This document shows, one piece after another, positions 1 to 64,000 of a DNA stretch of 64,000 nucleotides. The notes under the pieces are model-generated. The model worked only from the letters and a program-made list of their open reading frames with translations, made no database searches and was not told where the DNA came from. The translations under genes were made by a program, and so were the position numbers. This DNA comes from a virus (Duplodnaviria > Caudoviricetes). The stretch is from positions 32,001 to 96,000 of IMG/VR virus record IMGVR_UViG_3300021256_000056. One strand, written 5' to 3'. How positions within the stretch are numbered: position 1 is the stretch's first letter; each line of letters begins with the position of its first letter.

Positions 1-385
1 TGGCTTCTTCACTTAATACTGCAAAGCCATGGGCAAATCCCTTGGGAATGAACAACTGTAAGTGATTGTGCTCGGTTAACAAAACAGAAAAATACTGACC
101 ACGTGTCTTACTATGGGGCCGTAAATCTACCGCGACATCTAGTACCGCACCCTTCACGACCCGTACTAATTTGGCCTGTTCATAAGGCGGATTTTGAAAA
201 TGTAATCCCCTAATAACACCAAACGAGGACTTGCTTTGATTATCTTGAACTGGTTTAAAATTGATACCAGTTAAACTCTTAAACTCCTCTTCACTAAAAG
301 ACTCATAAAAATAACCGCGTTCGTCTTTATATACGCTGGGTTTTAATACGAAAACCCCATCAATGTCTGTCTTAATTGCCTTCAT
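1..385 (-). CDS. rfbC: dTDP-4-dehydrorhamnose 3,5-epimerase (3' end runs off window)
   Basis: Manual translation MKAIKTDIDGVFVLKPSVYKDERGYFYESF...QDNQSKS..GVIRGLHFQ..EQAKLVRVVKGAVLDVAVDLR...IPKGFAHGF shows RmlC motifs. Confidence 0.92.
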   Translation of the reverse strand, partial: MKAIKTDIDGVFVLKPSVYKDERGYFYESFSEEEFKSLTGINFKPVQDNQSKSSFGVIRGLHFQNPPYEQAKLVRVVKGAVLDVAVDLRPHSKTRGQYFSVLLTEHNHLQLFIPKGFAHGFAVLSEEA

Positions 386-716
386 TTTCTATGGGCTGTT
401 CTTGTAATTCTTGAGCAGTGATTTCTGATTCTTCCCCAGGGACATTCTCGTTCTCGTTATAAAGTTCAAAGAACCTCCAAATTTCAGGCCCCCATAATCC
501 AAAGGTGTTTTGAGGGTTAAGCTCGGTTATGAGCACTTCCATTTGTTCGAAAGGTTCACTTGTAAAACCGTCATAAATTTCAACACAAGACAAATCACTT
601 TTTACAAGGAATGTGGTTTTATCAATTTGAAACCTGTCACCTAACTTAACAATCCTGTCGGTAAACTTCTTATCCTCTTTCGTGGGGTCATAATAAATTA
701 AATAAACTTTCGCCAT
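372..716 (-). CDS. hypothetical protein
   Basis: ORF track; coupled to neighbour. Confidence 0.7.
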   Translation of the reverse strand: MAKVYLIYYDPTKEDKKFTDRIVKLGDRFQIDKTTFLVKSDLSCVEIYDGFTSEPFEQMEVLITELNPQNTFGLWGPEIWRFFELYNENENVPGEESEITAQELQEQPIENEGN

Positions 717-791
717 TTCTTTATTTGTTTTATTAAAAAGTAATTATTTGCGTTGTTAAAATCAACAAAAACCGTAGTTTCCTACGGTTTT

Positions 792-1547
792 TTAAAGGCT
801 GTCTGGTGTTTCGAACATCGGATAGGAACAATCAAGTATTGTCTTGTCTTTATACTCGAATACTAGCGAATTGTTGACGGGGTAATATCTTTCATTAACA
901 AAAGACACGTTCGCCATATAAGTATCGCCCACTTTGGAGAAATTGTGATTTCCACTATGAATATGTCCACAGAAGAAAATGGTCGGCTTTTTTTGCAAAA
1001 TTGCCGAGTCTAAAATTGTATTACCCGCTTGCGTGCCCTGATTGTATCCTTCCTGAATAAGTCCCAGGTCTCCAAGTGTGGGAGCGTCATGACTGATAAG
1101 AATATCAAGTCCCTCGGGTATTTCAGAATACTTTCGCTCTAGCCTGTCATTAGGAACCATGAAGGCCCAACTCCCAAATATCTTGCAATATGGTGTTCCG
1201 AAAATCTTAACTGATTCCTCACCACGCTTAAATTCGTATCCTTCATTTTTGAGCATCACTAACCGTCCCTCAGTTATTTCAGTAAAATCTTTTCTTTCTT
1301 TTTTGGAATAACGCTCAGGTGCAAAATCATGGTTTCCTGGTATCATAACCACCTTAGAATTTTCATCTTTAAATGGCAGACCCTTTATCCAATCAACAAA
1401 CTCTGTGCGTAACCATCTGTCTTGGTAGGCAAAATAATGGTCGTGTGCAGGACAAGCGTCCCCACAATGCAAGAGCAGGTCAAACGGCTCATTAACCACG
1501 GGTAAATACCCGTGTGTATCACTAAATGCTATTATCTTCATAATCAA
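792..1547 (-). CDS. calcineurin-like metallophosphoesterase
   Basis: SDTHG, HCGD, PGNHD, GHIH motifs. Confidence 0.9.
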   Translation of the reverse strand: MIMKIIAFSDTHGYLPVVNEPFDLLLHCGDACPAHDHYFAYQDRWLRTEFVDWIKGLPFKDENSKVVMIPGNHDFAPERYSKKERKDFTEITEGRLVMLKNEGYEFKRGEESVKIFGTPYCKIFGSWAFMVPNDRLERKYSEIPEGLDILISHDAPTLGDLGLIQEGYNQGTQAGNTILDSAILQKKPTIFFCGHIHSGNHNFSKVGDTYMANVSFVNERYYPVNNSLVFEYKDKTILDCSYPMFETPDSL

Positions 1548-2496
1548 AAATCAATGGCTTGTCAAATGTTGCAATTTGGTCCTCAAAATAGAATTTCAAG
1601 TCCCTTGGGTCGCTGGGCTTTTTCTTCCAATATTTATATACCTGAGGATAAAATATTGCGGAAACACTCTTTAGTACTTCCTCGCCAGTATTTAAATTTC
1701 TCTTAATATAACAATCCACGTTATTTCCCCTTGCGTTTGTCACTTTCATTTTTTCAATAGTGAAACATTCGCCACGAACCTTGAAACCGAAAGTATTCTC
1801 AATGGCGCTTTCAATATGGGTAATATCTTCTCCCGAAATAGGACTGTCTAGTTCCCAAATAAGTTCATCACTCTTAAACGCAACGACCTTTCCGTTAACC
1901 TTGCTAATATATCCCCAATCAATGCCAAGAATCTTTGACATCATATAATGTTCCACATTTATGGTGCGTTTCGGATTGAGTTTTCCGAAAATAACTTGAC
2001 GTGTATACTTGGATTTCTTGAAGTAAAATGATTTATCATATTTATCAATGAAATCTTCATACGTTGCATCTGAAATTACGCCAGCATACTTCAGTGCCTG
2101 AAAATTTGCCTTCTTAAGGTCTAAAGATAGGAAAGTTTTACCAGCGCACTCTTCGTTATAGATATTTCTATCGGGGTAATTTCTAAGATTGGGGGAAATC
2201 ACATATTGACTCATATCACATGAGTTGAAATTCTTATATTCTTCAGAACTCTCTAGCGTTTTGATAATAACATCCCTAACCTGAGCATAATGCTCAAGCC
2301 AGAGGTCCATGTTACCACCATAGTCTTCGTTTATTTCCTTGTTAAGTGCTACCCACTCATCTTCGGGCCAAATACCACCTTTATATATTGTGTGGTAGTA
2401 TTCAAACATATCATCATTGAATATGTTTATAGGAAGGTTGAAATCTTTAGAAAATCTTTGATTTATACGTTCTTTACCAGTCATATCCGTAAACAT
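1522..2496 (-). CDS. hypothetical phage protein
   Basis: Long ORF; start reassigned to MFTDMT. Confidence 0.7.
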   Translation of the reverse strand: MFTDMTGKERINQRFSKDFNLPINIFNDDMFEYYHTIYKGGIWPEDEWVALNKEINEDYGGNMDLWLEHYAQVRDVIIKTLESSEEYKNFNSCDMSQYVISPNLRNYPDRNIYNEECAGKTFLSLDLKKANFQALKYAGVISDATYEDFIDKYDKSFYFKKSKYTRQVIFGKLNPKRTINVEHYMMSKILGIDWGYISKVNGKVVAFKSDELIWELDSPISGEDITHIESAIENTFGFKVRGECFTIEKMKVTNARGNNVDCYIKRNLNTGEEVLKSVSAIFYPQVYKYWKKKPSDPRDLKFYFEDQIATFDKPLIFDYEDNSI

Positions 2497-2788
2497 TTTT
2501 AGAAGTCGTATCTTCTTCGGGTTTATAAACAACAACCACAGTATCACGAACGGTCTCCTTTTGGCAGACACAGTTGGGGTCATGAACTATCCCGCCGTCA
2601 TATCCCGCATAGCCTCCATTACAAGACCTAAACCATATGTATTGGTGCTCCTCGAATTTAAATTTAATTATTTCATTGAATAGGTCTTTTGTTACCTCTT
2701 CCCTTTTGGTAACGGGCGTTTGTTGTGGCCCCGTAACACAAGAAGATAGAAATAACAAAGTCGCAATAATTATGACAATCTTTTTCAT
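2474..2788 (-). CDS. putative lipoprotein
   Basis: MKKIVIIIATLLFLSSC lipobox-like signal. Confidence 0.65.
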   Translation of the reverse strand: MKKIVIIIATLLFLSSCVTGPQQTPVTKREEVTKDLFNEIIKFKFEEHQYIWFRSCNGGYAGYDGGIVHDPNCVCQKETVRDTVVVVYKPEEDTTSKNVYGYDW

Positions 2789-2997
2789 ATTTTTTCTATT
2801 GTACATGTTGAGGATGAACTATATGTTATTTCCCCTTCGGGTATGGGTTTAACACATTCAGCACAAGCCTCGGGGCTTGTGTATTTATCCCTCTCAGCCA
2901 TCATACTGGCTAATTCTTTTTTGTGCATTTCATGTACATATTAAATCGTTCTTCCCATGTCTGGGGAACAATTTGAAGATAATTTGTTTGTTCCATA

Positions 2998-3219
2998 TCA
3001 ATAACGGGAAAGCCACGCACCGATTAATATCAATACTACCACAAGGATAATAAATAAGGCAAATCCACCCCAAAGCGGTGCTGTAATCCACCACCACGAC
3101 CAATCAATGACGTGTGTAAGTTTAAGCACAAGGAGTGCTATAAAAAGAAGACCACAGAATCCTACGCCACCGCTTGCAGTTGCTTTGCTTGAGCTGGAGT
3201 TGTTAATATAAGTTCCCAT
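2998..3219 (-). CDS. small two-TM membrane protein
   Basis: LKLTHVIDWSWWWITAPLW hydrophobic motif. Confidence 0.75.
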   Translation of the reverse strand: MGTYINNSSSSKATASGGVGFCGLLFIALLVLKLTHVIDWSWWWITAPLWGGFALFIILVVVLILIGAWLSRY

Positions 3220-3556
3220 TTTTAATATTATTTAAATAAAATTTATTATATGAATCTAAAAGACTAAGTATATTTTGTTTCCCAACAGGATTTTGACTCT
3301 GACTATGGTATTCTGGCAGTGCCAACCCTCTGTCGAGGCAATAATCAACAAGAAAATTTGCACATTCCTTCCCGTTTTCATGTTCCCCAAGGTCATGGTC
3401 GAACCATATCTCATCAGGTAGGGCATATTTTGTTATAGCGTTTTTAAACTCTTCAAAGGTCTTTAACCACATAACAGTATCACCTTTTCGCCTGTTGAGA
3501 AAAACTTTGGGGTCTCTCTGGTCATCAAGCCAATATATAATCTTGGGTTCAAACAT
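3203..3556 (-). CDS. cyclic-phosphate-processing receiver domain protein (RNA repair associated)
   Basis: WLDDQRDP, FDHDLG, HSQNPVG-like motifs. Confidence 0.8.
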   Translation of the reverse strand: MFEPKIIYWLDDQRDPKVFLNRRKGDTVMWLKTFEEFKNAITKYALPDEIWFDHDLGEHENGKECANFLVDYCLDRGLALPEYHSQSQNPVGKQNILSLLDSYNKFYLNNIKNGNLY

Positions 3557-4070
3557 GTCTTGTTAAAATTTTTCTCGCCTTATCAATATGCTCCTGGGTT
3601 ATTCCGTGTCTTCCGTCTACCCACACAAAATTCTCTGCCTGTCCTAAAAGCATATCTTTGTCATCATCAAAAATCACATATTCATAATCTACGCTTGAAG
3701 GAAGTATGTAGTATTCCATGTCATCTTTGTAAAGCCACTCATTACCGTATTTTGTGCCTATCCCTTCGCAATGTTCTTGTATCCATTTTTCAATTTCATT
3801 GCCTCTGCAGAGCCAATTCTGGTGAAAATGTTCGGTATGTCCAACAATAGGTAGTTTCAATCCAACATCCTGCAACATCTTGTCCGCCGATTCGCCCCAT
3901 GAAGAAGAGATGACAACTTCAGCACTGATGTTACTTAAAGAATTAAGCAACTCAACCACCCTAGGGTCGCAATCGCCGCACTTATAATTCTTCTCCACAA
4001 CACGGTTCTGGTAATACCAATCCTCGTGATTGCAGACACCATCTATGTCAAGGAATATGTACCTCTTCAT
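3549..4070 (-). CDS. HAD phosphatase, Swiss-army-knife RNA-repair-like (HAD_SAK_2)
   Basis: FLDIDGV, VVISSSW, RGNEI, YVIFDDD motifs. Confidence 0.8.
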   Translation of the reverse strand: MKRYIFLDIDGVCNHEDWYYQNRVVEKNYKCGDCDPRVVELLNSLSNISAEVVISSSWGESADKMLQDVGLKLPIVGHTEHFHQNWLCRGNEIEKWIQEHCEGIGTKYGNEWLYKDDMEYYILPSSVDYEYVIFDDDKDMLLGQAENFVWVDGRHGITQEHIDKARKILTRHV

Positions 4071-4242
4071 GCTTATAAAAAATCTCGTTAAAATTTTCCT
4101 TGCTTTCTTCTAAGTTCCCGCATTTTGAACACTTGTATTCATATATTGCGGGATATGTCAAAAATACAGTCCCCGTTGGGACCATTTCTCCGCCACATTT
4201 TTCACAATACCCAACTTTTACTTCTTTTATTCTCATAACCAT
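4048..4242 (-). CDS. small zinc-ribbon protein
   Basis: CEKC...CSKC. Confidence 0.65.
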   Translation of the reverse strand: MVMRIKEVKVGYCEKCGGEMVPTGTVFLTYPAIYEYKCSKCGNLEESKENFNEIFYKHEEVHIP

Positions 4243-4670
4243 AAATTATCTTTCAATATTCTTGTCGCCATGGGACTAGCGTCAATTGCACCTATCCTAC
4301 CGCCAGCGTCCTCGTACCTTCTAAGAAACTGCGCAATTTCCATTATCTGTTGACGACCCATATTAATAAACTTTACATAATCTCGCTCTTTCCCTTTTAT
4401 GGAAATTACCGCCCAGGAATCTGTATTCTGATGGATATCTGCACTAATGGCTACCTTCCCACCCCCAAGCATATAACGAATATTGTCGAGTTCTTCCAAT
4501 TCCTCCGCACATGCCCACCTGCCAATCTTCCGAAGAATCCTACGAAAGAACTCCGAAACGGATTTTGCTAGTTTTTTAAAGAATTTACATGCCCACCTGC
4601 CAATCTTCCGAAGAATCCTACGAAAGAACTCCGAAATGGATTTTGCTAGTTTTTTAAAGAATTTCTTCAT
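4233..4670 (-). CDS. hypothetical protein with duplicated amphipathic N-terminal helix
   Basis: KFFKKLAKSxSEFFRRILRKIGRWAC twice. Confidence 0.7.
   Translation of the reverse strand: MKKFFKKLAKSISEFFRRILRKIGRWACKFFKKLAKSVSEFFRRILRKIGRWACAEELEELDNIRYMLGGGKVAISADIHQNTDSWAVISIKGKERDYVKFINMGRQQIMEIAQFLRRYEDAGGRIGAIDASPMATRILKDNLWL
4509..4664. repeat. tandem direct repeat, 2 x 78 bp
   Basis: acatgcccacctgccaatc...aaagaattt at 4509 and 4587, one mismatch. Confidence 0.95.
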
Positions 4671-5040
4671 CGTATTTTATCTCTCTGTCTAAAAACTTTG
4701 TTATTGCCGCTTTGGTTTTAGGTAATTTTGCTATATTTTCCATTAGAATGTCTGTGATGTGACCAATATTCATTTTTATCTGGTCCCATACATCAATCTT
4801 TTTCTCCTTTTTCTGACACGGCCAATCAACTAAGACTATTTCATATTCACAACGTGCCCAAAATTGATACCTCGATTCATCTTCAACAAATTTAAGAAAG
4901 TCTTCTTTGGTTATAGGTAATTCCTTATATTTCTTTGTTTTGCAATTAACATATGCCCTAATTAAATATGGCATTATATCATACGCAACAAAGGCGTTTT
5001 TGTTTACATCGAAAACTATGACGTTAAATGTTTTTAACAT
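4654..5040 (-). CDS. hypothetical phage protein
   Basis: ORF; start MLKTFNV follows a TAnnTTTG promoter at ~5057-5065. Confidence 0.75.
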   Translation of the reverse strand: MLKTFNVIVFDVNKNAFVAYDIMPYLIRAYVNCKTKKYKELPITKEDFLKFVEDESRYQFWARCEYEIVLVDWPCQKKEKKIDVWDQIKMNIGHITDILMENIAKLPKTKAAITKFLDREIKYDEEIL

Positions 5041-5090
5041 ATTATTTCCTATTTGTGGCAAATATACAAAACTTTTTTTATAAAACAAAA

Positions 5091-5112
5091 AAAGCGGAGA
5101 AATTCTCCGCCT
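5091..5112 (-). terminator. intrinsic terminator
   Basis: gcggagaa/ttctccgc hairpin plus U-tract after radical SAM gene. Confidence 0.7.
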
Positions 5113-5116
5113 TGAT

Positions 5117-5974
5117 TTAGAATCTAATATTGCAACAGTCATCAGGGTTACAGTTGTAATGCTCCTGCCAATACTTCCAGTGTTCCTCCACGTCTTCACA
5201 TACAGATTTTTCCTTGAATCCCGTGATTTTATCCAGGTATTCCTTCTTTAATTCAAGCGGGAGGTGTTTGTAACCAGAACTCTTGAGCGTGTACTTGGAA
5301 AGGTCCACAGGCGCATTGAGATTGGTAAGCCATTTCTCAATCCACGTATTAACCCGCAGAAACTCCACCAGAATTTTATCGCACTTGACGTTGTTAATGA
5401 TGTCGAGGTCAACAAAATCTGGAATAAACGGCGATAGGCGTAACGTCACGTCGAAACCGTTGGCCTGTAGTTTTTCAATGCCCTTGATTTTCTCCTTATA
5501 GGAAGGTGCACCTGGTTCAACACGCTTGCCAAGTTCTTCGTCGGTGTTGGTGACTGATACCTGAATATGAGCCAGCTTCTTATCGAGCACAGCCATATAA
5601 TCGTCTCTCGAAATGAGGTCGGCGTTCTTGGTCACAATAAGATAATGAACACCACGCTCATTAAGGGCCTTTATCGTTTCCATGGTAACGTGATAAGTAT
5701 CTTCGCAGTTCTGGAAACAGTCGGTCATGCCACCAAGCCTGACTACCTCCCCTGGTTGTAACTTCTTGTTGATAACTCGCTTGATTTTCTCTATGTTTGC
5801 CACTGATGGTTCGGCGGGATTCCATAACTTCCTGAACGCCAGAAGTGACCTGGCATAGCAATAACCACAATTATTGGCGCACCCGCAGCCGTAGGTATCG
5901 AGCCTGGTTGGATAGTGACATCTGTCACCCTCGTTGCCTTCTACTTTCTTAAAAAAACTATTAAACTCCTTCAT
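5117..5974 (-). CDS. radical SAM protein (spore photoproduct lyase-like)
   Basis: CANNCGYCY CxxxCxxC motif, GGMTDCF, LIVTK. Confidence 0.85.
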   Translation of the reverse strand: MKEFNSFFKKVEGNEGDRCHYPTRLDTYGCGCANNCGYCYARSLLAFRKLWNPAEPSVANIEKIKRVINKKLQPGEVVRLGGMTDCFQNCEDTYHVTMETIKALNERGVHYLIVTKNADLISRDDYMAVLDKKLAHIQVSVTNTDEELGKRVEPGAPSYKEKIKGIEKLQANGFDVTLRLSPFIPDFVDLDIINNVKCDKILVEFLRVNTWIEKWLTNLNAPVDLSKYTLKSSGYKHLPLELKKEYLDKITGFKEKSVCEDVEEHWKYWQEHYNCNPDDCCNIRF

Positions 5975-6047
5975 CTTATTAGTGTTTACTAAAAGATAAA
6001 GGAGTTCGACAAAAAATCAATGCAATAATGAGATAAAATTACCTATG

Positions 6048-6136
6048 CGGAGGGTGGGAGATTCGAACTCCCGCGACCTTTAACAGCCCTACTGGTTTAG
6101 CAAACCAGCCCCTTCAGCCAGCTTGGGTAACCCTCC
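6048..6136 (-). tRNA. tRNA-Ser(GCU)
   Basis: Cloverleaf, long V arm, ctggt-ttgctaa-accag. Confidence 0.93.
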
Positions 6137-6145
6137 GTTATTTTG

Positions 6146-6220
6146 AGCCCATGACTGGATTCGAACCAGTGAAAAATCGGTTTTGCAGACCGACCGTTTA
6201 GACCACTCGCGCACATGGGC
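6146..6220 (-). tRNA. tRNA-Cys(GCA)
   Basis: Cloverleaf, loop ctgcaaa. Confidence 0.92.
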
Positions 6221-6235
6221 ATAGTTTTTAATTTG

Positions 6236-6308
6236 AGCCGAGGACAGGAGTCGAACCTGCAACCCCCTGATTACAAGTCAGGTGCTCTACCATTAAAGCT
6301 ACCTCGGC
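6236..6308 (-). tRNA. tRNA-Thr(UGU)
   Basis: Cloverleaf, loop cttgtaa. Confidence 0.92.
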
Positions 6309-6640
6309 AAAAACCTCGCGTATTTTTCGCCCCGCGAGGTGAGCTCCTTGCACGCCTATTTATATACCGTCCGCCAGAATTACGGTGGTGCCCCATTTTG
6401 GCGCCTTCGGGGCAATTGGGGGTTGGCCCTTCTGAAGAAAACGCTTTGCGAATATCCTCAATGGCGGCCAATACCATAAAAATAAGTCACAACATTGCAC
6501 CATCACGCCTTCCACGGTTGAATGTCGCACAGGTGGTTTCTATAATCTAATTTCAGCCGAAACTAGGCTTGCACCTGTGAAGTTTATCCGCGCTAACGTC
6601 TCCAGTTTATTAAGACTGGTGTGCTACTTGTGACTTTAAC

Positions 6641-6763
6641 AGAAAATCATTTAAAAGACTGGATTCGAACCAGCGTTTCCCCTGCTTTCCAGAGGCGTTC
6701 TGACCCCTAAACTACATGTCCGAAGTTTTGGTGGACACAGGTAAAACTTGCTGTTGGTTTTCT
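6641..6763 (-). ncRNA. ACAGCAA-module RNA enclosing tRNA-like D and T arms
   Basis: agaaaacca-ACAGCAA ... gtagtttaggggtcagaac ... gctggttcgaatccagt ... tgattttct. Confidence 0.7.
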
Positions 6764-6832
6764 TTATTTAAGAATATATCAAAATTGTCAAAAAATCAAT
6801 GAAAATGATAGATTTCTAATAAAGTGTCAAAA

Positions 6833-7321
6833 TTAAACTTTTAACCCGAATTTTTTGATTAAATAGCTCTTTTTTTCATCTTTGGGCATGGATACCATGT
6901 AAAGAAAATCATCACCGTGCTTATTGATATAAGCTTCTAATGTACAAATTGTTTTACAAGGAACGCCAGCAGCAACCGTATTGCTTGGTATGTCTCTGTT
7001 CACTACACTTCCCGCCCCAATAATGCTGTTATCTCCAATGGTTACTCCAGGTAAAATAACGCTCCTGCAGCCAATAAAACAATTTTTGCCAATTTTAATT
7101 GGAGCATATATTACCGTTTCTTTGTTTCCATTGGGTAAATTCCTGATAACCCTCGTAGCAGCATCGTGTGTCACAAAGGCGACATCAAAACTCACAGTTG
7201 TATTATCCCCAATCTCAATGAGATACGGCTCAGAGCCGAAATTGCATGTGCCCCCAAAACTAACGTTTTTACCAAGTCTTAAACCGTTGTTAACCGCTTC
7301 TTTTAAATTTGTTACATCCAT
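6833..7321 (-). CDS. hexapeptide-repeat (LbH) acyltransferase
   Basis: IGKNCFIG..SVILPGVTIGDNSIIGAGSVV..DIP..TVAAGVP. Confidence 0.9.
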   Translation of the reverse strand: MDVTNLKEAVNNGLRLGKNVSFGGTCNFGSEPYLIEIGDNTTVSFDVAFVTHDAATRVIRNLPNGNKETVIYAPIKIGKNCFIGCRSVILPGVTIGDNSIIGAGSVVNRDIPSNTVAAGVPCKTICTLEAYINKHGDDFLYMVSMPKDEKKSYLIKKFGLKV

Positions 7322-7333
7322 AAATTATTGATT

Positions 7334-7409
7334 TGGAGCCCCATATTGGACTTGAACCAATAACCTCCTGATTACGAAACAGGTACTCTACCAATTGAGC
7401 TAATGGGGC
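7334..7409 (-). tRNA. tRNA-Thr(CGU)
   Basis: Cloverleaf, loop ttcgtaa, encoded CCA. Confidence 0.9.
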
Positions 7410-7414
7410 GAAAA

Positions 7415-8140
7415 CTATTCATCTTTGTCTTTTAGCGTTTTCTTTTTTCGATGAAACCTTTTACTATTCTTATTTAATGAGCCAAAGTTGGGGGTTAGGC
7501 TATGGCAATTAGGGCACAGTAGTTGCAAGTTTTCAATACGGTTATTTGTACAATCACCATCAATATGGTGAACTTCGAGAGGAACATTCCCCGTAAATTC
7601 GTTAACTTCGCCCCAGTGACATTTTTCGCATTTATTGTCGTGAAGGCTCATTAAGTATTCCTTAATAAACACTGGCACCTGTGAAGCTCCCCTCAAAAAA
7701 TTTTCTCCCCCTAGCCACCTTTCTAATTTGCTTATTTTTGGTGGGGTTTCATTTGTATATTCTTCGTATTCTCTTTCTGGAAACTTTGAACGTATGGAAT
7801 CTGAAATTTTTTTCTTGGTTTCAAAACTGCGTGGGCCACGTTTTACGTTATTATATTTCGCGGCACATGACGAGGAACAAAACTTATTGAATCTTTGTTC
7901 AAAACTCAATTTTCTCCCGCATTCTTCACAATACCTGGGATTTTTATCATATGTTTCCCTTGTTTGTTTGTTTTGATAATATTGTCCAGTAATATTCGCT
8001 TTCTGTTTTATCCTATTAATAAAACGCCAAGAAGCGCCATTGGGCCTCCTTCCAAAATAATTTATAACCTCTTTCTCGGAACAACATGCCTCGAACGCAG
8101 ATATTATTTCTTCAATAGAAATCTCTTCGACCTTTTTCAT
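7415..8140 (-). CDS. free-standing HNH endonuclease
   Basis: CEKC..LEVHHIDGDCTNNRIENLQLLCPNCHS. Confidence 0.9.
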   Translation of the reverse strand: MKKVEEISIEEIISAFEACCSEKEVINYFGRRPNGASWRFINRIKQKANITGQYYQNKQTRETYDKNPRYCEECGRKLSFEQRFNKFCSSSCAAKYNNVKRGPRSFETKKKISDSIRSKFPEREYEEYTNETPPKISKLERWLGGENFLRGASQVPVFIKEYLMSLHDNKCEKCHWGEVNEFTGNVPLEVHHIDGDCTNNRIENLQLLCPNCHSLTPNFGSLNKNSKRFHRKKKTLKDKDE

Positions 8141-8202
8141 ACTCTTTTTTATAATAAATAGTATAAAAGGGTGAAAAAGTCAAGTCGAACCATTGTTTTT
8201 GT

Positions 8203-8277
8203 GGGTGAGTAGTCGGATTCGAACCGACGTAAACCACATCCACAGTGTGGCCCCTAAACCTCTCGGGCATACTCACC
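8203..8277 (-). tRNA. tRNA-His(GUG)
   Basis: Cloverleaf, loop ctgtgga. Confidence 0.9.
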
Positions 8278-8418
8278 ATGTTTGCTGCATTAGTTATACG
8301 TATGCTGCCTGCAGCGAGCCCACGCATGGGTCCCTTATTCCGTTTCGCGGCTAACCCATGAACCGTCGTAGCATGTACCTGACTTCTGCTACGCTGTTCC
8401 TGTGCGTCAGGGTGGTTG

Positions 8419-8491
8419 AGCAGCGTAGCAGAATCGAACTGCCATCTCTAGCATGGCAAGCTAGTATAATCAACCATTATACGAACGCTGC
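8419..8491 (-). tRNA. tRNA-Gly(GCC)
   Basis: Cloverleaf, loop ttgccat. Confidence 0.9.
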
Positions 8492-8613
8492 AAATACTTC
8501 TTTTAGAACAACCCCAGAGAAGTTTAGAACTGTGCCGACCTACGATTCGGACGCTCATTTGACTTTCGTCAGGGAAGGCGCATCTTCGTTCCCGCCGCGG
8601 ACGGGCCAATAGA

Positions 8614-8889
8614 TTATTTAATTAATCGTTTCCGTTCTTCTTTGATAATCTCAAGTCCTGTTTCAATCTGTCTTAACCATTTCCCTTGTTCAGTAATTTT
8701 CGTCTCGGGAAGAGCATTCTTAAACTCGTTAAGGCTCTTTTCGGCATAATCACAGGACTCTTCGTCAAGTAAACTGTCCGCGCTAATTAAAGAAACATAA
8801 TAGAGGTTTAATAACCCAGTCTCGAACATTGTGTTGAGAAGAGTTATTATATCATTCCTAATTTCTTTTTCTGTTCTTTTCTTTTCCAT
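8614..8889 (-). CDS. hypothetical protein
   Basis: Start reassigned to MEKKRTE; the upstream part of the track ORF is tRNA sequence. Confidence 0.7.
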   Translation of the reverse strand: MEKKRTEKEIRNDIITLLNTMFETGLLNLYYVSLISADSLLDEESCDYAEKSLNEFKNALPETKITEQGKWLRQIETGLEIIKEERKRLIK

Positions 8890-8891
8890 TG

Positions 8892-8963
8892 AGCGGGATA
8901 GCAGAATTGGACTGCCATCTTCAGCTTGGAAGGCTGACATAATAACCGTTATACGAATCCCGC
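8892..8963 (-). tRNA. tRNA-Gly(UCC)
   Basis: Cloverleaf, loop cttccaa; T-loop variant GTCC. Confidence 0.85.
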
Positions 8964-8969
8964 AATTAG

Positions 8970-9042
8970 TTGTCGTTACCTGATTCGAACAGATATTTCC
9001 AGGTTCAGAGCCTGGCGTCCTCAACCGTTGGACGAAACGACA
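8970..9042 (-). tRNA. tRNA-Gln(CUG)
   Basis: Cloverleaf, ccagg-ctctgaa-cctgg. Confidence 0.85.
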
Positions 9043-9422
9043 ATTTTAGTAATCCAAATCACTTCTGGGTGTTCTCCAAAAACCGTGTGTGTGACATTAC
9101 ATAGCCATACGGTTAAAATGGGGGCAGCGTCCTCAGAGACTACGGCATCCATTATCTCATTAAATAAATAGCCACTTAATGAATATGTTGCTCCATCATC
9201 ATCATGTTTAAGTCTCGTTAACTTCAATAAACACTGCTTCGGCTCATCAATATTTAGAATAAATCCCGATTCCATTTCAACTTCGAAAGAATCTTTTCCC
9301 TTCGAGAGCAGCTCACACATTTCATCGGCCCCTAAAACCATCTCATTATCTTCAAGACTATGCTCTGGAACGTCGGCATACCAACGCCCGTCTTGCTTGA
9401 AAAATTTGAGTTTCGTTTTCAT
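9021..9422 (-). CDS. hypothetical protein (DUF6717-like)
   Basis: MKTKLKF..RWYADVP..EMVLGAD..VWLCNVT..VFGEHP. Confidence 0.65.
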   Translation of the reverse strand: MKTKLKFFKQDGRWYADVPEHSLEDNEMVLGADEMCELLSKGKDSFEVEMESGFILNIDEPKQCLLKLTRLKHDDDGATYSLSGYLFNEIMDAVVSEDAAPILTVWLCNVTHTVFGEHPEVIWITKIVVSSNG

Positions 9423-9426
9423 ATCG

Positions 9427-9502
9427 TCGAGTAGACAGGGCTCGAACCTGCATGAATCTCCACATCCCAAATGTGGCGAGGAACCAATTCCTCCACTACT
9501 CG
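9427..9502 (-). tRNA. tRNA-Pro(UGG)
   Basis: Cloverleaf, loop tttggga. Confidence 0.88.
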
Positions 9503-9920
9503 ATATGTGGACTCGATTTTTGGTTTTGTATAGCGGTACCAACTACTACGTATTCCACATGTTTTATCGTGCCAAGTCCTCACACGAACCGATATTTTAA
9601 GTGCTCGGTATGCAGTATCGTCCTTCCTGCTTCCATTACACTTTGCGCAACCGTTGGGCGTCGAACCCAAAGCCTTCTGTAGTACTTTCGCCATTAAGCT
9701 GTTAGCAAAAGCAGGTGGTATTGCACTCACCGCGACGGGAGCTACCCGTAATCCATTGTTCGGTTGCGTTTGCCAAGGAAGATGGATTCGAACCATCATT
9801 CACGCATTGTGTGATTGCGCCACCGCTTATTCCTTATTATTTACACACAAAGTAATATTCAGCGGAATCCCCTTGTGGATAGGGGCGGTTTGCCATTGTC
9901 CTACTCCTTGTTTAAATGCA

Positions 9921-10052
9921 TTACCTGCCCTGACCTCTATATGCTTTTACATAATGTTTTGAATTCTTCAATTTTGAAGTTCTGCATTTTGATACAATGC
10001 CTGGGCGCTTCTTGTGAAGCCTTTGGGTTGCCGATGTTGCTCTGTTTGCCAT
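9921..10052 (-). CDS. 43-aa basic peptide ending YRGQGR
   Basis: MANRATSATQRLHKKRPGIVSKCRTSKLKNSKHYVKAYRGQGR; TAnnTTTG promoter at ~10067-10075. Confidence 0.7.
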   Translation of the reverse strand: MANRATSATQRLHKKRPGIVSKCRTSKLKNSKHYVKAYRGQGR

Positions 10053-10101
10053 TTTCTTAATTTTTCACAAATATACATTTATTTTTTATAAAAATCAATA
10101 G

Positions 10102-10216
10102 TCGGGGAAGAAGGAATCGAACCTCCGCTAACGGCACCCAAAGCAATTTGACGCTGCTGTTAGTTTTCAATACTGAAAACATTTAAAACGTCGTGCTACC
10201 ACTACACTATTCCCCA
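10102..10216 (-). tRNA. tRNA-Pro(UGG) with 44-nt ACAGCA-module insert at 29/30 (10145-10188)
   Basis: Removing the insert gives acggc-tttgggt-gccgt; G72/A73 Pro identity. Confidence 0.8.
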
Positions 10217-10223
10217 AAATTTG

Positions 10224-10340
10224 TGAGGAGGATGGGACTCGGACCCATGACCCACGGGTTAAAAGCCAAGGTGAGGTTGCTGTTAGTTTTCAGTACAGAA
10301 AACGTTTTATACGTTGCTCTACCAACTGAGCTACCTCCTC
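10224..10340 (-). tRNA. tRNA-Lys(UUU) with 44-nt ACAGCAA-module insert at 29/30 (10268-10311)
   Basis: Removing the insert gives acggg-cttttaa-cccgt. Confidence 0.82.
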
Positions 10341-10346
10341 AAAATT

Positions 10347-10393
10347 GCGACGATAGGAGGAGTCGAACCTCCAATCATGCCAAATCTATCGTC
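10347..10393 (-). ncRNA. tRNA minihelix-like RNA (acceptor plus T arm only)
   Basis: gacgata...ggagg-ttcgact-cctcc-tatcgtc-g. Confidence 0.6.
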
Positions 10394-10428
10394 AACCGTC
10401 AACTTAAGACAACGTGTTACCACGTTTG

Positions 10429-10511
10429 TGGCCCCTGTGGGACTCGAACCCACACCCCATTGCTGGGAGTAGATTTTGAGTCTACCGCGTATACCATTCC
10501 GCCAAGGGGCC
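10429..10511 (-). tRNA. tRNA-Leu(CAA)
   Basis: Cloverleaf with long V arm, loop ctcaaaa. Confidence 0.92.
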
Positions 10512-10615
10512 ATAAATAAAGAAGCCAGGCAACACTGCGACATTTTCAGAGTTTTTGTGACCACTTTGCTGGTACCCTACTTAAGTGGTTGCCCTACCAA
10601 CCTCGGGCTTCTTAG

Positions 10616-10689
10616 TACCCCCTGTAGGATTCGAACCTACGACCCGCAGATTAGAAATCTGCTGCTCTGTCCAACTGAGCTAAGAGGGC
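10616..10689 (-). tRNA. tRNA-Arg(UCU)
   Basis: Cloverleaf, loop tttctaa. Confidence 0.92.
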
Positions 10690-10694
10690 TTTTG

Positions 10695-10769
10695 TGCTCC
10701 TAGAAGGACTCAAACCTTCAACCTTATCCTTAGGACGGATTTGCGCTGATTCAATTGCGCCATAGGAGC
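10695..10769 (-). tRNA. tRNA-Arg(CCU)
   Basis: Cloverleaf, loop gtcctaa. Confidence 0.85.
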
Positions 10770-10778
10770 ATTTGTTGC

Positions 10779-10881
10779 GGCAGTAAACCGAATCGAACGG
10801 CTATCAACCACCGACGGTGGTCATTCTTCGTGCGGGTTTCATTTAATTGCAGCTGCACAATACCCATTAAACTATACTGCC
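10779..10881 (-). ncRNA. aberrant tRNA-like RNA with expanded D region
   Basis: ggcagta/tactgcc acceptor, T arm ccgttcgattcgg, extra hairpin in D loop, non-canonical anticodon arm. Confidence 0.55.
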
Positions 10882-10886
10882 ATTTG

Positions 10887-11010
10887 TTGCGGGTGAGGGA
10901 GTCGAACCCCCGTCTTTTCGTTATGGGTGAAATTACGATGTAAGTTGCCGCAAGATTTCCATGCGAAAACCTTTTTTGCTTTTACATGCTAACCATTGCA
11001 CTAACCCGCA
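10887..11010 (-). tRNA. tRNA-fMet(CAU)-like with variant module insert (GCGGCAA)
   Basis: tgcgggt acceptor, cccataa loop, insert ggttttc-gcat-ggaaatctt-gcggcaa. Confidence 0.65.
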
Positions 11011-11018
11011 ATATTGTG

Positions 11019-11421
11019 TGGAGATGGGCGGACTCGAACCGCCGTTTTTCAAGCTTGCAAACTGCTTTCTACGCGCTTAGTTTTCTTTATGATTCGTTGG
11101 GCACTGGTGGAAAACACACCTGAGTACTCAATATATCATTCTGGAAACGTAGCCAAACCAGACGAATGAAACTGGCCTGCCGCTCTCGATTTGATGATGC
11201 CCTCATATTGTGAATTCAACCAAGACCAAACATTCACGAGGACAATCGTCCCGACACATCCTAGGTGCCGATGGATTAGGCTTATTTGCTTAGCAAATTA
11301 AGCGGCGATTGCATAGGTGTTGTTGCCAACTAATTTTTTTGATATTTGTTTAAAGGCTAAAAATCAAAACGCCTGCGTGCTTACAATCCTCATAGATTGA
11401 AATCAAAACCAAAACATCCCC
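11019..11421 (-). ncRNA. ssrA: tmRNA, tag GNNTYAIAA
   Basis: 5' ggggatg, 3' ggcggttcgagtccgcccatctcca, internal ggcaacaacacctatgcaatcgccgcttaa. Confidence 0.93.
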
Positions 11422-11430
11422 ATGTTTTTG

Positions 11431-11503
11431 TACCCGATACAGGACTCAAACCCATACTCTGGGAGCCGTATTCCCAAGTTCTATTCAGTTAAACTAATCG
11501 GGC
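11431..11503 (-). tRNA. tRNA-Arg(ACG)
   Basis: Cloverleaf, loop atacggc. Confidence 0.8.
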
Positions 11504-11643
11504 TTTTTATTTTATTTTCATTTTCTCTATATTCCTTTTTTCTATATCTTCTTACCGAAGAATCATTCCTGCTTCCAAAATTTTCTGTCATTGCATGGCA
11601 ATTTGGACATAAAACTTCTATGTTTTCTTCTGTTACATTTGTT
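11481..11643 (-). pseudogene. HNH endonuclease remnant
   Basis: VTEENIEVLCPNCHAMTENFGSRN C-terminus only; upstream ATG out of frame. Confidence 0.8.
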
Positions 11644-11676
11644 TATTAATAAATAATTAGATAAGAAAGATTTGAG

Positions 11677-11750
11677 AGCCCTCAGTCGGAGTCGAACCAA
11701 CACTTCATCCATACCACAGATGCGTACTCAGCCTTTAATACGATGAGGGC
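11677..11750 (-). tRNA. tRNA-Thr(GGU)
   Basis: Cloverleaf, loop gtggtat. Confidence 0.85.
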
Positions 11751-11855
11751 AAATCGCCAGGTGAAGCTAACCTGGCCCCCGTGAACTACCAGCCAGCCCT
11801 GCACCACGGGTGTTGATATGAGTACTGGTTGCATATCAACTTACAAGCTTACTTG

Positions 11856-11930
11856 TGCTCCCGATGGGACTCGAACCCATAACCCACTGTTTAAGAGACA
11901 GTTGCGCTCAACCAATTGCGCCACGAGAGC
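11856..11930 (-). tRNA. tRNA-Lys(CUU)
   Basis: Cloverleaf, loop ctcttaa. Confidence 0.9.
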
Positions 11931-11940
11931 AGTTATTATG

Positions 11941-12012
11941 TAGCGGATAGGAGAGTCGAACTCCTCTCTCAAGATTGAGAATCTTACGTCCTAACCGATA
12001 GACTAATCCGCC
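11941..12012 (-). tRNA. tRNA-Glu(CUC)
   Basis: Cloverleaf, loop ttctcaa. Confidence 0.88.
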
Positions 12013-12213
12013 ATTATCATATTACACAATGTTACATGTTTTATAAAAAATAAAGCATTGCGGATTTCCGTAGTCACCGCAATCGTTCTCCTCCTGCTAC
12101 CGTATACGACAGGCTAAGGCGAACTATAAGAACTTACCTATATTCGAACCTTTTCCTCTTAATCCACTTTATAAGAGTATGCTATAGGGTTCCCCACCTT
12201 GGTACTTTGATTT

Positions 12214-12372
12214 GTCGCGCATCTTGGAATCGAACCAAGTTCCTCTGGGGTTAGCAGCCCAGCGAGTTTTGTGTCTCCGCAGACTTGCAATCTACAATTA
12301 AGCGTCGTTGCAACTCAACTTAATCTGAATGTAGTATCCGCTTCTGTGCGTCTCCAACACTCTCATACGCGG
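12214..12372 (-). ncRNA. tRNA-like RNA with GCU anticodon arm and large insertion 5' of it
   Basis: cgcgta/tgcgcg acceptor, ctggg-ctgctaa-cccca, T arm cttggttcgattccaag. Confidence 0.55.
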
Positions 12373-12505
12373 ACAAGGCAGCGTGTATGCATCACCTTCT
12401 GACCTTGTAGAACGGACTTATATACATACCGTAACATTTTCGTAGTATGTAATTTCATCTGTTTTGTGTCTCCGACGAGGCTCGAACTCGTGACCCCCAC
12501 ATTAA

Positions 12506-13341
12506 CCTACCCAATATAGTTGCCTATACCATCTTACGATGTTTGAGTTTGGACCATTTCTTATCCATGCCACTTCGTGGTTTAGGTGGTGGTGTATGGC
12601 CTCTACACATTTATGCAAAAAAGCAATTTAGCCCGACGTTTTCCCAGGGGGATGTTCGTCGAATTAGCCACCATTCACGACAAGGGTTTCCCCTCGTGTG
12701 CTCCTTTCTTAGATTCACGTAAACATGAAATGCATAACCCGCTTTTAGTTTCCCTATGAAGCGGTTTTCCACATTTTTTGCACACGTGTTTGTACGTGTG
12801 GGTGTGTGTGGTTGTTTTAACCCCCTTCATATTTTTCTTTCCAGCGTAACTATCTGTTTGTGAATGGCAATTAGGACACAAAATCACTAGATTGTCGAGT
12901 TCATTATTAAAATGGTCTCCATCTTTATGATGAACTTGCAACGTTATGCTTTTACCATGCCACTCAGAAATTCCGCATTCTGGATTTTCGCACTTATATT
13001 CTTTCAGCCCCAATGAAATTAGTTTTTTCATTAATTCCGAAGATTTTATAAGTTTGTCTTTAACAAAAAAATCCTCTTTGTCTAGACCGTTGTGATTTTT
13101 ATTTCCGATGTTCGATTTTTGTCCAGTGAAATGTGAGGTATCTAGGTCGTATTCTTTCACGTATTTGTAAAACGTTCTATAATTACCACCAACAGGTTTC
13201 CATCCCACAGCACGACAAAAATCAGCAACACTAAAAACACGTTTACATATCTCTATTGCCTCTTCTTTACCAATTACATTTTTTGTCATAATAACACTTT
13301 TATAATAAATAGTGTTTAATTGGTAAAAGTAAGAAGATTTG
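12506..13341 (-). mobile_element. group I intron (IC3-like) with HNH ORF, inserted after U34
   Basis: 5' exon ends U, intron ends G; P/Q/R/S-like aattcgacgaa, cgtcgggctaaat, gtgtagaggc, aagaaatggtcc. Confidence 0.88.
12675..13289 (-). CDS. intron-encoded HNH homing endonuclease
   Basis: LQVHHKDGDHFNNELDNLVILCPNCHSQT. Confidence 0.9.
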   Translation of the reverse strand: MTKNVIGKEEAIEICKRVFSVADFCRAVGWKPVGGNYRTFYKYVKEYDLDTSHFTGQKSNIGNKNHNGLDKEDFFVKDKLIKSSELMKKLISLGLKEYKCENPECGISEWHGKSITLQVHHKDGDHFNNELDNLVILCPNCHSQTDSYAGKKNMKGVKTTTHTHTYKHVCKKCGKPLHRETKSGLCISCLRESKKGAHEGKPLS

Positions 13342-13399
13342 AAGTGTGGTGCTCTACCAACTGAGCTACGGAGACTTTCCTTAAATTACCATAAAATTG

Positions 13400-13475
13400 T
13401 TGCGCAGGACGGGCTCGAACCGACGACTTCCAGGATATGAATCTGGTGCTCTACAACCAACTGAGCTACTGCGCA
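13400..13475 (-). tRNA. tRNA-Met(CAU)
   Basis: Cloverleaf, loop ttcatat. Confidence 0.85.
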
Positions 13476-13483
13476 ATATTTTG

Positions 13484-13556
13484 CGGAGACGGGCGGAGTC
13501 GAACCACCGACGCGGGGCTCTTCAGGCCCCCGCTCTACCAACTGAGCTACGTCTCC
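13484..13556 (-). tRNA. tRNA-Phe(GAA)
   Basis: Cloverleaf, loop ctgaaga. Confidence 0.92.
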
Positions 13557-13561
13557 AAAAA

Positions 13562-13661
13562 AAAGGTAAAATCTTCGAAGATTGCTGCAGCGGAAGTCCC
13601 CGAGTCGAACGGTGGTTACCTGGTGCCCCTTGCATACAATACTGCAACAAATTTTACCTTT
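13562..13661 (-). ncRNA. structured RNA candidate with T-loop
   Basis: aaggtaaaat/attttacctt and ttgttgcag/ctgcagcaa stems enclosing ccgttcgactcgg. Confidence 0.5.
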
Positions 13662-13662
13662 G

Positions 13663-13738
13663 TGGGTGTCCTGAGACTCGAACTCAGAAACCTCTTGTGT
13701 ATCAGACAAGTGCTCTCAACCAATTGAGCTAGGCACCC
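13663..13738 (-). tRNA. tRNA-Ile(GAU)
   Basis: Cloverleaf, loop ctgatac. Confidence 0.9.
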
Positions 13739-13748
13739 AGAAATTTTG

Positions 13749-14466
13749 TGGGACAGGAGGGACTCGAACCCTCACCCTCCTTAGAGGACTGGTTCCTCGT
13801 ACCACTATGGCTTTCGCCACCAAAACAACTTCGAACTTGCGGGTTGGATTTTCAAGGCTTGTACACCCCCAGGTTGTCTTGTTTGTGGTCTGGACTGTAT
13901 CTTAACCATATTGAAATCTAGCTAGTAAACATCCTTATACTTATAGTCTCGTAGTTTAATGTGGGTCACGCGACCACCCCTAGCTCATATAAGCATGTTA
14001 TTTCAACTTAGGCTCCTCCTGTATCTCGTCTCTACACACTGTCTATTATTCTATATCTGCGGTCCCTTGTTCTCAGGCTATATTCATTACTGAAGTATAG
14101 TCTTGCAGTATAGATTTTAACATTGGCTCGGCATTAGCATATTATTCCTATTGGGGTTTTACAAGTTTCGCTTATAGTTTTATTCCGATATTCACGGTGT
14201 CCCACAAAACCAATATTTGAATAACTTAGCTTTCACCGAATTAGGAAGGTTCTACATAACGGGTTTCCCCGCGTCCACAGGCTACTCTCCCGTTTGGGAT
14301 TGTTTACCTTATCTATCACGCTTCGCAGCGTCCTGTGGTATGCACTCAAGTTAAACGGGCGCCTATCCGCATACAGAGTGTCTCAGTCTGTAATCTCCAA
14401 GTATAGGTTATCAGTATAAGCCCGTTGTTCATAAGACCAGCGCGTCTACCATTCCGCCACTGTCCC
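13749..14466 (-). tRNA. tRNA-Leu(UAG) split by group I intron
   Basis: Exons 14433-14466 and 13749-13797 join to ctggt-cttagga-accag. Confidence 0.9.
13798..14432 (-). mobile_element. group I intron after U34, no ORF
   Basis: U at 5' splice site, terminal G; core segments shared with introns at 26726 and 27550. Confidence 0.88.
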
Positions 14467-14605
14467 AAAATTAGATAAGGGTGTATAATGCTGCCCTTGC
14501 TATATTGTGTGGCAACCCTTAAATGAGATTTTCCAAATACCTTTGTCTGCCATATTCTCAGGTGCTCATTACTGTAGCATTGATTATGTATATGAAGGTT
14601 ACCAC

Positions 14606-14691
14606 TGGTGCGGCAGGTGAGACTCGAACTCACACGGGATTGCTCCCACCACCCCCTCAAAGTGGCGCGTCTACCATTCCGCCACTGCCGC
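14606..14691 (-). tRNA. tRNA-Leu(GAG)
   Basis: Cloverleaf, loop ttgaggg, encoded CCA. Confidence 0.9.
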
Positions 14692-14857
14692 ATAAATATA
14701 TTGTTTTTAAATGGCCCTGGAATCTGTATTGACCACTAAGGGGGTAATCCTCCATCTACAGAATCTGTACCATCAGGTTTATCCCATTGGTTCCCTAAGA
14801 CCCATTCTTTTTCTCGGTGCGTGGTGACACCTCAAACCGTGAATATATACCTAGTTG

Positions 14858-14930
14858 TGGAGGATACGAGACTCGGACTCGTGACCCCCTGCTTGCAAAG
14901 CAGGTGCTCTACCGACTGAGCTAATCCCCC
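14858..14930 (-). tRNA. tRNA-Ala(UGC)
   Basis: Cloverleaf, G3-U70, loop tttgcaa; T-loop GTCCGA. Confidence 0.9.
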
Positions 14931-15242
14931 TTCATGGTCCTCTTTTAATCGCTATTCATTTAGGGAGCAGGAAGGACCAGTCCTATGACGTGTTAGCCTC
15001 AAACGCCATTCTAAGAGGTTCCTCAAAAATGCACTGCAGTATATGGTGTCCACCATTGCCCCTAATCGCCACCGCTTTCGGAGGGGTTTTGATACCATAG
15101 CATCATCGGAGAAATAAACGGGTTACTTAGTTATCGCTTGGCGCATAGACGCCTCAAACTTGCCTGTTGGCCACCCTTCGTGAGGTACAGAATAACTTAC
15201 TGTTTCTATGCCTTCAGTTACTGCCTCACCCTCACCCGTTCG

Positions 15243-15314
15243 TAGCGGATAGGAGAGTCGGACTCCTCTCTCAAGAATGAAAATCTTGCGTCCTAACCGA
15301 TAGACTAATCCGCC
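15243..15314 (-). tRNA. tRNA-Glu(UUC)
   Basis: Near copy of Glu(CUC) at 11941; loop ttttcat. Confidence 0.88.
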
Positions 15315-15453
15315 ATAAATTAAGAGCATAACGGTGTTTCGAACCACCGTTAATTGTTACCAGCGTGCGTTTCCTCTAATACACCAACCGAGTTTATTGT
15401 TTGCTCTGGGACCGTGGCCTTTAGTCCATTATCGAGCCCTCTGGTATCTCTTG

Positions 15454-15520
15454 TGCGTAAACATGGAGTCGAACCACGTTATTTCTAGGATTGCATTGCC
15501 TCTATATGCTATTTTACGCA
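15454..15520 (-). ncRNA. tRNA-like RNA lacking a proper anticodon arm
   Basis: gcgtaaa/tttacgc acceptor, D arm, gtggttcgactccat T arm. Confidence 0.5.
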
Positions 15521-15665
15521 AATAAGAGCATTATGAAGTCTCGAGCCTTCATAAATTGTTACTTAGCGTGCTCGTCCATCTTTACACTATTCCCGTTAAG
15601 AGTCCTTCCTTTTCACGTTGCCTAGAACTTTTCCGAAAAGAGAACTCACCTCTAAGTATCTCTTG

Positions 15666-15748
15666 TGGGCAGGGAGGGATTCGAACCCCCGAAGCCGTGA
15701 GGCAGCAGATTTACAGTCTGCCCGTTTTGACCGCTTACCTACCTACCC
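15666..15748 (-). tRNA. tRNA-Tyr(GUA)
   Basis: Cloverleaf with V arm, loop ctgtaaa. Confidence 0.92.
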
Positions 15749-15880
15749 ATAAAAAAACTTAAGCCACTCGCGTCCCACAGGTCTGTTCTCGCTTTTATTA
15801 AGAGGTGCACACGAGATTACTCTCCCTCCTTTAAAGTAAGTCGCCCTCCTAAGCCTTGTCCGCTTAAGTTAAAAAACAAC

Positions 15881-15947
15881 GGGAAACATTTTTACGTATG
15901 TTCAGAAAGAAAGTCGGAATTTTAGTAAATTTTGCTGTTAGTTTCCC
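15881..15947 (-). ncRNA. stand-alone ACAGCAA module with Glu(UUC)-like anticodon stem-loop
   Basis: gggaaac-ta-ACAGCAA...ttccga-ctttctt-tctgaa...gtttccc. Confidence 0.7.
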
Positions 15948-15952
15948 TTTAG

Positions 15953-16074
15953 AGCTGATGCAAGGAATCGAACCTCGGTCTGCGGCTTGGAATGCATTTC
16001 TTGATTTTTGCTGTCCGTAACCTTGTCAGAATACCTTATTTGAAAACGCTGTGCTACCACTACACCACATCAGC
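15953..16074 (-). tRNA. tRNA-Gly(UCC) with 51-nt ACAGCAA-module insert at 29/30 (15996-16046)
   Basis: Removing the insert gives gcggc-attccaa-gccgc. Confidence 0.8.
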
Positions 16075-16254
16075 TTATATTAAAATCTCCTGTTTGCCTC
16101 GGGTGGACGCGTCGGGCTGAATCCGCCCATCACCCTTAACACCTCGCCATTATGCTATGGCTTTATTCCATACTGCATAAAGGTTTTCCTACCACGTGGG
16201 TCACATAATGTCAACCTGATTGTTGGTTATGTAGCTCCCTCAGAGATAATAAAT

Positions 16255-16332
16255 TGGCGGTGCGTACGGGATTCGAACCCGTGAACTCCACCGTGACAGG
16301 GTGGCATGATAGACCAGCTTCACCAACGCACC
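16255..16332 (-). tRNA. tRNA-Asp(GUC)
   Basis: Cloverleaf, loop ctgtcac, encoded CCA. Confidence 0.92.
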
Positions 16333-16334
16333 GT

Positions 16335-17150
16335 ATGCTTTTTCGGTTTAACATTAACCGTATTACTGGCGGTTTTGGTATCGCACTTTTCCGCCTTAGT
16401 GCGTCCGAATTTCACGGAAGCCTTACTATCGCGAATAATGTACTTAAGGCTACTACCAAGGTGACTTGTGGAGCAGCCCTTCGCGATTATGATGCCACAA
16501 TGCACTTGGTTTATAATTTAAGGTTACCTAAAGTAGATGTGCCTTGGATTCGCACCTCTCACGGAGACTTTTTACACCAAAACCACTATAGTCAATTTTG
16601 GATATTAAGTTACTCAGCCTTTGACCCGATATACCATTTCACACCACTGCAGCTGGCGGCGATTTTGTACCTGGCCATACTCATTGTCACTTTAGTTTTT
16701 CGCGCTCGGGCTCCCTGCCCGTGTTGGCGTTGCAACCTCTGACTACTCTCACGGTTAAAACTGTGGGGGGTTCTTGGGAGCAAACACAAAGTGCTTTGGG
16801 AAGCATAGCCTATTGGCTTACTTTAACTCCACACAGGGGTAGTCCTCCCCTGTCCCAAATACATGTTTAGCCCTTGGTTTTCAGGCTTGTATTCTCGTTT
16901 TTTCGAGGTAAATTCGCCCCTTTTTGGTACCCAACGCATTGGAGAGTCGAACTCCGCTGCTTGCATATTCGAAAACACGCCCAAGGGGACCCTACTACCG
17001 TTCGGGATTACTGCTAAATTAAGAGCCATAGCATATTCGAATTCCGCTATGTTGTTACCGAATGTGCGAACGTCTCTTGCATTTCACACCGCTGCTAATC
17101 GTACTCCATTGCTATACGCGTAATAGCAACTTAAGGAGCCCTTTCCAGTA
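16335..17150 (-). ncRNA. large structured ncRNA candidate (GOLLD/ROOL-like context)
   Basis: ~800 nt, GC-enriched, hairpin-rich, no credible ORF, between tRNA-Val and tRNA-Asp. Confidence 0.5.
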
Positions 17151-17157
17151 TCTCTTG

Positions 17158-17232
17158 TGGGAGTGGAGGGATTCGAACCCCCGACATCTACCTTGTAAGG
17201 GTAGCGCTCTAAACCAGCTGAGCTACGCTCCC
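17158..17232 (-). tRNA. tRNA-Val(UAC)
   Basis: Cloverleaf, loop cttacaa. Confidence 0.92.
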
Positions 17233-17572
17233 GTTTCTCACCTAAGACTAACGCGCTAATCTGTCATTCGCAATGCACTAGGTGTATAACTTTTTTTATA
17301 CGTGCAGTTCTAACCCCCTTCGTGACCCCTCAGTGCTACTATAGTCGCCCTATATTTGGATTACTGACGATACCCTACACCTACTCATCACGCCATTTAA
17401 CCGTGGCTCTCTCGCATTGTTCCAATCTACGAGAGGCCCCCCCACGGTGAGGCCGTTAGTCGGATTTGACTTGAGCAAGAAGTCTGAATTGAACAGCAAG
17501 TTCCGTCCTTACGTAGCGAACAAGGGACGGACGTCTCCCGAACCTGGGTATCTTGCTAAAAAATGTGTAACC

Positions 17573-17706
17573 AGAAATCAGAAATGTTTTACTCTACCTA
17601 CTGAGCTACATGGGAAGAATACCGTAACTCCCACGGAGGGACTCGAACCCTCGTCCTTAGTTTTACAGACTTACAAACAATTAATGAACTTGCTGTAAGA
17701 TTTCTT
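17573..17706 (-). ncRNA. circularly permuted tRNA(GUA)-like RNA closed by ACAGCAA module
   Basis: Order: module, ctgtaaa loop, T arm, loop-closed acceptor (cgtggga/tcccatg), D arm, module 3' strand. Confidence 0.78.
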
Positions 17707-17732
17707 CACGTTACACGGTGATGGTATTTTTG

Positions 17733-17807
17733 CGGGAAGAGAGGGGCTCGAACCCTCGACCTAAGGATTAACAGTCCTTTGCTACCACCAGCTGAGCTAC
17801 CTTCCCG
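17733..17807 (-). tRNA. tRNA-Asn(GUU)
   Basis: Cloverleaf, loop ctgttaa. Confidence 0.92.
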
Positions 17808-18122
17808 AAATTACAGGCACGTAAACGAAATGCCCTCAGACTTCCCAATGGTTTATAGATTAAAGACCTAAAACCATTATGCGGCTCCTTCACACCTACG
17901 AAAAACAGTCTTTGTCAACTACCACGTGTTATAGTATTGTAGGCAAGTTATTCTAACGTCAAACTGCCATGACGATGGTTGCTATTACGCCACACCAAAA
18001 ATAGCGGGTCTGTTTACTAAACAAGAAATTGACCGCAGGTTGGATTTACACCAACTTACTCCCAGTAAAATCCAGGGCTTCAAATTACAAAAGCCTCGCA
18101 CGGTTGATTCCTTGTAGAAATA

Positions 18123-18236
18123 CGGGAAGCGTTTTACGTCCAACGGACGGGGGCGGACTTGAACCGCCGAACCTCTCAAGTTCTGATTTTCAGTCGGAAT
18201 TGTTAAACCTTTGTTGAGATTGCTGTGTGCTTCCCT
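18123..18236 (-). ncRNA. ACAGCAA module enclosing Phe(GAA) anticodon arm and T arm
   Basis: gggaagc-ac-ACAGCAA...ttccga-ctgaaaa-tcagaa...ggcggttcaagtccgcc...gcttccc. Confidence 0.75.
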
Positions 18237-18240
18237 GTTG

Positions 18241-18325
18241 CAGGCGCTGGAGGATTCGAACCCCCGAGGAATTTAATCCTGCTGGTTTTGGAGACCAGTG
18301 CCTTCGACCGCTCGGCCAAGCGTCT
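18241..18325 (-). tRNA. tRNA-Trp(CCA) with long variable arm
   Basis: ctggt-ctccaaa-accag then caggattaaattcct V arm. Confidence 0.85.
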
Positions 18326-19028
18326 GTATATATTCCATTAATCCTTTTTTATCGAATGGTAGTCCGTAATGCTTAAACCATTTTCTTATAGCATTATCCG
18401 ACACTCCAAAAGACTTTCCGACTTGTAAAAAACTTCTTTTAACTAAAAAAAGATTAATTAAAGTTTCTTTTGATGGGTGATTTCTTTCCCATGCGCATTC
18501 TCGCGCTTCTATCCAATCTTCTTTGTTTGTGTGTCTTTTCTTTACTATGGTTTTAGTAGTGGATTCGTATTTATTTGAATTTTTTCCTGCATAAGTATCC
18601 GTTTGTGAATGACAATTTGGGCATAATAACATGAGATTTTCAATCCTATTATCGTCATGTATACCATTGATATGGTGGAGTTGTAATGATATCGGTTTAC
18701 CATTCCATTCGCAAATTCCACATTGTGGATTCTCACACTTATTTTCTTTTAAGCCACACTCAATTAGTCTTTTTTTTAGCCGACTTTTGTTTGTGTATAA
18801 ACTATGTTCAACTAGAATGTCATCCATGGGAATTTTTTCTCTGTAGCTTTTTGTCATTCGTTTATAAGAGAATCTTAATTCCAGCCCGAGTTCCTTTGCA
18901 AGCGCCCTTACCTCTTTATAATCTTCCCCGCCAACGTTTTCTATTCCGAGTCTATGACAAAGGTCCAACATATTAACACATTTGTCGTAATTTTCAATTA
19001 ACCTGTCTATCGCGTATTCTCGATTCAT
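18273..19028 (-). CDS. free-standing HNH endonuclease
   Basis: LQLHHINGIHDDNRIENLMLLCPNCHSQT; C-terminal HTH-like segment; reads into tRNA-Trp. Confidence 0.9.
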   Translation of the reverse strand: MNREYAIDRLIENYDKCVNMLDLCHRLGIENVGGEDYKEVRALAKELGLELRFSYKRMTKSYREKIPMDDILVEHSLYTNKSRLKKRLIECGLKENKCENPQCGICEWNGKPISLQLHHINGIHDDNRIENLMLLCPNCHSQTDTYAGKNSNKYESTTKTIVKKRHTNKEDWIEARECAWERNHPSKETLINLFLVKRSFLQVGKSFGVSDNAIRKWFKHYGLPFDKKGLMEYIQTLGRAVEGTGLQNQQD

Positions 19029-19216
19029 AATATTCTTTTTATTATAAATAGTATGAAAAGAGAAAAATCGAACCTTTTTGGAAATTTTTATTTAGTTCGA
19101 ATATATAATGAAAAATGAATTTTCCTCTAAGGGGAGTAGTCTAACTCCCCAGTGTGTTTTATGACCTTTTCAGCAAACCAATGTAAAAACCCAATAACTA
19201 TGGTTGTAAAAATTTC

Positions 19217-19281
19217 GGAAATCTGTTTTTCAGAATATTAGATTAAAAGTCTAGTCCTTGATAAATTGCTGTAAGATTTCC
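19217..19281 (-). ncRNA. stand-alone ACAGCAA module with Lys(UUU) anticodon stem-loop
   Basis: ggaaatct-t-ACAGCAA...taga-cttttaa-tcta...agatttcc. Confidence 0.78.
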
Positions 19282-19283
19282 TC

Positions 19284-19374
19284 TGGCGGAGAGGCTGGGA
19301 TTCGAACCCAGGGGACGCTCAACACGCCCAACGGTTTTCAAGACCGCCGCTATCGACCACTCAGCCACCTCTCC
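19284..19374 (-). tRNA. tRNA-Ser(UGA)
   Basis: Cloverleaf, loop cttgaaa, encoded CCA. Confidence 0.93.
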
Positions 19375-19383
19375 ATTAAATTT

Positions 19384-19456
19384 GAACTGCAAAAGGATTC
19401 GAACCTTTACCCGTGGACTATGCCCGCGTGTCCTGTCCATTAGACGATACAATTTT
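19384..19456 (-). ncRNA. pseudo-tRNA with non-canonical anticodon loop
   Basis: D arm cgtctaatggacaggac, T arm aaaggttcgaatccttt, loop gcatagt. Confidence 0.5.
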
Positions 19457-19524
19457 TTATCGCAGTAAAGAGGCCACCACTGATTTAACACGGCATCAGC
19501 AATGACAACCACTACGCCACGTGT

Positions 19525-19605
19525 GCTGGGGTATGGTGATTCGAACACCAATTATTCTCACGCCCTTAGGGCTTGAGGCGGTACTACCGTTGTACTACAC
19601 CCCAG
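19525..19605 (-). ncRNA. pseudo-tRNA with extended anticodon arm
   Basis: ctggggt acceptor, D and T arms, ctcaagccc-taa-gggcgtgag arm. Confidence 0.5.
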
Positions 19606-19693
19606 TTTATGTCTCTCCAAAGTCACGCCACTTTTGGGTATTTATATCGCGGGGGCAGGTGTCGCCCTCGCTTATGGTAATTTATCTCAATAT

Positions 19694-19705
19694 TGTCAAA
19701 GAACG
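19694..19705 (-). promoter_or_regulatory. boxA-like antitermination element
   Basis: GTTCTTTGAC just downstream of promoter; also at 24835, 27494, 28200. Confidence 0.6.
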
Positions 19706-19722
19706 TGTGTTCCGAAGAACTC

Positions 19723-19775
19723 TGGTGCAAATATATATGTAATTTTTCAAACTACAAAATATTTTTGCATTTTTT
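19723..19775 (-). promoter_or_regulatory. Bacteroidota-type promoter (TTTG ... TAnnTTTG), duplicated at 24851-24906
   Basis: aaatattttgtagtttgaaaaattacatatatatttgca on minus strand. Confidence 0.75.
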
Positions 19776-19780
19776 TTTTG

Positions 19781-19857
19781 TCTAGGAGATGAGACTCGAA
19801 CTCACATTATCCTGGCTCCTGACCAGGCAACCTCACATCCAATTGGTTTACTCCTAG
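19781..19857 (-). tRNA. atypical tRNA, Pro(AGG)-like
   Basis: C1-G72, A73; cctgg-tcaggag-ccagg with C33. Confidence 0.5.
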
Positions 19858-19872
19858 TTATATTTCAATTTG

Positions 19873-19956
19873 TGGCCCCGACGGGACTCGAACCCGTAAC
19901 CCTCGGTTTAAAAGACCGATGCGCTCGCTTTCGCTATCCATTTGCGCCACGAGGCC
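19873..19956 (-). tRNA. tRNA-Lys(UUU) with hairpin in D loop
   Basis: tcggt-cttttaa-accga; D loop contains gc-gaaa-gc. Confidence 0.8.
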
Positions 19957-20051
19957 GTTCCATTTTTCTCGGAAGCCTCGCATCACAATCGGGGCTTCAC
20001 ATTAATATTTCTGTTTTATACGTTTCATGTTTCTATTTTATTTCTTTTCTT

Positions 20052-20140
20052 GCTGGCCAGGAAGGATTCGAACCTCCAACCTTTGACACATCTAAAGCCT
20101 TTAGGGCAGTGCCTGCTCTCCCATTTGGAGCTACTAGCCA
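20052..20140 (-). ncRNA. pseudo-tRNA with expanded anticodon loop
   Basis: Intact acceptor, D and T arms; ggcac/gtgtc stem encloses 19 nt. Confidence 0.5.
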
Positions 20141-20183
20141 GTTCTTTTGACAGTTTTTGGCATGCCACTGACAAACCGACAGG

Positions 20184-20259
20184 TACTGGGTGACGGAATC
20201 GAACCGACATCAGATGCTTGAAAGGCACCTCGCCTCAACCATTAGCAGATTAACCCAGC
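20184..20259 (-). tRNA. tRNA-Glu(UUC), second type
   Basis: Cloverleaf, loop ctttcaa. Confidence 0.8.
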
Positions 20260-20266
20260 ATGTATT

Positions 20267-20560
20267 TTAATGAACTAAATGTTTAAATTTTTCCAATTTC
20301 AATTTCGCTTCTTCTCTATCTTCCTCGGTCAAAAGTCTATTTGTACTCCCCACGTGCCACTTATCACACTTTGAACATTTATAAGCCACCATCTTATGTA
20401 ATATGTTTTCACAAGTATTAAGGAACCTGGCCGTTGTCAGAGCATCCATCTCAGTATCGTAGCTCTTTTTGGGGACCAATTTGTCTCCCTCAATCTTATA
20501 ATGGCTTCTTATTGTTCTTTTTTCATCCATACGAAATTCATAATGCAAATTTCGTGCCAA
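20267..20560 (-). CDS. hypothetical protein with YKCSKCDKWH zinc motif
   Basis: ORF track. Confidence 0.7.
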   Translation of the reverse strand: MARNLHYEFRMDEKRTIRSHYKIEGDKLVPKKSYDTEMDALTTARFLNTCENILHKMVAYKCSKCDKWHVGSTNRLLTEEDREEAKLKLEKFKHLVH

Positions 20561-20667
20561 AGTTTTCTTTTTCTAAAAATTTCTTCAAAAAAACCTCCAG
20601 AGAGTTTTGGGGAACATCTTTGGAGGCGTGGAATATAGTGTCGGTCTAAACCGTGTGGTGCTATGTA

Positions 20668-20826
20668 TTATGCATCTGTTCCCATTATTCCTCCTCCTAG
20701 TCCTTTAAATGGCCATGCGCCGAGGCGTTCCTCTGACTTTCTAATGCTGACATATAGGCATGGGCAATCAAGGCTGCTCTTGTGGGAGCCTCCCATGACG
20801 TTTGTATTATTGCTCAGCATAACCAT
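20668..20826 (-). CDS. putative 52-aa leader peptide followed by terminator (20590-20627)
   Basis: MVMLSNN...GLGGGIMGTDA*, then cctcca/tggagg hairpin with U-tract. Confidence 0.4.
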   Translation of the reverse strand: MVMLSNNTNVMGGSHKSSLDCPCLYVSIRKSEERLGAWPFKGLGGGIMGTDA

Positions 20827-20984
20827 TTTGTACCTATTTTTCAATTATAAATATATGATAAAATCGAAAAAACTAAAATTCTGTGCAAATATATATGCTT
20901 TTTTTGTAAAAATCAACAAAAAACAAAAAAAAAGAGCGAATTTTTTAGATTCGCTCAATACGTTTATCACTGTTTATTCAAATC

Positions 20985-21323
20985 TTACCTACCAGCAGCG
21001 AGTATGTATGAGGCAATCATTTTTCCCCAAGCATCGTCTCTAGGGATTGAGAATTCACCACCGTTATCCCAATCGTACCCTGTTGGTGCCCACATAATTG
21101 TTATGTGGTCGTAACTTGGCATAAGACGGTACATCTTTCCAGACTTTCCCCTTACCTCAAAATCTTGGTGTCCTTCTTTTGATACACGTTCTCCGTAGAT
21201 GTCGTCCATTATTTCTTTTGAAGGAATGGGGTTATCTGTCCACTCATTTAGCACTTTTTTAACGCTTTCTTTAACTATTTTACGAAGCTGTGATTCGTTG
21301 AGATTTATAGTATTCTTTTTCAT
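20985..21323 (-). CDS. hypothetical protein with N-terminal INLNESQLRKIVKES motif
   Basis: ORF; upstream CTATTTAT motif. Confidence 0.75.
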   Translation of the reverse strand: MKKNTINLNESQLRKIVKESVKKVLNEWTDNPIPSKEIMDDIYGERVSKEGHQDFEVRGKSGKMYRLMPSYDHITIMWAPTGYDWDNGGEFSIPRDDAWGKMIASYILAAGR

Positions 21324-21361
21324 GTGCTTTTAATTTTCTTATAAATAGTTTGTTGAAACAA

Positions 21362-21387
21362 AAAAGCCTCAGATTTATCTGAGGCTT
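21362..21387. terminator. intrinsic terminator
   Basis: aagcctcaga/tctgaggctt hairpin. Confidence 0.7.
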
Positions 21388-21395
21388 ATAGGAAC

Positions 21396-21462
21396 GGAAA
21401 ACTTTTTGTTAAAATTCGAAGTTTGGAATCGGATTTGGTCTAATATTTGCTGTCGGTTTTCC
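21396..21462 (-). ncRNA. stand-alone ACAGCAA module with Trp/Gly-like loop
   Basis: ggaaaac-cg-ACAGCAA...cga-ttccaaa-cttcg...gttttcc. Confidence 0.65.
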
Positions 21463-21476
21463 TATTTTTGTCTGTT

Positions 21477-21794
21477 TTAGTCTTCAAAGTATTCCTTGAT
21501 AAGTGCCTTAATGGTTTCAAGTTCTACTTCCCTGTCGCGGAGTTCGAGAGCGAGATTGATACGTTTGCGTACCCAGTCCTTGGTGTTGAGGTTTTCTCCG
21601 ACGATGAGGCTCTGTGTGCTTCTCACTGAGAGGTCTTCCATGGAGACAATCTCATTGTTGATGGTGCGGATGCACTTTTCGACTGAACGCTTTTCATCTT
21701 CAAAGACGTCCTTGGTCTCTTCGGTGACATTCTGTGCCCTTTTCTGAATAAGGTTGTCACCAGTGTTTGTTAAGATTTGAGTAAATTTTCCCAT
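21477..21794 (-). CDS. hypothetical coiled-coil protein
   Basis: ORF track. Confidence 0.75.
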   Translation of the reverse strand: MGKFTQILTNTGDNLIQKRAQNVTEETKDVFEDEKRSVEKCIRTINNEIVSMEDLSVRSTQSLIVGENLNTKDWVRKRINLALELRDREVELETIKALIKEYFED

Positions 21795-21795
21795 A

Positions 21796-22137
21796 TTATT
21801 TGCTGTTTATTACGTGTCTATGCTGGAGTTTATAAAGTCCTGGAACGATTTCGATGCTTGCGTGCGATTCTGATTCCCAGTCTTCGATTGTGTTATCAAT
21901 CTTCTCGATTATGCTTCCTCCGTCGTGTCGCAAAACTTCGTGCATGATTGCAATCTCACGTTTAGTTTCTAATTCCCGATGGACTTTCTCTGGGAGGGCT
22001 GCAGCAAGTGTTGCGTAGTCATTAGAGCTAAGGCTGACCTGCACTGTTACGTTATGGTCTCTCGCATCGCTTTCGCAAGTCACAAGGACGTTATCTCCGT
22101 AATCGTTAGTCGCAGTTAAGTTATTAATATTAGTCAT
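21796..22137 (-). CDS. hypothetical protein
   Basis: ORF track. Confidence 0.7.
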   Translation of the reverse strand: MTNINNLTATNDYGDNVLVTCESDARDHNVTVQVSLSSNDYATLAAALPEKVHRELETKREIAIMHEVLRHDGGSIIEKIDNTIEDWESESHASIEIVPGLYKLQHRHVINSK

Positions 22138-22154
22138 GTTTTTCGTAAATTTTG

Positions 22155-22226
22155 TGCTCCATACAGGAATCGAACCCGTCTAAGAACGTTTTAGGGACGC
22201 CCGCTCGGCCACTGAGCCAATGGAGC
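22155..22226 (-). tRNA. tRNA with CUA anticodon (amber suppressor candidate)
   Basis: gctccat/atggagc acceptor; ggcgt-ccCTAaa-acgtt; C33. Confidence 0.65.
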
Positions 22227-22234
22227 AGAAAGAC

Positions 22235-22295
22235 AGGAAACATTAAAATCAACATTATCAGTGTTTATTTGACGAAAGGTTGCTGTGTGTTTCCT
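22235..22295 (-). ncRNA. stand-alone ACAGCAA module with Ile(GAU) anticodon stem-loop
   Basis: aggaaaca-c-ACAGCAA...aaca-ctgataa-tgtt...tgtttcct. Confidence 0.78.
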
Positions 22296-22311
22296 TATCT
22301 TAATGTTTCGT

Positions 22312-22602
22312 TTATTGAACCAACTTAAGTCCTTTAAACATTTCACCCGAATCTTCAACCGCAATTGCCGTAAGGCTATTGTTTAAATCGGGCTCGTAGA
22401 ACGCAGAATAAGTCTTATGTTTGTCCCTCAATCTCTGTCTCCATTTCTCAACGTCGGCGTAGAGATATATAAGGTACTCATTATTCCATTGTTGCTGTGG
22501 GTTATCCAAAAGATATTGTGCAACTGCGTGCCCACCTTGAACGCAGGCGTAAACGGGGTTGAGTCGTTTACTCACCAGCACGTACAATCTCTTCGCAGAC
22601 AT
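22312..22602 (-). CDS. peptidyl-tRNA hydrolase 2-like (PTH2/PTRHD1 fold)
   Basis: LYVLVSKRL..CVQGGHAVA..FYEPDLNNSLTAIAV. Confidence 0.7.
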   Translation of the reverse strand: MSAKRLYVLVSKRLNPVYACVQGGHAVAQYLLDNPQQQWNNEYLIYLYADVEKWRQRLRDKHKTYSAFYEPDLNNSLTAIAVEDSGEMFKGLKLVQ

Positions 22603-23023
22603 CGGTATACACTTTAATCGTTTCTTCCCCCCAGTATGTTTTACAATTTTTTTCCTCATAGACTTTTAACTGATAACCATAGGTTTTCAGATAACTATTA
22701 ATCTCATCAGAATAAAGGAACAAGGGGTGTTTTCCTTCGAGGTGGTCAGCCAAGCGATATCCAGTTTGGCGGTAGTAGTCTTCTTTGTTAAGAGGCTTCG
22801 CCTTATTTTCTATCTGCTCAAACTTTCTTCCTCTCATTAACCCATATGCCGCATACATTGCCCTTAGGGTGTCTTTATTACTAGAAACCTTCCAGCAGGC
22901 TTCATACGGTTGCATTGTCCTTTCGGTCTTTAGGTTAACAGTTTTTCTTTGTTCTTTTGCTTTTCTTTGTTCCACCTCCAAGGCGGCGATTTCCTTACGG
23001 AATTCAATAATTTCTTGTTTCAT
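22568..23023 (-). CDS. hypothetical protein
   Basis: ORF with LRAMYAAYGLMRGR motif. Confidence 0.75.
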   Translation of the reverse strand: MKQEIIEFRKEIAALEVEQRKAKEQRKTVNLKTERTMQPYEACWKVSSNKDTLRAMYAAYGLMRGRKFEQIENKAKPLNKEDYYRQTGYRLADHLEGKHPLFLYSDEINSYLKTYGYQLKVYEEKNCKTYWGEETIKVYTDVCEEIVRAGE

Positions 23024-23093
23024 AATGTTGTTTGGTTTTAATCATTTTATTTTTGGCTCTCGCCGACAAATTCCACTTTCAAATCAAACACCA

Positions 23094-23126
23094 TTAAGGT
23101 GGAACTGGATTAACCTAGTGTTTCAT
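23094..23126 (-). promoter_or_regulatory. uORF M-K-H-(TAG)-V-N-P-V-P-P-TAA
   Basis: atgaaacac tag gttaatccagttccacct taa. Confidence 0.55.
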
Positions 23127-23161
23127 AACGATAATTGTTAAGTTTGTTATTAAAAATAAAA

Positions 23162-23464
23162 AGAACACTACGGTAGGATTACTGATTACCTACAAATACT
23201 CTACAAGCGCGTTATTCAGTCACACCCAAGAAGGTTAGCTACGCCTACTTTTAAAAGGGTGAGGGGAATGCTTACCCCCAAACGGATACAGCCATCAGTC
23301 ACTGTAACTACGATTTGTCCGTTTCTTACGTCACTCTCGGTTGGCCAACCGAGGCTACTTCAACCTTACGCTTCGTGTTGCCCTCTAACCGCCTCCTGAA
23401 CTTTTCAGTCCAGGCTAACGTACCTTATGGGCAGGCTACCCATTGTTCGGTCACAAAGTGTTCT
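23162..23464 (-). ncRNA. ~300-nt structured ncRNA candidate
   Basis: Closing stem gaacact/agtgttc, many internal hairpins, no ORF. Confidence 0.55.
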
Positions 23465-23567
23465 TTTTATGATGGGTCGCCCCGCCATAAATTTTCTTTT
23501 TTTTAAAGAGCTTTTACAAAAATACGACCTTTTAATTAAAAAAGCAAGGTCTTTTAATAAAAAAAAC

Positions 23568-23625
23568 GGAAAACTTTTTTGTGACGCAGTATTATCAGTA
23601 CTTCCAAAATTGCTGTAAGTTTTCC
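23568..23625 (-). ncRNA. stand-alone ACAGCAA module with Ile(GAU) anticodon stem-loop
   Basis: ggaaaactt-ACAGCAA...agta-ctgataa-tact...aagttttcc. Confidence 0.78.
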
Positions 23626-23646
23626 TGCCTTGCCAGGTCGAGTTTG

Positions 23647-23827
23647 TTGCGGGGGCAGGAATCGAACCTGCGACCTTCAGCTTAGGATTGGTAGGAGGAA
23701 TCGAACCTCCGTTTTCACGTGCCTTACTAGGGCTAGATGTCCTGTACCACTAGACGACACCAATCTGGTTCGTTACAGTGAACCACGCTGTATTGAGGCT
23801 GACGAGCTACCGCTGCTCCACCCCGCA
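23647..23827 (-). tRNA. tRNA-fMet(CAU)-like gene interrupted at 35/36 by a 109-nt insert containing a nested tRNA-like gene (23685-23766)
   Basis: Halves join to tcagc-ctcataa-gctga; insert has its own acceptor, D and T arms. Confidence 0.75.
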
Positions 23828-23982
23828 ATATATTTCAAAATAAAGACTGCCCTTAGATTTAAACTTACCTACGCACAGTGAGGTACTAAGGCGGTTCGTT
23901 CAGGTTGCCCGATTTCGTCTAGAATGTTACGGGCCCTCGTGCGTGTCAAACGGGAATTGGCCGTCGCCTTCCACAGTCTTTG

Positions 23983-24089
23983 TTGCGATGGTAGGATTCG
24001 GACCTACGCTCTGAAACGATGTTTCATATCCTTGGCGCCCCAGGAAACACGGGAGTTGCCCCGCTGCTCTGACCACTGAGCTACACCGC
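23983..24089 (-). ncRNA. tRNA-like RNA with three hairpins replacing the anticodon arm
   Basis: gcggtg acceptor, gctcagtggtcagagc D arm, gtaggtccgaatcctac T arm. Confidence 0.6.
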
Positions 24090-24124
24090 AAAGTAAATAT
24101 ATGATAAAAGTTAAAGGTTTCTTA

Positions 24125-24830
24125 AAAAAATCAGCGTTGTCAAAAGCGCGTGGCCGCTACGCTGATTATAATGTCTAATTAAGCACTATTTTGCCACATT
24201 GGCGTCCATAACCTCCCCTGTAGTGTGATGGACAAACATCACAAAGTCACAGTAACTCAAACAGGTTCCCTCTTGCTACGGCTTACTCTCTCCTTTACCG
24301 CGGGGTCAACGCCATGTCCGCGAGGATTCAGCCTTTACTCATGCACACTCCCGCATCCTACTGATAAACTGCATTACAGTCTCGCTGAGCGGGCCCAGCA
24401 CTAACCAACTACAGAGCACGTGCACATCTCTCATGTTGGTCTGGGAAATAACTCCTCCGATTTCCCGTTGTCAGGTTTCCATCCTAATAAACCCCGCCTA
24501 CTCTATGGGGCAACGAAATACGGCCAGTTACGCATTCATTCCAGAATCCGAGAAGCATTTACGATACACTTCTAAAAACGTTTGAATCATTCGAGCCGAA
24601 AAACTTATTACTTATAGGTTTTATTATATCCTATCGCCCTATAAGATAAAATTCAGCACTTAAAGATAGGATTGCGCCTTAATTCCCCTGTGCAATAATA
24701 CGAGGGTTTAATCCCAACTCGGACTTTTCAAAATGTCTATCCAAGTAGCACTTTTGTTTTCGGGCGTACGAATCGACGTTTTACGAGCATCTTCTGCTCA
24801 CCTTACTTTTCCGACTGCGCGGATTGGATT
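24125..24830 (-). ncRNA. large structured ncRNA candidate (~700 nt)
   Basis: ORF-free, GC-enriched, own promoter and boxA upstream, terminal hairpin aatcagcgt/acgctgatt plus U-tract. Confidence 0.6.
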
Positions 24831-24907
24831 TATCTTTCAAAGAACTTTTCTGGATGCAAATATATATGTAATTTTTTAAACTACAAAATATTTTTGCATT
24901 TTTTTTG

Positions 24908-24978
24908 TTGTGGCGCCGAGATTCGAACTCAGAACGCAAGTGCCAAAAACTTGTGTGTTACCATTACACCACGCCACA
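24908..24978 (-). tRNA. tRNA-Gln(UUG)
   Basis: Cloverleaf, loop ttttggc. Confidence 0.82.
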
Positions 24979-25063
24979 ATATCCAAAAAAAACTGTCTGC
25001 ATTGTTTCTTGGTCACAAAGATACAGACAGTTTTTTAATTTTCAAAATATTTTTTAAAAAAAT

Positions 25064-26608
25064 TTACACTGTCCGTCTTTTTATGTATTGTTGAAGAGCT
25101 TCTTTTACCATAATTTTTACATCGTCTTCCTTAATATATATAGTTTCATTTACACTATTTGCTGCATAAGTTTTAAATTTTGCATCAATTACTTCATCGC
25201 TCCACTTAGGGAAGCGTTGTTTCATTTGTTGTTTAGCTTCTTCCTCGGTTGCGTTATTGATAGTGAAAGTTGTTGGCACACCTTGGCTCATAACCTTCAT
25301 TGTAAAAGTATAACGCTTGGGCTGTTGTGCCGCTTTTTGCTGGGCATACTGTAAATGTGGGTTGCCAGTATTTCCGTATAAAAATGACGCAAGGCTATCG
25401 AGTCGAAAATCGGCATTTGTTATTTCATCGTTATAAAGTACATTGAATTCTCCTTTTCTGACATCTGTTAAGATATTATCAAAATTATTAGTTAAATAAT
25501 TACTCGTTCCTTTATTAGGCTTGTGTCTTAATATTGCTCCGTCGTAAATCTCGCACCAGTCGGCATAACTAAATTTGTCCCGAGAATTCAATATATCTTC
25601 CTTTGCATCATACCATCCGTTGGTTGCAACAATTCTATATGCATATTTATATGTTTCTTTTAGTCTGGAGGAAGTGTATGGTTGATTATATTTCATCCTA
25701 AAAAGATACCATGGTGATTTCATTTCTTTTCCACTGGCTATAATTTCACGTTGATAGTCAACTTTAACATCTGGCAGCACACCTTCTATCGAATCTGAGG
25801 TTGTATAATAATATGCCCCAATGTTATTGACTCTGTGATATCTCTTTATATTTCCGTCGGTGGTTACACATAGTATAAGTCTTGCGATATTTGAAGCTGG
25901 GTTAGATTCATAATAACGTATGTAATCATCTGCTTTGTTTTGTGGCGGTATAATGTATCCATAATTAAATACCTTTCCTGTGCGTCTTCCAGTCTCGGGT
26001 GCAGAGAATTGTATTTTAAAGAATTTTATGCCCTTTGACGCCGCCCTGTTGAACTTTTCTTTCATTGCGTCCGTAAAATCCATCTGTTCCATCTGTTCAG
26101 CTTTGGCGATTCTTTCAACGGTGAAGAATTCATTAGATTTCAGGGATACTTGTTCCGCTATCCTCATAAAATCGGGCCCGTGGTGTATAAATTTTTGACG
26201 TGTTGCGGCGAAGAAACCGAAAACGTGCTGACGATAGTGGCACATCTCGTGCACCAATGTGCTTAAAGCTGCTTTTTCAGTCCAATTGTAATTGCCATTT
26301 AGCTGGATTTCGGGATTCATATAATATTCGAAATCCATTGGCTCCATGCTATCTTCCCCATCTATATAATATTGATAACCACTCCCCTCTCGGCTATAGG
26401 GAACCCACTTGTGTTTTACTTGCCAACTGGGCCTTACCTTAAACCATCCTAACGTGCGACCCTGACTTCCCTTACCAGTAGTAAAAAGTGTGAGCTTACA
26501 TTTAGGAAGTATACCATTAAAGAGAAGTTTGTTCATTTCATCAAACTTCTCGGCCATCCATTCTGGGGTAATGGTAATGAGGGTTTTATCGTCTACTTCG
26601 TTAAGCAT
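25064..26608 (-). CDS. SprT-like zinc metalloprotease domain protein
   Basis: TLVHEMCH..HGPDF motif. Confidence 0.8.
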   Translation of the reverse strand: MLNEVDDKTLITITPEWMAEKFDEMNKLLFNGILPKCKLTLFTTGKGSQGRTLGWFKVRPSWQVKHKWVPYSREGSGYQYYIDGEDSMEPMDFEYYMNPEIQLNGNYNWTEKAALSTLVHEMCHYRQHVFGFFAATRQKFIHHGPDFMRIAEQVSLKSNEFFTVERIAKAEQMEQMDFTDAMKEKFNRAASKGIKFFKIQFSAPETGRRTGKVFNYGYIIPPQNKADDYIRYYESNPASNIARLILCVTTDGNIKRYHRVNNIGAYYYTTSDSIEGVLPDVKVDYQREIIASGKEMKSPWYLFRMKYNQPYTSSRLKETYKYAYRIVATNGWYDAKEDILNSRDKFSYADWCEIYDGAILRHKPNKGTSNYLTNNFDNILTDVRKGEFNVLYNDEITNADFRLDSLASFLYGNTGNPHLQYAQQKAAQQPKRYTFTMKVMSQGVPTTFTINNATEEEAKQQMKQRFPKWSDEVIDAKFKTYAANSVNETIYIKEDDVKIMVKEALQQYIKRRTV

Positions 26609-26674
26609 TTATTATAAATAGGCAAATAAAAAGAAAAACCACCATTTACACTTGTGTGTATTTGGTGGTTTTTG

Positions 26675-27289
26675 TGGCCCAGGCGGGACTCGAACCCGCA
26701 CGGCCCTTGCGGGCCAGCAGATTTTCTTACCACTATAGCTTTCACTACCTAAACAACTTCGAACAATCGGGTTGGATTTTCAAGGCTTTATACCCCCAGG
26801 TTGTATAGTTTGTGGTCTGGACTGTATCTTAACCATATTGAAATCTTGCAAGTGTCATACGCATAGTAAACTATAAACATTATAGGTGGAGTCTCTCAGG
26901 TTCCGCTCTTCCTATAAGAGGCTATAGTCTGTTGCCGTAATTCTATTTCAACTTAGGCTCCTCCTGTATCTCGTCTCTACACACATACGTTGCGGGGATG
27001 TCCCGAAAACAAGGCTACTTGCTGCCCTCTGCTACCTTATTAGGGTAGATAGCGTTGCAATTACTTGTTCGTACTTGGCTCGGTATTACCAACAGCGTTA
27101 ATTTTCTCCACTCCATAGAATTCAACTCATTGGCAGTAATCTTCCAATGCTTCACATCTACTTCAACGCTTCCTTGAATTTTAACCTGCTAAGGTTTCAC
27201 CGAATTAGGGAGGTTCTACATCTCTTGTTTCCAAGAGCGCACTCAAATTTTCATTAAGTCTGCCGCGTATACCATTCCGCCACTAGGCC
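26675..27289 (-). tRNA. tRNA-Leu(UAA) split by group I intron
   Basis: Exons 27256-27289 and 26675-26725 join to gcaga-cttaaaa-tctgc. Confidence 0.92.
26726..27255 (-). mobile_element. group I intron after U34
   Basis: U/G splice boundaries; shared core. Confidence 0.9.
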
Positions 27290-27512
27290 ATAATTTAGTC
27301 TCATATTTAGAGGTATGGTAATTAGCTTTACGACCTGCGTTCATACTCGGTGGGGCGACCATGCCCACCTTTCTTACTGGCGACCCGCATCATTTCATCG
27401 GAGGTCAACATTGTGAATCAGCATTACCTGGTCTTCAACATTAGTATCTTCTTTCCGTCATTCGGAATCTTTTGCCAATCTCTAAACGTTTATTTTCAAA
27501 GAACTTCTTTTG

Positions 27513-28250
27513 TGGTCCCTGTAGGACTTGAACCTACGACCATCTGATTCGTACCACCATAGCTTTTACTACCAAAATTGATTACATGAACAAATCCTAA
27601 GTACCGTATCAGCCTTAAGCCGATTATGCCTACATTATGACCGTCCTACTATAACGGTGTAATCAGTCCTAACATTGCTTCATCCTATTAGGGCACTTTA
27701 ATTTTGTTTGTGGTCTGGACTGTCTCTTAACCATATTGAAATCTTGCAAGTAAGTATTGATGTTTCGAGCATCTACCTCGCTCTTATCGAGCGGATATTC
27801 CATTACCTTCGGAAAATACAATTTCAACTTAGGCTCCTCCTGTATCTCGTCTCTACACACTGTCTAAACAAATAATTGAAATGTAGCTTAGATGTTCTAT
27901 TCTGTAATTCAAACATCAACGACTTTTCATTACATTTCCAACTAACATCGTACCTACAGACGCGATGAATTCATTTGTTTTAACATTGGCTCGGTATTAG
28001 CATATTTGGACTGTCTTCTTACACATAGATTCTAAACGACTGCTATCATTACTGAAATTCAGTTAACTATGTACTACTGTTGACAATACACCAACTAATT
28101 TAGACGATTATCCGATATATTCCTGTACATCCAAACTATAGCTTTTACCGAATTAGGGAGGTTCTACATCCAAGGTTTCCCTTGGTGCACACAATTTCTT
28201 TTCAAAGAACTAATGAGTCAGGTGCTCTAACCAAACTGAGCTAAGGGACC
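27513..28250 (-). tRNA. tRNA-Ile2(CAU) split by group I intron
   Basis: Exons 28213-28250 and 27513-27549 join to ctga-ctcataa-tcag; ggtccct acceptor is ileX-like. Confidence 0.85.
27550..28212 (-). mobile_element. group I intron after U36
   Basis: U/G splice boundaries; shared core. Confidence 0.88.
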
Positions 28251-28298
28251 GTTATTGGTGATATCTAGCAAAAATCGTGCCAAAGTATCACCATTTTT

Positions 28299-28652
28299 TT
28301 AAGCGGCCTGTTTCTTTACCGTATTACCGCCGAAAATTCGGGTAATAGCATCAAAAATAGCCTTAATGCTCTCCCAGTCGTAAACACCATTTGCTGATGC
28401 GCCGACGATGAGACCACATACGCCACCAACCGCATAATCCCAGGCTCCGAGTCCAAAGGTGAGGCCGTTGAAGAATACAAACCCCTCTGCGCAAAGGACT
28501 GCTACAACCCAAGATACGATGTGCGCCACAGAAGGCTTTTCAATCTTGAAGAGGCCCTTGATGGCCGCGGTAAGAGTGCAGGTTGCTGCGATGATTGAAG
28601 GGATGACATAAGTCATCTGCTTAATCAAATCAATAACATTAATGTCAGTCAT
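28299..28652 (-). CDS. putative holin
   Basis: Small, 3 TM segments, GASANGVYD motif. Confidence 0.6.
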   Translation of the reverse strand: MTDINVIDLIKQMTYVIPSIIAATCTLTAAIKGLFKIEKPSVAHIVSWVVAVLCAEGFVFFNGLTFGLGAWDYAVGGVCGLIVGASANGVYDWESIKAIFDAITRIFGGNTVKKQAA

Positions 28653-28723
28653 AAATAATACTGTTTTTAAAATTTTATTATCGGTGTTGCAAAAATACGT
28701 TCTTTTTTTTTAAAAACCAAACA

Positions 28724-29083
28724 ATGATGACTATTTATAATAAACTATTCATCAAAATGACACAGGAAGAAATCGTAGCCTTCGTTGAGAGTAGCGTGCT
28801 TTATGGTGATAATGATATTAAAATCATGGATGGATACACTGTTTCCAAGAAGGATTATGATGCCATTTTAAAATGTATTTATGATTCACATCCTGATTCA
28901 CCCGTTTTAACAAACAGATGCTGGGGTAACATTAAGTGCGAGTGGGCAACACATAGCTTCCTATATAAACGTGGTTTATGGGTGTCCCACACTAAGGACG
29001 TTGATATTAATTATCCTTTGAGCGTTTTTGAAAAAATAGCTTACGCCATATTTGGCACAATATGTAAATGGTTAATAAAATAG
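28724..29083 (+). CDS. hypothetical protein
   Basis: ORF track. Confidence 0.65.
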   Translation: MMTIYNKLFIKMTQEEIVAFVESSVLYGDNDIKIMDGYTVSKKDYDAILKCIYDSHPDSPVLTNRCWGNIKCEWATHSFLYKRGLWVSHTKDVDINYPLSVFEKIAYAIFGTICKWLIK

Positions 29084-29099
29084 GAAAACATTATAAGTA

Positions 29100-29249
29100 A
29101 TGGCTTGTTCATGCAAACAATCGGGTAATCGTCAACCTGCAGGCGTAAAACAGGTTGTAAAAAGAGTGCCAACCAATAAAGAATTGGAGGCTCGCAGAAA
29201 ATCATCAACTACACCTCTTAAAAGAAACGTAGTGAGACGCCCTATTTAA
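29100..29249 (+). CDS. small basic protein (MACSCK...)
   Basis: 49-aa ORF by manual translation. Confidence 0.55.
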   Translation: MACSCKQSGNRQPAGVKQVVKRVPTNKELEARRKSSTTPLKRNVVRRPI

Positions 29250-30183
29250 GCGTCTCACCTTCTTTAATATATCCTCTTTCGATAAATTGCTGCTTCAATG
29301 AATCGGCAATTATTTTTATATCTGGGTGTGCGGGGCCAGTTGATTCATCACTTCTTTGCGCCAGGAAATGTTTCCAATCAGACAAATAAGCTGTATGAAC
29401 CATAACTGTATTCGTATCCAGAGGGAGAATTCTTCTTGCCCGTTGCGCTTTCCACCCGAATCTCTGTGTCAATTTAAGATAGCAGAACTCACAAAAGTCA
29501 TTAGCCATTACCCAGTAGTCTATGGGGTGTACTGATTCAACCAAATCATTGCCCATGAAATCTTGAAAAATATATTCAGCCCCGTTGGATTCCCTAAATC
29601 TCTTATAAGACTCTTGGATTGCTTCTTCGGTTATATCCTCATCGTTGGGAAGGCTAATGCTAATGTTATTTCCGAACTTGTCTTTGGAATAATTACAATA
29701 CCTTGTACTCCTTTGTCCTTTAGAGTTCTTTCGGTAGCGATTGATTTCGCTGGCAATCACAATCTGTGTGGCAAATTCAACACTAATTCTCAATTCATGT
29801 TTATCCTCTACGGGAGCGCAAATATACTGCAGGTCATCTAGCCAATTGTTATCAATTATAACCCTGTAGTTAGTAGTTACATAACAGAACGTATCCGATT
29901 CATAAGTTTTTACCCTGGAATATTCATTGTGTTTGTAACGACGATACCTATTGTGGTCATAATCTTCAGTAACTAAATCCCATTTAAGGTATATTGCATT
30001 ACATTCTACGGGTTCCCCGTGACCAGATTGTACAAGATTTTGTACAAATTCTGCTGTGTTGGCTTTGCCCATCTTGTCAGTCGAAGCGTAACAAGTACGG
30101 GCGGCGTATTCAGACATTTTAAGAGCCCCCTCAAGGGTGGGCTCTTGGTCAAGTATTCTTACTGATGGTTTTACTATTTGCAT
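29242..30183 (-). CDS. thyX: FAD-dependent thymidylate synthase
   Basis: ARTCY, GHGEPVE, EINRYR..QRSTRY, ARRILP, AHPDI. Confidence 0.88.
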   Translation of the reverse strand: MQIVKPSVRILDQEPTLEGALKMSEYAARTCYASTDKMGKANTAEFVQNLVQSGHGEPVECNAIYLKWDLVTEDYDHNRYRRYKHNEYSRVKTYESDTFCYVTTNYRVIIDNNWLDDLQYICAPVEDKHELRISVEFATQIVIASEINRYRKNSKGQRSTRYCNYSKDKFGNNISISLPNDEDITEEAIQESYKRFRESNGAEYIFQDFMGNDLVESVHPIDYWVMANDFCEFCYLKLTQRFGWKAQRARRILPLDTNTVMVHTAYLSDWKHFLAQRSDESTGPAHPDIKIIADSLKQQFIERGYIKEGETLK

Positions 30184-30185
30184 AA

Positions 30186-30866
30186 CTACTTCGTAGATTC
30201 AACCACATTATCAATAAGCCCAAATTCGAGTGCGTCCTTAGCGGTGAACCAATTGTCTCTATCTACTGCCTCTGCGATTTCTTCGATACTCTTTCCTGTG
30301 TTGTTCGCAAGGATTTCATTAAGTGTTTGCTGGAGTCTTTCAGAATGCTGAAGGTTGATTTTCATGTCAGCGAATACGCCTTCATTGTAACCCCTTAGCT
30401 GATGAATCATTATTTCGCCATGAGTAAGTGAGTTTCGCCTCCCCTTTGTACCAGATGAAAGGAGTACCGCTCCCATTGAGGCACACATACCAACACAATA
30501 GGTAGAAACATCGGGCTTTACATATTTCATGATATCATATATTGCCAAGCCGTCAATAACTGAACCTCCTGGACTATTGATGAAGAGTTTAACTTCCTCA
30601 TCGCCAACTGAATTTAGGTACATGAGCTGCGCCACAACAATATTCGCAACATCTTCGTCAATCGCAGTTCCAAGATACAGCACTCTGTCATAAAGTAAGC
30701 GTGAAAAGACGTCGAGTCCAATGACGTTCATCTCCCTCTCCTCCAAAATCATAGGGTTGATTCCCCCATAATTCTTGAAATTAAATTTATTATAGCCATT
30801 CAGGGTGTTAGTGCTGATTCCCTTTGATACTGCAAATTTTTCAAACTCGTTTAACTTTGTGTTCAT
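30186..30866 (-). CDS. clpP: ATP-dependent Clp protease proteolytic subunit
   Basis: FINSPGG, CASMG, MIHQ, DRDNW, FGLID. Confidence 0.95.
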   Translation of the reverse strand: MNTKLNEFEKFAVSKGISTNTLNGYNKFNFKNYGGINPMILEEREMNVIGLDVFSRLLYDRVLYLGTAIDEDVANIVVAQLMYLNSVGDEEVKLFINSPGGSVIDGLAIYDIMKYVKPDVSTYCVGMCASMGAVLLSSGTKGRRNSLTHGEIMIHQLRGYNEGVFADMKINLQHSERLQQTLNEILANNTGKSIEEIAEAVDRDNWFTAKDALEFGLIDNVVESTK

Positions 30867-30916
30867 GTTTATAAAATTTTTAACAAAAATACATACTAAA
30901 ATTGAGAAATCCAAAA

Positions 30917-31750
30917 CTAGTAGTTTAATAATTCTTCCTTATCTTCCTCAATATCCTTAATATCATTGATTTGAAATTTATAGAAAGCGTTATCAGGGTT
31001 CTCTACTTCTATGAATTCATAGGTATTTTCGTCCCCAAGTGTCCATAAAACAAATCCATGTTGAGTGATTGTTTCACCAAAATCCTTTTGTTTAATGCTG
31101 GAACAATATACAACCCTTACACCATTCTTCTTTATTTCTTGATACTTATGGATATGTCCAGCGATAACAAAATCCAGGCCCTTAAAGACGCCTGCGTCAA
31201 GGCCGTTTTCCGTAATTCTACCATTAAACGCGCTGGCTCCATTAACGTCTCCGTGTACTAATCCGATTAATTTTTTACCTGGATAACGAAGTTTTGCTTC
31301 CTCAATATCGGGGCGGTTGTAATCATTAAATATTGAATATAGACACCACACAATATTATCGTCTTCATATAATCCAGATTGATAATCCAGTGCTGCATCA
31401 AGATACGTTATATTTTCATAATCCCCTATCTGGAAGATTGGACTTATTGAATCAACTCTCTGTAAGTTATATAAGACAAGGTCATGGTTCCCCGCTATAA
31501 CAATTGTTTTACAGATTGAATTGAGTTCCCTTAAAAACCAGCCAACAGCAAGAAAGCTTTCATTGCTGGCATTTATTTTACTTTCAAAAATATCTCCACC
31601 GACGACAATTCTTACATTGTCGGGAGACTCCTCTTTTGAAACTATTTCTCTACATTTATCAAGAAATGTCGTTAGAACTTCCTGGAGGTCGGTAAGACCT
31701 TCGAGATTCCTAAAATGTATGTCCGCGCAAGCGATAATTTTTTTTACCAT
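30917..31750 (-). CDS. SbcD/Mre11/gp47-like nuclease
   Basis: ADIH, GGDIF, AGNHD, GHIH, QKDFGE. Confidence 0.85.
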   Translation of the reverse strand: MVKKIIACADIHFRNLEGLTDLQEVLTTFLDKCREIVSKEESPDNVRIVVGGDIFESKINASNESFLAVGWFLRELNSICKTIVIAGNHDLVLYNLQRVDSISPIFQIGDYENITYLDAALDYQSGLYEDDNIVWCLYSIFNDYNRPDIEEAKLRYPGKKLIGLVHGDVNGASAFNGRITENGLDAGVFKGLDFVIAGHIHKYQEIKKNGVRVVYCSSIKQKDFGETITQHGFVLWTLGDENTYEFIEVENPDNAFYKFQINDIKDIEEDKEELLNY

Positions 31751-31751
31751 A

Positions 31752-32765
31752 TTATATTATTAATTCAAAATCAGTAAATGTTCTTTGGTCTTGGAGGATT
31801 TCGATAATGGCTTCTTTCCCTCCAGCTTCATACGCTTCACCAAAGTCCTTATATTTGTCCATTCTAATGTAACGAATTTTCCCTTTCAATCTCCCCCAAT
31901 CAAGAATTTTATATATCCGTTTTGTTTCCTGTATTTGCGTATCGGCGTCCAAACATATAATAATATTGGCGTTGGCTTTCTCATATAGTTTTTGATATAG
32001 AGCGTCTTCTCTTTTTAGGGTTTTACCTAAAAGCGCGATTGTATTATTTCCGTATATACAATCAAGTGCACCTTCTACGAGTGTTATATCTGCATCCCAT
32101 AATATATGTGATTCCTGGAATACTATTTCGGTTTTCTTTACACCTTCGCAATTTTTGTACTTTTGGCGCATTTTGCTGCCTGTAAAGTCTCGCCCAACCC
32201 AATAATTTAAAGTTCCATCTTCGTTATAAGAGGGAACAATGATTCGATTTCTATCAATGGGCTTTTCTTCTTCCCAGTTTGTGTATCCAATCTTAAATTT
32301 ATCAATTATGTCCTGTGTGATTTTTCTTCCCTCCAAATACTCTCTAACTTGTTTCCTGCAAACTTTCAAATCGACTCTTTTATAAGAAAGCGGAAGATGG
32401 AGATATGTTTCTTCGGTACCATTGAAAAGGCTCTTGAATTCGGGAAGCTTATAAAGTTCATTGCTGCGCATTTGCGCTACAATTCCCTCGTATTCTCTTA
32501 AATATTCTCGACCACCGTACCTGAGAATTAACTTTTTAATGCTACCCTTCATGTCGTCATCTACGGTACAGCACGACCAACACTTGTAGATACCCTTTAG
32601 GACATTCACTTCAAGGTTATATTTTCCTACTTCATTATGCCCCTTTTCCTCAATGCATCGCGGACAATTGAACTGCAACTGACCATCATCGGTGACATCA
32701 TTCTTTGGTGCCCCGAGAAAACCTGTGAGTATGTCTTGTAATCTTCTTAACTCTGGTATCTGCAT
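31752..32765 (-). CDS. DNA primase (Zn finger plus TOPRIM)
   Basis: CPRC..CWSC, VEGALD, LDAD, KDFGE. Confidence 0.85.
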   Translation of the reverse strand: MQIPELRRLQDILTGFLGAPKNDVTDDGQLQFNCPRCIEEKGHNEVGKYNLEVNVLKGIYKCWSCCTVDDDMKGSIKKLILRYGGREYLREYEGIVAQMRSNELYKLPEFKSLFNGTEETYLHLPLSYKRVDLKVCRKQVREYLEGRKITQDIIDKFKIGYTNWEEEKPIDRNRIIVPSYNEDGTLNYWVGRDFTGSKMRQKYKNCEGVKKTEIVFQESHILWDADITLVEGALDCIYGNNTIALLGKTLKREDALYQKLYEKANANIIICLDADTQIQETKRIYKILDWGRLKGKIRYIRMDKYKDFGEAYEAGGKEAIIEILQDQRTFTDFELII

Positions 32766-32864
32766 TTCGAGGGCAAATATATACATTTTTTGATTAAAAA
32801 ACAAAAAACCCAAGAGTTTTACTCCTGGGCTTCCTGCTCTATAAAGAAGTTTTTGTTTAGGCTA

Positions 32865-35051
32865 TTAATAAGTACCGCAATCGATGATGGCACCAGTGAA
32901 GTCGAAAGTGATAACACCTGATGTCTCGTTTTTGGTTACACCGCTAATGCCAGAGAATACGACGTCCTGTACGGCACCGTCAGCGGTTGTCTTAACTGCT
33001 GCAAGTTGGTCTGCGACAGTAGATACTGACGTGAAGCCACTACCGAGTTTCTGGTTGATACTTGTAATATCGCTATTTGCAGATGCAATAGCCTTTTGAA
33101 CGGTGTTGGTTGAATCAAAGCCGCTGCCAAGTTTTGCGTCAACAGTGTTGATTGCTTGTTTAACATCGTATGCAATTGCTAAGCCATCAGTGTTTGCAGT
33201 TGCGGCTGCAAGTGTGGATGATTTAACAGACACACCAACGCTTTGAGTTCTGTTCGCGCTATCTCTTTTGCCGATAGTAACAGTGACATAGTCTCCGCTG
33301 GTTCCAGTTACAATACCATAGAGAACGTTAGCAAATAAGGTTGATGCGCTGGTCTCTAGATTGGAGATACTGGTGTCCTGTGCATTTTGTTTCTGGGTAT
33401 AAGTGGTGCTCGTCCATGTGGTGAAGGCATCGTTGGTCATAAATACCGAAGTATCAATGGTGCCAGCGAGAGGGTCCCATGCCGCACCGTCCCATGCATA
33501 GTTGGTTCCAGCAGGAACAGCTCCATGAGCGTTGCTTACATTCCATACATCCCCTTTTACATTGCCGCTTGCAGGAAGTTGTTCATAGGTGCAAGTGCCT
33601 TTGTAAACAAAGACTGAAGAGGTCTTGGTGTCAATATAGTTCTTAACAGCACCCTGGGTTGTATCAATACCAGAAAGCTGGTTCTTAACGGTTGACATGT
33701 CGCTAATGACACCGCTGGTCTGTGCTGAAACATAGCTCTGGACATCATAAGCAACAGCTAGACCATTATCACCAGAAGTTGCAGCAGACACATCCTTGGT
33801 CGTAACAGCCACACTAACAGCTTGGTTGTTATTTGCATCTTTTGTTCCTACTGTGGTGGTAACATATGAGCCATCGCTACCCTTTGAAATGGATTGAAGT
33901 GCAGTGTCTGATTTTGCGGAAACGGCGTCAATAGCAGCCTTAATTGTACTAGTTGAAGAATAACCTGAAACAGTACCTTTAAGTTCAGTAACGTCATCGG
34001 TAACACTCTTGAACTGCTGGGTTGCTGTATTATCACTTGTTACACCTTCGCCAAGTCTTGCTGCGAGGGCGTCTGCTTTACCATCAACATATGTTTTGAC
34101 ATCAGAAGCCTCTGCGAGACCCTTGTTGCTTGCAGATGCGGCGGCGACTGACTGGATGTCAGATGCGACAGTAATGGTTTGTGTGGTTCCTCCGTCTTTA
34201 GGACTAATTGTAAGTGATACGTAGTCATCGGGGGTTCCAGGGAGAACTTCGGTAAGGGTGCCGCTTGATAGACCGCTAACAACTTCTTGGAGTGTTGTGA
34301 TATCGTCCTCCGCTTCACCAACTCTTGCATCAAGAGCGGTACGTGCAGAAACTTCGGCGTCAACCTTTTGGTCAACAGTATCAATTGCTTTTGCTACAGT
34401 GTTTGTGGCATCAAAGCTTCCACCGATTTTATTGTTAATTGCAGTATCGGCATCGGCGCGTGCGCTGGTTTCGGCGGCAACTGCATTGCTAACTGCATCA
34501 ACGGCGCTCTTTATTGCACCAGCCCCACTGTAACCGCTGGTAACACTTTGTAGAGTGGAAACATTGGTTTCAACGGCACCAACTCTACTTTCAAGCCCCT
34601 CTATTGCAGTGTTGGCGGTGGTAATAGCGCTTCTAAGTGCATCGAACTGCTGGGTTGCTGTGTTAGAGCCTGTTACGCCTTCGCCAAGTCTTGCTGAGAG
34701 GGCTTCGTCAGCTTCTGCACGTGCGGTTGCTTCGGTTGTAACCGCATTTTTAGCCGTATTTACATCGGTTTTGATTGCGCCTTCGCCCGTGTAACCGCTG
34801 GTAACAGCCTTAAGTGCGGTGACGTCTGTAGTTATAGTACTGGTGGCGGCGGCAATTTTTGCGTCAACGGCGCTACTGTCAATAAAGTGTGCAAAAGTGG
34901 GGGTTTCGCCAGTCACGGTTGCAATGATAAGTTCAGGTTGGTTGACGTTGTGCTGAACGGCGATTTCGCCAAGTCTCAAACCTTCGGTTTCTACTGCACT
35001 GGGAAGAGCCGTTCCACTAGTATGCAGATGAACTAAATGTTGTCTTGCCAT
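32865..35051 (-). CDS. putative tail fibre/virion fibrous protein
   Basis: Ala/Thr-rich coiled-coil repeats, LGEIAV N-terminus, IDCGTY C-terminus. Confidence 0.7.
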   Translation of the reverse strand: MARQHLVHLHTSGTALPSAVETEGLRLGEIAVQHNVNQPELIIATVTGETPTFAHFIDSSAVDAKIAAATSTITTDVTALKAVTSGYTGEGAIKTDVNTAKNAVTTEATARAEADEALSARLGEGVTGSNTATQQFDALRSAITTANTAIEGLESRVGAVETNVSTLQSVTSGYSGAGAIKSAVDAVSNAVAAETSARADADTAINNKIGGSFDATNTVAKAIDTVDQKVDAEVSARTALDARVGEAEDDITTLQEVVSGLSSGTLTEVLPGTPDDYVSLTISPKDGGTTQTITVASDIQSVAAASASNKGLAEASDVKTYVDGKADALAARLGEGVTSDNTATQQFKSVTDDVTELKGTVSGYSSTSTIKAAIDAVSAKSDTALQSISKGSDGSYVTTTVGTKDANNNQAVSVAVTTKDVSAATSGDNGLAVAYDVQSYVSAQTSGVISDMSTVKNQLSGIDTTQGAVKNYIDTKTSSVFVYKGTCTYEQLPASGNVKGDVWNVSNAHGAVPAGTNYAWDGAAWDPLAGTIDTSVFMTNDAFTTWTSTTYTQKQNAQDTSISNLETSASTLFANVLYGIVTGTSGDYVTVTIGKRDSANRTQSVGVSVKSSTLAAATANTDGLAIAYDVKQAINTVDAKLGSGFDSTNTVQKAIASANSDITSINQKLGSGFTSVSTVADQLAAVKTTADGAVQDVVFSGISGVTKNETSGVITFDFTGAIIDCGTY

Positions 35052-35133
35052 AATTTAATTTGTCTTATTTTATTTAATTTATTTGTTTCATTTTGGTTTT
35101 AATATAAATAGTAAATGTTCTCGGAAAGTCAAA

Positions 35134-38100
35134 TTATTTTCCTAACAATTTTCTAACTTTTGTATCAAGAGAATTGAACTTTGACACAAGAACATCATAG
35201 TCATATTTGGATACTGTGGGTTCCTCTGAAGGGCTGGTGGCCTTAAACCTGGTAATACCCATAAGATTTGCTGAGAGTTCGTAAACGTGCTCTTCAAACG
35301 CCAGTGGTCTAATGGTTCCAAACATATCTCCTGCGGCACCCTTGGTGATTGTTATTGGCTTATTGCTTATAACATCGCCGCCGAAAGAGAACTTATAGTA
35401 ACCAGCAAACTCACCAGATGTTTGATAGATACCCATGTTTATTTCATCAGCATAAGGAATTTGTGTTGTATCCGTTCCGTCGTAGTTATATTCACTGCCA
35501 CCGCTATACAATTTAATATATATATCATCAGCAAATGTCAGATATTCAATATTGAATTCACTACCATTAAAAATTCTGCCAAGGGATTGCCACTGTTCGC
35601 CGTCCCAGCCATAATAGTTGTTATCCCTGTCGCTTACTCTCCAAACGTCATCGAGGCTTAGTCGTTCGCCCCAAACATAGACAATTGTTTTGTCCCCCTC
35701 TCCAACTTTATACATATCGCCAATAGCAGGATTAATTTCACCGTCAGTTACGGCTTTTACTAAGTTTTTAAATGTGTCATACGCCCCGATACAGGCGTCA
35801 ATTTCTTCTTGAGTGGGATTATCTATTTTACCCCAAGTTTTTTTGATTAGTTCCTCATACGTGCATGTACCTCTGAGTACCTGGTCGGTTGCGGGAGTAA
35901 ATAGAGGGTCGCCCCAACGATTTGCTTCTCTATATAATTCCAAAGAGGTCTTTGTACCTTCTGGGTTCGTGAAGTAGGCTACTTTTAGAGTGTTTACTCC
36001 GTCTTTTCTGGTTTCATAACCAATGAATGAAGAAGGAATACGAGACAATGGAGCACTTCCAGTAAAATCAAGGTCGGCGTCCAAGGTTCCAAAAGGATTA
36101 TAACCACGAGAAACGTTACCTCCGTTTGGAATTGTTGGTACTGACATAAATGCCATTGTTAGTGCTGAAAGTTTAGAACAATTATTAAATGCAGCATATC
36201 CAAGACTTCCACCAGATAAATTTGATTTGAACACTACGCTTCTGAGGTTTCTATCGCCGTTGAAAAGCTCGCTACCGATATTCTTGTAGTTCTTTTCAAA
36301 GGTTGCACTGCTTAGTGAAGTACAGTCTGCAAAGCATCTGCCCGCAGTTGTTGTAAATGATTCGGGTAAGGTAATGCTCCGCAATGACGTACATTGAGTG
36401 AATCCATATTCTCCTATTGTGGTAAGGGTATCACTAAAGTTAACTTCTGTCATGTGAACACACTTTGCTACGGCACCACCACCGTTTGTCATGTTGTCAC
36501 CACCCTTCACACTAATTGTTCCAGGCTTCATATTTAACACAGAGATGCCAAATGGTACATTGACAATCTGTTTATCTGGAACTGAATATATTGAGCCTTC
36601 GTAAGTTTCGAATATTTCCCCGCTATCTTCCTCTGGAATTCGGTATTCAAGAAGTTTTCCTGCATCTGCAGTCTTGCCACCAAGAATATGTCTATTACTA
36701 AACGAGGTTGCATTTACGACAACGCTATGTATTTCACCCCCCTCTTCAATATTATAACTGGCAACGGGTAAAGTAACAGCCGTTAAAGAAGTCATATCGT
36801 CTGCGCTGTTGTACTCAAGTGTCAAATATTTCGGGAATTTGATATATTTTAAATTGTGACAACTTTTCATGAAACAATCAGGGTTTCGAGGGTCTATAAC
36901 ACGTTTAACCGTTGTTATTGAATCGGGAAGCTCAAGACTTTCAATGTTATTACATTCTACTATGAAATAATTCCCTACAGTTTTAACGGTATTAGGTATT
37001 ACAATATCGGTCATTGCATCACAACGTTCATATATATGATTTCCAAATTCTTCAAGGGAGGTAGGATATGTAATAGCTGTTAATGCTACGCAATTTTGAT
37101 ATGCATAATTACCAATCACCTTAAGACTTGTGCTTAAACTCATATCAATATCGAGTAAATTGTTGTTAAATGCAAATACATGTTGTCCGAACTGTGTTAT
37201 GATTCTATTAAGAGTAATATGCTCGAGTTGTGTGTTATAGAACGAGTAGTCATACAATGTAATGCAGTTATCCAGTGTGGTGTAAGTCGTTAAATCACTC
37301 TTACCACATGGATATTTATATATGGTTTGCTGGGTTTTATTATAAAGAACACCGTCAACAGCTACATATGTAGTACTTTTGTCATTCACCGTAAAAGCCG
37401 TGATGTTTTCACCTCTAAGCATATACTTATCAAGTTTTCCATCACTAATCAAGCCTAGTTTGGCGGGAATTTCCACTGAAACTAAACCACAATCAATGTT
37501 AATGACATTGCCAGTATCTGTACTTGAAAATGTTTCAAATGCACCGTCCACAATTGTTGTCAACGTATTTGGCACCACAACCACATTCTTGGAGATTTCA
37601 GTTCCTGAAACGGCTAAATGTTGGATATTTCGGGTACCTCCAAAAGCATATTGCTCTATTTTAGTGATAGACGCAGGCAGAATAACTTTAGAGAGTGACT
37701 GGCATTGATAGAAACAAAAGCGAGGGATAGTTGTAAGTTTCGTATTTTGTCCGAAATCAATTTCTGTTAAGCCATCACAACCCTGGAAAGCACCCTGTCC
37801 TATTGTTTCTATGTCTTTTGGAAGGGTTAGTTTCGTTACGTTACAATTCATGAACGCATTCTCTTGTATGGTTTTTACATTCACAAATTCAGCAAACTCA
37901 TCAAAAGTAAATGCATCACTTACAAGATTTGCAAAAACAGTTCCAATGTCGGTTACGTCAAGTGCCTCTGACTTTGTAAGAACGTTGGGGTCGCTTGCCC
38001 AACCAGCGGCAGATGCGACATTCATTACAACTGGGTTAGACTCAATTGAAATGATAACGTCTTCGTTGAGAATGAGAAGTTTGAACGATTTACTTACTGG

Positions 38101-41100
38101 GGAACCGTTTACAGGGACCACATTAGCAATCAGGTGTATGTTTGCTGATGTTTCTGGTTCCTGCGTACTTGTCGCAACAACGTAGCGGTTTTGATTTCCT
38201 GGCACCACACCACAGTTATCATAATCAATATAGGGTGATGACATATTGTCAAACGTCCATTCTACCGTATATGTTCCAGTGGCATCTTTTTCGTCAGGGC
38301 CCAAGACCTCAAGGTCATAGAAATATCTATTTTCCTTCTTAATTGAGGATGCGCCACTAATAGTGAGCCCAGTGGATGACATTGGATATGTAGGGTCTTT
38401 TACTAGAAGGTTTATTTCGGAAGTGAATTGGTTACTACCCTCCCACCAGTACGTTACGCGTATTGTTAGATTATTATCTTCGCCAGTAATTAATTCTTCT
38501 GTAGTAAGCACAGCAGTAGCGTTCTCGCTATCACTTTCAATCGTAACACCTGTTCTGGTGTCATACTCTTCACCTCTCACGATTTCAAATACCACATAGG
38601 AATTAGGCTCTCTATTAGGATATATCTCACAAGAATAGTTAACTACTGTGTCTTGTCTGGCGGTAACAACCGTCTTATCGGAATCAATGATAACGAATGG
38701 GAGGCGGCATGTTACGAGAACTGGAGGATTCTTTGTTTTGTCAAAGCAATTTACGCCAAATAAATCCTTAATTCTCTGCACGCGCTGTACGGTCTCTTCT
38801 CGGGTGTCACCTTGAATGTTATCGCTAATTGTAATGGTACCTCTTAGATTGAAGGAGTCACAATTGTTCTTGAGAGCCTCGAACATATCAAGGTCGTCAT
38901 AAGTAATAACCCAATCAAAACCTTCAAACCTTACAATTGTGTTTGCTAGTGCGTCATCTTTTTGGCCATACCACTTCTTGAGAATATCAATACTGGTTTC
39001 TTTTAATGCGTCGCAGTTCACAATTTGAAGGTTATTAACCTTTGACATGTCGTCATTTTCAAATGCAATCTTATTGGCCGCTAAGTAATTAACGCCGTTA
39101 AGAAGAAGTGTATTATAGCAGGCTGGTAATGAAAGTTTCTCCATTCTAGAGCCGTTAGCGAAAACTATTGCCAAAAGGCCACTTCTAAATGCATAAACCT
39201 CCTTCACATTAGGGTTCTGGGATAGGTCAAGACTTGTAAGGTTCTCAAAACCTTGCATATCAATATACTCAAGCTTCTCGGCCTTTTCAATACCCGTTAA
39301 GTCGCTAGGTTTAAGAGAGCTTGTGCCCCTATTAACTTTTCCTGGTTTACCAAGGATGAGTTTCTTAAGTTGTGAACCAAGCACATCATGCTGAACACCT
39401 GAGAGGTCAAGAACCATGAGATATGGTGCAAAGTTGCTGAGGTCAAGTTCTGAAATGTATGGCGTAGCATAAATTTCAACAGGGTCACCTTGAGCAAGTG
39501 CCGCCATCCCTCCGTCTTTGACATCAAAGGTTAAATAATTGAATGTTCCGTCGGGTTTTTTAGTAGAAGGTATACCAGTTTGACCATTAGAACGATTGGT
39601 AATACCCCAACCATAATTCATGAACTCTGTAGGAAGTAACGTGAATTTTAGAGGGTCGTCACCACGTTCAATAGGGGCATCTGCCTTAAATAGGACCTTC
39701 TTATTTTTGTAGTCACCGCTAACAAATTTACTATCAAAATACGTAAAGCGTTTACTTAGCCACCATGCACGATGTGAAGAACGTGGTCCTTGCATCTTAC
39801 CTAAGTGGTTAAGACCTTGAATTGTATATGATTCGATATATTTGAAATTGGCGTCCTTATTAAGGATTCTTTCGCACCACATGTTTGCTTGCTTTGTGTT
39901 AAACATTGTTAGTGCGTTATCATATGTTAATCCAGCAACATAGAGTGCATTATCTATGTCGGAAACAATGGTCATAAACTCGCCATCCGCTTCTAGATTA
40001 TTCCATAGCACTGAAGAGTGTCCAGCGTAAGCGTAGCCACTTTCATTTGACCACTCGTAAACCTCGTCTCCGACTTTGTACATGTCGCCACTATTGGGAT
40101 GTATTTCGCCTGTTTTTTGTGCATGAATCAAGTCATCATAGGTGTCATATTCGCCAATACAAGCCGCGGTTTGTGCTGTAGTTGGTTCTGCATATTCAAT
40201 CCATGAGCCACTGCCTGTGCGGCTATTTCTGTCGATGTCTGGTTTATATACTAGCTGTCCATCATTGTTCAAGCCTAAGATGGTATCGTTATCGTAGTTG
40301 ATATAGAACCATTTACAGTGATTACCTATTGTTTCCTCGTATTTAACTGTTACGGTTTTTGTTCCACCAGTATCAGAGCCAGATGCGGTGGTGATTGCAA
40401 TGTATGAAACGGTTCCTTCGGAAGTAAACATACTGTTCTTTACCACCTGGTCAACAGCGCCAAATCTCATAAGGTAGACATAATATGCGGCCATCTTGAA
40501 GATGTCAAGGTAGTCCCACTTTTCTTTCTCGAACTTAAGTTTCTGATAGTTCAAGAAGTCTTCATATGTGTTGACAACATAGTTGCCGTTTGCTGCGTAA
40601 TATTGTTCTGCCTGCTTATAAACGAGGTCTTCGTTATGCCTTGTTTCACCGCAGATGCTAATCGTCATGCCAGGGGTAAAGGCGTCGGATGTTTCCATTG
40701 TTGAATGGCACCACGCATAGAACTCCCTGAGGTTTGTAAGACCACCCTTAGTGTCGGCATCGGGGATGTCTTTGTCCACTTCAGGATAACGGAATTCAAA
40801 TCCCTTATCCCAATCAGAATCAAATTCAGATACATCTGCAATAAAGTTAGTTACCCTGTTTTCGTTCTCCAAAACCTCGACACAGTAGTTTTTGTTTTTA
40901 ACATCGCCAGCGGTCATTATCTTTTGTGCATATAAAGCAAGATAAGGCTCCTCGGCGATTGTTGCTTTTCCTTCCTGATATGTTTTCGAATATTCATATG
41001 CTGTAGGACAAAGCGTAAGAATATAATCCATCTCAGTGAGGGGTTCTGGTGCTTTTTTGCCAACCTTATCCCTTACTGCGGCTTCAAGGGCCTCTACCGT

Positions 41101-43974
41101 AGCATAGTTTTTCGTTGTTGAGCTCCAGTCATCGGGATGTTCGGCTTTACCAGCTTCGTAGGTGGCTTGGTCTATCTGTTCGTACTCATATTCCTGATAA
41201 TCAATACCATCTATATCGCAGAAACCATATACAGATTCTGTTGATTTATCGTTATTAAAGTTATATTTTCCGAGGAACTTCCAATCAGTATCGTCCATTG
41301 AATAGCGGTAAAATACAACGCATGGGAATCCGTCAACGGTTGTACGAACGTCCATGTTGTTCGTGGGGTCGCTCATGACAACAGCCTGTGCTCTGGTCCT
41401 TGAAACGAATTTTCCTTCAAGCGTTGCATCCCTCATTACTTGGTTCCAAAATCTTGCAACACCCGTATTGTGTGATGAAGATGATTCGGCAAAGTCGGCT
41501 TTAAATGTCCAGCAGTTAACTGCCTGGGCTTTTCTTTCACCTTCAGAAAACGTACCTTCTAAACCGCTCTTAAATGCGACCTTACCCTTACCAGGTTTGG
41601 ATGGGTTAATCTCCTGCCCTTCTGGTGAAATTTTGTCTATTGTTGACGTTGTACCCGTATATGTTATAGGTAATGGCCACTCCCCGTATTTTCCTTTAGC
41701 CTTATCTTTGATGTAGAGCCTGAGGTTTTTCTTGGGGTAGTTCATTGATGATGTACCCTGGCATGTCATTTGAGGATATTCCACCAAGAAGTTTGTAATA
41801 GGGTCTAGGTTGTTGATATATTGGATACGTCTAAGAAGGATTGGTGTACTCTTATCAACAGTGGTAAAACTCATTAAGTTTTCTATGTTATTCCTTGTCT
41901 GGTCATAGTCAGTAATGAGCAACATTGGAAGGATACTTGAAATAGCATCCATATCAAATTTACCGCGAACAGCGTAAACATCATTCCTGTCGTAGATTTC
42001 CTTCATCTCTTGGAAGGTGTTCCTATATAACATATAATTATTAAGGATGTCGTCCGCGTCAAGTGCGCGATTATAAATGCGTATTTGTCTGATTTTAACT
42101 CCAGCTTCAGCGGAACCTTCAATTCTGATGTATTTATCGGCAGCAAAGCTTGATGTTGTCCTATTGTATCCCGCAGCACCACAAGCAGCACCATTTACAT
42201 ATATGTAAATAAGTGGTTTACCTGCGCTTTCGGGGTCAACGACGAAAACAATACGGTTGTTTTCACCGCTTTTGAATTTTGTTGACACACTATTAAGTGC
42301 ATTATCGTTAAATATTGCTTCAGATGCTGTTAACGTAATACCTGGCATGTTAACGCCGTCATTCTTTATATTACAAATTACAGCGTCATCATTTGATACA
42401 TTAAATGTAGAGAACTCTATTTCAAAAGTTAAACCGTCGTCCTGTATAGTGCTCGTAAGCGGTTTGCAGTTTACTTCAATTGCATTGTTGTTTGATATGA
42501 TAAGTTCGTCGTTATTCCATCCAGAGGTATCGTCCCAAGTAAAATTATAAAACGTTGTGCTATAAACTTCACTACCGTTATCATATTCCCATATCTCCCT
42601 GTCTTCGGGATTATTGGTCTTACCATTGGCGCGTAAATTAAGAATCAAACCAGCAGTAATTTCGTAAACATTAAGTTCATTCTTCTCAATTGGCGCACCA
42701 ATTATATAAACAGTTGACTCGACGCCGTCGTTGGCGATGATTTTAATTCTTGTTTCACCGCTGACTGTTGGGCTAACCGTTGCATCCCAAATTTGGCCTT
42801 CTTCTACAGAGTTGGTATATGAAACATCCACCTTCTCAATATCTCCGTCTGTATAGCAGACTTGGACCGTTGTGTTGACGTTTGCAACGTTAGGTTTATA
42901 TACGGCCACTGGAAGATTAAATGAAGTGTATTGTACTACGTCATAAAGAACTGGTGTTAAATATGTTTCACCAGTAAATGGGTCATAACCAATAGGTATT
43001 TCAAGCGCAGCAGCAACTATTGGGGTCTCGCCACCGTTTGATACGATAAAATCCCTATAATATGTTGGTGTATAGAAACGTTTTTCGTTTATGACCAACC
43101 ATGCGCGGTATTGTATGTTGTGTCTGCCTTCGCTAAAATCTCTTGAATTTATACCGATGGTTTTGGTTAAATTTCCACTTTCCTGTCCACCAGGGATTGG
43201 GTCGGGCGCGTCTTGTAAAATGCCGTCAACATACCATTCGATAAATTTATTAACGGTCGATGTTCCCGTCACGCCCCAGACGATTGTGAGGGTTGAAGAT
43301 TTTCCATCGGAGACGTCGTGGACTCTGGCAATATTAATGTTGTCAACTACCCTTAAATTAATTACTTGATAAATAACGGTTGTATTGGCAATAGCGTTAC
43401 TCGTACCGCCAACCGCATTTATGGCAACAATATTTTGACCTTCTGTTAAATAATTGTCTACTGTAAGCCTGTCGGTTTCGCCTGCTTGCGCAACGTGCGT
43501 GACAAATGTCTTTGAGCCGTCGGGGCGAGTAATGGAATAGTTAATGTTAATAACTTCAATAAGAGGATTATCATCTTTATCGAATGTTTCAACTTTAAAT
43601 ACCACTTCATTACCTGTTTGCCCAACCAAAATTGCGTTTGTTGGTTGTGTATGCTCACTATCCAGTGTAATCACAATACGATAGTTTGAATAACTGTTCA
43701 TCTCAGCAAGTTTAAGTGCTGCGATTTCAGGGTCCATGGGGTCATCATCCTCATGTTCCAGATAAATGTTACATGATTCTTCATCAGCAAAGATATAATA
43801 TTTACCCTTGCCATTATCGTGGATAAATCCCCACTTACTATCAAGACCGCCCTTAATGAAATTTTCTACACTCTCACCATCGGCAGCGTCATATATAACA
43901 CCGTCTTTAATAAGTGGTCCACCCCACTTGTCGTGTTTATTTAATTCACCAGAATAGATATTCTTTTTAGCCAT
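35134..43974 (-). CDS. 2946-aa multidomain protein: LamG-like, CotH-kinase-like and BspA-type LRRs
   Basis: QGTSS..YPKKN, GKYNFNNDKS, YDNDT; TIG..AF..C..L..I.LP repeats. Confidence 0.75.
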   Translation of the reverse strand: MAKKNIYSGELNKHDKWGGPLIKDGVIYDAADGESVENFIKGGLDSKWGFIHDNGKGKYYIFADEESCNIYLEHEDDDPMDPEIAALKLAEMNSYSNYRIVITLDSEHTQPTNAILVGQTGNEVVFKVETFDKDDNPLIEVININYSITRPDGSKTFVTHVAQAGETDRLTVDNYLTEGQNIVAINAVGGTSNAIANTTVIYQVINLRVVDNINIARVHDVSDGKSSTLTIVWGVTGTSTVNKFIEWYVDGILQDAPDPIPGGQESGNLTKTIGINSRDFSEGRHNIQYRAWLVINEKRFYTPTYYRDFIVSNGGETPIVAAALEIPIGYDPFTGETYLTPVLYDVVQYTSFNLPVAVYKPNVANVNTTVQVCYTDGDIEKVDVSYTNSVEEGQIWDATVSPTVSGETRIKIIANDGVESTVYIIGAPIEKNELNVYEITAGLILNLRANGKTNNPEDREIWEYDNGSEVYSTTFYNFTWDDTSGWNNDELIISNNNAIEVNCKPLTSTIQDDGLTFEIEFSTFNVSNDDAVICNIKNDGVNMPGITLTASEAIFNDNALNSVSTKFKSGENNRIVFVVDPESAGKPLIYIYVNGAACGAAGYNRTTSSFAADKYIRIEGSAEAGVKIRQIRIYNRALDADDILNNYMLYRNTFQEMKEIYDRNDVYAVRGKFDMDAISSILPMLLITDYDQTRNNIENLMSFTTVDKSTPILLRRIQYINNLDPITNFLVEYPQMTCQGTSSMNYPKKNLRLYIKDKAKGKYGEWPLPITYTGTTSTIDKISPEGQEINPSKPGKGKVAFKSGLEGTFSEGERKAQAVNCWTFKADFAESSSSHNTGVARFWNQVMRDATLEGKFVSRTRAQAVVMSDPTNNMDVRTTVDGFPCVVFYRYSMDDTDWKFLGKYNFNNDKSTESVYGFCDIDGIDYQEYEYEQIDQATYEAGKAEHPDDWSSTTKNYATVEALEAAVRDKVGKKAPEPLTEMDYILTLCPTAYEYSKTYQEGKATIAEEPYLALYAQKIMTAGDVKNKNYCVEVLENENRVTNFIADVSEFDSDWDKGFEFRYPEVDKDIPDADTKGGLTNLREFYAWCHSTMETSDAFTPGMTISICGETRHNEDLVYKQAEQYYAANGNYVVNTYEDFLNYQKLKFEKEKWDYLDIFKMAAYYVYLMRFGAVDQVVKNSMFTSEGTVSYIAITTASGSDTGGTKTVTVKYEETIGNHCKWFYINYDNDTILGLNNDGQLVYKPDIDRNSRTGSGSWIEYAEPTTAQTAACIGEYDTYDDLIHAQKTGEIHPNSGDMYKVGDEVYEWSNESGYAYAGHSSVLWNNLEADGEFMTIVSDIDNALYVAGLTYDNALTMFNTKQANMWCERILNKDANFKYIESYTIQGLNHLGKMQGPRSSHRAWWLSKRFTYFDSKFVSGDYKNKKVLFKADAPIERGDDPLKFTLLPTEFMNYGWGITNRSNGQTGIPSTKKPDGTFNYLTFDVKDGGMAALAQGDPVEIYATPYISELDLSNFAPYLMVLDLSGVQHDVLGSQLKKLILGKPGKVNRGTSSLKPSDLTGIEKAEKLEYIDMQGFENLTSLDLSQNPNVKEVYAFRSGLLAIVFANGSRMEKLSLPACYNTLLLNGVNYLAANKIAFENDDMSKVNNLQIVNCDALKETSIDILKKWYGQKDDALANTIVRFEGFDWVITYDDLDMFEALKNNCDSFNLRGTITISDNIQGDTREETVQRVQRIKDLFGVNCFDKTKNPPVLVTCRLPFVIIDSDKTVVTARQDTVVNYSCEIYPNREPNSYVVFEIVRGEEYDTRTGVTIESDSENATAVLTTEELITGEDNNLTIRVTYWWEGSNQFTSEINLLVKDPTYPMSSTGLTISGASSIKKENRYFYDLEVLGPDEKDATGTYTVEWTFDNMSSPYIDYDNCGVVPGNQNRYVVATSTQEPETSANIHLIANVVPVNGSPVSKSFKLLILNEDVIISIESNPVVMNVASAAGWASDPNVLTKSEALDVTDIGTVFANLVSDAFTFDEFAEFVNVKTIQENAFMNCNVTKLTLPKDIETIGQGAFQGCDGLTEIDFGQNTKLTTIPRFCFYQCQSLSKVILPASITKIEQYAFGGTRNIQHLAVSGTEISKNVVVVPNTLTTIVDGAFETFSSTDTGNVINIDCGLVSVEIPAKLGLISDGKLDKYMLRGENITAFTVNDKSTTYVAVDGVLYNKTQQTIYKYPCGKSDLTTYTTLDNCITLYDYSFYNTQLEHITLNRIITQFGQHVFAFNNNLLDIDMSLSTSLKVIGNYAYQNCVALTAITYPTSLEEFGNHIYERCDAMTDIVIPNTVKTVGNYFIVECNNIESLELPDSITTVKRVIDPRNPDCFMKSCHNLKYIKFPKYLTLEYNSADDMTSLTAVTLPVASYNIEEGGEIHSVVVNATSFSNRHILGGKTADAGKLLEYRIPEEDSGEIFETYEGSIYSVPDKQIVNVPFGISVLNMKPGTISVKGGDNMTNGGGAVAKCVHMTEVNFSDTLTTIGEYGFTQCTSLRSITLPESFTTTAGRCFADCTSLSSATFEKNYKNIGSELFNGDRNLRSVVFKSNLSGGSLGYAAFNNCSKLSALTMAFMSVPTIPNGGNVSRGYNPFGTLDADLDFTGSAPLSRIPSSFIGYETRKDGVNTLKVAYFTNPEGTKTSLELYREANRWGDPLFTPATDQVLRGTCTYEELIKKTWGKIDNPTQEEIDACIGAYDTFKNLVKAVTDGEINPAIGDMYKVGEGDKTIVYVWGERLSLDDVWRVSDRDNNYYGWDGEQWQSLGRIFNGSEFNIEYLTFADDIYIKLYSGGSEYNYDGTDTTQIPYADEINMGIYQTSGEFAGYYKFSFGGDVISNKPITITKGAAGDMFGTIRPLAFEEHVYELSANLMGITRFKATSPSEEPTVSKYDYDVLVSKFNSLDTKVRKLLGK

Positions 43975-43989
43975 TATCTAGTATTGTTT

Positions 43990-44166
43990 TTATTCATGAT
44001 TTTTCCAGGCATCGGCATTTGAATATGGAGCAGAGCTCACCCAATAACCCCTGCCGAAGCATGATTTAATTAATTCCCATACGAGCGTTAGGCCGCGATA
44101 TGCCGCAGTGATGATTTTTTCACCCCTGTAAATACCTTCAATTGGAGTTTCGCCGCGATATATCAT
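43990..44166 (-). CDS. small hypothetical protein
   Basis: MIYRGETPIEGIYRG...SCFGRGYW...DAWKNHE by manual translation. Confidence 0.65.
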   Translation of the reverse strand: MIYRGETPIEGIYRGEKIITAAYRGLTLVWELIKSCFGRGYWVSSAPYSNADAWKNHE

Positions 44167-44816
44167 TATTCCTCGTATGTATAATATGTTCTATTGGGGT
44201 CTATTGTGCCCTCTTCGACCATTGCTTCGTATTCGGCCTCGGTTCCGTACCAATCTTCAACAAAAAACGCAGTAACATCATTATAAGAATATTTGCTCCC
44301 AGAGGGGCTGTCATATTCTATAATAAGGTACGAACCCGCAGGATGCAACTCCCCGTCAAGACCAATAAATGCCTCGGCGTGCTTTTCGATTGTAATTGAT
44401 TTAATGACTGAACCTATTGGTATGTTTTCAATTTCAATTTCGATGTCACTAAGGTGTTTTTCGACCTTACCAAAAGCATCGGCCACTGTGTCTGCCGTGG
44501 TAAGGGTCAACCCACTACCTTCTTCTTGGGACTCGGTGTACGCGCTTGAGAGCTTAATATTTTCTCCGCTCGTGATGTTAATCACCTTCCCAGGATTAAG
44601 AGTACTTGCGCTTTCGGTTATCATGAAGATACCAGGCGTCTCACTATCATTACATAAAATGATTTCGCCTTCACGCAAAACTTCATCTTTGCCCAAACCG
44701 TATTTATTGACCAGTTTGAGGGTGGTGAATGAATTTACGTTTATATCCCCAGGATTTCTATAGTGTTTATTTACTACTATTTTTGTATCAGCCATTGATG
44801 TTAATGCATTTTTCAA
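44166..44816 (-). CDS. putative tail-associated protein
   Basis: LREGEIIL N-terminus, TEAEYEAM..IDPNRTYY C-terminus. Confidence 0.6.
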   Translation of the reverse strand: MKNALTSMADTKIVVNKHYRNPGDINVNSFTTLKLVNKYGLGKDEVLREGEIILCNDSETPGIFMITESASTLNPGKVINITSGENIKLSSAYTESQEEGSGLTLTTADTVADAFGKVEKHLSDIEIEIENIPIGSVIKSITIEKHAEAFIGLDGELHPAGSYLIIEYDSPSGSKYSYNDVTAFFVEDWYGTEAEYEAMVEEGTIDPNRTYYTYEE

Positions 44817-44884
44817 TAAATAGTCGGATAAGCAGAAAACAAAGGCCCATAAATAGGATTAACAAACTATTTATCAATACCAAT

Positions 44885-46351
44885 ATGAATAAAAATAAAA
44901 CAATATTATTAAGAGAAGACCAATTGCATTTGCTAGCGGAAAGGGTATCGTCAATTGTATATCATTTCTGTTCATTTGCTTCCTGTCTTGGTATTTGTAA
45001 AGATAACCAATTTATTTTAAGTCATATATCCAGGGGAACCGCTGATGGAAATATTAATAAAACTCGACATTACCTCTCCCTTACCAGACAAAAAAGTCAT
45101 AAATTAGGGTATTCAACGAATGGAGATGTCCGTATTACTCTTGACGGTGATAAACTTAATCAAAGGTATTCTGGCGGGCCAGTTGACTACTGGGGAAATA
45201 GTATGGGCAAACAGGAATATATGAGGCAGGGCGCCGAAAGAGGCCATTATGACCCAACTCAAAACCGTACCGAAAATGAAGACCGAATCTTTTCAAATGA
45301 CCCAGTAATACCGAACGCAAATTTTTATATCAAAAGGATAGATATATTGCTCCGCCCAGGGCGAGACGGAAATCTTAACCCCAATGAAGTAGCTGTAACC
45401 CAAGAAATACTAAAAACTGGCTTTCAGAACGTGACCTTTGTGTATGGCGACGAAGCTTCATTTGATGCGCAAAATCAAAACATAATTAATAACAAAATTT
45501 TGTTCATGAATGTCGCACCCGCAGAAAAACATGAACCATATAAATCATCTATTATACGCGCACTTTCAGACCTTCTTAATGTGGTTACGTGTTATGAACA
45601 CGACAGAAGTCAAGTTTGGCCTGTCTGCAGAAAACTACTAAAAGATTATGGCATTGGTCGTCATCTTGTCCAAAATTATGGGCCTCAATATCTCAAAGAC
45701 CTTGAAAATGACATGTATTACAAAACCTGGTTTTTAAGTGACGTTTTCGCTAATACACAAAATATGATAGATACCCTAAGGAGGGACGATAAAACGCTCT
45801 ATATCAGGGGAATGAGGCTTTTTAATGACTATTTAGACAAACGAAATCTCTTTGATTTAAAAGATTTATATCGCTATAAAAAAAATATTGCGAACAAAGC
45901 GTCGCGGGGCGAGGTGTCGGGTTTAAATTGGAATAAAACCGCACAAATTCTCGCATTGACCCAACTTGATTATGACCCAGAGGGGCCTTCTAGGGAATAT
46001 TTCGGTGGCGCAATCGCCGTTGTTAATCCAGATAGAACATCGATTTGGTCTGTAATTCCACAGGAGCGAGAATACTTTGTAAACGATGTTTTGGCGGGTG
46101 ACCCAGAATATAGCAGTGAAACTGAGGTTAAATTTGAAAAATACTTACAACACATTGTAAAAAGTAATATTTCGGTAACACAATTTATAGACTTTTTATC
46201 TAAACTCAAAGTAAACCAAGAGAAGAAGGATGAAATTTTGGGGTGGAGAAAATTCCAAACCATAACCGTTAGCCCATGGAACTATGACCATTGTCATTAT
46301 TTATCTGATAATGACCAAAAAACCGTTGAGCAAATGCTCAGCGGCGATTAA
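44885..46351 (+). CDS. hypothetical protein
   Basis: Start reassigned to MNKNKT after CTATTTAT motif. Confidence 0.75.
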   Translation: MNKNKTILLREDQLHLLAERVSSIVYHFCSFASCLGICKDNQFILSHISRGTADGNINKTRHYLSLTRQKSHKLGYSTNGDVRITLDGDKLNQRYSGGPVDYWGNSMGKQEYMRQGAERGHYDPTQNRTENEDRIFSNDPVIPNANFYIKRIDILLRPGRDGNLNPNEVAVTQEILKTGFQNVTFVYGDEASFDAQNQNIINNKILFMNVAPAEKHEPYKSSIIRALSDLLNVVTCYEHDRSQVWPVCRKLLKDYGIGRHLVQNYGPQYLKDLENDMYYKTWFLSDVFANTQNMIDTLRRDDKTLYIRGMRLFNDYLDKRNLFDLKDLYRYKKNIANKASRGEVSGLNWNKTAQILALTQLDYDPEGPSREYFGGAIAVVNPDRTSIWSVIPQEREYFVNDVLAGDPEYSSETEVKFEKYLQHIVKSNISVTQFIDFLSKLKVNQEKKDEILGWRKFQTITVSPWNYDHCHYLSDNDQKTVEQMLSGD

Positions 46352-46776
46352 TTGTTGTGTTTTGTAATATCGTCAACGACAATCATGTCATCATCCTCAA
46401 CTTCTTCGGTTATTACGTCTTTCTCTCCTTTGCTTTCAAAGTATTCTTCTATATGATGTAATATCCAAACAACCCCAGAAGTGAATCCACAATCACATAA
46501 AGCCGCAAGCCACCAAAGGTTTGTTGCGCCCAATATAATATTAAAAGGTGTTAGTGCAACTGGTATGAAAAACCAATTGATGAGAGAGCAAAAGAGTCCA
46601 AGATTCGCGGGAAAACACATCATGCAAGTGAACATGGTGCCAAAATGGTCTCCAATACGATTGGTTATATATCGTATCCATTCGAAAATGCGAAATGGCC
46701 CGCTACCAAAAACAAACATATTGCTTATTCCGTAAGCGGCAATGCAATAACAAAAAATTAAAAACCAATTACTCAT
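46348..46776 (-). CDS. membrane protein (DUF1360-like)
   Basis: IFEWIR..MFTCMMC, TM segments. Confidence 0.6.
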   Translation of the reverse strand: MSNWFLIFCYCIAAYGISNMFVFGSGPFRIFEWIRYITNRIGDHFGTMFTCMMCFPANLGLFCSLINWFFIPVALTPFNIILGATNLWWLAALCDCGFTSGVVWILHHIEEYFESKGEKDVITEEVEDDDMIVVDDITKHNN

Positions 46777-47263
46777 CCTTTACCTCCTCGTTTTTCTCTT
46801 CATTTTTTTTGGGCCTTCCGCCCCTTCCCTGTATTGTGCCAGTTGATTTTTCAATAAATGGGGGCACGTTGTTTGGGGTGTTTATTTCAGGATTTGAAAA
46901 TATCAGTTGTAAGGTTCTTAATTTTTCAATATCATAATCTTCGTTCTCGAAAATTTGTTGCAAGTCTTTTACCTTTTCATTAAAAAGCACTGCTTTTTCT
47001 TGTGCTTCTCGATTAACCTTAACATTAAAGTCAACTGCATTGAATATTGCTTCAAATCCAACGCTCATTTTACCCCAAAAGTAAGTGAGACCGTTCTCAT
47101 GCACGCATTCCACGCCATACTTCTCGGTGGTTCGATTGTCAAGAACCCATGACGGGGGGAATACAGTAGTTATGTAAATGAAATCACCTTCTTCGGTGTT
47201 AGCTACTTTCATTTCACGAAAGTATTCTTTGATGTTTGCTATTCTTTGTGATATATCTGCCAT
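46769..47263 (-). CDS. hypothetical protein
   Basis: ORF track. Confidence 0.75.
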   Translation of the reverse strand: MADISQRIANIKEYFREMKVANTEEGDFIYITTVFPPSWVLDNRTTEKYGVECVHENGLTYFWGKMSVGFEAIFNAVDFNVKVNREAQEKAVLFNEKVKDLQQIFENEDYDIEKLRTLQLIFSNPEINTPNNVPPFIEKSTGTIQGRGGRPKKNEEKNEEVKDE

Positions 47264-47327
47264 AATAAAAAACCACCATCTTTTTATAGAAAGATAGTGG
47301 CCTATGTGATAAAAATCAAGTTATTAA

Positions 47328-48038
47328 TTATATCTTACTAGAATTGTTAAGCAAAATGGCAAACTTATTAGCGTATTTTTGAACAGCCCTGGTGATTGTT
47401 TCCGAATCCAAAGGTTCTGAGTCACAATATTCAATTCCAAGTGCACCAATAATGGTTTCTTCACCATAAAGGGCATCAATTGTAAAATGATTTACCCCAT
47501 CACCCTTAATTCTATAATAAAAAACTTCGTCAACCTCTTTTAAATTTTCAATATCGCCAGACCAATAATTGGTCTTATACAAGAAAGTGCAAAAACTATA
47601 TCTCTGAAGTCTAACGTTCTTATATTCGTCCTCCAAAAGCGTCATACCACTTCTCGCTGATTCATATGTCATATCCACATATAGAAATGGCAGACTGGTT
47701 AAATTTGAACCTCCATTATGTGCTTCAACGATAAATGTTCTGTCGGCATTAAGTGTCACGCGCAATTCAAGGAGGGCTTCTCTAATTTGAGGGTCATTTT
47801 TGATACGTTTATCAACGGCCTCCTGATGTTGTCTAATTTGTACTTTTTGAATTTCATTAAAGATTAATTGGGGCTTAAAGGCAACTACACCTACGGTGAT
47901 TGTTATGAACAATAACATCAATGCGCTAATTATCTTACCCAGGCCATAATCTTTCTGCAATTTAAGAAGGCGCTCAAGCCATCCTATGACGTTCCCGCTA
48001 TTGTTGGAACCAATTGGTACTTTTTCTTCGTTTGCCAT
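47328..48038 (-). CDS. putative T4 T-like holin (single TM plus GAF-like domain)
   Basis: TM then ADRTFIVEAHNGG..IIGALGIEY. Confidence 0.5.
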   Translation of the reverse strand: MANEEKVPIGSNNSGNVIGWLERLLKLQKDYGLGKIISALMLLFITITVGVVAFKPQLIFNEIQKVQIRQHQEAVDKRIKNDPQIREALLELRVTLNADRTFIVEAHNGGSNLTSLPFLYVDMTYESARSGMTLLEDEYKNVRLQRYSFCTFLYKTNYWSGDIENLKEVDEVFYYRIKGDGVNHFTIDALYGEETIIGALGIEYCDSEPLDSETITRAVQKYANKFAILLNNSSKI

Positions 48039-48053
48039 AACTTTTATTGCGGT

Positions 48054-48899
48054 TTAGTCTTTTATTTGCATATTGTTCCTGGCGCTGTCAAGAGTTTTTG
48101 TGAACGCCCCGTTACTCTCATTAAGTCTCTCGTCACCAGTTGAGTTTTTGAAATACTCACCAGAATTATAATTGAAGAGTGATTTCATTCTGTCAAGAGA
48201 CTCGTTGAATCTCTGCTTGTCTTCGTGTTCAAGAATGTTTGCCTTGTTATCAGACCATTCAATAAGATACTGATTTCCGTTCTTATCCTTCATGCGGAAA
48301 ACGCACCCCTCATTTTTGAAATCATCAGGAATACGTGAAATCATGTGACCTTCTGTTAAGAATGCGGTTTTTTTGAAGAAAACGGTCTTCACCCTATTCT
48401 CGTTAACATATCCGCCTTCACGCTTGAAATATTCCTTTCCACCTGGCCTGTGATATATGGCATCACTTTTAATACCCGTGGAATTGACGATTTCTTTATT
48501 TGCTTTTATTTTGTCATCGGATTTCTTGATTGCGTCATAAAACTTCTCGTTTGTTTCGCGCTCCCCAGTTTTCTCAATATCGTTTTCTTTCTCGTCTTTT
48601 GACGAATAACCTTCTACATGGGCCTTCTGTTGCTCTTTCCACTCTTTCCCTGGGTCAAAATCAAAGTCAGCGTCAAGCGTGGTTCTGTTCCAATCACGCT
48701 TTTCGTATTCTGCAGTTTTGGGGGCTTCTAATTCTTTTCCATAATGTTCTTTGGAAATAGATTTTGCGTCTTTATAGGCCTTGTCGTTAATCTCTTTGTT
48801 TTTGCTTTCCACTTCAGGCCCGAATTTGGGCTTGAATTCATTGGAACTTGCCTCCCTGATAAGAGATTTTAATTCGCCTACGGTGTAACTTGTTTCCAT
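48054..48899 (-). CDS. hypothetical protein
   Basis: ORF track. Confidence 0.75.
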   Translation of the reverse strand: METSYTVGELKSLIREASSNEFKPKFGPEVESKNKEINDKAYKDAKSISKEHYGKELEAPKTAEYEKRDWNRTTLDADFDFDPGKEWKEQQKAHVEGYSSKDEKENDIEKTGERETNEKFYDAIKKSDDKIKANKEIVNSTGIKSDAIYHRPGGKEYFKREGGYVNENRVKTVFFKKTAFLTEGHMISRIPDDFKNEGCVFRMKDKNGNQYLIEWSDNKANILEHEDKQRFNESLDRMKSLFNYNSGEYFKNSTGDERLNESNGAFTKTLDSARNNMQIKD

Positions 48900-48946
48900 G
48901 TTTTTATTTTTGTTTTTATATTATTAAATAGTTTATCACATCGAAA

Positions 48947-49729
48947 CTAGCGAAGAATATTATTCTTTATTTCCTCAATGTGTGAATTTATATAATTCCT
49001 AATTTCTTTGTCAAACAATGAGCCAGGTTTTACTTTAATATCTTTATTACCATTTGAATCACCCTTAACAGCGTATTCTATGTTTCCGTTGTTATCAAAG
49101 AAAACTATGTTAAAGAATCTGCCATCTGATGAATAAGGGAGGTCGCTATGACCAATCCAAATCTCATAACCGCTGGGGCCCTCCATTTCACTTTCGGCAA
49201 GACTGTCCCTCTGGCTTTCATAAGTATCGTCTGGATTTGGACCGTCCCATGAACCATCATCGTAGCTTTCGTCCTTAAAATATTCAGAATACTCACCTTC
49301 CCTGAACTCTTCAAGGTCGTCATCGTTGCTTATGTAACGTATGGTATTGCAAGCGAATTCATATGCTTCAAAGACATTTTTATCCTCTTCGTCTTCGCTT
49401 GAATTTTTTAACATACTTGCTTTTGTTTCAAGAGATTTTAATTCACTCTCATTTAGAATTTGGCAATCATCATAATCATCAGGGCCAGCGCCAGACAAGC
49501 CTCCGTTATAGTGAATACTAAACGGAATTAGGGGATTCAAGCCGACCTGTTTTAACATTTCTAAAACCCAGGCTCCGTCGAGCCCAAGATTGTCAACAAT
49601 ATAACTAACAATGTCGATTTTTCCGTCAAATGATTGGGCGCCATGCTCGGTTCTCATTTCAGCCAGCATCTTTATGGTCTTAGCAACCATTTTCTTTATA
49701 TCACTTTCAGTAATTTGTATCTTTGCCAT
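48947..49729 (-). CDS. hypothetical protein
   Basis: Start MAKIQITESDIKKMV. Confidence 0.7.
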   Translation of the reverse strand: MAKIQITESDIKKMVAKTIKMLAEMRTEHGAQSFDGKIDIVSYIVDNLGLDGAWVLEMLKQVGLNPLIPFSIHYNGGLSGAGPDDYDDCQILNESELKSLETKASMLKNSSEDEEDKNVFEAYEFACNTIRYISNDDDLEEFREGEYSEYFKDESYDDGSWDGPNPDDTYESQRDSLAESEMEGPSGYEIWIGHSDLPYSSDGRFFNIVFFDNNGNIEYAVKGDSNGNKDIKVKPGSLFDKEIRNYINSHIEEIKNNILR

Positions 49730-49730
49730 A

Positions 49731-49925
49731 TTAATAAGGTTTGTATCCGTAATTTCTGGTGTAGCCACCGTTTATTTGCATTCCCCTCCAAAGTTGTGCC
49801 CAATATAATTTCTCGAGCTCTTTAGGGTCTGGGTTATATTTCTTCTTTTCTTCCTCAATTTTTTCATTGTAATCAAGGACATCTTTAATTACTTCTGAAT
49901 TGAGGGCTTGAAATCTATTCTCCAT
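49731..49925 (-). CDS. hypothetical protein
   Basis: ORF track, coupled. Confidence 0.6.
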   Translation of the reverse strand: MENRFQALNSEVIKDVLDYNEKIEEEKKKYNPDPKELEKLYWAQLWRGMQINGGYTRNYGYKPY

Positions 49926-50851
49926 TATTGTTTCCTCCTTGCTCCAATCTTTTTCTTATTTTCGCTAAGATTTTTGTCTTTCAAGATGTTTTGGTCGTCA
50001 AGGCTTGGGTCGTCGCCTTTCGTTTCAAGACCAGGGGCATCAAACCCAAAATCTCCAGCTGGGGTATTCATAACTGCAGGTGCGTCTTCTGCTAACATCT
50101 TTTTGACATACTCAAACTGTTCTTCGTTCATAAGGACGGTGCGAGTTATGGGCTTTTCTGTTAAGGGAGCAACAAACTGGCCAGCGTCGGGATTATTGCC
50201 ACCGCCTTGCATACAGCCAGCACAATCAGTCTCATTGACTTTCTTATCCAGTCCACCGCATTTTTTGTATTTTTTATCTGTGTCCATTGATTCAATATCT
50301 TTTATCATTTGTTCCTGATTACCAAAAACCTGAGGAACATAATTATTTTCATTATCATTAACATAATTCGCCCATCTTTCTGTTATATCACCAGGCTTTC
50401 CTTGAGCAATAACCTTTTCGTCGCTATTACTAAAGGGTGGGGGTGTCGAACTTAACAGTAGTGCATCGAAATAATTTAAATCTTCATTTATTGGGCAGCC
50501 TTCCACTATATTACTTTCAAAGAGATTAATAAATAAATCTCTCATTTTCTTTTTGTAATCTTTGCGCGGTAACTTATATGTCACGACAAACATATCTTTA
50601 CCATCATCACCCGTCTTAATTTTCTCAGTACGTAATAAAACGGCAGATTCTTCATCATTCTTGTCAGTACGCTTTAAGAGTGATGAAAGTGCTTTTTCAT
50701 CATCTAGGCCATAACTTTTCAGATAATCATCAATATGGGCGGTGAGTGGATTAGTGAGTAACTGTTTCATATACGATTCCATGTGAGAAATGAAACCGTA
50801 TCGTGTTATTGGGTCTTTGAAGTACCTTTCGTTTAGTTGCTTTTTATCCAT
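49925..50851 (-). CDS. hypothetical protein
   Basis: ORF track. Confidence 0.75.
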   Translation of the reverse strand: MDKKQLNERYFKDPITRYGFISHMESYMKQLLTNPLTAHIDDYLKSYGLDDEKALSSLLKRTDKNDEESAVLLRTEKIKTGDDGKDMFVVTYKLPRKDYKKKMRDLFINLFESNIVEGCPINEDLNYFDALLLSSTPPPFSNSDEKVIAQGKPGDITERWANYVNDNENNYVPQVFGNQEQMIKDIESMDTDKKYKKCGGLDKKVNETDCAGCMQGGGNNPDAGQFVAPLTEKPITRTVLMNEEQFEYVKKMLAEDAPAVMNTPAGDFGFDAPGLETKGDDPSLDDQNILKDKNLSENKKKIGARRKQ

Positions 50852-51069
50852 TATTGCCTAATGTCGTGGTCGTAAATGCCGTTTTTCTGCCAGAGCGTCC
50901 TAAAGAGATTTTTAACAACATCTGCAGCAACATTCTTAACACGACTTTCAAAGTCTTTATCTTGCTTTATGAGGTTGCGCACAATTTTAGTAACTTCCTC
51001 CTTGGATAAATTTTCCTCCTGGAGGATGCTTCTTAATTGTTCTTCATTTATTAAAACTTTCTTGGACAT
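50851..51069 (-). CDS. hypothetical protein
   Basis: ORF track. Confidence 0.7.
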   Translation of the reverse strand: MSKKVLINEEQLRSILQEENLSKEEVTKIVRNLIKQDKDFESRVKNVAADVVKNLFRTLWQKNGIYDHDIRQ

Positions 51070-51164
51070 TCCTTTACATATTTTATAATAAATAGTCTTT
51101 TTAAGATAAAAAACAACGAAAAAGCCGCCCCGAAGGACGGCAAAATAATGATAAATTAGCTAAA

Positions 51165-51683
51165 TTAGAGTCTATTTTGTAGGGATTGTCCCATGCGTTC
51201 CAAATCAGCCGCTTCGCTATTCCATGCGTCCCTCCAATTATTGTAGAACCCAAAGAGTTTGTTCAATATTTGAAGATTATCTTTGCTTAGGATTAAGCCA
51301 TCAGACCAGATAAAACAACCGTTGCCCGTGTTTGTTTTCAAAACAAATTGCCATTTAAGGTTGTTTAAGCAAGGAATAATTCCCCCAAAGACAAGATTTC
51401 CTGTCTCTGGCATATAAATTAAGGGACTGCTTGCGACATCTTCGTCGGATGGGTCGGAAAATTGCGCTCCGCCCTCGACGGATACTCTAAATTCTTCTAT
51501 TTGACTGGATAGGACGGACTGCCCAAACACAGGGTCGTCGGTTATCGCAATGGCCTTGGGCTCTTTACTATCAGAAGAATCTTCTTTAAGTATTTTTTTA
51601 TTTTGATTTGTTTGATTACCTTCCTGAATACTTCTAATAGTATTCAGCATTTCCCTTGTAATGAGTGAACTGTCCTTTTCCAT
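51165..51683 (-). CDS. hypothetical protein
   Basis: Start MEKDSS. Confidence 0.7.
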   Translation of the reverse strand: MEKDSSLITREMLNTIRSIQEGNQTNQNKKILKEDSSDSKEPKAIAITDDPVFGQSVLSSQIEEFRVSVEGGAQFSDPSDEDVASSPLIYMPETGNLVFGGIIPCLNNLKWQFVLKTNTGNGCFIWSDGLILSKDNLQILNKLFGFYNNWRDAWNSEAADLERMGQSLQNRL

Positions 51684-51688
51684 AATAA

Positions 51689-52129
51689 TTACCAATCTTG
51701 AACCATACCATTCCAACTATTGCTTATTTGCATGTTGGAATACTTTTTCGCCACTTTTTCGACGTTATTTTTAATTTTTTCAACCTTTGCAATTTCATCT
51801 TTAATGATTTGCTCGGCGTTTTCTGGGTCGCTCTCGAGTTTCTGCTCTAACTTATCCTGGGATTCCTCAAGTTCTTGGTTTGCATTGGCAAGTTCTTGCG
51901 CCTCGTCGATTGCCTCGGTTGGTACCTCGCCGTCGTTTGCTGGTTCCAAGTTCTCAATTTCCTTAAGAGCATCTTCAATTGCTCCTTCTACCTTTTCTTC
52001 TGTTTCTGCAGCATCGCTTTCTTGTGTGCCCTCGTTTTCAATTCCGTTATTAACTTCGAGATTGTTTTCCTGAAGTTCTACTTCGGGGCTGTTTTGTGCA
52101 GCTTTGCTTGTTTTACCATTTCTAGCCAT
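51689..52129 (-). CDS. acidic hypothetical protein
   Basis: ORF track. Confidence 0.7.
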   Translation of the reverse strand: MARNGKTSKAAQNSPEVELQENNLEVNNGIENEGTQESDAAETEEKVEGAIEDALKEIENLEPANDGEVPTEAIDEAQELANANQELEESQDKLEQKLESDPENAEQIIKDEIAKVEKIKNNVEKVAKKYSNMQISNSWNGMVQDW

Positions 52130-52140
52130 AAAATTGTATG

Positions 52141-52848
52141 TTAATTATAAATAGTTATTAATGCCGAATTATTATATGCCGCAGCACGCATTTTGGTGAG
52201 GGCTTTTTCGTTAATTTGGCGTATTCTTTCTTTAGTTAAACCAAGGTCCGCGCCAATTTCCTCTAAGGTTTCCGTTTCACCTCCATTAAGTCCATAATAT
52301 CGACTTACGATTTCCTTTTCTTTGTCGTTGAGCACTCTCACGAGGTCAAGAACCGTTGATGCTCTTTCTTCTTTGTCTGCCTGGCCATCTGTATATATAT
52401 ACGACGGTTCTACCACCTTTTCGTTGGTTTCGTCGCTAATAAGGGGTTCCTCGTAATCCTGTGGATAATCCTCCGTATTGTTTTTATTTCTTTTTTCGAT
52501 TGCCTCCAAGATAGATTGTCGAATCCACCACACTGAGTAACTGATTAATTTATTTCCCTTCTCAGCCTTGAATTTTTTTAGGGCCTTTATGAGGCCGTAA
52601 TTTCCCTCTGCTACCAATTCGGAGTAAGATAGTCCCCTACCTCTATATGCTTTCGCTATATTTGCAACAAACTTTAGATTTGATTCGATAAGTTTGTTCC
52701 TTGCATTTAAATCGTTATTCTTTTTATATTTTCTCCAGAGTCTCTGTTCTTCTAATCGCGTTAAGGGTGTTGAATTTGCGATTTCCTGATAATAGATTTG
52801 TGCGCTTCTATCGAAGTCATCCACAAATACCTTTTTCTTAATAGACAT
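52141..52848 (-). CDS. phage RNA polymerase sigma-70 family factor
   Basis: LIESNLKFV, EGNYGLIKA, YSVWWIRQSI, TLEEIG..LTKERIRQI. Confidence 0.92.
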   Translation of the reverse strand: MSIKKKVFVDDFDRSAQIYYQEIANSTPLTRLEEQRLWRKYKKNNDLNARNKLIESNLKFVANIAKAYRGRGLSYSELVAEGNYGLIKALKKFKAEKGNKLISYSVWWIRQSILEAIEKRNKNNTEDYPQDYEEPLISDETNEKVVEPSYIYTDGQADKEERASTVLDLVRVLNDKEKEIVSRYYGLNGGETETLEEIGADLGLTKERIRQINEKALTKMRAAAYNNSALITIYN

Positions 52849-52894
52849 TTTTAAACCATAGGCTTTAATTTTTATTGTTAAACGAAAATAAACT

Positions 52895-55282
52895 TTAATC
52901 TTTTACTTCAATATGGCTGACGTGATTTTGTTTTACAACAGTTATAACCCTGTTATGCCACTCGTACACTGCCTTAAGATGCGTTATCTGCAAAATAAAC
53001 GCATAATTTTCTGCTATTTTATCATACAAATTCTTCATATTCTCATAATTCTCTTCGGCAACGCCCCCAAGAATCTCGTCAAGCAATATGAACGGTGGTT
53101 TTGAAAGTGCTGACATTTTCCCTAATACGACACGTAGAGCTAATGCTGCGGCTGTTTGTTCAAAGCCTGAACCTGCGGCAAGGCGTTCACGTACGCCGTC
53201 GCTGCAAATAAGAGTGAAATCAACATCATTTTTTTCGTTAATTTCAACTTCTACGGTAAAGTCGCATACGCCATCAAGCAAACGTTTTAACTCACTATTA
53301 ATAATAGGTAATGCGTTTCTGAGAACCATTTTAGAAATACCGTCTTTACCAATAAGCATGAGATAAATTTTCCAATTTTTTTCTATCTCAACTTCTTCTT
53401 TGATTTTATTGATAATAACATTCCTGTCAACAATTTCTTTCTTGTAGGTTTCAATGTCTTTCTTGAATTCTACAATAACCTCATTCGCGTTATTTCTAAT
53501 ATTTGTTTCAGTAGTAATATTTGTTTTTAACAAATTAAGTGAGGTGTCAATTTTATTGTTGCTTTCAATTGCCGCTTTATTATCCTGTATATCTTTTTGG
53601 AGTTGCCTTTTCTCCTTATATTCAATGCGTTTGTTCCCGATTTCGACCTCGAGTTTGGATATAAGTAGTTCTAACCGATTTTTCTCATTAAATTTAGCAC
53701 GTTCAATATCCATTTTACTAATCTCTTCTTCGAGGCTCTTCTTTTGTTCATTGATTTCTATACCACGGTCAATGAGCTTGTTGATTTTCTTTTTATTCTC
53801 CTCAATCAAAGGAGTATTATCAACATTATCGTATCTGCGTTTGCAAACAGGACAAAACTCGCTATTCTTGAGATTGTTATTTGTTTGTTTGAGGCTCTCT
53901 ATATTGGATTTAATCGTGGCTATTTCTGTGATGAGGGGCTCTTTGGCATTACACTTTTCTTTATATAAAGCCTCGGAGAAATTAACTTCTCCAATCTGAG
54001 CGACTTCTTTCTCGTAGCCTTCTTTCTCTGCGGCTCTAACTTTGCCTGTCTGTACAAGGCGGTTAATTGCCTCTTCTAATGTCACAATATCGACCTTAAG
54101 CAGGTCTGCCTTAATTTCCTTTTTGGCTGAAAGAAGGTCTTCTTTGGCCTTGTTATATTCCTCCAATTTGTCGTCACACTCCTTTACTCTTCGGGTGTTT
54201 TTTGCAATTTGGTTTTCCGCATCTTCTATTCTCGCCTCATATTGTTCGATTTCTTGTTTGAGTGTTTCGGTGTTATACCTGTTGACATAGCGGTTGACGC
54301 TTATCTCTTTATTCCATTTTTCTCTTGCTTTTACATCCTTGTCCTCTAGTGGGAGTAAACCAATCCATCTTGAAAGAAGTCTGCCCCTGTCGGTTTCCTT
54401 TAGTGAAATAAGCTGTTTGAGGTTATCCGAATTTGCGGAAATAACTAAGTCAAAGTCACGTTCGTTACCGATAGCCTCTTTTATTGCTTGCGTGGTTTTT
54501 ACATTGGTTCCTTCGTTTAGGTTTTCGTTGTCTTCCAATACTTCAGAAGTTCCATCGGGGAGCATTCTGAAATATTCAATTTTTTGGGTTACTGGCCTAT
54601 TTTTTCTTGATGCTGCTGGTCTCGTAAGAGTTCTTCTGATAACATAATCTTCACCGTCAATATTTATACATCCCTCAACTTTGAGATGCGTTGCTTCGTT
54701 TAGATGATTATTAAATAAATCTTCAAGTGTCTTTGCTTTACCAGAAGAGGTTTTTCCAAAAAATAGAAAGTGGAGTAAGTCATAAGCAAATGTTGATTTT
54801 CCGCCCTGGTTTGCGGGTACGCTGTTGAGAAGAACCAGTCCGTGTAAATCAGTAAAATCAAAATGATTATTCTCTCCATATGAAAGAAAATTGTCCCAAT
54901 CCAGCCACTTTAAGGTGTATTTACGACCTTTTTCATATGAATCGTAATCTATAAGACTGTTTATTTGGCTATCAATCTTAAGTATTTCATCCAAATTATA
55001 ATCTTCTATTCCATGCTCTTTGAGATATGGTACAAAAAGCTGTTGTTGGAATTTCGGGTCCTGGATATTTTGTATTGTTTCATTGTTAAGAGCGACTTCC
55101 CCCTCAACATTTGTCGTAATAAAATTGGGCAATACTTTGATGTGAGAGACTGGTATCCCGTATTTTTCAGCAAATTTTGCTCTTATGCTTTGTTCTTTCT
55201 CGTCAGAATAGTTTATAGATTGAACATTCCAGACAATCTGCACCTCACTGTTGGTGCTTATGTTGACTTTTGTTTTTCCCAT
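52895..55282 (-). CDS. SbcC/Rad50/gp46-like ATPase
   Basis: NQGGKST Walker A, CPVC hook, GSGFE, LLDE, ITH. Confidence 0.9.
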   Translation of the reverse strand: MGKTKVNISTNSEVQIVWNVQSINYSDEKEQSIRAKFAEKYGIPVSHIKVLPNFITTNVEGEVALNNETIQNIQDPKFQQQLFVPYLKEHGIEDYNLDEILKIDSQINSLIDYDSYEKGRKYTLKWLDWDNFLSYGENNHFDFTDLHGLVLLNSVPANQGGKSTFAYDLLHFLFFGKTSSGKAKTLEDLFNNHLNEATHLKVEGCINIDGEDYVIRRTLTRPAASRKNRPVTQKIEYFRMLPDGTSEVLEDNENLNEGTNVKTTQAIKEAIGNERDFDLVISANSDNLKQLISLKETDRGRLLSRWIGLLPLEDKDVKAREKWNKEISVNRYVNRYNTETLKQEIEQYEARIEDAENQIAKNTRRVKECDDKLEEYNKAKEDLLSAKKEIKADLLKVDIVTLEEAINRLVQTGKVRAAEKEGYEKEVAQIGEVNFSEALYKEKCNAKEPLITEIATIKSNIESLKQTNNNLKNSEFCPVCKRRYDNVDNTPLIEENKKKINKLIDRGIEINEQKKSLEEEISKMDIERAKFNEKNRLELLISKLEVEIGNKRIEYKEKRQLQKDIQDNKAAIESNNKIDTSLNLLKTNITTETNIRNNANEVIVEFKKDIETYKKEIVDRNVIINKIKEEVEIEKNWKIYLMLIGKDGISKMVLRNALPIINSELKRLLDGVCDFTVEVEINEKNDVDFTLICSDGVRERLAAGSGFEQTAAALALRVVLGKMSALSKPPFILLDEILGGVAEENYENMKNLYDKIAENYAFILQITHLKAVYEWHNRVITVVKQNHVSHIEVKD

Positions 55283-55755
55283 TAATTTAATCTTGTAACT
55301 TTCTTATTTCCATTTCTTACCGTTGTGTAAGTGGTCCCTTCGTTTTTCTGCTCCTCTTTGGGGTCAACTTCTTTAACTTCTTGCGGAATATTATCCGCAA
55401 TTTTTGCGGTTACTTCTTTTACCTCTTCAGCGGATGGCCCCAAAACTAGCTTAGTAAGCTCCTTGTTGGCGCCAAAATATGCGTCTTCACCAATAATGTC
55501 GACAACCTCTTTGATGGCTTTTTCCGCCCTCTCGCCAGGGGAAACCAAGTCCTTAGCTGGTTCCAAAACGAGCACGTCACCCCTTGCTTCAAATGGTGTT
55601 GCGCCAAACTTTTCAATTCTAAATGCCTTCGATAATAATGTTTCTACAAAAAAATTAAGTTTAAGCTCGTTAAGGGTGCAATATTCCTTAATTTCATTGT
55701 ATAATTTCCTGCTAATTGAGACTGTATGTTTTTCGTTGTTACTCATTTGGCTCAA
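55282..55755 (-). CDS. hypothetical protein with RHH-like N-terminus
   Basis: TVSISRKLYNEIKEYC. Confidence 0.6.
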   Translation of the reverse strand: MSQMSNNEKHTVSISRKLYNEIKEYCTLNELKLNFFVETLLSKAFRIEKFGATPFEARGDVLVLEPAKDLVSPGERAEKAIKEVVDIIGEDAYFGANKELTKLVLGPSAEEVKEVTAKIADNIPQEVKEVDPKEEQKNEGTTYTTVRNGNKKVTRLN

Positions 55756-55827
55756 ATGTATGTTTTTTTTCTGAGAAAAACAAGTGACTTTTAAGTTTAT
55801 TTGTTTATTTTTTAAAAAAAAAGAAGA

Positions 55828-56625
55828 ATGGAAGAATCTACTATCTACCCCCGAATAATCCTAGGTCTTGATATCAGCACTGCTTGTATTGGGGTTTCAA
55901 TTGTACTTGACGACGGCAAAAGCGATTTGCCGAAAATATTAAAAATAACCCATGTATCACCCAAAATCCCAAACAAGATTAAGGGCATGGAGGCGTTGTT
56001 CCTCAGAAAAAAGCTATTCAAGGAGCAGTTTATCCCTCTGCTGAAGGATTATAATATTACTGACGTTGTTGTGGAGGAGCCATTGCTTTCTTCTAATAAC
56101 GTCAACACTGTTGCTACGCTTTTAAGATATAACGGCATGATTTCTGATGCTATTTATGAGACCCTTGGCGTTGTTCCGACAACAATTTCTTCTTATGATG
56201 CCAGGATGTACTCTTTTCCTGAGCTTGTTTCTCTCAGAAAATATAATAAACGCGGGGAGGTCTATCCTCTTAAACATATAAAGAGTGCCATTAACGCTGG
56301 TAACATTGTTCTTTTCGGGGCATATCCTTTCGATATCGATAAAAAAACCGTAATGATGAATATGGTAAATGGTGTATATAAGGATATAGAATGGATTTAC
56401 AATAAAAAGGGTGAAATTAAGAAGGAAAATTATGATGCCTGTGATTCTCTTATATGTGCTTTAGCATATGTCAATATTAATCATCACGGTATAGAAGCCC
56501 CTGTCATCGCTAATAATTCATTTGAAGAAGGTGATACTCAGTACATATTCACATATCAGACTAAAATTTGGGATAGGATTTACGATAAGAAAATCGTCAT
56601 AGATAAAAATGAATTAACAAAATAG
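55828..56625 (+). CDS. RuvC-like Holliday junction resolvase
   Basis: ILGLDISTACIG, VVVEEP, YDACDS. Confidence 0.75.
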   Translation: MEESTIYPRIILGLDISTACIGVSIVLDDGKSDLPKILKITHVSPKIPNKIKGMEALFLRKKLFKEQFIPLLKDYNITDVVVEEPLLSSNNVNTVATLLRYNGMISDAIYETLGVVPTTISSYDARMYSFPELVSLRKYNKRGEVYPLKHIKSAINAGNIVLFGAYPFDIDKKTVMMNMVNGVYKDIEWIYNKKGEIKKENYDACDSLICALAYVNINHHGIEAPVIANNSFEEGDTQYIFTYQTKIWDRIYDKKIVIDKNELTK

Positions 56626-56745
56626 AGAATACTTTAAATAGTTTTTGTTTCCGTCATTCTTTTTTGGAAGAATGGCGGTTTTTTGTCTATGTTTTCACTG
56701 TGGGCGACTATTTATTGAGAAATAAGATAAGAAAAGAAAATCGAC

Positions 56746-57618
56746 ATGTCACAAGGATATACGTACAATGCAATAGCAGAACATCCCATTATCCCAGAGT
56801 TCGATGACAATGAGACTAAGTACAAATGGAATGGTGCTCTTCTCAATCTTTCGGACTTGCCTGTTTCTGACTATACAAAAACAATTTACAACATCGCTGG
56901 TAGTGTCACAAGTGAAACTGAGGTTGTTACAAATACTCTCTCTGTCTCTCTTGAAAATACGGGTGATACTTATGAACTCGTAGTTAACGCACAATATGCC
57001 CCTGAAGCAGATATTACAGTCAGACTTACGGTTGAAGGTGAGTCTTCCCCTGTTGAGGTTGTTCTTAATAAGGGAAGTTTAAGTGCTAAAACGGCTCTTT
57101 CTATACCTTCAAGTGCTGCAAGGCCTGGTTTATCAAACGCAAGTGTCTCCCCAAGCAAGGATAACACGTATACTTATCAGGTTGCAATTGAGCAGATAAT
57201 TACTGATAAATTTAAAGTTTATTTCGGACAGTTTTACGAAGATGAGCTTGATGATATGCAGAACCTTATCCCTGGTATGAACAGTGATATGGTTGATACC
57301 GCAGGCACTAACATGACATTTACAATTCCCGCCGTTGATTTTACTTTTACATCAACGACCCAAATGGAAGAATTCAAATATGGTTTGGTTATTGCCATAC
57401 CTAAACAGATTTATGAAGGAAACCAATATTTCCTCGCTGAGCAGCAAACTCCAGGTATAAAGGAAGAAGGATTCATCTTCAAAGAGAACGACGTGATTGA
57501 TGGTGTTGAATATTCCGTTTTATGTAGAGTTGGTGATGGTCTTGAATTTGTACCTAATGACGTAGCAAGCGGTGGTGGGGATATAAATTATGTGTTTATC
57601 ATAAAATATGTTAAGTAA
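56746..57618 (+). CDS. putative virion structural protein
   Basis: Beta-rich ORF after CTATTTAT motif. Confidence 0.6.
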   Translation: MSQGYTYNAIAEHPIIPEFDDNETKYKWNGALLNLSDLPVSDYTKTIYNIAGSVTSETEVVTNTLSVSLENTGDTYELVVNAQYAPEADITVRLTVEGESSPVEVVLNKGSLSAKTALSIPSSAARPGLSNASVSPSKDNTYTYQVAIEQIITDKFKVYFGQFYEDELDDMQNLIPGMNSDMVDTAGTNMTFTIPAVDFTFTSTTQMEEFKYGLVIAIPKQIYEGNQYFLAEQQTPGIKEEGFIFKENDVIDGVEYSVLCRVGDGLEFVPNDVASGGGDINYVFIIKYVK

Positions 57619-57635
57619 AAAAACAAGAATAAGAT

Positions 57636-59147
57636 ATGGCAATAGTTACAAACTCTAATCAAATTAAATACGGTGGACCTAAGTACCTTGACCCAAAGCA
57701 TGACCCCGTTGCAAACGTAGAGAGCCTTCCTAAGAGCCTAAGAGATGTTTTTGAGGGTATGACTCTTACGGTGCTTGACAGTGGAGACGGCACGCCTAAG
57801 GATTATTGGTATATTGGAGGACAGTGGGTTGTTAAGAGTGCTGGAGGTTCTGGTGCTTCTTATACCGCAGGTCAATACATCGACATTACTAATAACGAGA
57901 TTTCGGTTACTGGCATAACCCCCGATGATTATGCTAAGAAAACTGATGTTGCCGCAGATATCGCCACTGCAAAGGCGGGCGCAATTTCTGAAAGCGAAGC
58001 ATGGGTTGAATCTCAGGGTTTCTTAAAAGAGGTTCCTGCAGAATATGCTAAAACGTCCGATGTTGCAACCTCAATTACTGCCTCTGAAAATGAACTGAAA
58101 TCTTGGGTTGGCGAGCAGGATTTCGCAACCGAACGGGATGTTGAGGGGAAAGCCGATGCAACAGCAGTCACCGAAGAGATTGCAGCCGCAATTGCGGATG
58201 AGGTGGCCAGGGCAGAGGCTGAATATGCTAAAGTTGAAGATATTGCAACCGCAATAACGGAAGCACAAGCAGAAGCGGTCAGCGCCGCCACGGCTTGGAC
58301 CGAAGAACAAGGATACTTGAAAGAGATACCTTCACAATATGTAACAGTTTCTGAGCTCAATAACGAAATCAGCGATGCTAAAGATGAAATGTTTAGTGAA
58401 ACGACTGTTTGGGTTGAAGCTCAGGGCTATTTGAAGGAAATACCTTCAAACCTTGCAACCAAAGCCGAAGTTGCTAGTGCTGCCACAGAAGCTGTTGCTG
58501 AAGCCAATGCATATACCGATGCAGCTGTGAGCGCAATAACAGTTCCTGAATATAGTTTAAGTAGTGTAACCCCCACACCAGGCTTTGCGTCTACTTATGG
58601 TCTTATGAAGGACGGAAGCGCAGTTACGGGTTCTGCTCTCATCAATATTCCTGATACTGCGGGTGCAACAATAAAAAGTGCGATTACAACCGACATTACT
58701 ATTGGTTACGTGAGCGCTGGAACTTCGTTTGCTGCTGGCACGACAATTGAATCGATTCTTAGGGCAATATTTATTAACGACAGTCCTGTTGCGGTTGGAT
58801 ATGCTTATTATGGCTCACTTGTAACGCCTCTTGACGAAACGACTGGCATAACCGCCGAGAATATTAAAGCATATTTAAGCCACTCAGAAAGTGCTGCGTC
58901 AACGACTCCTTGGAGATTCCGTGTAAATGAGGGTGATTATCAGATTATTGTTGCTGCGCCATTATCATTCACTCTTGACGATGCGAACGACATAACAAAC
59001 GCCATTCCTTATTATAACGAAATTTCTAATAATGGAGCACCGAAGAAAACCCTAACCATTGACGGTATAGATTATGGCGTTTATTACTGCACCTTCCCCG
59101 TTGAAATGACAAGATTTATGATGGAAATAACACTTATAAACGCTTAA
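57636..59147 (+). CDS. putative tail fibre-like protein with internal repeats
   Basis: WVE.QG(F/Y)LKE.P..YA repeats. Confidence 0.65.
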   Translation: MAIVTNSNQIKYGGPKYLDPKHDPVANVESLPKSLRDVFEGMTLTVLDSGDGTPKDYWYIGGQWVVKSAGGSGASYTAGQYIDITNNEISVTGITPDDYAKKTDVAADIATAKAGAISESEAWVESQGFLKEVPAEYAKTSDVATSITASENELKSWVGEQDFATERDVEGKADATAVTEEIAAAIADEVARAEAEYAKVEDIATAITEAQAEAVSAATAWTEEQGYLKEIPSQYVTVSELNNEISDAKDEMFSETTVWVEAQGYLKEIPSNLATKAEVASAATEAVAEANAYTDAAVSAITVPEYSLSSVTPTPGFASTYGLMKDGSAVTGSALINIPDTAGATIKSAITTDITIGYVSAGTSFAAGTTIESILRAIFINDSPVAVGYAYYGSLVTPLDETTGITAENIKAYLSHSESAASTTPWRFRVNEGDYQIIVAAPLSFTLDDANDITNAIPYYNEISNNGAPKKTLTIDGIDYGVYYCTFPVEMTRFMMEITLINA

Positions 59148-59154
59148 TTGAACT

Positions 59155-59469
59155 ATGGCAAGTTATGTAGAGACTTTTAGAACAAAAATTGGACAGCCCG
59201 CTGTTTATCAAAGATTGAGTAGTAGTCCGCTTGACAGAAGTTCAATGTTTTCTGCTCTCACTGACGCGCAAGAGTATGCCAAGGGTGAGTATATTGCACC
59301 AGGTGAAAGTACTCCTGCACCACACGATAGTAGAAAATTGGCTGGAATGTCATATATTGGGCAAATTATTACCGTCTATGAAAATGACGTGGTAACTGCT
59401 TATCAGATTGATTACAATAGGGAGTTAAAGATGCTCGGCGGCGGAAGCGTCGACTGTGGCGATTATTAA
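59155..59469 (+). CDS. putative virion protein
   Basis: PLDRSS..YIGQIITV..VDCGDY. Confidence 0.6.
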   Translation: MASYVETFRTKIGQPAVYQRLSSSPLDRSSMFSALTDAQEYAKGEYIAPGESTPAPHDSRKLAGMSYIGQIITVYENDVVTAYQIDYNRELKMLGGGSVDCGDY

Positions 59470-59549
59470 TCAAACCTAAACTTAAGGCTGGGGCGGCAAT
59501 TTTTTTGCTGCCCCTTGTTTTTTAAAAAAATTAACACTATCTTTGCGGC

Positions 59550-60182
59550 ATGAGACAAAGAAAGACATATTACGAGGCACTCTTCGAAGAAACGCCCGAA
59601 GAAAAAGCTTTATGGGAAAAAATTGACAAGGAGAGGGCTGACTATGAAAAAACCCCCGCTTATATTGAACACACGAAAAAAATTGAGAAACTTTTTGATG
59701 AACTTAAAAACGCCAAAAAGAAGCATCGTGAAAATGTCCGTCAAAACTATGAGCGCCCAATACGAAAACCCTTAGAGAAAATAACAGAATATAAGCCAAA
59801 ACCAAAACCAAGGCCAGAATCTGTTCAAAAATTACTGGATGCTTATTCTTGTTTAGATAAGCACGAGAAGCAGCTCTTTGGTATTGGCCTGCATGCCCTG
59901 AGTGAGGAGTATAAGGATTATGAAAACCCAATTACAACGAAAAAGGATTTGTCTGAACTTCTTGAAATCCTCGTTCAAACCACAATTGATTTTATCAATG
60001 AGCGCGATTTGACCGATATTTATTCTATTTCATTTGGCGCGGATGATTTGAATACTTCTGCAAAACACGGTGAATGGACTTGTGCTACCGACGCAAGTAT
60101 CTTCGCATATGGCCTTGGTGACGAGGAAATTAATGGGAAAACTGTAAAAGGTTGTCTCCAAAAAATTGGGCATTATATGTAA
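59550..60182 (+). CDS. hypothetical protein
   Basis: ORF with TATCTTTG promoter at 59538. Confidence 0.7.
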   Translation: MRQRKTYYEALFEETPEEKALWEKIDKERADYEKTPAYIEHTKKIEKLFDELKNAKKKHRENVRQNYERPIRKPLEKITEYKPKPKPRPESVQKLLDAYSCLDKHEKQLFGIGLHALSEEYKDYENPITTKKDLSELLEILVQTTIDFINERDLTDIYSISFGADDLNTSAKHGEWTCATDASIFAYGLGDEEINGKTVKGCLQKIGHYM

Positions 60183-60183
60183 T

Positions 60184-60951
60184 ATGGATAAAGATATAAA
60201 ATTGTTAATAGTTCCTGACGTACACGGCAGAGATTTTTGGAAAGCCCCTGTGAAAGAAAATCTTGACAAAGAGATTATCTTTCTTGGGGATTATCTCGAC
60301 CCATACCAGAGTGAGGGTATTTATCCTCGGGATGCTCTCGTAATGTTTTACGAAATTCTTGAGCTTGCTAAAACGCATTCAAATATTGCGCTGCTTCTTG
60401 GTAATCATGACGCTGGCTACTGTCTCAGTCCTAGAATTTGTGAATGCCGCCATGATTGGGAAAACCATGAGGAAATACGTCAACTATTCGAGAATAACCT
60501 CGATTTATTTAATCTTGCTGAGAAACGTGTTATAAATAGAAAACACTTCCTATTCACGCATGCGGGAGTAAACCCCGCATGGGTCCAATATGAACCTTTT
60601 TTCGGAGGAAGAATCAAACCAACAGCAAAACAGTTAAACCGTTTACTTCATAATCCTCAGGATGCTGATTTTCGTGGTTTGGTTAGAGCGCTCGAAACAG
60701 TATCCTATTATCGTGGGGGCTATGAGGGGTATGGGAGTTTGCTTTGGGCCGATGTTCGTGAATTTTATAAAAATAATGAGATTCGAAACAAAAAAACAAT
60801 TCAAGTTGTTGGGCACACCATGTTAAATAATGTTGCCTTGCGATTTGGTGATATTTTTTACTGTTTGGACTGTCAGCAAGTATTCTATATTGATAATAAA
60901 GGAATAATAAGGTATTATAATACCGATGATGAAATCACTAAAGTTAAATGA
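60184..60951 (+). CDS. calcineurin-like metallophosphoesterase
   Basis: PDVHGR, LGDYLD, GNHD, THAG, VGHT. Confidence 0.88.
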   Translation: MDKDIKLLIVPDVHGRDFWKAPVKENLDKEIIFLGDYLDPYQSEGIYPRDALVMFYEILELAKTHSNIALLLGNHDAGYCLSPRICECRHDWENHEEIRQLFENNLDLFNLAEKRVINRKHFLFTHAGVNPAWVQYEPFFGGRIKPTAKQLNRLLHNPQDADFRGLVRALETVSYYRGGYEGYGSLLWADVREFYKNNEIRNKKTIQVVGHTMLNNVALRFGDIFYCLDCQQVFYIDNKGIIRYYNTDDEITKVK

Positions 60952-61145
60952 AACCATTTGATAGTCCATCATTAACAGGGTTCACTTCTCGCTGGGGGCG
61001 CCAATGCTGGGAAGAAGCATTTGCTATAGAAGAATACAGTAACTCCTATTACGACATAGTATATAGTGGTTTTGGGTTTTTATATGGCAACAACTTTTAC
61101 AAGGTTACACGCCATGAGGCAAGAAGTGATTTTAAAAATGAATAA
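60948..61145 (+). CDS. hypothetical protein
   Basis: ORF track, coupled. Confidence 0.5.
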   Translation: MKPFDSPSLTGFTSRWGRQCWEEAFAIEEYSNSYYDIVYSGFGFLYGNNFYKVTRHEARSDFKNE

Positions 61146-61168
61146 AAGGGACTCTTGTGAGCCCCTTT

Positions 61169-61927
61169 TTATGTATTTGTCGAAATTCTTGTGACTTTTC
61201 TTCTATCCCATCCTGTAAAGGCGCAGAGCTCATCGATGATTTTTGTGGTTCTTAAAGACTTACCAAAATAGCCTCCAGTAAAGTAAATTTGTTTATATTT
61301 ATCCCTGGTTGCCCACTCTTGAAGAAGATTATAAAATCTAATGGCGTCTCCCCTTGTTTTACAAATAACCAAGTTGATGCCAGCATAATCATCCTTTATT
61401 ATTAACTTATTATTATAAACAGATACGCGTTTTATGTCATATCTTCCATTTATTTGGTTTATAAGCAAATTTTCATATACCCATGAAAAAGTTTTTCTTG
61501 AAACTCTTGGGTCATAACCATATACCCAAAAAGTTTCTTCTTCCTGAAATTTGAATTTATCAAGAATAGCCCACCTCTCGCTACTTGTTTTATGCTCGAC
61601 CAATTTACCATAATCATTCCTTAAGAGCGAAGTCTTTAATTCGCCGTGTGTTTTTTCAAGTATGAGATACTCATCGACGGAATCTTCGACCTTTCTTCCT
61701 GTTATTGATTTTCTTGGAAAAACAACTTTTTTACTTTCTTCGAGAAGTTTATTAACTTCCTCATATGCCTTTTCTATTGAAGGAAAGCTCCCGATATAGC
61801 CAGTTTGTTTTCCGTTTCTGCAGGAAATAATCTTATAATTCCACCTATTATAGCCTTTGTATATCTTTGGCGGTAATTTCTTCTTGGGGCCTCTTTTTTT
61901 CTTCCTCCCCCTCTTTTTCTTCGTCAT
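61169..61927 (-). CDS. basic hypothetical protein
   Basis: Start MTKKKRGRKK. Confidence 0.7.
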   Translation of the reverse strand: MTKKKRGRKKKRGPKKKLPPKIYKGYNRWNYKIISCRNGKQTGYIGSFPSIEKAYEEVNKLLEESKKVVFPRKSITGRKVEDSVDEYLILEKTHGELKTSLLRNDYGKLVEHKTSSERWAILDKFKFQEEETFWVYGYDPRVSRKTFSWVYENLLINQINGRYDIKRVSVYNNKLIIKDDYAGINLVICKTRGDAIRFYNLLQEWATRDKYKQIYFTGGYFGKSLRTTKIIDELCAFTGWDRRKVTRISTNT

Positions 61928-62013
61928 AATTTTGCTTTCTCCAAATTCTTTTGTACATTTGTACGTACTTATTAAAAAATAACGTTTTTTAACTAACAAA
62001 TCAATATATTAGT

Positions 62014-62490
62014 ATGAATAGAAAACTTACTGAAGCTAGCCAGGAGTATGTTGACCTGGTAAAATCTGTTGCTGAGGAAATCGGTATTGGACGTTATGTC
62101 GAGATGAACGTTTTCAACATGATTAAGTCATCTAAGGATGTTATCAAGGTTAAGAAGACCTCCGAACCCCTCGAGGTTAAACTCGACGGCGAGGATATGA
62201 TTGACGTCTATATCTACGAAGAGGCGTTCGACCTTGTGGAAGAATCCACCAAGAGGTTCTGGATTGAAAACGCCCTCTGCCAGGTCGCCTACGACATGGA
62301 AAAGGGTAGAGTTATTATCGGTAAGGAACCGACCATTACCGCACCCCTCGGCATCCTTAATAAGTATAAGGATGAAGCCGTTAGGCAGTTGGAACTTGCC
62401 AGCCTGACGGTTCAACAAATAAATGATGCCCTGAAACAGAAAAAAAAGGAAGAACGGCAGTCTAAGAAGAAAGAGAAAAAAAATCAATAA
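62014..62490 (+). CDS. hypothetical protein (possibly phage metallopeptidase-like, catalytic His residues absent)
   Basis: ORF track. Confidence 0.55.
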   Translation: MNRKLTEASQEYVDLVKSVAEEIGIGRYVEMNVFNMIKSSKDVIKVKKTSEPLEVKLDGEDMIDVYIYEEAFDLVEESTKRFWIENALCQVAYDMEKGRVIIGKEPTITAPLGILNKYKDEAVRQLELASLTVQQINDALKQKKKEERQSKKKEKKNQ

Positions 62491-62523
62491 ACAAAAAGCG
62501 ACACCCTTGGTGCCGCTTTTATC

Positions 62524-64000
62524 TTAAGTTAGTGGTAGTGGTGAAAATCCATCTCTATCAACTTTAAAACCTTTATTATTAATGTTGGTTGCCGTTATTC
62601 CTGTGTCGGTCATTTCGAGAGTATAGCCACCAACGGTTACCCTAAAATTGGTGTTACCATTATTATCCAAATAATATTGCAATAAATTTGTACCAATTGT
62701 CTTAACCTCGATTCCGTTGGAGCCAATTACCACGGTGGGGTAAGCTGACTCGGGTGTTATATCTCGCCTTATTGTAAATGGGTAGCTACTTAATTGTATT
62801 GACGTGGATGCGCTAGCCTCTCCGCCTTCACCATATAACTCCACTGCACCCACTGTTGCGCGTATTGACACCGTAATAGTAATCTTTCCATCACTTATTT
62901 CCTCAAATTTTGCCTTTAACGGAATCGAAAACGACTTGCTCGTAAAATTACTGATACTACCTACTACTACATTATTTAACTTGATTGTTCCTTCTGTTTG
63001 TCCAGTAACATTTTGACCCTCGGAGTTAAAAGTGCTTCCAATACGTATCTCGGGGTCACTTCCGCTCATCCACAAATCTCCGCTTTCTTTATAAAGCGAG
63101 TATTCCCAGTAAAGTGAGACGTGCCCTGTTTCACCGCTATATTCTCCGCGCCACTTATAGGCTACAGCCGTATTCGATATCCATGTACCTTGTCTGGATA
63201 ATTCCCCGCTTCTTGAACCGATTTCTGCGCCTTGTACCCAATTTTCGTTTACCATTCCGCCTATGGTATTTGTTATTGACGTAGTTGAGGCTGTGGTTAT
63301 TCCCACCTTTCCTGATGAAATATTTATTACAGCCCTTGAATTTCTATCATTTAAGCGCAAATAATTGTCATTTTTTAATGTAATATTACCGTCCAGTGTT
63401 GCATTATTAATGCTGGCATTATTCATGTTTGCATTTTGTGATACAAAATTTCCGCTTGTGTCGACAACAAAGTTACCATTACCAATTGAAAGTGAACCAC
63501 CGTTGATTGTTGCACCTGTAATTATACCACCATAAATATTACTACCTGTTATGGTACCTTTTATTTCTGCACTATTTGTTTTTATGTGTCCGTCTTCATA
63601 TATAATAGTGTTGGCAGATACGCTGACTCGGCTTTCGGGCCCCTCATTTTTAATCCTTATTATTTCCCAATCGCTGAAAACAGCTCCGTCTTCCGATGTT
63701 GTCGTCGCCATCCATATAGCCTCGGCTCCTAAAAATTCTAGTGGCGTATGGAACCAGTTACTCTCTGCCGCTTCGGCCCACCAATCATTTATGAAATCGT
63801 TGGCTGCAGCTTCATTAAAATTGGGTGGTATTGGGGAATAGTCTTCAAGCCAACAAAATATACTACACCTATACCCCGCGCTACCAGTCTGCCAGGTTTT
63901 CTGAATGGCTGGCCAAGAGGCGCCTCCTGTAGTCCTATCATCTCCGTAGAAAGTTTTATTTGTAACATATACTATTACTTCATTAACGTCCACGGCTTCA
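62524..64000 (-). CDS. tail/baseplate-associated protein (5' end off window)
   Basis: G.ITGS.I.GG.ITGATINGG beta-helix-like repeats. Confidence 0.6.
   Translation of the reverse strand, partial: EAVDVNEVIVYVTNKTFYGDDRTTGGASWPAIQKTWQTGSAGYRCSIFCWLEDYSPIPPNFNEAAANDFINDWWAEAAESNWFHTPLEFLGAEAIWMATTTSEDGAVFSDWEIIRIKNEGPESRVSVSANTIIYEDGHIKTNSAEIKGTITGSNIYGGIITGATINGGSLSIGNGNFVVDTSGNFVSQNANMNNASINNATLDGNITLKNDNYLRLNDRNSRAVINISSGKVGITTASTTSITNTIGGMVNENWVQGAEIGSRSGELSRQGTWISNTAVAYKWRGEYSGETGHVSLYWEYSLYKESGDLWMSGSDPEIRIGSTFNSEGQNVTGQTEGTIKLNNVVVGSISNFTSKSFSIPLKAKFEEISDGKITITVSIRATVGAVELYGEGGEASASTSIQLSSYPFTIRRDITPESAYPTVVIGSNGIEVKTIGTNLLQYYLDNNGNTNFRVTVGGYTLEMTDTGITATNINNKGFKVDRDGFSPLPLT

What the first reader, a model, noticed from the sequence alone, without database searches (positions are those of the whole stretch)
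17573..17706. Circularly permuted tRNA(GUA)-like RNA with YrlA-like topology
Seen: order is module 5' strand, anticodon loop ctgtaaa, T arm, acceptor stem closed by a loop, D arm, module 3' strand. This is the circular permutation of the 29/30-insert tRNAs. Established: bacterial YrlA Y RNAs have T arm before D arm, a closed acceptor and a terminal protein-binding stem. Inference: the same 3D architecture arose by two routes, and a closed acceptor implies a non-translational role unless it is processed.
Basis: partly seen in the sequence, partly recalled or inferred. Interest (0 to 1): 0.85.

Follow-up and report, generated by a model that had tools for sequence, protein, structure and literature searches.

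The report
Phage tRNA look-alike with protein handle
This stretch of a giant gut-phage genome encodes a small RNA built like a tRNA written in rotated order, with its amino-acid-accepting end sealed shut, and it belongs to a widespread, apparently undescribed phage RNA family that travels with a ring protein shaped like the RNA-binding protein Ro60.

Summary
On the minus strand, 17705-17573 reads: 7-nt clamp strand, UU, ACAGCAA, linker, CUGUAAA hairpin, T arm, 7-bp acceptor closed by a 13-nt loop, D arm, linker, clamp partner. An extra outer helix (17716-17710 / 17571-17565) and a U-run follow.

A covariance model built from nine other phages, without this copy, scores it 67 bits (E 1e-14), full length. 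The model finds 87 members in 0.93 Mb of phage DNA. 25 of 27 base pairs covary.

The Ro60-like protein DUF2828 is encoded in 35 of 47 records with such RNAs, against 1.4% of reference phages. Where both lie in one locus they share a strand (22/22), usually under 1 kb apart. The protein's model matches Ro60 over its full length.

The RNA fails the YrlA tests: 31 bits against 69, no GNCGAA motif, no TROVE gene.

It is therefore most likely a Y-RNA-like tRNA mimic, not a working tRNA-Tyr. Two weak points remain. The anticodon stem of this copy is poor. No partner gene lies in the 195 kb held, about 53% of the genome.

The scan found this family before on other DNA. I found no published description of the RNA.

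The parts
17710..17716 (-). Outer helix, 5' strand GUGUAAC. It is specific to this copy.
   Evidence: It pairs 7/7 with 17571-17565 in the MFE fold of 17720-17558. Outer helices are not a family feature: 16 of 61 members have one, against a control mean of 11.7.
17699..17705 (-). Clamp helix, 5' strand AGAAAUC
   Evidence: It pairs 7/7 with 17579-17573. Pair probabilities are 0.72-0.99. All 7 clamp pairs covary in the family.
17690..17698 (-). UU plus the conserved ACAGCAA motif, the presumed protein-binding part of the handle
   Evidence: ACAGCAA occurs in 53 of 61 parsed members, ACAGCAT or ACAGCAG in the rest. The pattern scan required ACAGCA, so only the seventh base was free to vary. In the MFE of this copy the motif is paired with 17679-17670.
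17674..17689 (-). Linker 1 (16 nt). Its 3' end UGUUU could pair with AAACA at 17589-17585.
   Evidence: Read from the sequence. The helix gains no energy in the model: -22.0 kcal/mol with it, -22.5 without.
17657..17673 (-). Anticodon-like hairpin UAAGU-CUGUAAA-ACUAA (GUA, the Tyr anticodon)
   Evidence: The loop is identical to the anticodon loop of the phage's own tRNA-Tyr at 15665-15748. The stem has 4 of 5 pairs with an A.A mismatch. Predicted pair probability is about 0.
17636..17656 (-). 4-nt variable region GGAC and the T arm
   Evidence: T-stem pair probabilities are 0.99-1.0. It matches the T arm of the Rfam YrlA, tRNA and tmRNA models.
17609..17635 (-). 7-bp acceptor stem closed by the 13-nt loop GUUACGGUAUUCU
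   Evidence: It pairs 7/7 with probabilities 0.85-0.98. All 7 acceptor pairs covary in the family. The loop has no CCA. An alternative hairpin, CCGUGG with UUACGG, was flagged.
17590..17608 (-). U8 A9, the D arm and A26
   Evidence: D-stem pair probabilities are 0.86-0.90. G18 and G19 are present.
17580..17589 (-). Linker 2 (10 nt, AAACAUUUCU)
   Evidence: Its first two A cannot pair with positions 42-43. Most family members do form pairs 27-28 with 42-43.
17572..17579 (-). Clamp helix, 3' strand GAUUUCU, followed by G
   Evidence: It pairs 7/7 with 17705-17699. A G follows the clamp in 46 of 61 members.
17558..17571 (-). Outer helix, 3' strand GUUACAC, then AUUUUUU: a likely 3' end or terminator
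   Evidence: Read from the sequence. The simple terminator scan does not call it, because the stem is long-range.

Best explanation
The element is a gene for a roughly 135-160-nt non-coding RNA of a widespread phage family. The family has two modules.

**The handle.** It is a 7-bp clamp helix formed by the two ends of the RNA, a single-stranded NN-ACAGCAA next to the 5' strand, and a G after the 3' strand.

**The tRNA module.** It is a complete tRNA body written in rotated order. The acceptor is a closed hairpin. The chain opens near the top of the anticodon stem, and the handle branches off there.

**Proposed mechanism.**
- Inferred: the handle docks the RNA on the phage's Ro60-like ring protein (DUF2828 plus a vWA domain), as Y RNAs dock on Ro60.
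- Inferred: the tRNA-shaped module with its free anticodon-type loop is then presented to, or competes for, factors that recognise tRNA. These could be processing or modifying enzymes, nucleases, or host defence proteins that target tRNA.
- Inferred: it does not decode in translation.

**What is shown.** The anatomy, family membership, family-wide covariation, genomic linkage of the family to DUF2828, and the Ro60-like fold of DUF2828.

**What is not shown.** Transcription, binding, and the presence of the partner gene in this phage.
For: - A leave-one-out family model gives 67.2 bits, E 1e-14, full length. It is the best hit in the window.
- The model finds 87 hits at E<=1e-8 in 0.93 Mb of phage loci.
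- Covariation is strong: 96.7% of cells are paired against 61.5% in shuffles, 25 of 27 pairs change on both sides, and the score is 0.871 against 0.204 in shuffles and at most 0.14 when slid.
- DUF2828 (PF11443) is found in 35 of 47 records holding such RNAs, and in 11 of 12 that are at least 90% complete. The twelfth is found with a profile at E 4e-119.
- The base rate is 710 of 50,697 reference phage records by tblastn.
- 22 of 61 members have the gene inside the fetched locus. All 22 are on the same strand and 17 lie within 1 kb.
- All five reference phages that I checked have handle RNAs within 0.5 kb of the gene: wV8, Bacillus vB_BcoS-136, mycobacteriophage OhShagHennessy, Listeria LMTA-94 and Lak-B5.
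- The DUF2828 model (pLDDT 82.8) has Ro60 or Rsr chains as all of its best matches above the vWA-only hits, over about 545 columns, TM 0.42-0.61 (0.5-0.6 for most), E 1e-8 to 3e-6.

Evidence against translation:
- The family's acceptor loops include GNRA and UUCG tetraloops.
- Five members with perfect stems show Ser anticodons on bodies with a 5-nt variable region.
- This copy has a Tyr anticodon on a class I body with G73, no CCA and a mismatched stem.
- A normal class II tRNA-Tyr(GUA) sits at 15665-15748.

From the literature: the Ro60-like gp130 of the Felix O1-like phage Bas63 counters the Ppl defence system, and its authors guessed that nearby 'tRNAs' might be Y RNAs (PMC11482910).
Against: - No DUF2828, DUF2828-like, TROVE or RtcB gene lies in the 195 kb held for this phage.
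- In the related ~400-kb phages G017, G037 and G038, the Ro60-like gene and RtcB lie about 8-25 kb upstream of the array on the same strand. The matching place here holds 728-aa and 2946-aa ORFs.
- This copy departs from the family. Pairs 27-28 with 42-43 cannot form. The anticodon hairpin is predicted unstable. The MFE fold hides ACAGCAA in a hairpin.
- No ortholog was found, so the fold of this region could not be tested by comparison.
- There are no expression or binding data.
Confidence: 0.7

Rival explanations
1. The closed acceptor is opened after transcription. RNase P cuts 5' of U1, the 3' side is trimmed and CCA is added, as for Mycobacterium smegmatis YrlA. This gives a two-piece tRNA-shaped RNA held together by the clamp. 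This reading is compatible with the Y-RNA-like role and differs only in the mature form.
For: The acceptor has 7 bp, the feature Chen et al. tie to RNase P cleavage of M. smegmatis YrlA, which also gains CCA in vivo. A U precedes position 1 here (read from the sequence). In the family, 6 of 61 acceptor loops begin N-CCA, and CCA occurs at no other loop offset.
Against: The loop here has no CCA. Eleven of 61 family loops are only 4 nt long, including stable GCAA, GAAA and UUCG, which looks like designed closure. The encoded CCA may be a leftover of the tRNA-gene ancestry.
Confidence: 0.25
2. It is a circularly permuted tRNA-Tyr gene. Its transcript is cut, re-joined or kept in two pieces, and then charged and used in translation, like the permuted tRNA genes of Cyanidioschyzon or Thermofilum, or two-piece tmRNA.
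For: All parts of a tRNA are present with the elbow nucleotides intact. The anticodon loop CUGUAAA equals that of the phage's tRNA-Tyr. The element lies in a tRNA array.
Against: - The ends form a 7-bp clamp plus ACAGCAA, with 16-nt and 10-nt linkers and no bulge-helix-bulge.
- No splicing endonuclease or RtcB lies in the 195 kb.
- The body is class I with G73, whereas the phage's own tRNA-Tyr has a long variable arm.
- The anticodon stem is mismatched.
- The Rfam tRNA model gives 15 bits against 29, and ARAGORN makes no call.
- Family members show Ser anticodons without a long variable arm.
Confidence: 0.06
3. It is a non-functional by-product: the junction left by recombination or deletion between tandem handle-bearing tRNA genes, now decaying.
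For: The junction of the two tandem insert tRNAs at 10174-10292 already reads as a permuted unit (58.9 bits). This copy has a degraded anticodon stem, lacks pairs 27-28 with 42-43, and has no partner gene in the held sequence.
Against: The clamp, acceptor, T and D stems are all perfect. An extra outer helix and U-run frame it as its own transcription unit. It ranks mid-table among the 87 family members. The rotated body is at most 72% identical to any tRNA of the window, so it is not a recent rearrangement.
Confidence: 0.1
4. The handle is an intron-like or mobile RNA element of tRNA genes, and the permuted unit is a splicing substrate or product rather than a protein-docking RNA.
For: The same handle interrupts three tRNAs at 29/30. 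The array also holds HNH endonuclease ORFs. Earlier notes of this scan report a group I intron and another kind of tRNA insert in the array; I did not test either.
Against: Free-standing 58-67-nt handle RNAs with no tRNA exons are common in this window and beside DUF2828 genes. No ribozyme family matches. Linkage to the Ro60-like gene on the same strand is not expected of an intron.
Confidence: 0.05

Closest known systems
YrlA, the tRNA-like Y RNA of bacteria and some mycobacteriophages, bound by Rsr/Ro60 (Rfam RF02553; Chen et al. 2014, PMC4201824)
   Same: - The order is (V), T arm, loop-closed acceptor, D arm, enclosed by a helix made of the two ends.
- The tRNA elbow nucleotides are kept.
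- The gene lies beside, and on the same strand as, a ring protein with the Ro60 fold. This is a family-level feature.
- A 7-bp acceptor occurs, as in M. smegmatis YrlA.
   Different: - It scores 31.4 bits against a gathering score of 69.
- It has no GNCGAAN0-1G motif. The handle is a 7-bp clamp plus ACAGCAA.
- The partner family is DUF2828, not Pfam TROVE (0 of 47 records).
- An anticodon-type stem-loop is kept and the handle branches from the anticodon stem. In YrlA the anticodon stem is replaced by the protein-binding stem.
Handle-bearing 29/30-insert tRNAs and short handle RNAs of the same phage (window 10102-10340, 15953-16074, 15881-15947, 19217-19281 and others)
   Same: They share the clamp helix, NN-ACAGCAA and the 3' G. 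They have the same circular order of parts as the insert tRNAs.
   Different: - In the insert tRNAs the acceptor is open and the clamp is a local hairpin. Here the acceptor is closed and the clamp joins the ends.
- The opening is at 26/27 here, against 29/30.
- The short RNAs carry only an anticodon-like hairpin.
Circularly permuted tRNA genes (Cyanidioschyzon merolae, some green algae, Thermofilum pendens) and permuted two-piece tmRNA genes. This comparison rests on my own knowledge, not on a paper read here.
   Same: The 3' half is encoded before the 5' half, with a short sequence between acceptor 3' and 5' strands.
   Different: Those rely on a bulge-helix-bulge junction cut by the splicing endonuclease, or on RNase P and 3' processing, and they yield working tRNA or tmRNA. 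Here there is no such junction, no endonuclease, and the identity features do not fit the anticodon.
Class I RNAs of dictyostelid amoebae (Rfam RF01414; Kjellin et al. 2021, PMC7919456)
   Same: A short stem made of the two ends is followed by a conserved 11-nt motif. The conserved positions stated in the paper (T3, C6, C9, A10, A11) fit ..CUUACAGCAA as found here. That the motif itself reads CCUUACAGCAA is my recollection; the paper's text does not print it.
   Different: RF01414 does not hit this element. It gives only a sub-threshold 23.3 bits (gathering 41.5, E 0.88) on the short copy at 19231-19280. The payload here is a tRNA body, and the host range is entirely different.
Thermus phage phiLo Ro60 with Yrl1 and Yrl2 (PMC12135203)
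   Same: A phage-encoded Ro60-type ring with phage-encoded partner RNAs next to its gene. It can form a complex with host PNPase.
   Different: phiLo Ro60 is TROVE-type, and its RNAs carry the CGAA motif in a stem-bulge-stem. They are not tRNA-shaped.

Membership tests
   67.2 bits, E 1.2e-14, model positions 1-119, at 17573-17705 minus. It is the top hit of the window and ranks 40th of 87.
   AGAAAUC pairs 7/7 with GAUUUCU. UU-ACAGCAA follows the 5' strand and G lies at 17572.
   T stem 5/5, acceptor 7/7, D stem 4/4. Pair probabilities are 0.85-1.0.
   45 of 61 members have 5/5 pairs, mostly split at 28/29 or 29/30. Here A27 and A28 cannot pair, and a contiguous hairpin gives 4/5 with an A.A mismatch. 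The model marks these pairs as non-standard.
   None in the 195 kb held, about 53% of the genome. It is present in 35 of 47 other records and in all 12 near-complete ones.
YrlA (Rfam RF02553) | Score at or above Rfam's gathering threshold of 69 bits | tested here: not met
   31.4 bits, E 5.7e-5 in a 501-nt search.
YrlA (Rfam RF02553) | GNCGAAN0-1G motif near the 5' end | tested here: not met
   A regular-expression search finds none in 17720-17558.
YrlA (Rfam RF02553) | Within about 4 kb of a TROVE (Ro60/Rsr) gene on the same strand | tested here: not met
   No PF05731 match in the 195-kb record, nor in 47 records holding family members.
YrlA (Rfam RF02553) | tRNA-like domain in the order T, closed acceptor, D, with the tertiary-contact nucleotides | tested here: met
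   U8, A14, G15:C48, G18 G19, U54 U55 C56 and A58 are read from the sequence.
tRNA (RF00005) / permuted tRNA genes | Recognised as a tRNA, with identity features that fit the anticodon | tested here: not met
   The tRNA model gives 15.3 bits against 29, and ARAGORN makes no call. A Tyr anticodon sits on a class I body with G73, while the phage's tRNA-Tyr is class II.
tRNA (RF00005) / permuted tRNA genes | Bulge-helix-bulge junction and a splicing endonuclease or ligase | tested here: not met
   The junction is a 7-bp clamp with 16-nt and 10-nt linkers (read from the sequence). No PF01974 and no RtcB lie in the 195 kb. The record is incomplete.
Dictyostelium Class I RNA (RF01414) | Match to the Rfam model | tested here: not met
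   No hit on this element at E<=5 to 10. A short sister copy at 19231-19280 reaches 23.3 bits against 41.5.

The most novel reading that the evidence does not exclude
The Ro60-like ring plus handle RNAs form a programmable display system. Each RNA presents a different tRNA anticodon loop, here Tyr GUA, on a tRNA-shaped or minimal scaffold. The loops would soak up or redirect host factors that attack or modify particular tRNAs, such as anticodon nucleases and other tRNA-targeting defences. The ring could also hand damaged tRNAs to nucleases or to RtcB. The phage could then change what it protects simply by swapping the loop.
Probability: 0.2. Interest if true: 0.9.

Novelty: new variant of a known kind. 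Interest (0 to 1): 0.7.

Why it matters
Y RNAs with a tRNA-like domain are known for TROVE-type Ro60, but what that domain does is still open. This element belongs to a second, larger and apparently undescribed set of partner RNAs for a different Ro60-shaped protein family, DUF2828.

The family occurs in hundreds of phages. These include easily handled ones: Felix O1-like coliphages, P100-like Listeria phages and cluster L-type mycobacteriophages. In one of them, Bas63, the protein has been reported to counter a bacterial defence system.

The RNAs keep a free anticodon-type loop. They come in three interconvertible forms: insert tRNA, permuted closed tRNA and minimal hairpin. That makes the role of tRNA mimicry directly testable.

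It also matters for annotation. These genes are unannotated or are overlapped by spurious ORFs, and they can be mistaken for broken tRNAs.

Tried and rejected
- **TROVE/Ro60 (PF05731).** No match in the own record or in 47 family-bearing records. The partner is not a Pfam-detectable TROVE protein.
- **RtcB.** Absent from the own record and present in only 4 of 47 records, all huge gut phages. It is not a general partner.
- **Splicing endonuclease.** Absent from the own record.
- **DUF2828 in the own record.** Three attempts failed: the Pfam model, the 557-aa homolog from G038, and a 14-sequence profile.
- **Close relatives and orthologs.**
  - blastn against reference phages hit only the neighbouring tRNA-Asn.
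  - A search with the SprT-like protein found nothing.
  - Three exact-pattern scans for this copy in viral and metagenome contigs found nothing.
  - So the odd anticodon region could not be tested by comparison.
- **A recent tRNA ancestor in the window.** The best identity of the rotated body to any tRNA is 72%.
- **An outer helix as a family feature.** Not above control.
- **MAFFT alignment of 33 members.** It left the 3' clamp ragged. I rebuilt from 9 members of equal tail length.
- **Papers on the RNA family.** Searches for DUF2828, permuted tRNA with phage, ACAGCAA, and Ro-like with tRNA-like gave nothing. The supplements of Chen 2014 are not held.
- **Complex prediction.** Not used, because it takes no RNA.

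Full report
**Setting.** The window is bases 32001-96000 of a 195-kb IMG/VR virus record, estimated about 53% complete. Its 794-aa ORF has full-length homologs at 42-49% identity (44-45% for the two single full-length matches) in three ~240-410-kb gut-phage records, G017, G037 and G038. Window 6-25 kb holds 35 tRNA genes and a tmRNA, all on the minus strand. HNH endonuclease ORFs are interspersed.

**The observation.** Read on the minus strand, 17705-17573 runs in this order:
- AGAAAUC
- UU-ACAGCAA
- a 16-nt linker
- UAAGU-CUGUAAA-ACUAA
- GGAC
- a T arm
- acceptor 3' strand CGUGGGA
- a 13-nt loop
- acceptor 5' strand UCCCAUG
- UA
- a D arm
- A
- a 10-nt linker
- GAUUUCU

The two ends pair 7/7. 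A further helix (17716-17710 with 17571-17565) and AUUUUUU frame the unit.

The nucleotides that build the tRNA elbow are all present. In the thermodynamic ensemble the clamp, T arm, acceptor and D arm are near-certain.

The weak part is the 'anticodon' arm. Its loop equals that of the phage's own tRNA-Tyr. Its stem has 4 of 5 pairs with an A.A mismatch, its predicted probability is about zero, and the MFE fold pairs ACAGCAA with the linker instead.

ARAGORN does not call the element, and the Rfam tRNA model gives 15 bits. Rfam's YrlA model aligns along it at 31.4 bits, below the 69-bit threshold.

**A family, not a one-off.** The pattern was ACAGCA, a gap, a T loop, a gap, then a D-arm start. 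A script kept matches with at least 6 of 7 pairs in both the acceptor and a clamp, which left 61 distinct sequences.
- There are 45 different clamps and 60 different acceptors.
- 45 of 61 have a perfect 5-bp anticodon stem. It is built in two parts: positions 27-28 or 27-29 come from behind the D arm, and the rest from in front of the loop.
- The handle therefore branches off at 28/29 or 29/30.

I built a covariance model from nine of these members, without the window's copy.
- It scores the finding 67.2 bits, E 1e-14, end to end, as the best hit in the window.
- It finds 87 hits at E<=1e-8 in 0.93 Mb.
- On that alignment 96.7% of cells pair, against 61.5% in shuffles.
- 25 of 27 pairs change on both sides.
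- The covariation score is 0.871, against 0.204 in shuffles and at most 0.14 when partners are slid.
- The alignment is fitted to the model, which favours the structure. The margin over the slid controls is large all the same.

**Relation to the insert tRNAs.** The three insert tRNAs at 10102-10216, 10224-10340 and 15953-16074 carry the same clamp and ACAGCA at 29/30. The model's second-best hit in the window is 10174-10292 at 58.9 bits. It runs from the handle of one insert tRNA, through that tRNA's 3' half and a 7-nt spacer, into the 5' half and handle of the next. A tandem pair of insert tRNAs is a plausible source; that step is inference.

**The partner protein.**
- Pfam TROVE is absent from 47 records that hold family members.
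- DUF2828 is present in 35 of them and in 11 of 12 near-complete ones. The twelfth, G017, is found with a profile at E 4e-119.
- By tblastn, 710 of 50,697 reference phage records (1.4%) hold a homolog.
- Within the fetched loci, 22 members have the gene nearby. All 22 are on the same strand, and 17 lie within 1 kb.
- All five reference phages that I opened have handle RNAs within 0.5 kb of the gene. Four of them have permuted tRNA-type members detected by the model.
- An AlphaFold model of one DUF2828 protein (pLDDT 82.8) has Ro60, Rsr and phage phiLo Ro60 as its best matches, over the whole length.
- A sequence profile also ranks TROVE and Ro60 chains first, weakly.

Linkage and fold are thus shown. 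Binding is inferred.

**Why not a working tRNA.**
- Family acceptor loops are 4-22 nt and include GCAA, GAAA and UUCG.
- Five members with perfect stems show serine anticodons on bodies with a 5-nt variable region. SerRS needs the long arm; that is established knowledge.
- This copy shows a tyrosine anticodon on a class I body with G73 and no CCA, beside a normal class II tRNA-Tyr.
- No splicing endonuclease or RtcB lies in the held sequence.

One thing stays open. Six of 61 loops start N-CCA, and CCA occurs at no other offset. M. smegmatis YrlA, which also has a 7-bp acceptor, is cut by RNase P and gains CCA. Some members may therefore be opened.

**Comparison with the known.** Chen et al. 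2014 define YrlA by three things: nearness to a TROVE gene, the GNCGAAN0-1G motif, and V, T, closed-acceptor and D stem-loops. This element shares only the last. It works like a YrlA but is not one.

The handle resembles the stem plus 11-nt motif of dictyostelid Class I RNAs. The Rfam model reaches only 23 bits, and only on a short sister copy.

Two papers touch the protein side. phiLo Ro60 is TROVE-type and binds CGAA-motif RNAs. Bas63 gp130 is Ro60-like, counters the Ppl defence system, and sits upstream of tRNA genes, which its authors guessed might include Y RNAs. I found no description of the RNA family.

**Gaps specific to this copy.**
- The held 195 kb has no Ro60-like gene.
- In the relatives G017, G037 and G038 that gene and RtcB lie 8-25 kb upstream of the array on the same strand. 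The matching place here holds other ORFs.
- The anticodon arm is degenerate.
- No ortholog exists in the searchable collections.

**Verdict.** The element is a real, well-formed member of a widespread phage family of handle-tagged, circularly permuted tRNA mimics. It is most likely the RNA partner of a Ro60-like protein. Earlier notes of this scan reached the same family on other DNA. I re-tested their main claims here and they held.

Noticed in passing
window 10174-10292 (minus): The stretch from the handle of insert tRNA 10224-10340, across the 7-nt spacer, into insert tRNA 10102-10216 scores 58.9 bits as a permuted unit. The clamp strands of the two neighbours pair 7/7 and their acceptor strands 6/7. 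So the two tRNAs could fold either apart or across the junction.
   Followed up: partly
window 18124-18235 (minus): A handle RNA (GGGAAGC ... GCUUCCC) whose payload has a T arm and a short closed hairpin but no D arm. It looks like a half-way form between the minimal and the permuted types. The family model scores it 24 bits.
   Followed up: no
window 23568-23625, 22235-22295, 21396-21462, 19217-19281, 15881-15947 (minus): Five 58-67-nt handle RNAs with a 7-bp clamp, NN-ACAGCAA, an anticodon-like hairpin and a G after the clamp. Some are followed by a U-run.
   Followed up: partly
window 17622-17636 (minus): CCGUGG (end of the T stem plus the acceptor 3' strand) can pair with UUACGG inside the 13-nt acceptor loop. 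This is a competing hairpin that would open the acceptor stem.
   Followed up: no
L136 6362-6487 (E. coli phage wV8, NC_012749.1 about 26808-26933): A permuted tRNA-type handle RNA lies unannotated downstream of the DUF2828 gene gp47. It overlaps, on the opposite strand, the annotated hypothetical CDS gp048, which may not be a real gene.
   Followed up: partly
L141 6801-8012 (Listeria phage LMTA-94); G017, G037, G038, G040: An RtcB-type ligase gene lies 1.3 kb from the DUF2828 gene in the Listeria phage and 7-10 kb from it in G037, G038 and G040. In G017 it lies about 69 kb away. This recalls the bacterial rsr-yrlA-rtcBA operon. RtcB is present in only 4 of the 47 records.
   Followed up: partly
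61 family members in L002-L120: CCA occurs in the acceptor-closing loops only directly after the discriminator position (6 members), never at another offset. It is either a vestige of tRNA genes with encoded CCA or a sign of processing.
   Followed up: partly
window 22154-22226 (minus): A tRNA with anticodon CUA, which ARAGORN labels Pyl. It is a likely amber suppressor, as seen in phages that recode TAG.
   Followed up: no
window 11016-11421 (minus): A phage-encoded tmRNA (109.5 bits, tag GNNTYAIAA) lies in the middle of the tRNA array.
   Followed up: no

What the first reader, a model, noticed from the sequence alone, without database searches (positions are those of the whole stretch)
19217..19281. 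Minimal 65-nt RNA displaying only a Lys(UUU) anticodon stem-loop
Seen: taga-CUUUUAA-tcta inside the ACAGCAA module. Lys(UUU) appears four times in the window: intron-split (12467), module-inserted (10224), D-loop-altered (19873) and this bare stem-loop. Established: tRNA-Lys(UUU) is the target of PrrC and PARIS. Inference: a focus of counter-defence.
Basis: partly seen in the sequence, partly recalled or inferred. Interest (0 to 1): 0.75.

Follow-up and report, generated by a model that had tools for sequence, protein, structure and literature searches.

The report
Phage handle RNA showing lysine anticodon arm
This 65-base stretch after a tRNA gene of a giant gut-type phage is a real small-RNA gene: a conserved "handle" (a clamp helix plus ACAGCAA) carrying a copy of the lysine-tRNA anticodon arm, and it probably belongs to an undescribed Y-RNA-like particle built around a Ro60-shaped phage protein.

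Summary
On the minus strand, 19281-19217 folds as an 8-bp clamp helix, one U, ACAGCAA, then a 4-bp stem with the loop CUUUUAA. It starts 2 nt after tRNA-Ser(UGA).

It is one copy of an RNA family: about 11 copies in this window and 55 distinct copies in about 25 large phage records.
- The clamp helix covaries strongly.
- An anticodon-like hairpin occurs in 28 of 54 members against 3.2 expected by chance, and its stem covaries.
- The lysine loop is the commonest (10 of 26).
- Close look-alikes in two other phages keep this loop over a compensated stem.

This scan has noted the family before on other DNA, with a lead to a Ro60-like partner protein. I tested that lead here.
- A DUF2828/DUF7788 protein is present in 8 of 8 complete handle-bearing phage records and in 1 of 16 control records.
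- It lies 2-4 kb from handle clusters in two divergent phages.
- In two phages its gene carries a weakly scoring mini-handle in its own leader.
- Its model matches Ro60 structures best.
- It is not in the held 53% of this genome.

Best reading: a Y-RNA-like partner RNA displaying a tRNA-Lys anticodon arm. The link to PrrC or PARIS remains untested inference.

The parts
19274..19281 (-). Clamp helix P1, 5' strand (8 nt, starts GG); a conserved A lies just before it at 19282
   Evidence: Perfect 8-bp complement of 19217-19224. The helix covaries across 55 homologues.
19266..19273 (-). Spacer U plus the invariant single-stranded motif ACAGCAA (19266-19272)
   Evidence: Invariant in alignment A1. 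Present in 54 of 55 distinct model matches.
19254..19265 (-). 5' linker; 19256-19258 (AGG) form a small 3-bp helix with 19232-19234
   Evidence: On the MAFFT alignment A3 this 3-bp helix is 80.7% paired, and its third pair covaries (CG 6, GU 5, UA 4, AU 1).
19239..19253 (-). Anticodon-arm mimic: 4-bp stem (19250-19253 with 19239-19242) and 7-nt loop CUUUUAA (19243-19249), with UUU in the anticodon position
   Evidence: RNAalifold predicts this stem as the consensus, and all 5 pairs show compensatory changes. The look-alike in L158 keeps the loop while the second stem pair changes from A-U to U-A.
19225..19238 (-). 3' linker, including the 3' strand of the small helix (19232-19234)
19217..19224 (-). 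Clamp helix P1, 3' strand; a conserved unpaired G follows at 19216
19284..19374 (-). tRNA-Ser(UGA) with encoded CCA, ending 2 nt before the handle RNA
   Evidence: ARAGORN and Rfam.
15881..15947 (-). Sister handle RNA (71.1 bits)
21396..21462 (-). Sister handle RNA
22236..22294 (-). Sister handle RNA with an Ile-type loop CUGAUAA, about 10 nt upstream of the tRNA(CUA)
23568..23625 (-). Sister handle RNA with the same Ile-type loop on a different stem
18124..18235 (-). Larger sister copy: the handle encloses an anticodon-like hairpin (Phe-type loop) and a T arm
17561..17706 (-). Sister copy whose handle closes a circularly permuted tRNA-like body (T arm, closed acceptor, D arm)
   Evidence: Rfam YrlA scores 31.4 bits (cut-off 69) over the tRNA-like part.
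10224..10340 (-). tRNA-Lys(UUU) carrying the handle as a local hairpin inside its anticodon stem
   Evidence: Rfam tRNA 47.7 bits with an insert; sequence read.

Best explanation
The element is a gene for a roughly 65-nt structured RNA of the 'ACAGCAA-handle' family. It is transcribed with the minus-strand tRNA array and cut out next to tRNA-Ser. It folds into a rod. At the base are the clamp helix and the single-stranded ACAGCAA (the handle); at the tip is a copy of the tRNA-Lys(UUU) anticodon arm. The handle is most likely the docking site for a phage-encoded ring protein (DUF2828 + DUF7788, with a vWA MIDAS motif) that is predicted to fold like Ro60. The RNA would then be a Y-RNA-like partner. 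The displayed anticodon arm would be the business end: a bait or adaptor that brings the particle to factors recognising the tRNA-Lys anticodon loop, such as anticodon nucleases, modification enzymes or LysRS. What is shown: the family, its conserved structure, the conserved anticodon-like hairpin, and the co-occurrence and local linkage with the Ro60-like gene. What is inferred: RNA-protein binding, RNA processing and stability, and any decoy or counter-defence role.
For: Family and structure:
- Covariance model R1 finds 61 matches (55 distinct) in 33 sources.
- The clamp helix is 98.9% paired, with 53 double-change cells against 11.2 in shuffles.
- An anticodon-like hairpin occurs in 28 of 54 members against 3.2 expected.
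- The hairpin stem and a flanking 3-bp helix covary on an alignment that was not fitted to them.
- CUUUUAA is the commonest loop. Look-alikes L158:2713-2783 and L156:8237-8304 keep it, and L158 has a compensated stem pair.

Partner protein:
- A DUF2828/DUF7788 ORF is present in 8 of 8 handle-bearing records that are at least 96% complete, and in 1 of 16 control records.
- In the divergent phages G014 and G016, handle clusters lie 2-4 kb downstream of that gene on the same strand. The G014 cluster includes the close look-alike of this element.
- A mini-handle sits directly before the start codon of the gene in G005 and G023.
- The 12 best Foldseek PDB matches of the protein model are all Ro60/TROVE proteins, over about 500 aligned columns.

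Kinship of this genome:
- G000 belongs to the same phage group (44-52% identity in a 795-aa protein).
- A sister copy in this window has YrlA-like topology.
Against: - No Ro60-like, TROVE or RtcB gene is in the held 195 kb of this genome (53% complete).
- In the megaphages the gene and the RNAs lie 35-100 kb apart, and these phages are related, so the 8 of 8 co-occurrence is not a set of independent events.
- One complete control phage (G038) has a divergent copy of the protein but no model match.
- The protein model is only moderately confident (pLDDT 69.7), and TM-scores to Ro60 are low (0.26-0.41).
- The two mini-handle matches are weak (E 0.017 and 0.03).
- About half of the members lack a clean anticodon-like hairpin, and two look-alikes have other anticodons, so lysine identity is not fixed.
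Confidence: 0.55

Rival explanations
1. A free-standing decoy. The RNA acts alone, without a Ro60-like partner, as a competitive substrate or inhibitor for host anticodon nucleases that cut tRNA-Lys(UUU), such as PrrC, RloC or PARIS AriB. The handle serves only for folding and nuclease resistance.
For: - The loop is identical to the tRNA-Lys anticodon loop, and lysine is the commonest loop in the family.
- All other UUU-loop tRNAs in the window are structurally altered.
- From established knowledge, tRNA-Lys(UUU) is a frequent target of anticodon nucleases.
Against: - It does not explain why an invariant ACAGCAA next to a clamp helix is kept in copies that carry no anticodon arm, inside whole tRNAs, and in the leader of a protein gene.
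- Many other anticodons are displayed.
- The stems are 4-5 bp, A/U-rich and unlike those of tRNA-Lys.
- A decoy needs high abundance, which is unknown here.
- No nuclease was examined.
Confidence: 0.12
2. A processing or punctuation element of the tRNA operon. The clamp helix (7-8 bp, starting with G, followed by an unpaired G) mimics an acceptor stem, or simply forms a stable spacer that guides RNase P, Z or E cuts between tRNAs. The RNA has no role after it is cut out.
For: - It starts 2 nt after tRNA-Ser.
- 7 of 55 members start within 5 nt of an ARAGORN-called tRNA end, and 23 of 55 have a tRNA starting within 20 nt downstream.
- The clamp has the length of an acceptor stem.
Against: - A spacer does not need an invariant 7-nt single strand, nor a covarying hairpin with a canonical 7-nt anticodon-type loop.
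- In G014 the cluster lies where only one tRNA is called in 14.5 kb.
- Handles also occur inside tRNA anticodon stems and in an mRNA leader.
Confidence: 0.12
3. A minimal, armless tRNA, or a decayed tRNA-Lys gene. The clamp would be the acceptor stem, the hairpin the anticodon arm, and the D and T arms would be replaced by linkers.
For: - It has a 7-8-bp terminal helix and a canonical anticodon loop.
- Sister copies keep T arms or whole tRNA-like bodies.
Against: - It has no encoded CCA and no A73-type discriminator; a conserved G follows the helix instead.
- ARAGORN and Rfam tRNA find nothing here.
- ACAGCAA is invariant across copies with unrelated cargo, which decay would not preserve.
- The same handle sits inside otherwise intact tRNAs.
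Confidence: 0.05
4. A small self-cleaving ribozyme that trims the 3' end of the upstream tRNA, like the HDV-like theta ribozymes of gut phages.
For: It has the same genomic setting as theta ribozymes, directly 3' of tRNAs in large phages (PMC10879173). At this copy a UUGCUG about 45 nt downstream could pair with the motif.
Against: - The clamp pairs the two ends of the element, which is not the HDV P1/P2 order.
- The candidate P2 partner occurs within 100 nt downstream in only 2 of 55 members.
- No ribozyme family appears even at E up to 10.
- Several copies end at terminator-like hairpins right after the clamp.
Confidence: 0.03

Closest known systems
YrlA-type bacterial and mycobacteriophage Y RNAs with Ro60/Rsr (Rfam RF02553; Chen et al. 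2014, PMC4201824)
   Same: Both are small non-coding RNAs whose 5' and 3' ends pair into a stem that (in Y RNAs) carries the protein-binding site, while the rest mimics tRNA. The likely partner is a ring plus vWA protein with a Ro60-like predicted fold. A sister copy in this window has the YrlA order of T arm, closed acceptor and D arm. Phage-encoded Ro60 is known (Thermus phage phiLo, PMC12135203).
   Different: The element is 65 nt against 80-130 nt. The handle sequence (clamp plus ACAGCAA) is unlike the Ro60-binding helix. The cargo here is only an anticodon arm with a canonical 7-nt loop, the very part that YrlA lacks. The protein matches DUF2828/DUF7788 and not Pfam TROVE. RF02553 does not match this element.
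Class I RNAs of dictyostelid social amoebae (Rfam RF01414; Kjellin et al. 2021, PMC7919456)
   Same: Both have a short stem joining the 5' and 3' ends that starts with G, a conserved single-stranded motif ending in ACAGCAA directly after the 5' strand, a length of about 60 nt, and a variable remainder. This element is the best match in its genome to RF01414 (23.3 bits, E 0.005 per genome).
   Different: The score is below the cut-off of 41.5 bits. The other copies in the genome do not score. The near-invariant U at motif position 3 of Class I RNAs is variable in the phage family. The hosts and promoters are different. No anticodon-like hairpin is reported for Class I RNAs. The likeness may be convergent or chance.
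HDV-like theta ribozymes next to phage tRNAs (Kienbeck et al. 2024, PMC10879173)
   Same: Both are small structured RNAs directly 3' of tRNA genes in large gut-type phages that also carry suppressor tRNAs.
   Different: No nested double-pseudoknot can be drawn, and the P2 partner is not conserved. No cleavage is known.
Anticodon-arm mimics in mRNA leaders, such as the E. coli thrS operator bound by ThrRS (from my own knowledge)
   Same: In both, an anticodon stem-loop copied outside a tRNA serves as a protein recognition site.
   Different: That mimic is part of an mRNA and is bound by a synthetase. Here it sits on a separate small RNA with a conserved handle.

Membership tests
ACAGCAA-handle RNA family (undescribed; defined here by model R1) | A 6-9-bp clamp helix joining the ends, supported by covariation | tested here: met
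   An 8 bp perfect helix at the element. Across the family it is 98.9% paired with 53 double-change cells.
ACAGCAA-handle RNA family (undescribed; defined here by model R1) | 1-3 nt and then the invariant ACAGCAA directly after the 5' strand; A before the helix and G after it | tested here: met
   The element scores 71.2 bits with R1, but it is one of the seven training sequences.
ACAGCAA-handle RNA family (undescribed; defined here by model R1) | The same genome encodes the DUF2828/DUF7788 Ro60-like protein | tested here: inconclusive
   Absent from the held 53% of G000. Present in 8 of 8 complete related records.
YrlA-type Y RNA (RF02553) | Reaches the Rfam gathering score (69 bits) | tested here: not met
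   No match at the element. The sister copy at 17561-17677 scores 31.4 bits.
YrlA-type Y RNA (RF02553) | A tRNA-like domain with T arm, D arm and closed acceptor | tested here: not met
   The element has only an anticodon-like hairpin.
YrlA-type Y RNA (RF02553) | Bound by Ro60/Rsr | not testable with these tools
   This needs immunoprecipitation or a gel-shift assay.
Dictyostelid Class I RNA (RF01414) | Reaches the Rfam gathering score (41.5 bits) | tested here: not met
   23.3 bits.
Dictyostelid Class I RNA (RF01414) | An 11-nt motif with near-invariant U3, C6, C9, A10 and A11 next to a stem that starts with G (PMC7919456) | tested here: inconclusive
   This copy matches 10 of the 11 positions. 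Across the phage family, positions 3-4 vary.
tRNA | A cloverleaf recognised by ARAGORN or Rfam RF00005 | tested here: not met
   No call at 19217-19281.
HDV-like theta ribozyme | A nested double pseudoknot (P1, P1.1, P2, P3, P4) with a catalytic C in J4/2 | tested here: not met
   Threading by hand fails. The P2 partner is present in only 2 of 55 members. No HDV-type Rfam match at E up to 10. The authors' RNArobo descriptor was not run.
Ro60/TROVE protein (for the putative partner, in other records) | A HEAT-repeat ring plus a vWA domain with a MIDAS motif | tested here: inconclusive
   The 12 best Foldseek hits are all Ro60/TROVE (probability 1.0, TM 0.26-0.41). A DxSxS motif is invariant. 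Pfam TROVE does not match in G000 or G001, the G005 protein scans only as DUF2828/DUF7788, and the PDB sequence search is empty.

The most novel reading that the evidence does not exclude
The clamp-plus-ACAGCAA handle may be the same RNA-protein recognition module as in the Class I RNAs of dictyostelid amoebae. Those long-unexplained RNAs would then be Y-RNA-like partners of a DUF2828/Ro60-like protein. The phage versions would use the module to present tRNA anticodon arms in the conflict over tRNAs.
Probability: 0.07. Interest if true: 0.9.

Novelty: new variant of a known kind. Interest (0 to 1): 0.7.

Why it matters
If the reading holds, large phages carry a second, unrecognised branch of the Ro60/Y-RNA system. 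Its RNAs are modular: one fixed handle and exchangeable tRNA parts, most often the anticodon arm of tRNA-Lys(UUU), which is the tRNA most often attacked by bacterial immune nucleases. That would give a testable mechanism for how phages sense, shield or repair tRNAs. It would give a first function for the uncharacterised DUF2828 proteins. It would also give a simple, designable RNA scaffold for presenting anticodon arms. I found no paper or Rfam family that describes it.

Tried and rejected
- Megablast of 6 kb of the window against deposited phages: no match.
- Relatives through the neighbouring SprT-like protein: none.
- A first 14-base pattern scan gave mostly chance hits; only 2 of 118 were real. 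One of the chance hits, L072, lies in what looks like coding sequence.
- Pfam TROVE and RtcB in G000 and G001: none.
- PDB search by sequence with the protein profile: nothing useful.
- A literature search for the motif returned only primers. DUF2828 has no functional literature.
- HDV-like threading was rejected.
- A box C/D guide was rejected: there is a CUGA but no box C.
- An archaeal-type bulge-helix-bulge intron was considered for the tRNA inserts and dropped. A phage tmRNA points to a bacterial host, and the same handle occurs free-standing.
- The neighbouring ORF 18273-19028 is an HNH endonuclease and gives no clue.
- No protein-RNA complex prediction was possible with the tools.

Full report
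WHAT IS THERE. The window is part of a 195-kb viral record, estimated 53% complete. Its minus strand carries a very large tRNA array with a tmRNA. Read on that strand, 19281-19217 is a 65-nt unit. An 8-nt stretch at the 5' end pairs perfectly with the last 8 nt. It is followed by one U and ACAGCAA, a 12-nt linker, a 4-bp stem with the loop CUUUUAA, and a 14-nt linker. The unit begins 2 nt after the encoded CCA of tRNA-Ser(UGA). No tRNA finder calls it.

MORE THAN CHANCE. The fold of the single sequence is not unusually stable (z -1.07); the evidence is comparative.
- The same layout (clamp helix, 1-3 nt, ACAGCAA) recurs about 11 times in the window's array. Five copies are free-standing. One encloses an anticodon-like hairpin plus a T arm. 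Two close a circularly permuted tRNA-like body. Three are local hairpins inside the anticodon stems of otherwise normal tRNAs.
- A gapped pattern scan of viral contigs returned 45 loci, of which about 30 were judged true members by eye. Nearly all come from contigs of 100-412 kb.
- A covariance model built on the clamp alone found 61 matches, 55 of them distinct.
- In these, the clamp is 98.9% paired, with 53 double-change cells against 11.2 in shuffles, and pairing collapses when the partner strand is slid.

THE ANTICODON ARM.
- I scored a strict definition: at least 4 uninterrupted pairs closing a 7-nt loop with pyrimidine-U at the start and purine-N at the end. This occurs in 28 of 54 members against 3.2 expected from shuffled interiors. 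Two of the 28 are T loops.
- On a plain MAFFT alignment of 20 members, RNAalifold predicts only this stem. All five pairs show compensatory changes. Together with a flanking 3-bp helix, 87% of cells pair, with 40 double-change cells against 12 in shuffles.
- The lysine loop is the commonest, at 10 of 26. Tyr, His, Asn, Asp, Ile, Phe, Cys, Ser and a UUA loop also occur as clean hairpins; imperfect Glu- and Trp-type hairpins also occur in this window.
- The nearest look-alikes of this copy are L158:2713-2783 (a 412-kb phage) and L156:8237-8304. Both keep the same linkers and loop, and L158 has the second stem pair turned from A-U to U-A. Two further look-alikes carry UAU and UGA in the anticodon position.
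- The display is therefore selected, but lysine identity is not absolute.

THE FOUR LYSINE LOOPS. All four are confirmed. They are a tRNA-Lys(UUU) split after U34 by an 836-nt intron with an HNH ORF (12467-13375; Rfam group I intron 34.4 bits, below cut-off), a tRNA-Lys(UUU) with the handle inside its anticodon stem (10224-10340), a tRNA with an enlarged D loop (19872-19956; sequence), and this element. A normal tRNA-Lys(CUU) lies at 11855-11930.

THE LIKELY PARTNER. Earlier notes of this scan, made on many other genomes, name a DUF2828/vWA 'Ro60-like' protein as the companion of this handle. I treated that as a lead and tested it.
- The held parts of G000 and of the related G001 lack the protein.
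- Every handle-bearing record that is at least 96% complete has one ORF of roughly 550-580 aa with DUF2828 and DUF7788 and an invariant DxSxS motif. That is 8 of 8 records.
- Among 16 control records whose pattern hits were chance, only one (G038) has a divergent copy.
- G000 belongs to this phage group (44-52% identity in a 795-aa protein).
- These megaphages are kin and keep gene and RNAs 35-100 kb apart, so the count is weak on its own.
- Two local links are more telling. In the divergent phages G014 and G016 (32-35% protein identity), clusters of 4-5 handle RNAs lie 2-4 kb downstream of the gene on the same strand. In G014 the region has a single called tRNA and includes the look-alike of this element.
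- In G005 and G023 a miniature handle sits immediately before the gene's start codon, which suggests autoregulation. The scores are weak (E 0.017 and 0.03).
- An AlphaFold model (pLDDT 69.7) has Ro60/TROVE proteins as its 12 best PDB matches over about 500 columns. These include Deinococcus Rsr and the Ro60 of Thermus phage phiLo. The TM-scores are low, 0.26-0.41.

MECHANISM. My best reading (0.55) is a Y-RNA-like particle. The terminal stem with ACAGCAA docks the ring protein, as the terminal stem of Y RNAs docks Ro60 (PMC4201824). The tip presents a tRNA-Lys anticodon arm to whatever reads that loop. A role as bait, shield or sensor against anticodon nucleases is plausible from established knowledge of PrrC, RloC and PARIS. 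It also fits the Salmonella rsr-yrlBA-rtcBA operon that responds to damaged tRNAs (title and abstract of PMC7790460, listed). It is pure inference here; I put it at roughly 0.2.

RIVALS.
- A protein-free decoy does not explain the invariant handle in copies without an anticodon arm.
- A processing spacer does not need a canonical loop.
- An armless tRNA lacks CCA and discriminator features.
- An HDV-like ribozyme fails on topology, and its P2 partner is present in only 2 of 55 members.

COMPARISON AND NOVELTY. The closest known systems are YrlA-type Y RNAs, which share the topology but not the sequence, and which lack an anticodon arm. In outline, the dictyostelid Class I RNAs are also close: this copy scores 23.3 bits against a 41.5-bit cut-off. 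I found no Rfam family or paper that describes the handle. The scan has seen the family repeatedly on other DNA. This window adds a minimal lysine-only member, its look-alikes with a compensated stem, and the finding that lysine is the preferred cargo in this sample.

LIMITS. There are no expression data and no binding data. The partner gene has not been seen in this record. The related phages are not independent samples.

Noticed in passing
window 22154-22226 (-) and 22236-22294 (-): A tRNA with anticodon CUA (ARAGORN 'Pyl'; amber-suppressor-like) lies about 10 nt downstream of a handle RNA with an Ile-type loop. I did not check whether the phage reads TAG as sense.
   Followed up: no
window 12467-13375 (-): A tRNA-Lys(UUU) is interrupted after U34 by an 836-nt intron that encodes an HNH protein. 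Rfam group I intron scores only 34.4 bits (cut-off 50).
   Followed up: partly
window 6641-6763 (-): A handle encloses a permuted tRNA-like body. The acceptor 3' strand with ACCA is joined by a 7-nt linker to the 5' strand, so the handle interrupts between the T arm and the acceptor. This is a different site from the anticodon-stem inserts.
   Followed up: partly
window 10102-10216, 10224-10340, 15953-16074 (-); L138 about 14320-14455 and 14770-14915 (-): tRNA-Pro(UGG), tRNA-Lys(UUU) and tRNA-Gly(UCC) carry the handle as a hairpin inside the anticodon stem. A second, diverged phage (G001) has handle inserts in its Pro(UGG)- and Gly(UCC)-type tRNAs too, so the arrangement is conserved. Normal Pro(UGG) and Gly(UCC) genes also exist in the window.
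   Followed up: partly
L183:1394-1437 (+) and L193:3142-3194 (-): A miniature handle (6-7-bp clamp, UA, ACAGCAA, no anticodon arm) ends 4 nt before the ATG of the Ro60-like gene in two phages. This could be autoregulation of the protein by its own RNA site.
   Followed up: partly
L186-L190, L192, upstream of the Ro60-like genes: A conserved upstream motif of the TAnnTTTG type, as in Bacteroidota promoters, together with the phage tmRNA tag GNNTYAIAA (window 11018-11421), suggests a Bacteroidota host. This rests on my own knowledge and was not tested.
   Followed up: no
window 18273-19028 (-): A free-standing HNH endonuclease ORF (251 aa) sits inside the tRNA array, just downstream of the element.
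   Followed up: partly
L143:2152-2204 (-) and L166:6377-6495 (-): Two handle RNAs in other phages display a loop with UUA in the anticodon position, which would read the UAA stop codon.
   Followed up: no
window 23163-23352 (-): A weak sub-threshold match to the manA RNA motif (19.9 bits, E 0.22). Probably chance.
   Followed up: no

Follow-up and report, generated by a model that had tools for sequence, protein, structure and literature searches.

To our knowledge, self-splicing (group I) introns are the only kind known from the tRNA genes of bacteria and their phages. In archaea and eukaryotes, proteins cut tRNA introns out and ligate the exons (bulge-helix-bulge [BHB] introns, EndA, RtcB), with the halves held by the tRNA body, and these introns, together with permuted and split tRNAs, offer the best working analogy for the element described here. 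The closest published counterparts are in the tRNA genes of Lak megaphages, for which Devoto et al. 2019 (PMC6784885, Fig. 4, Table S6) reported "enigmatic introns," one of which "itself may encode a tRNA." No boundary rule, structure model, or mechanism was given in that paper (PMC6784885), and our literature search found no other description of such introns.

We analyzed a 64,000-nt stretch of DNA (the window), part of a 195-kb IMG/VR virus record (G000) that is an estimated ~53% complete, in which an insert of this kind was found. Like the Lak introns, the insert occupies the anticodon loop of a large-phage tRNA gene, looks like a tRNA, and is conserved across genomes; it is also missing from some orthologues, so that alignment sets the point of excision. 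The window element thus shows the site, the tRNA-like fold, and the conservation with presence and absence among orthologues that mark Lak-type introns. The Lak A1 intron (Table S6) starts with ATACAGG, as does ATACAGCG here, and ends in an 8-bp helix plus a C, but only these features are shared: in place of the pseudoknot hairpin TGGTTC/GAACCA of the window, the Lak intron has a plain CAGG...CCTG hairpin as its leader.

The insert lies in a tRNA array that occupies ~6–25 kb of the window, all on the minus strand, with 35 tRNA genes called by ARAGORN, a tmRNA, and an amber-suppressor-like tRNA. Several tRNA matches in this array (Rfam tRNA model; ARAGORN with introns allowed) were far over normal length, and many of its genes are therefore interrupted. 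The host of the element is a large gut or rumen phage. The region gave no blastn match among GenBank phages, an exact search of IMG/VR with the 5′ half gave no match, and the neighboring 514-aa protein, used as a query for related loci, had no relatives. At 23647–23827 on the minus strand is a complete CAT-anticodon tRNA in which 109 nt of extra sequence separate anticodon base 35 from base 36. The features of the gene, from 5′ to 3′, are as follows.

23794–23827, minus strand: exon 1, with acceptor strand TGCGGGG, D arm, anticodon-stem strand TCAGC, and loop bases CTCA (32–35), placed by sequence, ARAGORN, and alignment.
23786–23793, minus strand: linker ATACAGCG, 8 nt, the start of the putative intron, placed by alignment and pair counts.
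23766–23785, minus strand: leader hairpin TGGTTC-ACTGTAAC-GAACCA, 6 bp with an 8-nt loop, forming pseudoknot stem S2.
23686–23765, minus strand: inner tRNA-like unit, with G(-1) at 23765, acceptor ATTGGTG/TACCAAT, a Glu-type D arm, T arm GGAGG-TTCGATT-CCTCC, and C73 at 23686.
23685, minus strand: terminal C, the unpaired last base of the putative intron.
23647–23684, minus strand: exon 2, with loop bases TAA (36–38), anticodon-stem strand GCTGA, variable loop AGGTC, T arm, acceptor strand CCCCGCA, and discriminator A, with no encoded CCA.

With introns allowed, ARAGORN called a single tRNA at 23646–23827 with a 109-nt insert in the anticodon loop; its boundary lies two bases too far 5′, and hence it read CCT, Arg(CCT). 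Alignment with the intron-less CAT tRNAs of two related phages placed the gap exactly between CTCA and TAA, in agreement with the first-pass annotation of this DNA, which had put the insert inside the anticodon. Joined, the loop remnants give CTCATAA with anticodon CAT, and ARAGORN named the in silico spliced product tRNA-Met(CAT). The outer cloverleaf has acceptor TGCGGGG/CCCCGCA, D arm GAGC-AGCGGTA-GCTC, anticodon stem TCAGC/GCTGA, and T arm GCAGG-TTCGATT-CCTGC. The two halves had also been described as fMet-like, which is right as far as the CAT anticodon and an initiator-type A11:U24 pair (D stem GAGC/GCTC) are concerned. Two other marks of bacterial initiators are lacking, in that T1-A72 is a standard pair in place of the 1×72 mismatch and the anticodon stem lacks three G-C pairs at 29–31/39–41. 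Judged by its sequence, the outer gene is a Met-family tRNA with only part of the bacterial initiator features, and thus a possible initiator.

The hairpin and tRNA-like unit that had been noted within the 109-nt insert were both recovered: the 79-nt unit at 23764–23686 scored 38.6 bits with the Rfam tRNA model, against a gathering score of 29, and ARAGORN also called it (23685/6–23764). Its acceptor had been given as gattgg/ccaatc; this is the right helix, but it starts at the -1:73 pair and omits two pairs of the full ATTGGTG/TACCAAT, which the G(-1):C73 pair lengthens to 8 bp. Similarly, the gcc-ctAGTaa-ggc loop is present as described, but the "anticodon" arm that ends in this CTAGTAA loop is 6–7 nt too long (19 vs. 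13 positions of the Rfam tRNA consensus) and is not kept in homologues. ARAGORN named the unit tRNA-Thr(AGT), for which neither a 5-bp anticodon stem nor a conserved 7-nt loop was found. Across homologues, an acceptor-like helix of 8 bp and a T arm are always present, and a D arm usually. An RNAalifold consensus of nine inner homologues held acceptor, D, and T stems only, with compensatory changes in 13 of 16 pairs (including all seven of the acceptor) and no anticodon arm. The -1:73 pair itself varies over 11 copies, being G-C in the window, A-T in most, and T-A in one. The arm of the L065 copy has a 4-nt apical loop, and a copy in L081 lacks the anticodon arm altogether, with acceptor and T arm joined by 22 nt. 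Because only these three stems are kept and the L081 copy consists of acceptor plus T arm, the inner unit, on its pattern of conserved pairing, is a mimic of the tRNA top half and not a decoding tRNA-Thr.

Two tRNA bodies in one transcript could also be the point of the arrangement, such that the composite RNA is never cut and the outer body is a scaffold on which the inner element is presented, perhaps to decoy tRNA-targeting nucleases or to act as a double tRNA mimic. Full elbows are kept in both bodies, and the array is rich in tRNA-like RNAs with remodeled anticodon arms and also holds a YrlA-like permuted unit. Yet a scaffold would have no need for host anticodon bases that are preserved and matched to the tRNA body, and the inner anticodon-arm region, which decoy display would require, is the least conserved part of the unit; we regard an uncut composite as distinctly improbable.

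Relatives were traced through a short RNA unit common to other IMG/VR contigs and then through the leader hairpin. The same module occurs in 10 contexts of other phage or metagenome contigs, within Met, Asn, Lys, Ile, Pro, and Arg tRNAs, at insertion points 34/35, 35/36, or 36/37 and with insert lengths of 85–120 nt. The tRNA hosts outside the window are as follows.

Met (CAT): L078, in G004, a complete 177-kb genome.
Asn (GTT): L068, in G003; L083; and L065, in G002.
Lys (TTT): L075, in G005 (complete genome); L079, in G006; L081; L084; and L086.
Ile (GAT): L096.
Pro (TGG): a second copy in L081.
Arg (TCT): L106, a second, diverged copy in G002.

Two further copies (L090 and L091) are free-standing, lacking an outer tRNA and lying behind a promoter-like sequence of sigma-54 consensus. 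A wider leader pattern added three loci in IMG/VR (L101, L103, and L105), one identical, doubtful non-tRNA sequence. Misassembly, which the first-pass annotation had named as a refuting outcome, is excluded, because the arrangement recurs in independent contigs of other samples. The comparison with related phages that it had proposed finds the module conserved and intron-less orthologues present.

The build of the intron is fixed: an 8-nt linker, a 6-bp hairpin with an 8-nt loop, and a tRNA-like unit whose -1:73-extended acceptor is followed by one unpaired C. This C is found behind the inner helix in every nested copy, and as the +1 base in 10 of 10 listed nested copies and in one of the two free-standing ones. 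A single rule follows the build, with one cut 8 nt 5′ of the hairpin and the other after the single C behind the inner acceptor helix. Applied in silico, the rule turned 13 of 13 copies into canonical tRNAs when read by ARAGORN in ordinary mode (two Met, three Asn, five Lys, and one each of Ile, Pro, and Arg). Loop remnants of 4+3, 3+4, or 5+2 nt always made up a 7-nt loop, with an anticodon suited to the tRNA body. Since the insertion point shifts while the architecture of the intron stays fixed, the boundaries seem to be dictated by the build of the intron and not by position in the host tRNA, as far as aligned copies can tell. The first-pass annotation had offered a tandem decoy as its alternative, which leaves unexplained why the remnants always sum to the correct anticodon loop. 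An alternative rule, with a cut right after N73 and a 9-nt linker, was rejected: it gives CCT, GCT, TCT, and TGC anticodons that misfit their bodies, namely the initiator-like tRNA, Asn tRNAs with G73 and a short variable loop, and the Pro tRNA. As a separate observation, under the rule the Lak A1 "Tyr GTA" gene would have a CTGT+TAA loop, Asn GTT, and its acceptor stem and G73 resemble those of the Asn hosts here; its published isotype may be wrong, Asn(GTT) and not Tyr(GTA).

In the leader, bases 2–6 of the linker (TACAG) can pair with CTGTA of the hairpin loop to form pseudoknot stem S1, with five pairs in the window copy; position 3 of the linker is an invariant A in 14 copies. Over these 14 leaders, 96% of cells were paired when the hairpin and a three-pair pseudoknot were scored, compared with ≤44% for slid partners. 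The hairpin is conserved in all copies, a conservation that is inflated by retrieval on the hairpin sequence, with L065, L106, and the second L081 copy as the informative variants; three of its six pairs are compensatory (TAATTT/AAATTA, CGGTTA/TAACCA, GAACTG). In the pseudoknot, a linker CAG faces a loop CTG in the window copy and L078, and CGG faces CCG elsewhere. With three core pairs, one of them compensatory and seen in two sequences, covariation lends the leader pseudoknot modest support. A pairing between the linker and the outer anticodon stem (3′ strand) was also considered; only 5 of 8 hosts allow it, and it was set aside as not general.

The outer tRNAs also carry compensatory changes. 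Among the intron-bearing Lys tRNAs, these fall at 7-66, 28-42, 49-65, and 52-62. The window copy and L078 share the same insertion and have exons identical at 66 of 73 positions, with 1-72 being T-A in one and A-T in the other, while their inner units have strongly diverged. The outer cloverleaf is therefore under selection while it bears the intron. This bears on the possibility that a selfish DNA insertion killed the tRNA gene and that the halves are a pseudogene still undecayed. The element is clearly mobile, with varied host tRNAs and presence or absence among orthologues, and further CAT tRNAs in the window (13399–13475 and 19872–19956) might make a loss tolerable. A dead gene, however, does not account for near-identical exons and a compensatory 1-72 change beside diverged inner units, nor for four compensatory pair changes in the Lys hosts, and no copy has a damaged loop or stem; we consider this explanation rather improbable.

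Mobility is also evident from the distribution among orthologues. Intron-less CAT tRNAs are found in G002 and G003, which carry the intron in Asn instead; in the window the reverse holds, with the CAT gene split and the Asn tRNA (17732–17806) intact and intron-less. In complete genomes, across their whole tRNA-bearing regions, the split gene is the only CAT tRNA of G004 and the only Lys tRNA of G005. Taken together, the insert is best read as a mobile, tRNA-shaped intron, belonging to a pseudoknot-leader subfamily of the "Lak-type" class. We favor, as somewhat the better bet, the reading in which it is excised and the halves are religated. The first-pass annotation had raised the same possibility of an excised inner RNA and rejoined halves, and comparison now favors it through the 13 of 13 rebuilt loops and the compensatory outer stems. 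A mobile spliced intron, and neither a decoy nor a misassembly, is the most likely nature of the element on comparative grounds.

Assignment to an intron type already known, whether group I or archaeal BHB, or dismissal as an assembly artifact is scarcely credible. Group I introns are found in the anticodon loops of bacterial, plastid, and phage tRNAs, where they share mobility and presence/absence with the window element, and a sub-threshold group I match lies at 12527–12722. However, the window insert has only 109 nt (85–120 nt in the family, vs. over 200 nt for group I), has no catalytic core, and gave no Rfam group I match (RF00028) in 23560–24150 at E values up to 10. As had been noted at first pass, group I boundary rules are not followed: the 5′ exon ends in A and not U, the intron ends in C (in all nested copies) and not G, and the site shifts between hosts. 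A BHB, with two 3-nt bulges separated by a 4-bp helix, was seen neither in the MFE fold nor in the centroid fold, nor on inspection. The site of insertion is also variable (34/35 to 36/37), and EndA (PF01974) is absent from the 195-kb record, which is ~53% complete and covers the phage side only. In place of a BHB, a tRNA mimic and a pseudoknot would set the boundaries. An artifact is at odds with recurrence of the arrangement in independent contigs.

If the element is a spliced intron, its primary transcript would be cut at both intron ends, with the halves held by the outer cloverleaf and then rejoined, so that one gene would yield a working tRNA and a small RNA made of pseudoknot plus tRNA-like unit. 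RNase Z cuts tRNA precursors after the first unpaired base behind the acceptor helix. The proposed 3′ cut falls after the first unpaired base behind the inner acceptor helix, and the inner mimic probably recruits host tRNA 3′-end processing; because of the invariant C and the conserved top half, RNase Z would be the most economical reading. A tRNA-shaped element likewise marks the cut in mitochondrial tRNA punctuation and in polycistronic processing by RNase P and RNase Z, where the counterpart of the 3′ splice site is an RNase Z site. The window element would differ in that its flanks are rejoined and in that its 5′ splice site lies apart from the point at which RNase P would cut the inner mimic. 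That point is the base of the inner helix, 28–29 nt 3′ of the inferred 5′ splice site, and RNase P, RNase Z, and a ligase alone therefore cannot make exon 1 here.

The pseudoknot, with its invariant linker A3, is the obvious candidate for a 5′ splice signal; it probably directs the 5′ cut, 8 nt ahead of the hairpin, through recruitment of a nuclease or through self-cleavage. Plant-virus tRNA-like structures of the TYMV type are RNase P substrates with an adjacent pseudoknot, located at the 3′ ends of viral genomes. They seem to resemble the window insert in having an H-type pseudoknot stacked by a tRNA-like acceptor helix; they are not introns, however, and have no sequence relation to it. Theta (minimal HDV-like) ribozymes, which adjoin phage tRNAs and set the tRNA end by cleaving their own 5′ edge (PMC10879173), are a precedent for a self-cleaving leader. 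The window leader is without P3/L3, P4, and the catalytic C of J4/2; it has two stems in the order a-b-a′-b′, unlike the HDV-like P1-P2-P3-P1.1-P4 double pseudoknot, and gave no Rfam ribozyme match.

The ends may first be healed by the products of two genes near the tRNA arrays, which in the window are as follows.

792–1547, minus strand: metallophosphoesterase gene, just downstream of the tRNA array.
3549–4070, minus strand: HAD_SAK_2 gene (RNA-repair-type HAD), just downstream of the tRNA array.

HAD_SAK_2, a family named for RNA-repair proteins, is encoded within or next to the tRNA array in each of G000, G004, and G005 (inside the array in the latter two) and at other places in G002 and G003; all 14 control bacterial genomes lack it. 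A metallophosphoesterase lies near the tRNA array in G000 and G005. As end-healing enzymes, both are candidates only. The 353-aa protein that adjoins the metallophosphoesterase had no Pfam, PHROG, or PDB match, and its single-sequence AlphaFold model (mean pLDDT 37.5) was unusable. Searches for endonucleases and CCA enzymes in the window's genome record were all negative.

Sealing would require an RNA ligase. G001, G002, and G005 encode one of Rnl2 type, and a phage enzyme of this kind would act where available; elsewhere the host would have to supply the ligase, RtcB for example. None of RtcB, Rnl1, and Rnl2 was found in the window's 195-kb record, itself ~53% complete, or in complete genome G004, and neither G000 nor G004 encodes a homologue of the G002 RNA ligase protein; a host or unrecognized ligase would therefore be needed there. 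RNase Z products have 3′-OH and 5′-P ends, which RtcB does not join, and for this reason a host-only pathway is not coherent as it stands.

The missing ligase favors a different account, in which processing takes place but no ligation: the gene would carry a small RNA of pseudoknot plus tRNA-like unit that is freed by tRNA-end enzymes, leaving the halves as by-products, a nicked tRNA, or tRNA halves. The free-standing leader and tRNA-like RNA of L090 and L091, behind its promoter-like sequence, is probably a product itself and fits this account as well. Against it, nothing would then hold the remnants to a 7-nt loop that matches the body, as in 13 of 13 copies, compensatory changes maintain the outer stems, and two complete phage genomes have no other gene for the anticodon of the split one. 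We judge release without ligation to be unlikely. For the spliced intron, the full route would be one new to bacteria, in large phages of gut and rumen: a tRNA-mimic intron with a 3′ cut by RNase Z, a 5′ cut set by the pseudoknot (a new self-cleaving motif or a landing pad for a nuclease), healing by HAD_SAK_2 and metallophosphoesterase, sealing by a ligase, and an excised RNA that is functional and also occurs free-standing behind a sigma-54-type promoter. We put this complete scheme forward tentatively, as a possibility.

Other interrupted genes in the same array belong to different families. The CAT gene near 10887, which the first-pass annotation called interrupted as well, is indeed so, but by an insert of another kind, a hairpin plus GCGGCAA. 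A second insert family, "helix + NN + ACAGCAA," runs through the window at 6641–23625 (minus strand), for example at 10101–10216, 10223–10340, 15952–16074, and ~10810–10985. In three tRNAs, this takes the form of a 44–51-nt insert in the anticodon stem at 29/30, in the order Y, hairpin, ACAGCAA, X. Free-standing units carry the motif in circularly permuted form, its helix clamping a payload that is either a permuted tRNA or an anticodon-like stem-loop. Tandem arrays of it lie on contig IMGVR_UViG_3300037502_003029, with 13 ACAGCAA on one strand compared with 1.9 expected. The family recurs at L025 (6950–8310), at L107, and in the Lys tRNA of G003 (28/29); a search with the pattern RGGAAAYCTTACAGCAA mostly returned chance matches, L025 being the sole real one. 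The motif looks like a processing signal that serves introns and permuted RNAs alike. Membership of the ATACAGCG linker in this family was considered and rejected, as other copies carry ACGGA or AAGGA there; its ACAG is due to pairing with the hairpin loop and not to kinship with ACAGCAA.

Circularly permuted tRNA-like units were seen at 17567–17708 of the window (minus strand) and at 7205–7335 of L025; they begin with the T arm and acceptor 3′ strand, have a loop that closes the acceptor, and end with the D arm. With Rfam YrlA (Y RNA-like), the window unit gave a sub-threshold score of 31 bits. A YrlA/Ro system was rejected, as the record has no TROVE gene and the intron leader does not resemble the YrlA stem. 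Related phages have more tRNA-like genes that are over-long or reduced, with inserts of other types, at L109 (G002, 180732–180844), L110 (G005, 94438–94548), and L111/L112 (G002). In the window, tRNA-like genes at 19525–19604 and 20052–20140 (minus strand) have elongated anticodon arms tipped by GCC-CTAAA-GGC or GCCC-TAA-GGGC hairpins, which the arm apex of the nested unit, GCC-CTAGTAA-GGC, resembles.

Suppressor-type tRNAs also occur, with CTA (amber) at 22154–22226 of the window (minus strand), TCA (opal) in G004 and G005, and TTA (ochre) in G005, which hints at stop-codon recoding in this phage group. The sub-threshold group I match at 12527–12722 (34 bits, minus strand) overlaps an HNH-endonuclease ORF inside the array (12675–13289), and more HNH genes lie at 7415–8140 and 18273–19028. 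Exact matches to the sigma-54-type consensus TGGCACG-N4-TTGC lie at 20545–20559 and 28268–28282 (minus strand), on the tRNA strand and upstream of parts of the array; the two matches in the window, compared with 0.55 expected, are not significant alone.

For this subfamily, the present analysis adds the exact boundary rule, the 8-bp inner helix with its single C, the pseudoknot leader, and the free-standing copies, and it shows RNase P and RNase Z by themselves to be insufficient for the 5′ splice site. As the rule predicts exact junctions, splicing is directly testable. Such genes are missed or misnamed by tRNA finders (ARAGORN gave Arg(CCT) here and Arg(TCT) in relatives), and tRNA inventories and genetic-code inference for large phages are therefore distorted. 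An intron of ~100 nt, without a catalytic core and in working order in many phage tRNAs, would imply a protein-dependent or a new ribozyme-dependent route of splicing in bacteria.

Follow-up and report, generated by a model that had tools for sequence, protein, structure and literature searches.

Split tRNA genes in a huge-phage tRNA array: enlarged introns of probable IC3 group I type

The interrupted tRNA genes and their setting

The window, meaning the whole stretch of 64,000 nucleotides that was analysed, comprises bases 32001-96000 of a 195-kb IMG/VR virus record (CheckV completeness 53%). ARAGORN called 35 tRNA genes and a tmRNA in it, all on the minus strand, and genes of phage type (ThyX, ClpP, a primase and a SprT-like protein) lie near the split tRNA genes described below. 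This combination of a tRNA array, a tmRNA and phage-type genes identifies the window as part of a huge phage genome. The reading frames near the split genes for the CAU tRNA and tRNA-Leu(UAA) are open in the standard code. The phage-encoded tmRNA is found at 11016-11421 (−), and one of the ARAGORN calls, at 22154-22226 (−), is a tRNA with the anticodon CUA (“Pyl”), a potential amber suppressor.

Two neighbouring tRNA genes on the minus strand are interrupted. The gene of a CAU tRNA (Met or Ile2) extends from 28249 to 27513 and is cut after U36 by an ORF-less intron of 663 nt (intron C, 28212..27550); its 5′ exon (28213..28249) ends in CUCAU, with U36 as the −1 nucleotide, and its 3′ exon (27513..27549) begins with AAUCAG. 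The gene of tRNA-Leu(UAA) follows at 27289-26676 and is cut after U34 by an ORF-less intron of 530 nt (intron B, 27255..26726). Here the 5′ exon (27256..27289) ends in GACUU, with U34 as the −1 nucleotide, while the 3′ exon (26676..26725) begins with AAAAUCUGC, contains a long variable arm and does not encode CCA. A third gene, for tRNA-Leu(UAG), is located approximately 13 kb away on the same strand (14466-13748, exons 14433-14466 and 13748-13797) and is cut after U34 by 635 nt (intron A, 14432..13798).

Removal of introns A, B and C in silico yields canonical cloverleafs (76 nt in the case of the CAU product), and joining of the exons restores a normal anticodon loop of 7 nt. The intron lengths reported by ARAGORN with introns allowed are identical to those read from the sequence, and uninterrupted homologues of the CAU tRNA in two other contigs (L006 and L010) run across the proposed junction. 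The adjacency of two intron-split tRNA genes and the difference in insertion site (34/35 versus 36/37), both stated in a preliminary description of this DNA, are borne out by these exact boundaries and clean spliced products, with A and B after U34 and C after U36. The name Ile2(CAU) given there is right as to the anticodon; the Ile2 identity is not proven. Compared to E. coli tRNA genes, the 5′ half of the CAU tRNA is weakly Met-like (best match tRNA-Met, E 0.3) and the 3′ half weakly Ile-like (tRNA-Ile, E 1). The pairs C4-G69 and C5-G68, which we take to be TilS determinants, are present in the spliced cloverleaf. Two further CAU tRNAs are called in the window, and the choice between Met and Ile2 for the split gene is not decided by elimination.

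Directly after the tRNA-Leu(UAA) gene a hairpin (ACCACCA...UGGUGGU) followed by a U-run was read by eye at 26627..26669 on the minus strand. It is a probable intrinsic terminator of a transcription unit containing the CAU and Leu genes. A simple scan for sigma-70 promoters and terminators performed at chance level and did not list this hairpin, because its stem contains an internal mismatch. The motif GTTCWTTGAAA is a repeated feature a short distance 5′ of tRNA genes, both in this phage and in related ones (window 28200-28210 and 27490-27505 on the minus strand; L004 near 1480; L010 near 9585) and is also present within the P1 loop of intron C; it may act as a promoter or as a signal for processing.

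A fourth group I intron, more distant from the other three, was found on the minus strand at 12506..13341 (836 nt), where it interrupts tRNA-Lys(UUU) after U34. The spliced exons fold as a cloverleaf, and the gene is missed by both ARAGORN and Rfam. Its compact core (12498-12719) is preceded by a 204-aa HNH-like ORF (12675-13289), which lies downstream of the 5′ splice site and ahead of the guide and has weak HNH matches in Pfam. It is the only one of the four introns in the window with such an ORF. Default detection thus misses four tRNA genes of the window: Leu(UAG), one Leu(UAA), one CAU tRNA and Lys(UUU).

Other irregular tRNAs occur in the same array. Four Rfam tRNA matches are 107-122 nt long (10102-10216, 10224-10340, 15953-16074 and 23983-24090, minus strand) and carry inserts of approximately 35-50 nt; they are not called by ARAGORN, and as the size of the inserts is far below that of group I or group II introns they belong to neither type. 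An orphan T-arm with an acceptor 3′ strand (CTTGGTTCGATTCCAAG...GCGCGACA) lies at approximately 12215-12330 (−), where no tRNA is called, and could be another split or degraded tRNA.

Core structure and group I models

Introns A, B and C have three core blocks in common. A 36-mer GTAGAGACGAGATACAGGAGGAGCCTAAGTTGAAAT and a 23-mer ATGTAGAACCTYCCTAATTCGGT occur in three copies each on the minus strand, with none expected in shuffled sequences, and a third block covering P8′-J8/7-P7′-P9 is the same in all three introns except for one base. The preliminary description had reported three common blocks in the introns at 13798, 26726 and 27550; their exact positions are confirmed, with the one variable base in the third block as an addition. 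Within the 195-kb record, no further copies of the core blocks were found beyond the three introns.

The blocks fit into a group I core. In intron B the internal guide sequence GAGU is located at 27244-27241, P2 is a GAAA hairpin, and P4 is formed by 27204-27199 and 27084-27079. The 5′ strand of P7 lies within 26982-26973 and its 3′ strand at 26823-26819, the P8 receptor at 26957-26945 / 26844-26833, P9 at 26816-26812 paired with 26733-26729, and the omega-G at 26726. The corresponding elements of intron C are the guide GUGU (28192-28189), the P7 5′ strand (within 27858-27849), the P8 receptor (27833-27821 / 27742-27731), the P7 3′ strand (27721-27717) and the omega-G (27550), all on the minus strand. 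The last nucleotide of each of the three introns is the omega-G, within a terminal GGUA(A/C)G.

The guides match the exons on both sides. P1 consists of CUU/GAGU in B, CUU/GAGU in A and CAU/GUGU in C, that is three to four pairs each with a U.G pair at the splice site, and the three bases just 5′ of the guide allow a P10 of UUU/AAA in B, CUU/AGG in A and AUU/AAU in C. Across the family the guide covaries with the host tRNA and with the site (33/34, 34/35 or 36/37); in relatives inserted after nucleotide 33 a GGUU guide pairs with ...ACU.

A, B and C share a GAAA loop in L2 and an 11-nt receptor in P8 (CCUAAG/UAUGG), a layout which presumably corresponds to the Azoarcus-type clamp. A second GAAA loop, in L9, with a receptor-like P5 is also kept in the core, the exception being L9 of intron C, which reads AAAA. 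P7 of the trio has four standard pairs compared to six in compact relatives, with the two distal pairs missing, and its G(A)GAC/GUCC element with the bulged A is invariant in 20 out of 20 aligned sequences. Minimum free energies were no better than those of shuffled sequences (z −0.05 and −0.5).

The group I model of Rfam (RF00028, Intron_gpI; cutoff 50 bits) does not recognise these introns. Runs at the gathering threshold and at E<=10 gave no match in the window, in a 2.1-kb region or with a single intron as query, and the whole record likewise contained no group I match. A similarity search of phage DNA had one match only, LR756501, a 735-kb phage whose tRNA-Leu(UAA) contains a compact intron of approximately 200 nt with the same blocks. 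This intron (L004) reaches 56.6 bits with RF00028, and two other compact relatives, from viral contigs, reach 58.9 (L015) and 68.6 bits (L023).

Five compact relatives and a P1-P9 structure drawn by hand served to build a model termed R1. In the window it scores 50.6 + 29 bits on intron B, 26.6 bits on C, 24.5 + 21.6 bits on A and 68.6 bits (E 4e-18) on the Lys(UUU) intron, and these four introns are its only matches both in the window and in the whole record. R1 spans other extended members from end to end (L024 with 103 bits, L009 with 87 bits, L021 with 78 bits); A, B and C are never spanned in one piece, even with the filters off.

Covariation was analysed in 20 family members of 192-646 nt over 55 pairs in P2-P9 and P9a, with P7 treated as a pseudoknot. 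Pairing is maintained in 90.6% of the cells, compared to 30-37% if the 3′ partners are slid by one to three columns. Changes on both sides occur in 26 pairs, the P3/P7 pseudoknot included, and none of 500 shuffles reached the observed values. As the compact relatives pass, R1 matches the trio, the covariation is strong and the guides track the exons, we regard the missing RF00028 match as a false negative. According to the preliminary description, a core failing the group I models would refute the proposal. Such a failure is literally what RF00028 returns, and it is overturned by the compact relatives, R1 and the covariation. The group I identity and the common ancestry of A, B and C are supported.

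The group I core together with the U(−1)/omega-G boundaries excludes a group II intron, an archaeal-type intron or an insertion sequence. Neither the ORF list nor Pfam gave an endonuclease ORF inside A, B or C. Two short ORFs, one of 63 aa within C and one of 65 aa in the spacer, were dismissed as they match no family. The insertion points are in agreement with established classes: Leu.3Ug and Ile2.5Ug are two of the four classical classes of bacterial tRNA introns, all of them IC3 (Williams 2020), and the IC3 positions after nucleotide 34 of tRNA-Leu(UAA) and after nucleotide 36 of the CAU tRNA are the ones occupied here.

Relatives, peripheral arms and origin of the trio

The exact core 29-mer had no match in viral contigs, and a degenerate P3-P4 pattern was required. 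With this pattern the family was found in 23 stretches of large viral contigs, and a block specific to the long subfamily was found in 105 metagenome stretches. We could resolve 54 split tRNAs, nearly all with U(−1)/omega-G boundaries and with intron lengths of 397-934 nt (median near 500). Leu-UAA accounts for 17 of the 54 with an insertion after nucleotide 34 and for 4 with an insertion after nucleotide 33; CAU tRNAs cut after nucleotide 36, Lys-UUU after 34 and Leu-UAG after 34 occur five times each, Arg-UCU after 34 four times, and a few are Gln and Ser tRNAs.

In bacteria the P3-P4 pattern occurs in CAU tRNAs of Burkholderiales cut after nucleotide 33 and in a tRNA-Leu(UAA) of Polynucleobacter (L038). 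The former (Rhodoferax and Polaromonas; L030, L033-L037, L039-L041) have compact introns with the guide GGUU; the same guide and the same site are also seen in phage Leu(UAA) introns (L007, L009). Bins assigned to Bacteroidales that match the pattern are probably phage contigs. One of them, a 287-kb contig (L031:2018-2896, minus strand), has a Leu(UAA) intron with an insert of approximately 440 nt between P7 and P3′, in the region of the catalytic core. Another Leu(UAA) intron of the long subfamily (L021, approximately 6150-6720, plus strand) ends in ...GGUACA, with A instead of the omega-G, and may be inactive or use another terminal nucleotide. Scrambled exons were observed in L024, L005 and L022: in L024:4517-4931(−) the intron is flanked by the 5′ half of a tRNA-Ser and by a Lys-like 3′ half, and in L005:1035-1550(−) a Ser 3′ half is present downstream with no tRNA 5′ half upstream. 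This suggests that recombination between intron copies rearranges tRNA arrays.

Anchored on the core, the introns of the trio are enlarged approximately three-fold, and the added length sits at the tips of the helices in ORF-less arms of approximately 60-150 nt. The P5 arm measures approximately 114 nt in B, 150 nt in C and 100 nt in A (compact relatives: approximately 20 nt), and the P6 arm approximately 96, 130 and 90 nt (compact relatives: approximately 25 nt). For P8 the values are approximately 100, 78 and 82 nt and for P9 approximately 58, 132 and 59 nt, again in the order B, C, A, with less than 10 nt in compact relatives in both cases. In intron A, L1 is further enlarged by 85 nt, and approximately 70 nt form an arm that separates the guide from P2. 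None of the arms of A, B and C contains an ORF matched by Pfam. As claimed in the preliminary description, the peripheral stretches differ between the three introns, both in the alignment and in a comparison of the arms.

Close counterparts of the arms are found in other contigs, with identities of 86-99%. For intron C, the P5 arm is 98.5% identical to that of L079, the P6 arm 96% to that of L085 (a Gln tRNA) and the P9 arm 99% to that of L088; for B, the P5 arm is 97% identical to L058 and the P8 arm 87% to L049; for A, the P8 arm is 99% identical to L116 and the P6 arm 95% to L069. Across four introns the P5 arm found in C shows 96-98% identity; seven of its paired columns vary, of which six retain the pairing, and in one sequence a single pair is lost. 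The P9 arm shows a similar pattern. The one arm common to two introns of the window is P9 (A and B), and all other arms with any match have their best match in other contigs. Since these best matches are spread over different contigs, the introns are recombining mosaics, and the arms appear to be cassettes which related introns in numerous tRNA genes of huge phages exchange by recombination.

These observations bear on the origin of the trio. Dozens of other large contigs, viral or metagenomic, carry this subfamily at identical sites of the same tRNAs, which does not fit a simple burst confined to one genome. A recent spread within this genome, in which one intron was copied from a tRNA-Leu into its CAU neighbour and into Leu(UAG) and had its guide retuned afterwards, would fit a core block of 41 nt without any difference among the three introns, one base found only in them (alignment column 446), and the P9 arm common to A and B. 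L010 would fit it as well: the order of the genes is unchanged there, the CAU tRNA has no intron, and the first 215 nt of the neighbouring Leu(UAA) intron show 97% identity to C. We nevertheless consider such a spread doubtful, although it deserves to be kept in mind. On 177 core columns the trio does not form a clade; the identities are 92% for C with L009 and L010, 86% for B with L005 and 89% for A with C. Other contigs carry the subfamily at the same positions (CAU/36, Leu-UAG/34, Leu-UAA/34), every matched arm except P9 of A and B is best matched outside this genome, and gene conversion can account for the local identity. Of the “intragenomic spread” put forward in the preliminary description, the unique base and the identical 41-nt block speak in its favor; the closest cores of B and C, the members of the subfamily at the same sites and nearly all arm twins point to other contigs, and the claim is only partly supported. 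The pattern is that of a population of related introns which, to judge from their sequences, undergo recombination and mutual conversion both inside single phage genomes and across them, with some local homogenisation here.

Splicing, possible roles and comparison with known systems

From the match of guides and exons we infer that A, B and C can splice themselves. The CAU tRNA and tRNA-Leu(UAA) would probably be cotranscribed, the transcript ending at the hairpin and U-run of 26627-26669. P1 would arise between the end of the 5′ exon (CUU or CAU) and the internal guide (GAGU or GUGU), and free guanosine would attack the cut site, which is marked by a U.G wobble. For P10, the first bases of the 3′ exon (AAA, AGG or AAU) would be bound by UUU, CUU or AUU immediately 5′ of the guide. 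The omega-G would then occupy the G-site in P7, and joining of the exons would produce the normal 7-nt anticodon loop.

Whether this capacity is still intact, and whether it matters to the phage, can be weighed from the same features. Many large group I introns require protein cofactors. The trio might be real group I RNAs that no longer self-splice and that, having a short P7 and large arms, need a phage or host protein or the arms themselves as folding aids. The four-pair P7 argues for such a dependence, and the conservation of the arms between contigs suggests that they are needed. We still regard it as unlikely, as all junctions of the catalytic core are retained, P7 has its bulged A and its G-C pair, both tetraloop/receptor clamps are present and no maturase-like ORF is found in or beside the introns. 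That the interrupted genes are decaying pseudogenes with dead insertions is scarcely credible. The idea could draw on damaged relatives, namely L021 without the omega-G, L024 with its mismatched tRNA halves and L005 without a 5′ exon, and on the gene content of the window, which has one other Leu(UAA) (19525-19604, ARAGORN) and no other Leu(UAG). Against it, the exons are intact and fold perfectly, the guides match both exons in all three introns, and the covariation in the core implies selection on the structure of the introns.

A role in the service of the phage has also to be considered. We saw no evidence for such a role, nor for the shielding of pre-tRNA anticodons that the preliminary description had put forward as a possibility. 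Anticodon nucleases are known to target some tRNAs with U34, and the family prefers U34 tRNAs (Leu, Lys, Arg-UCU, Gln, Ser-UGA); on this circumstantial basis the introns might hide the anticodon loops of precursors from host anticodon nucleases, or they might time the supply of tRNA. We consider this very improbable. A mature tRNA is unprotected once it is spliced, the preference for CUU loops is accounted for by the GAG guide, and the intron-less CAU gene in L010 indicates that the intron is dispensable. Improbable as well, if to a lesser degree, is the notion that the arms are exchangeable functional RNA cassettes, acting as docking sites for phage or host proteins or as sensors; it would explain why they stay 86-99% identical although they are reshuffled among tRNAs and phages. 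With cassette arms of this kind, certain phage tRNAs would mature only under given conditions, or the introns would take on a further task after excision. Taken together, A, B and C are very probably true IC3-type group I introns in the tRNA array of a huge phage, splicing in the classical way and carrying arms that recombine as cassettes.

As IC3-type introns they can be compared to known systems. Intron B resembles the classical bacterial tRNA-Leu(UAA) introns in its site (CUU|AAAA, after U34), the U.G pair in P1, the omega-G and the core blocks, and the compact Polynucleobacter intron (L038) aligns with B throughout the core. It differs from them in its length of 530 nt against approximately 200-250 nt, in the long ORF-less P5, P6, P8 and P9 arms, in the four-pair P7, in its phage host and in the absence of an Rfam match. 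Intron C is likewise similar to the classical introns of bacterial CAU tRNAs (Ile2.5Ug), with the position after CAU (nucleotide 36), a GUG-type guide, the GAAA L2 and the 11-nt P8 receptor. It is distinguished by its 663 nt, four large arms, the AAAA of L9, a phage host and a host tRNA that is either Met or Ile2.

The arms recall the peripheral extensions of other large group I introns, of which P5abc of Tetrahymena is an example: in both cases helical domains are added at the tips of core helices and the core is unchanged. In contrast to P5abc-type extensions, the introns of the window extend at least four tips at once on an IC3 scaffold and have arms that appear to be swapped as cassettes. 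Group I introns in protein genes of phages (T4 td, nrdB and sunY; Jug phages, PMC12880540) are self-splicing, as is proposed for those of the window, occur in large phage genomes and in some cases contain HNH ORFs, the counterpart in the window being the Lys(UUU) intron. The T4 and Jug-phage introns split protein genes, whereas those of the window split tRNA genes.

According to a review from 2014, every phage intron then known was located in a protein gene, despite the many tRNA genes of phages (PMC3984707). A paper on huge phages does not mention introns (PMC7162821), nor does the Jug-phage paper mention tRNA (PMC12880540), and our literature search, which included the time after 2014, found no paper on group I introns in phage tRNA genes. 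The IC3 tRNA sites are known; what is new is a long, ORF-less and Rfam-invisible subfamily with cassette-like arms.

The classical bacterial tRNA introns are thereby extended to tRNA genes of phages. A subfamily of introns of approximately 400-930 nt escapes both a standard ARAGORN run and Rfam, so the tRNA sets of huge phages are under-counted. The cassette-like arms amount to a series of domains that nature has added to a minimal, well-understood ribozyme scaffold. Homologous introns distributed across a tRNA array may further drive the rearrangement of tRNA halves, as seen in some of the related contigs.
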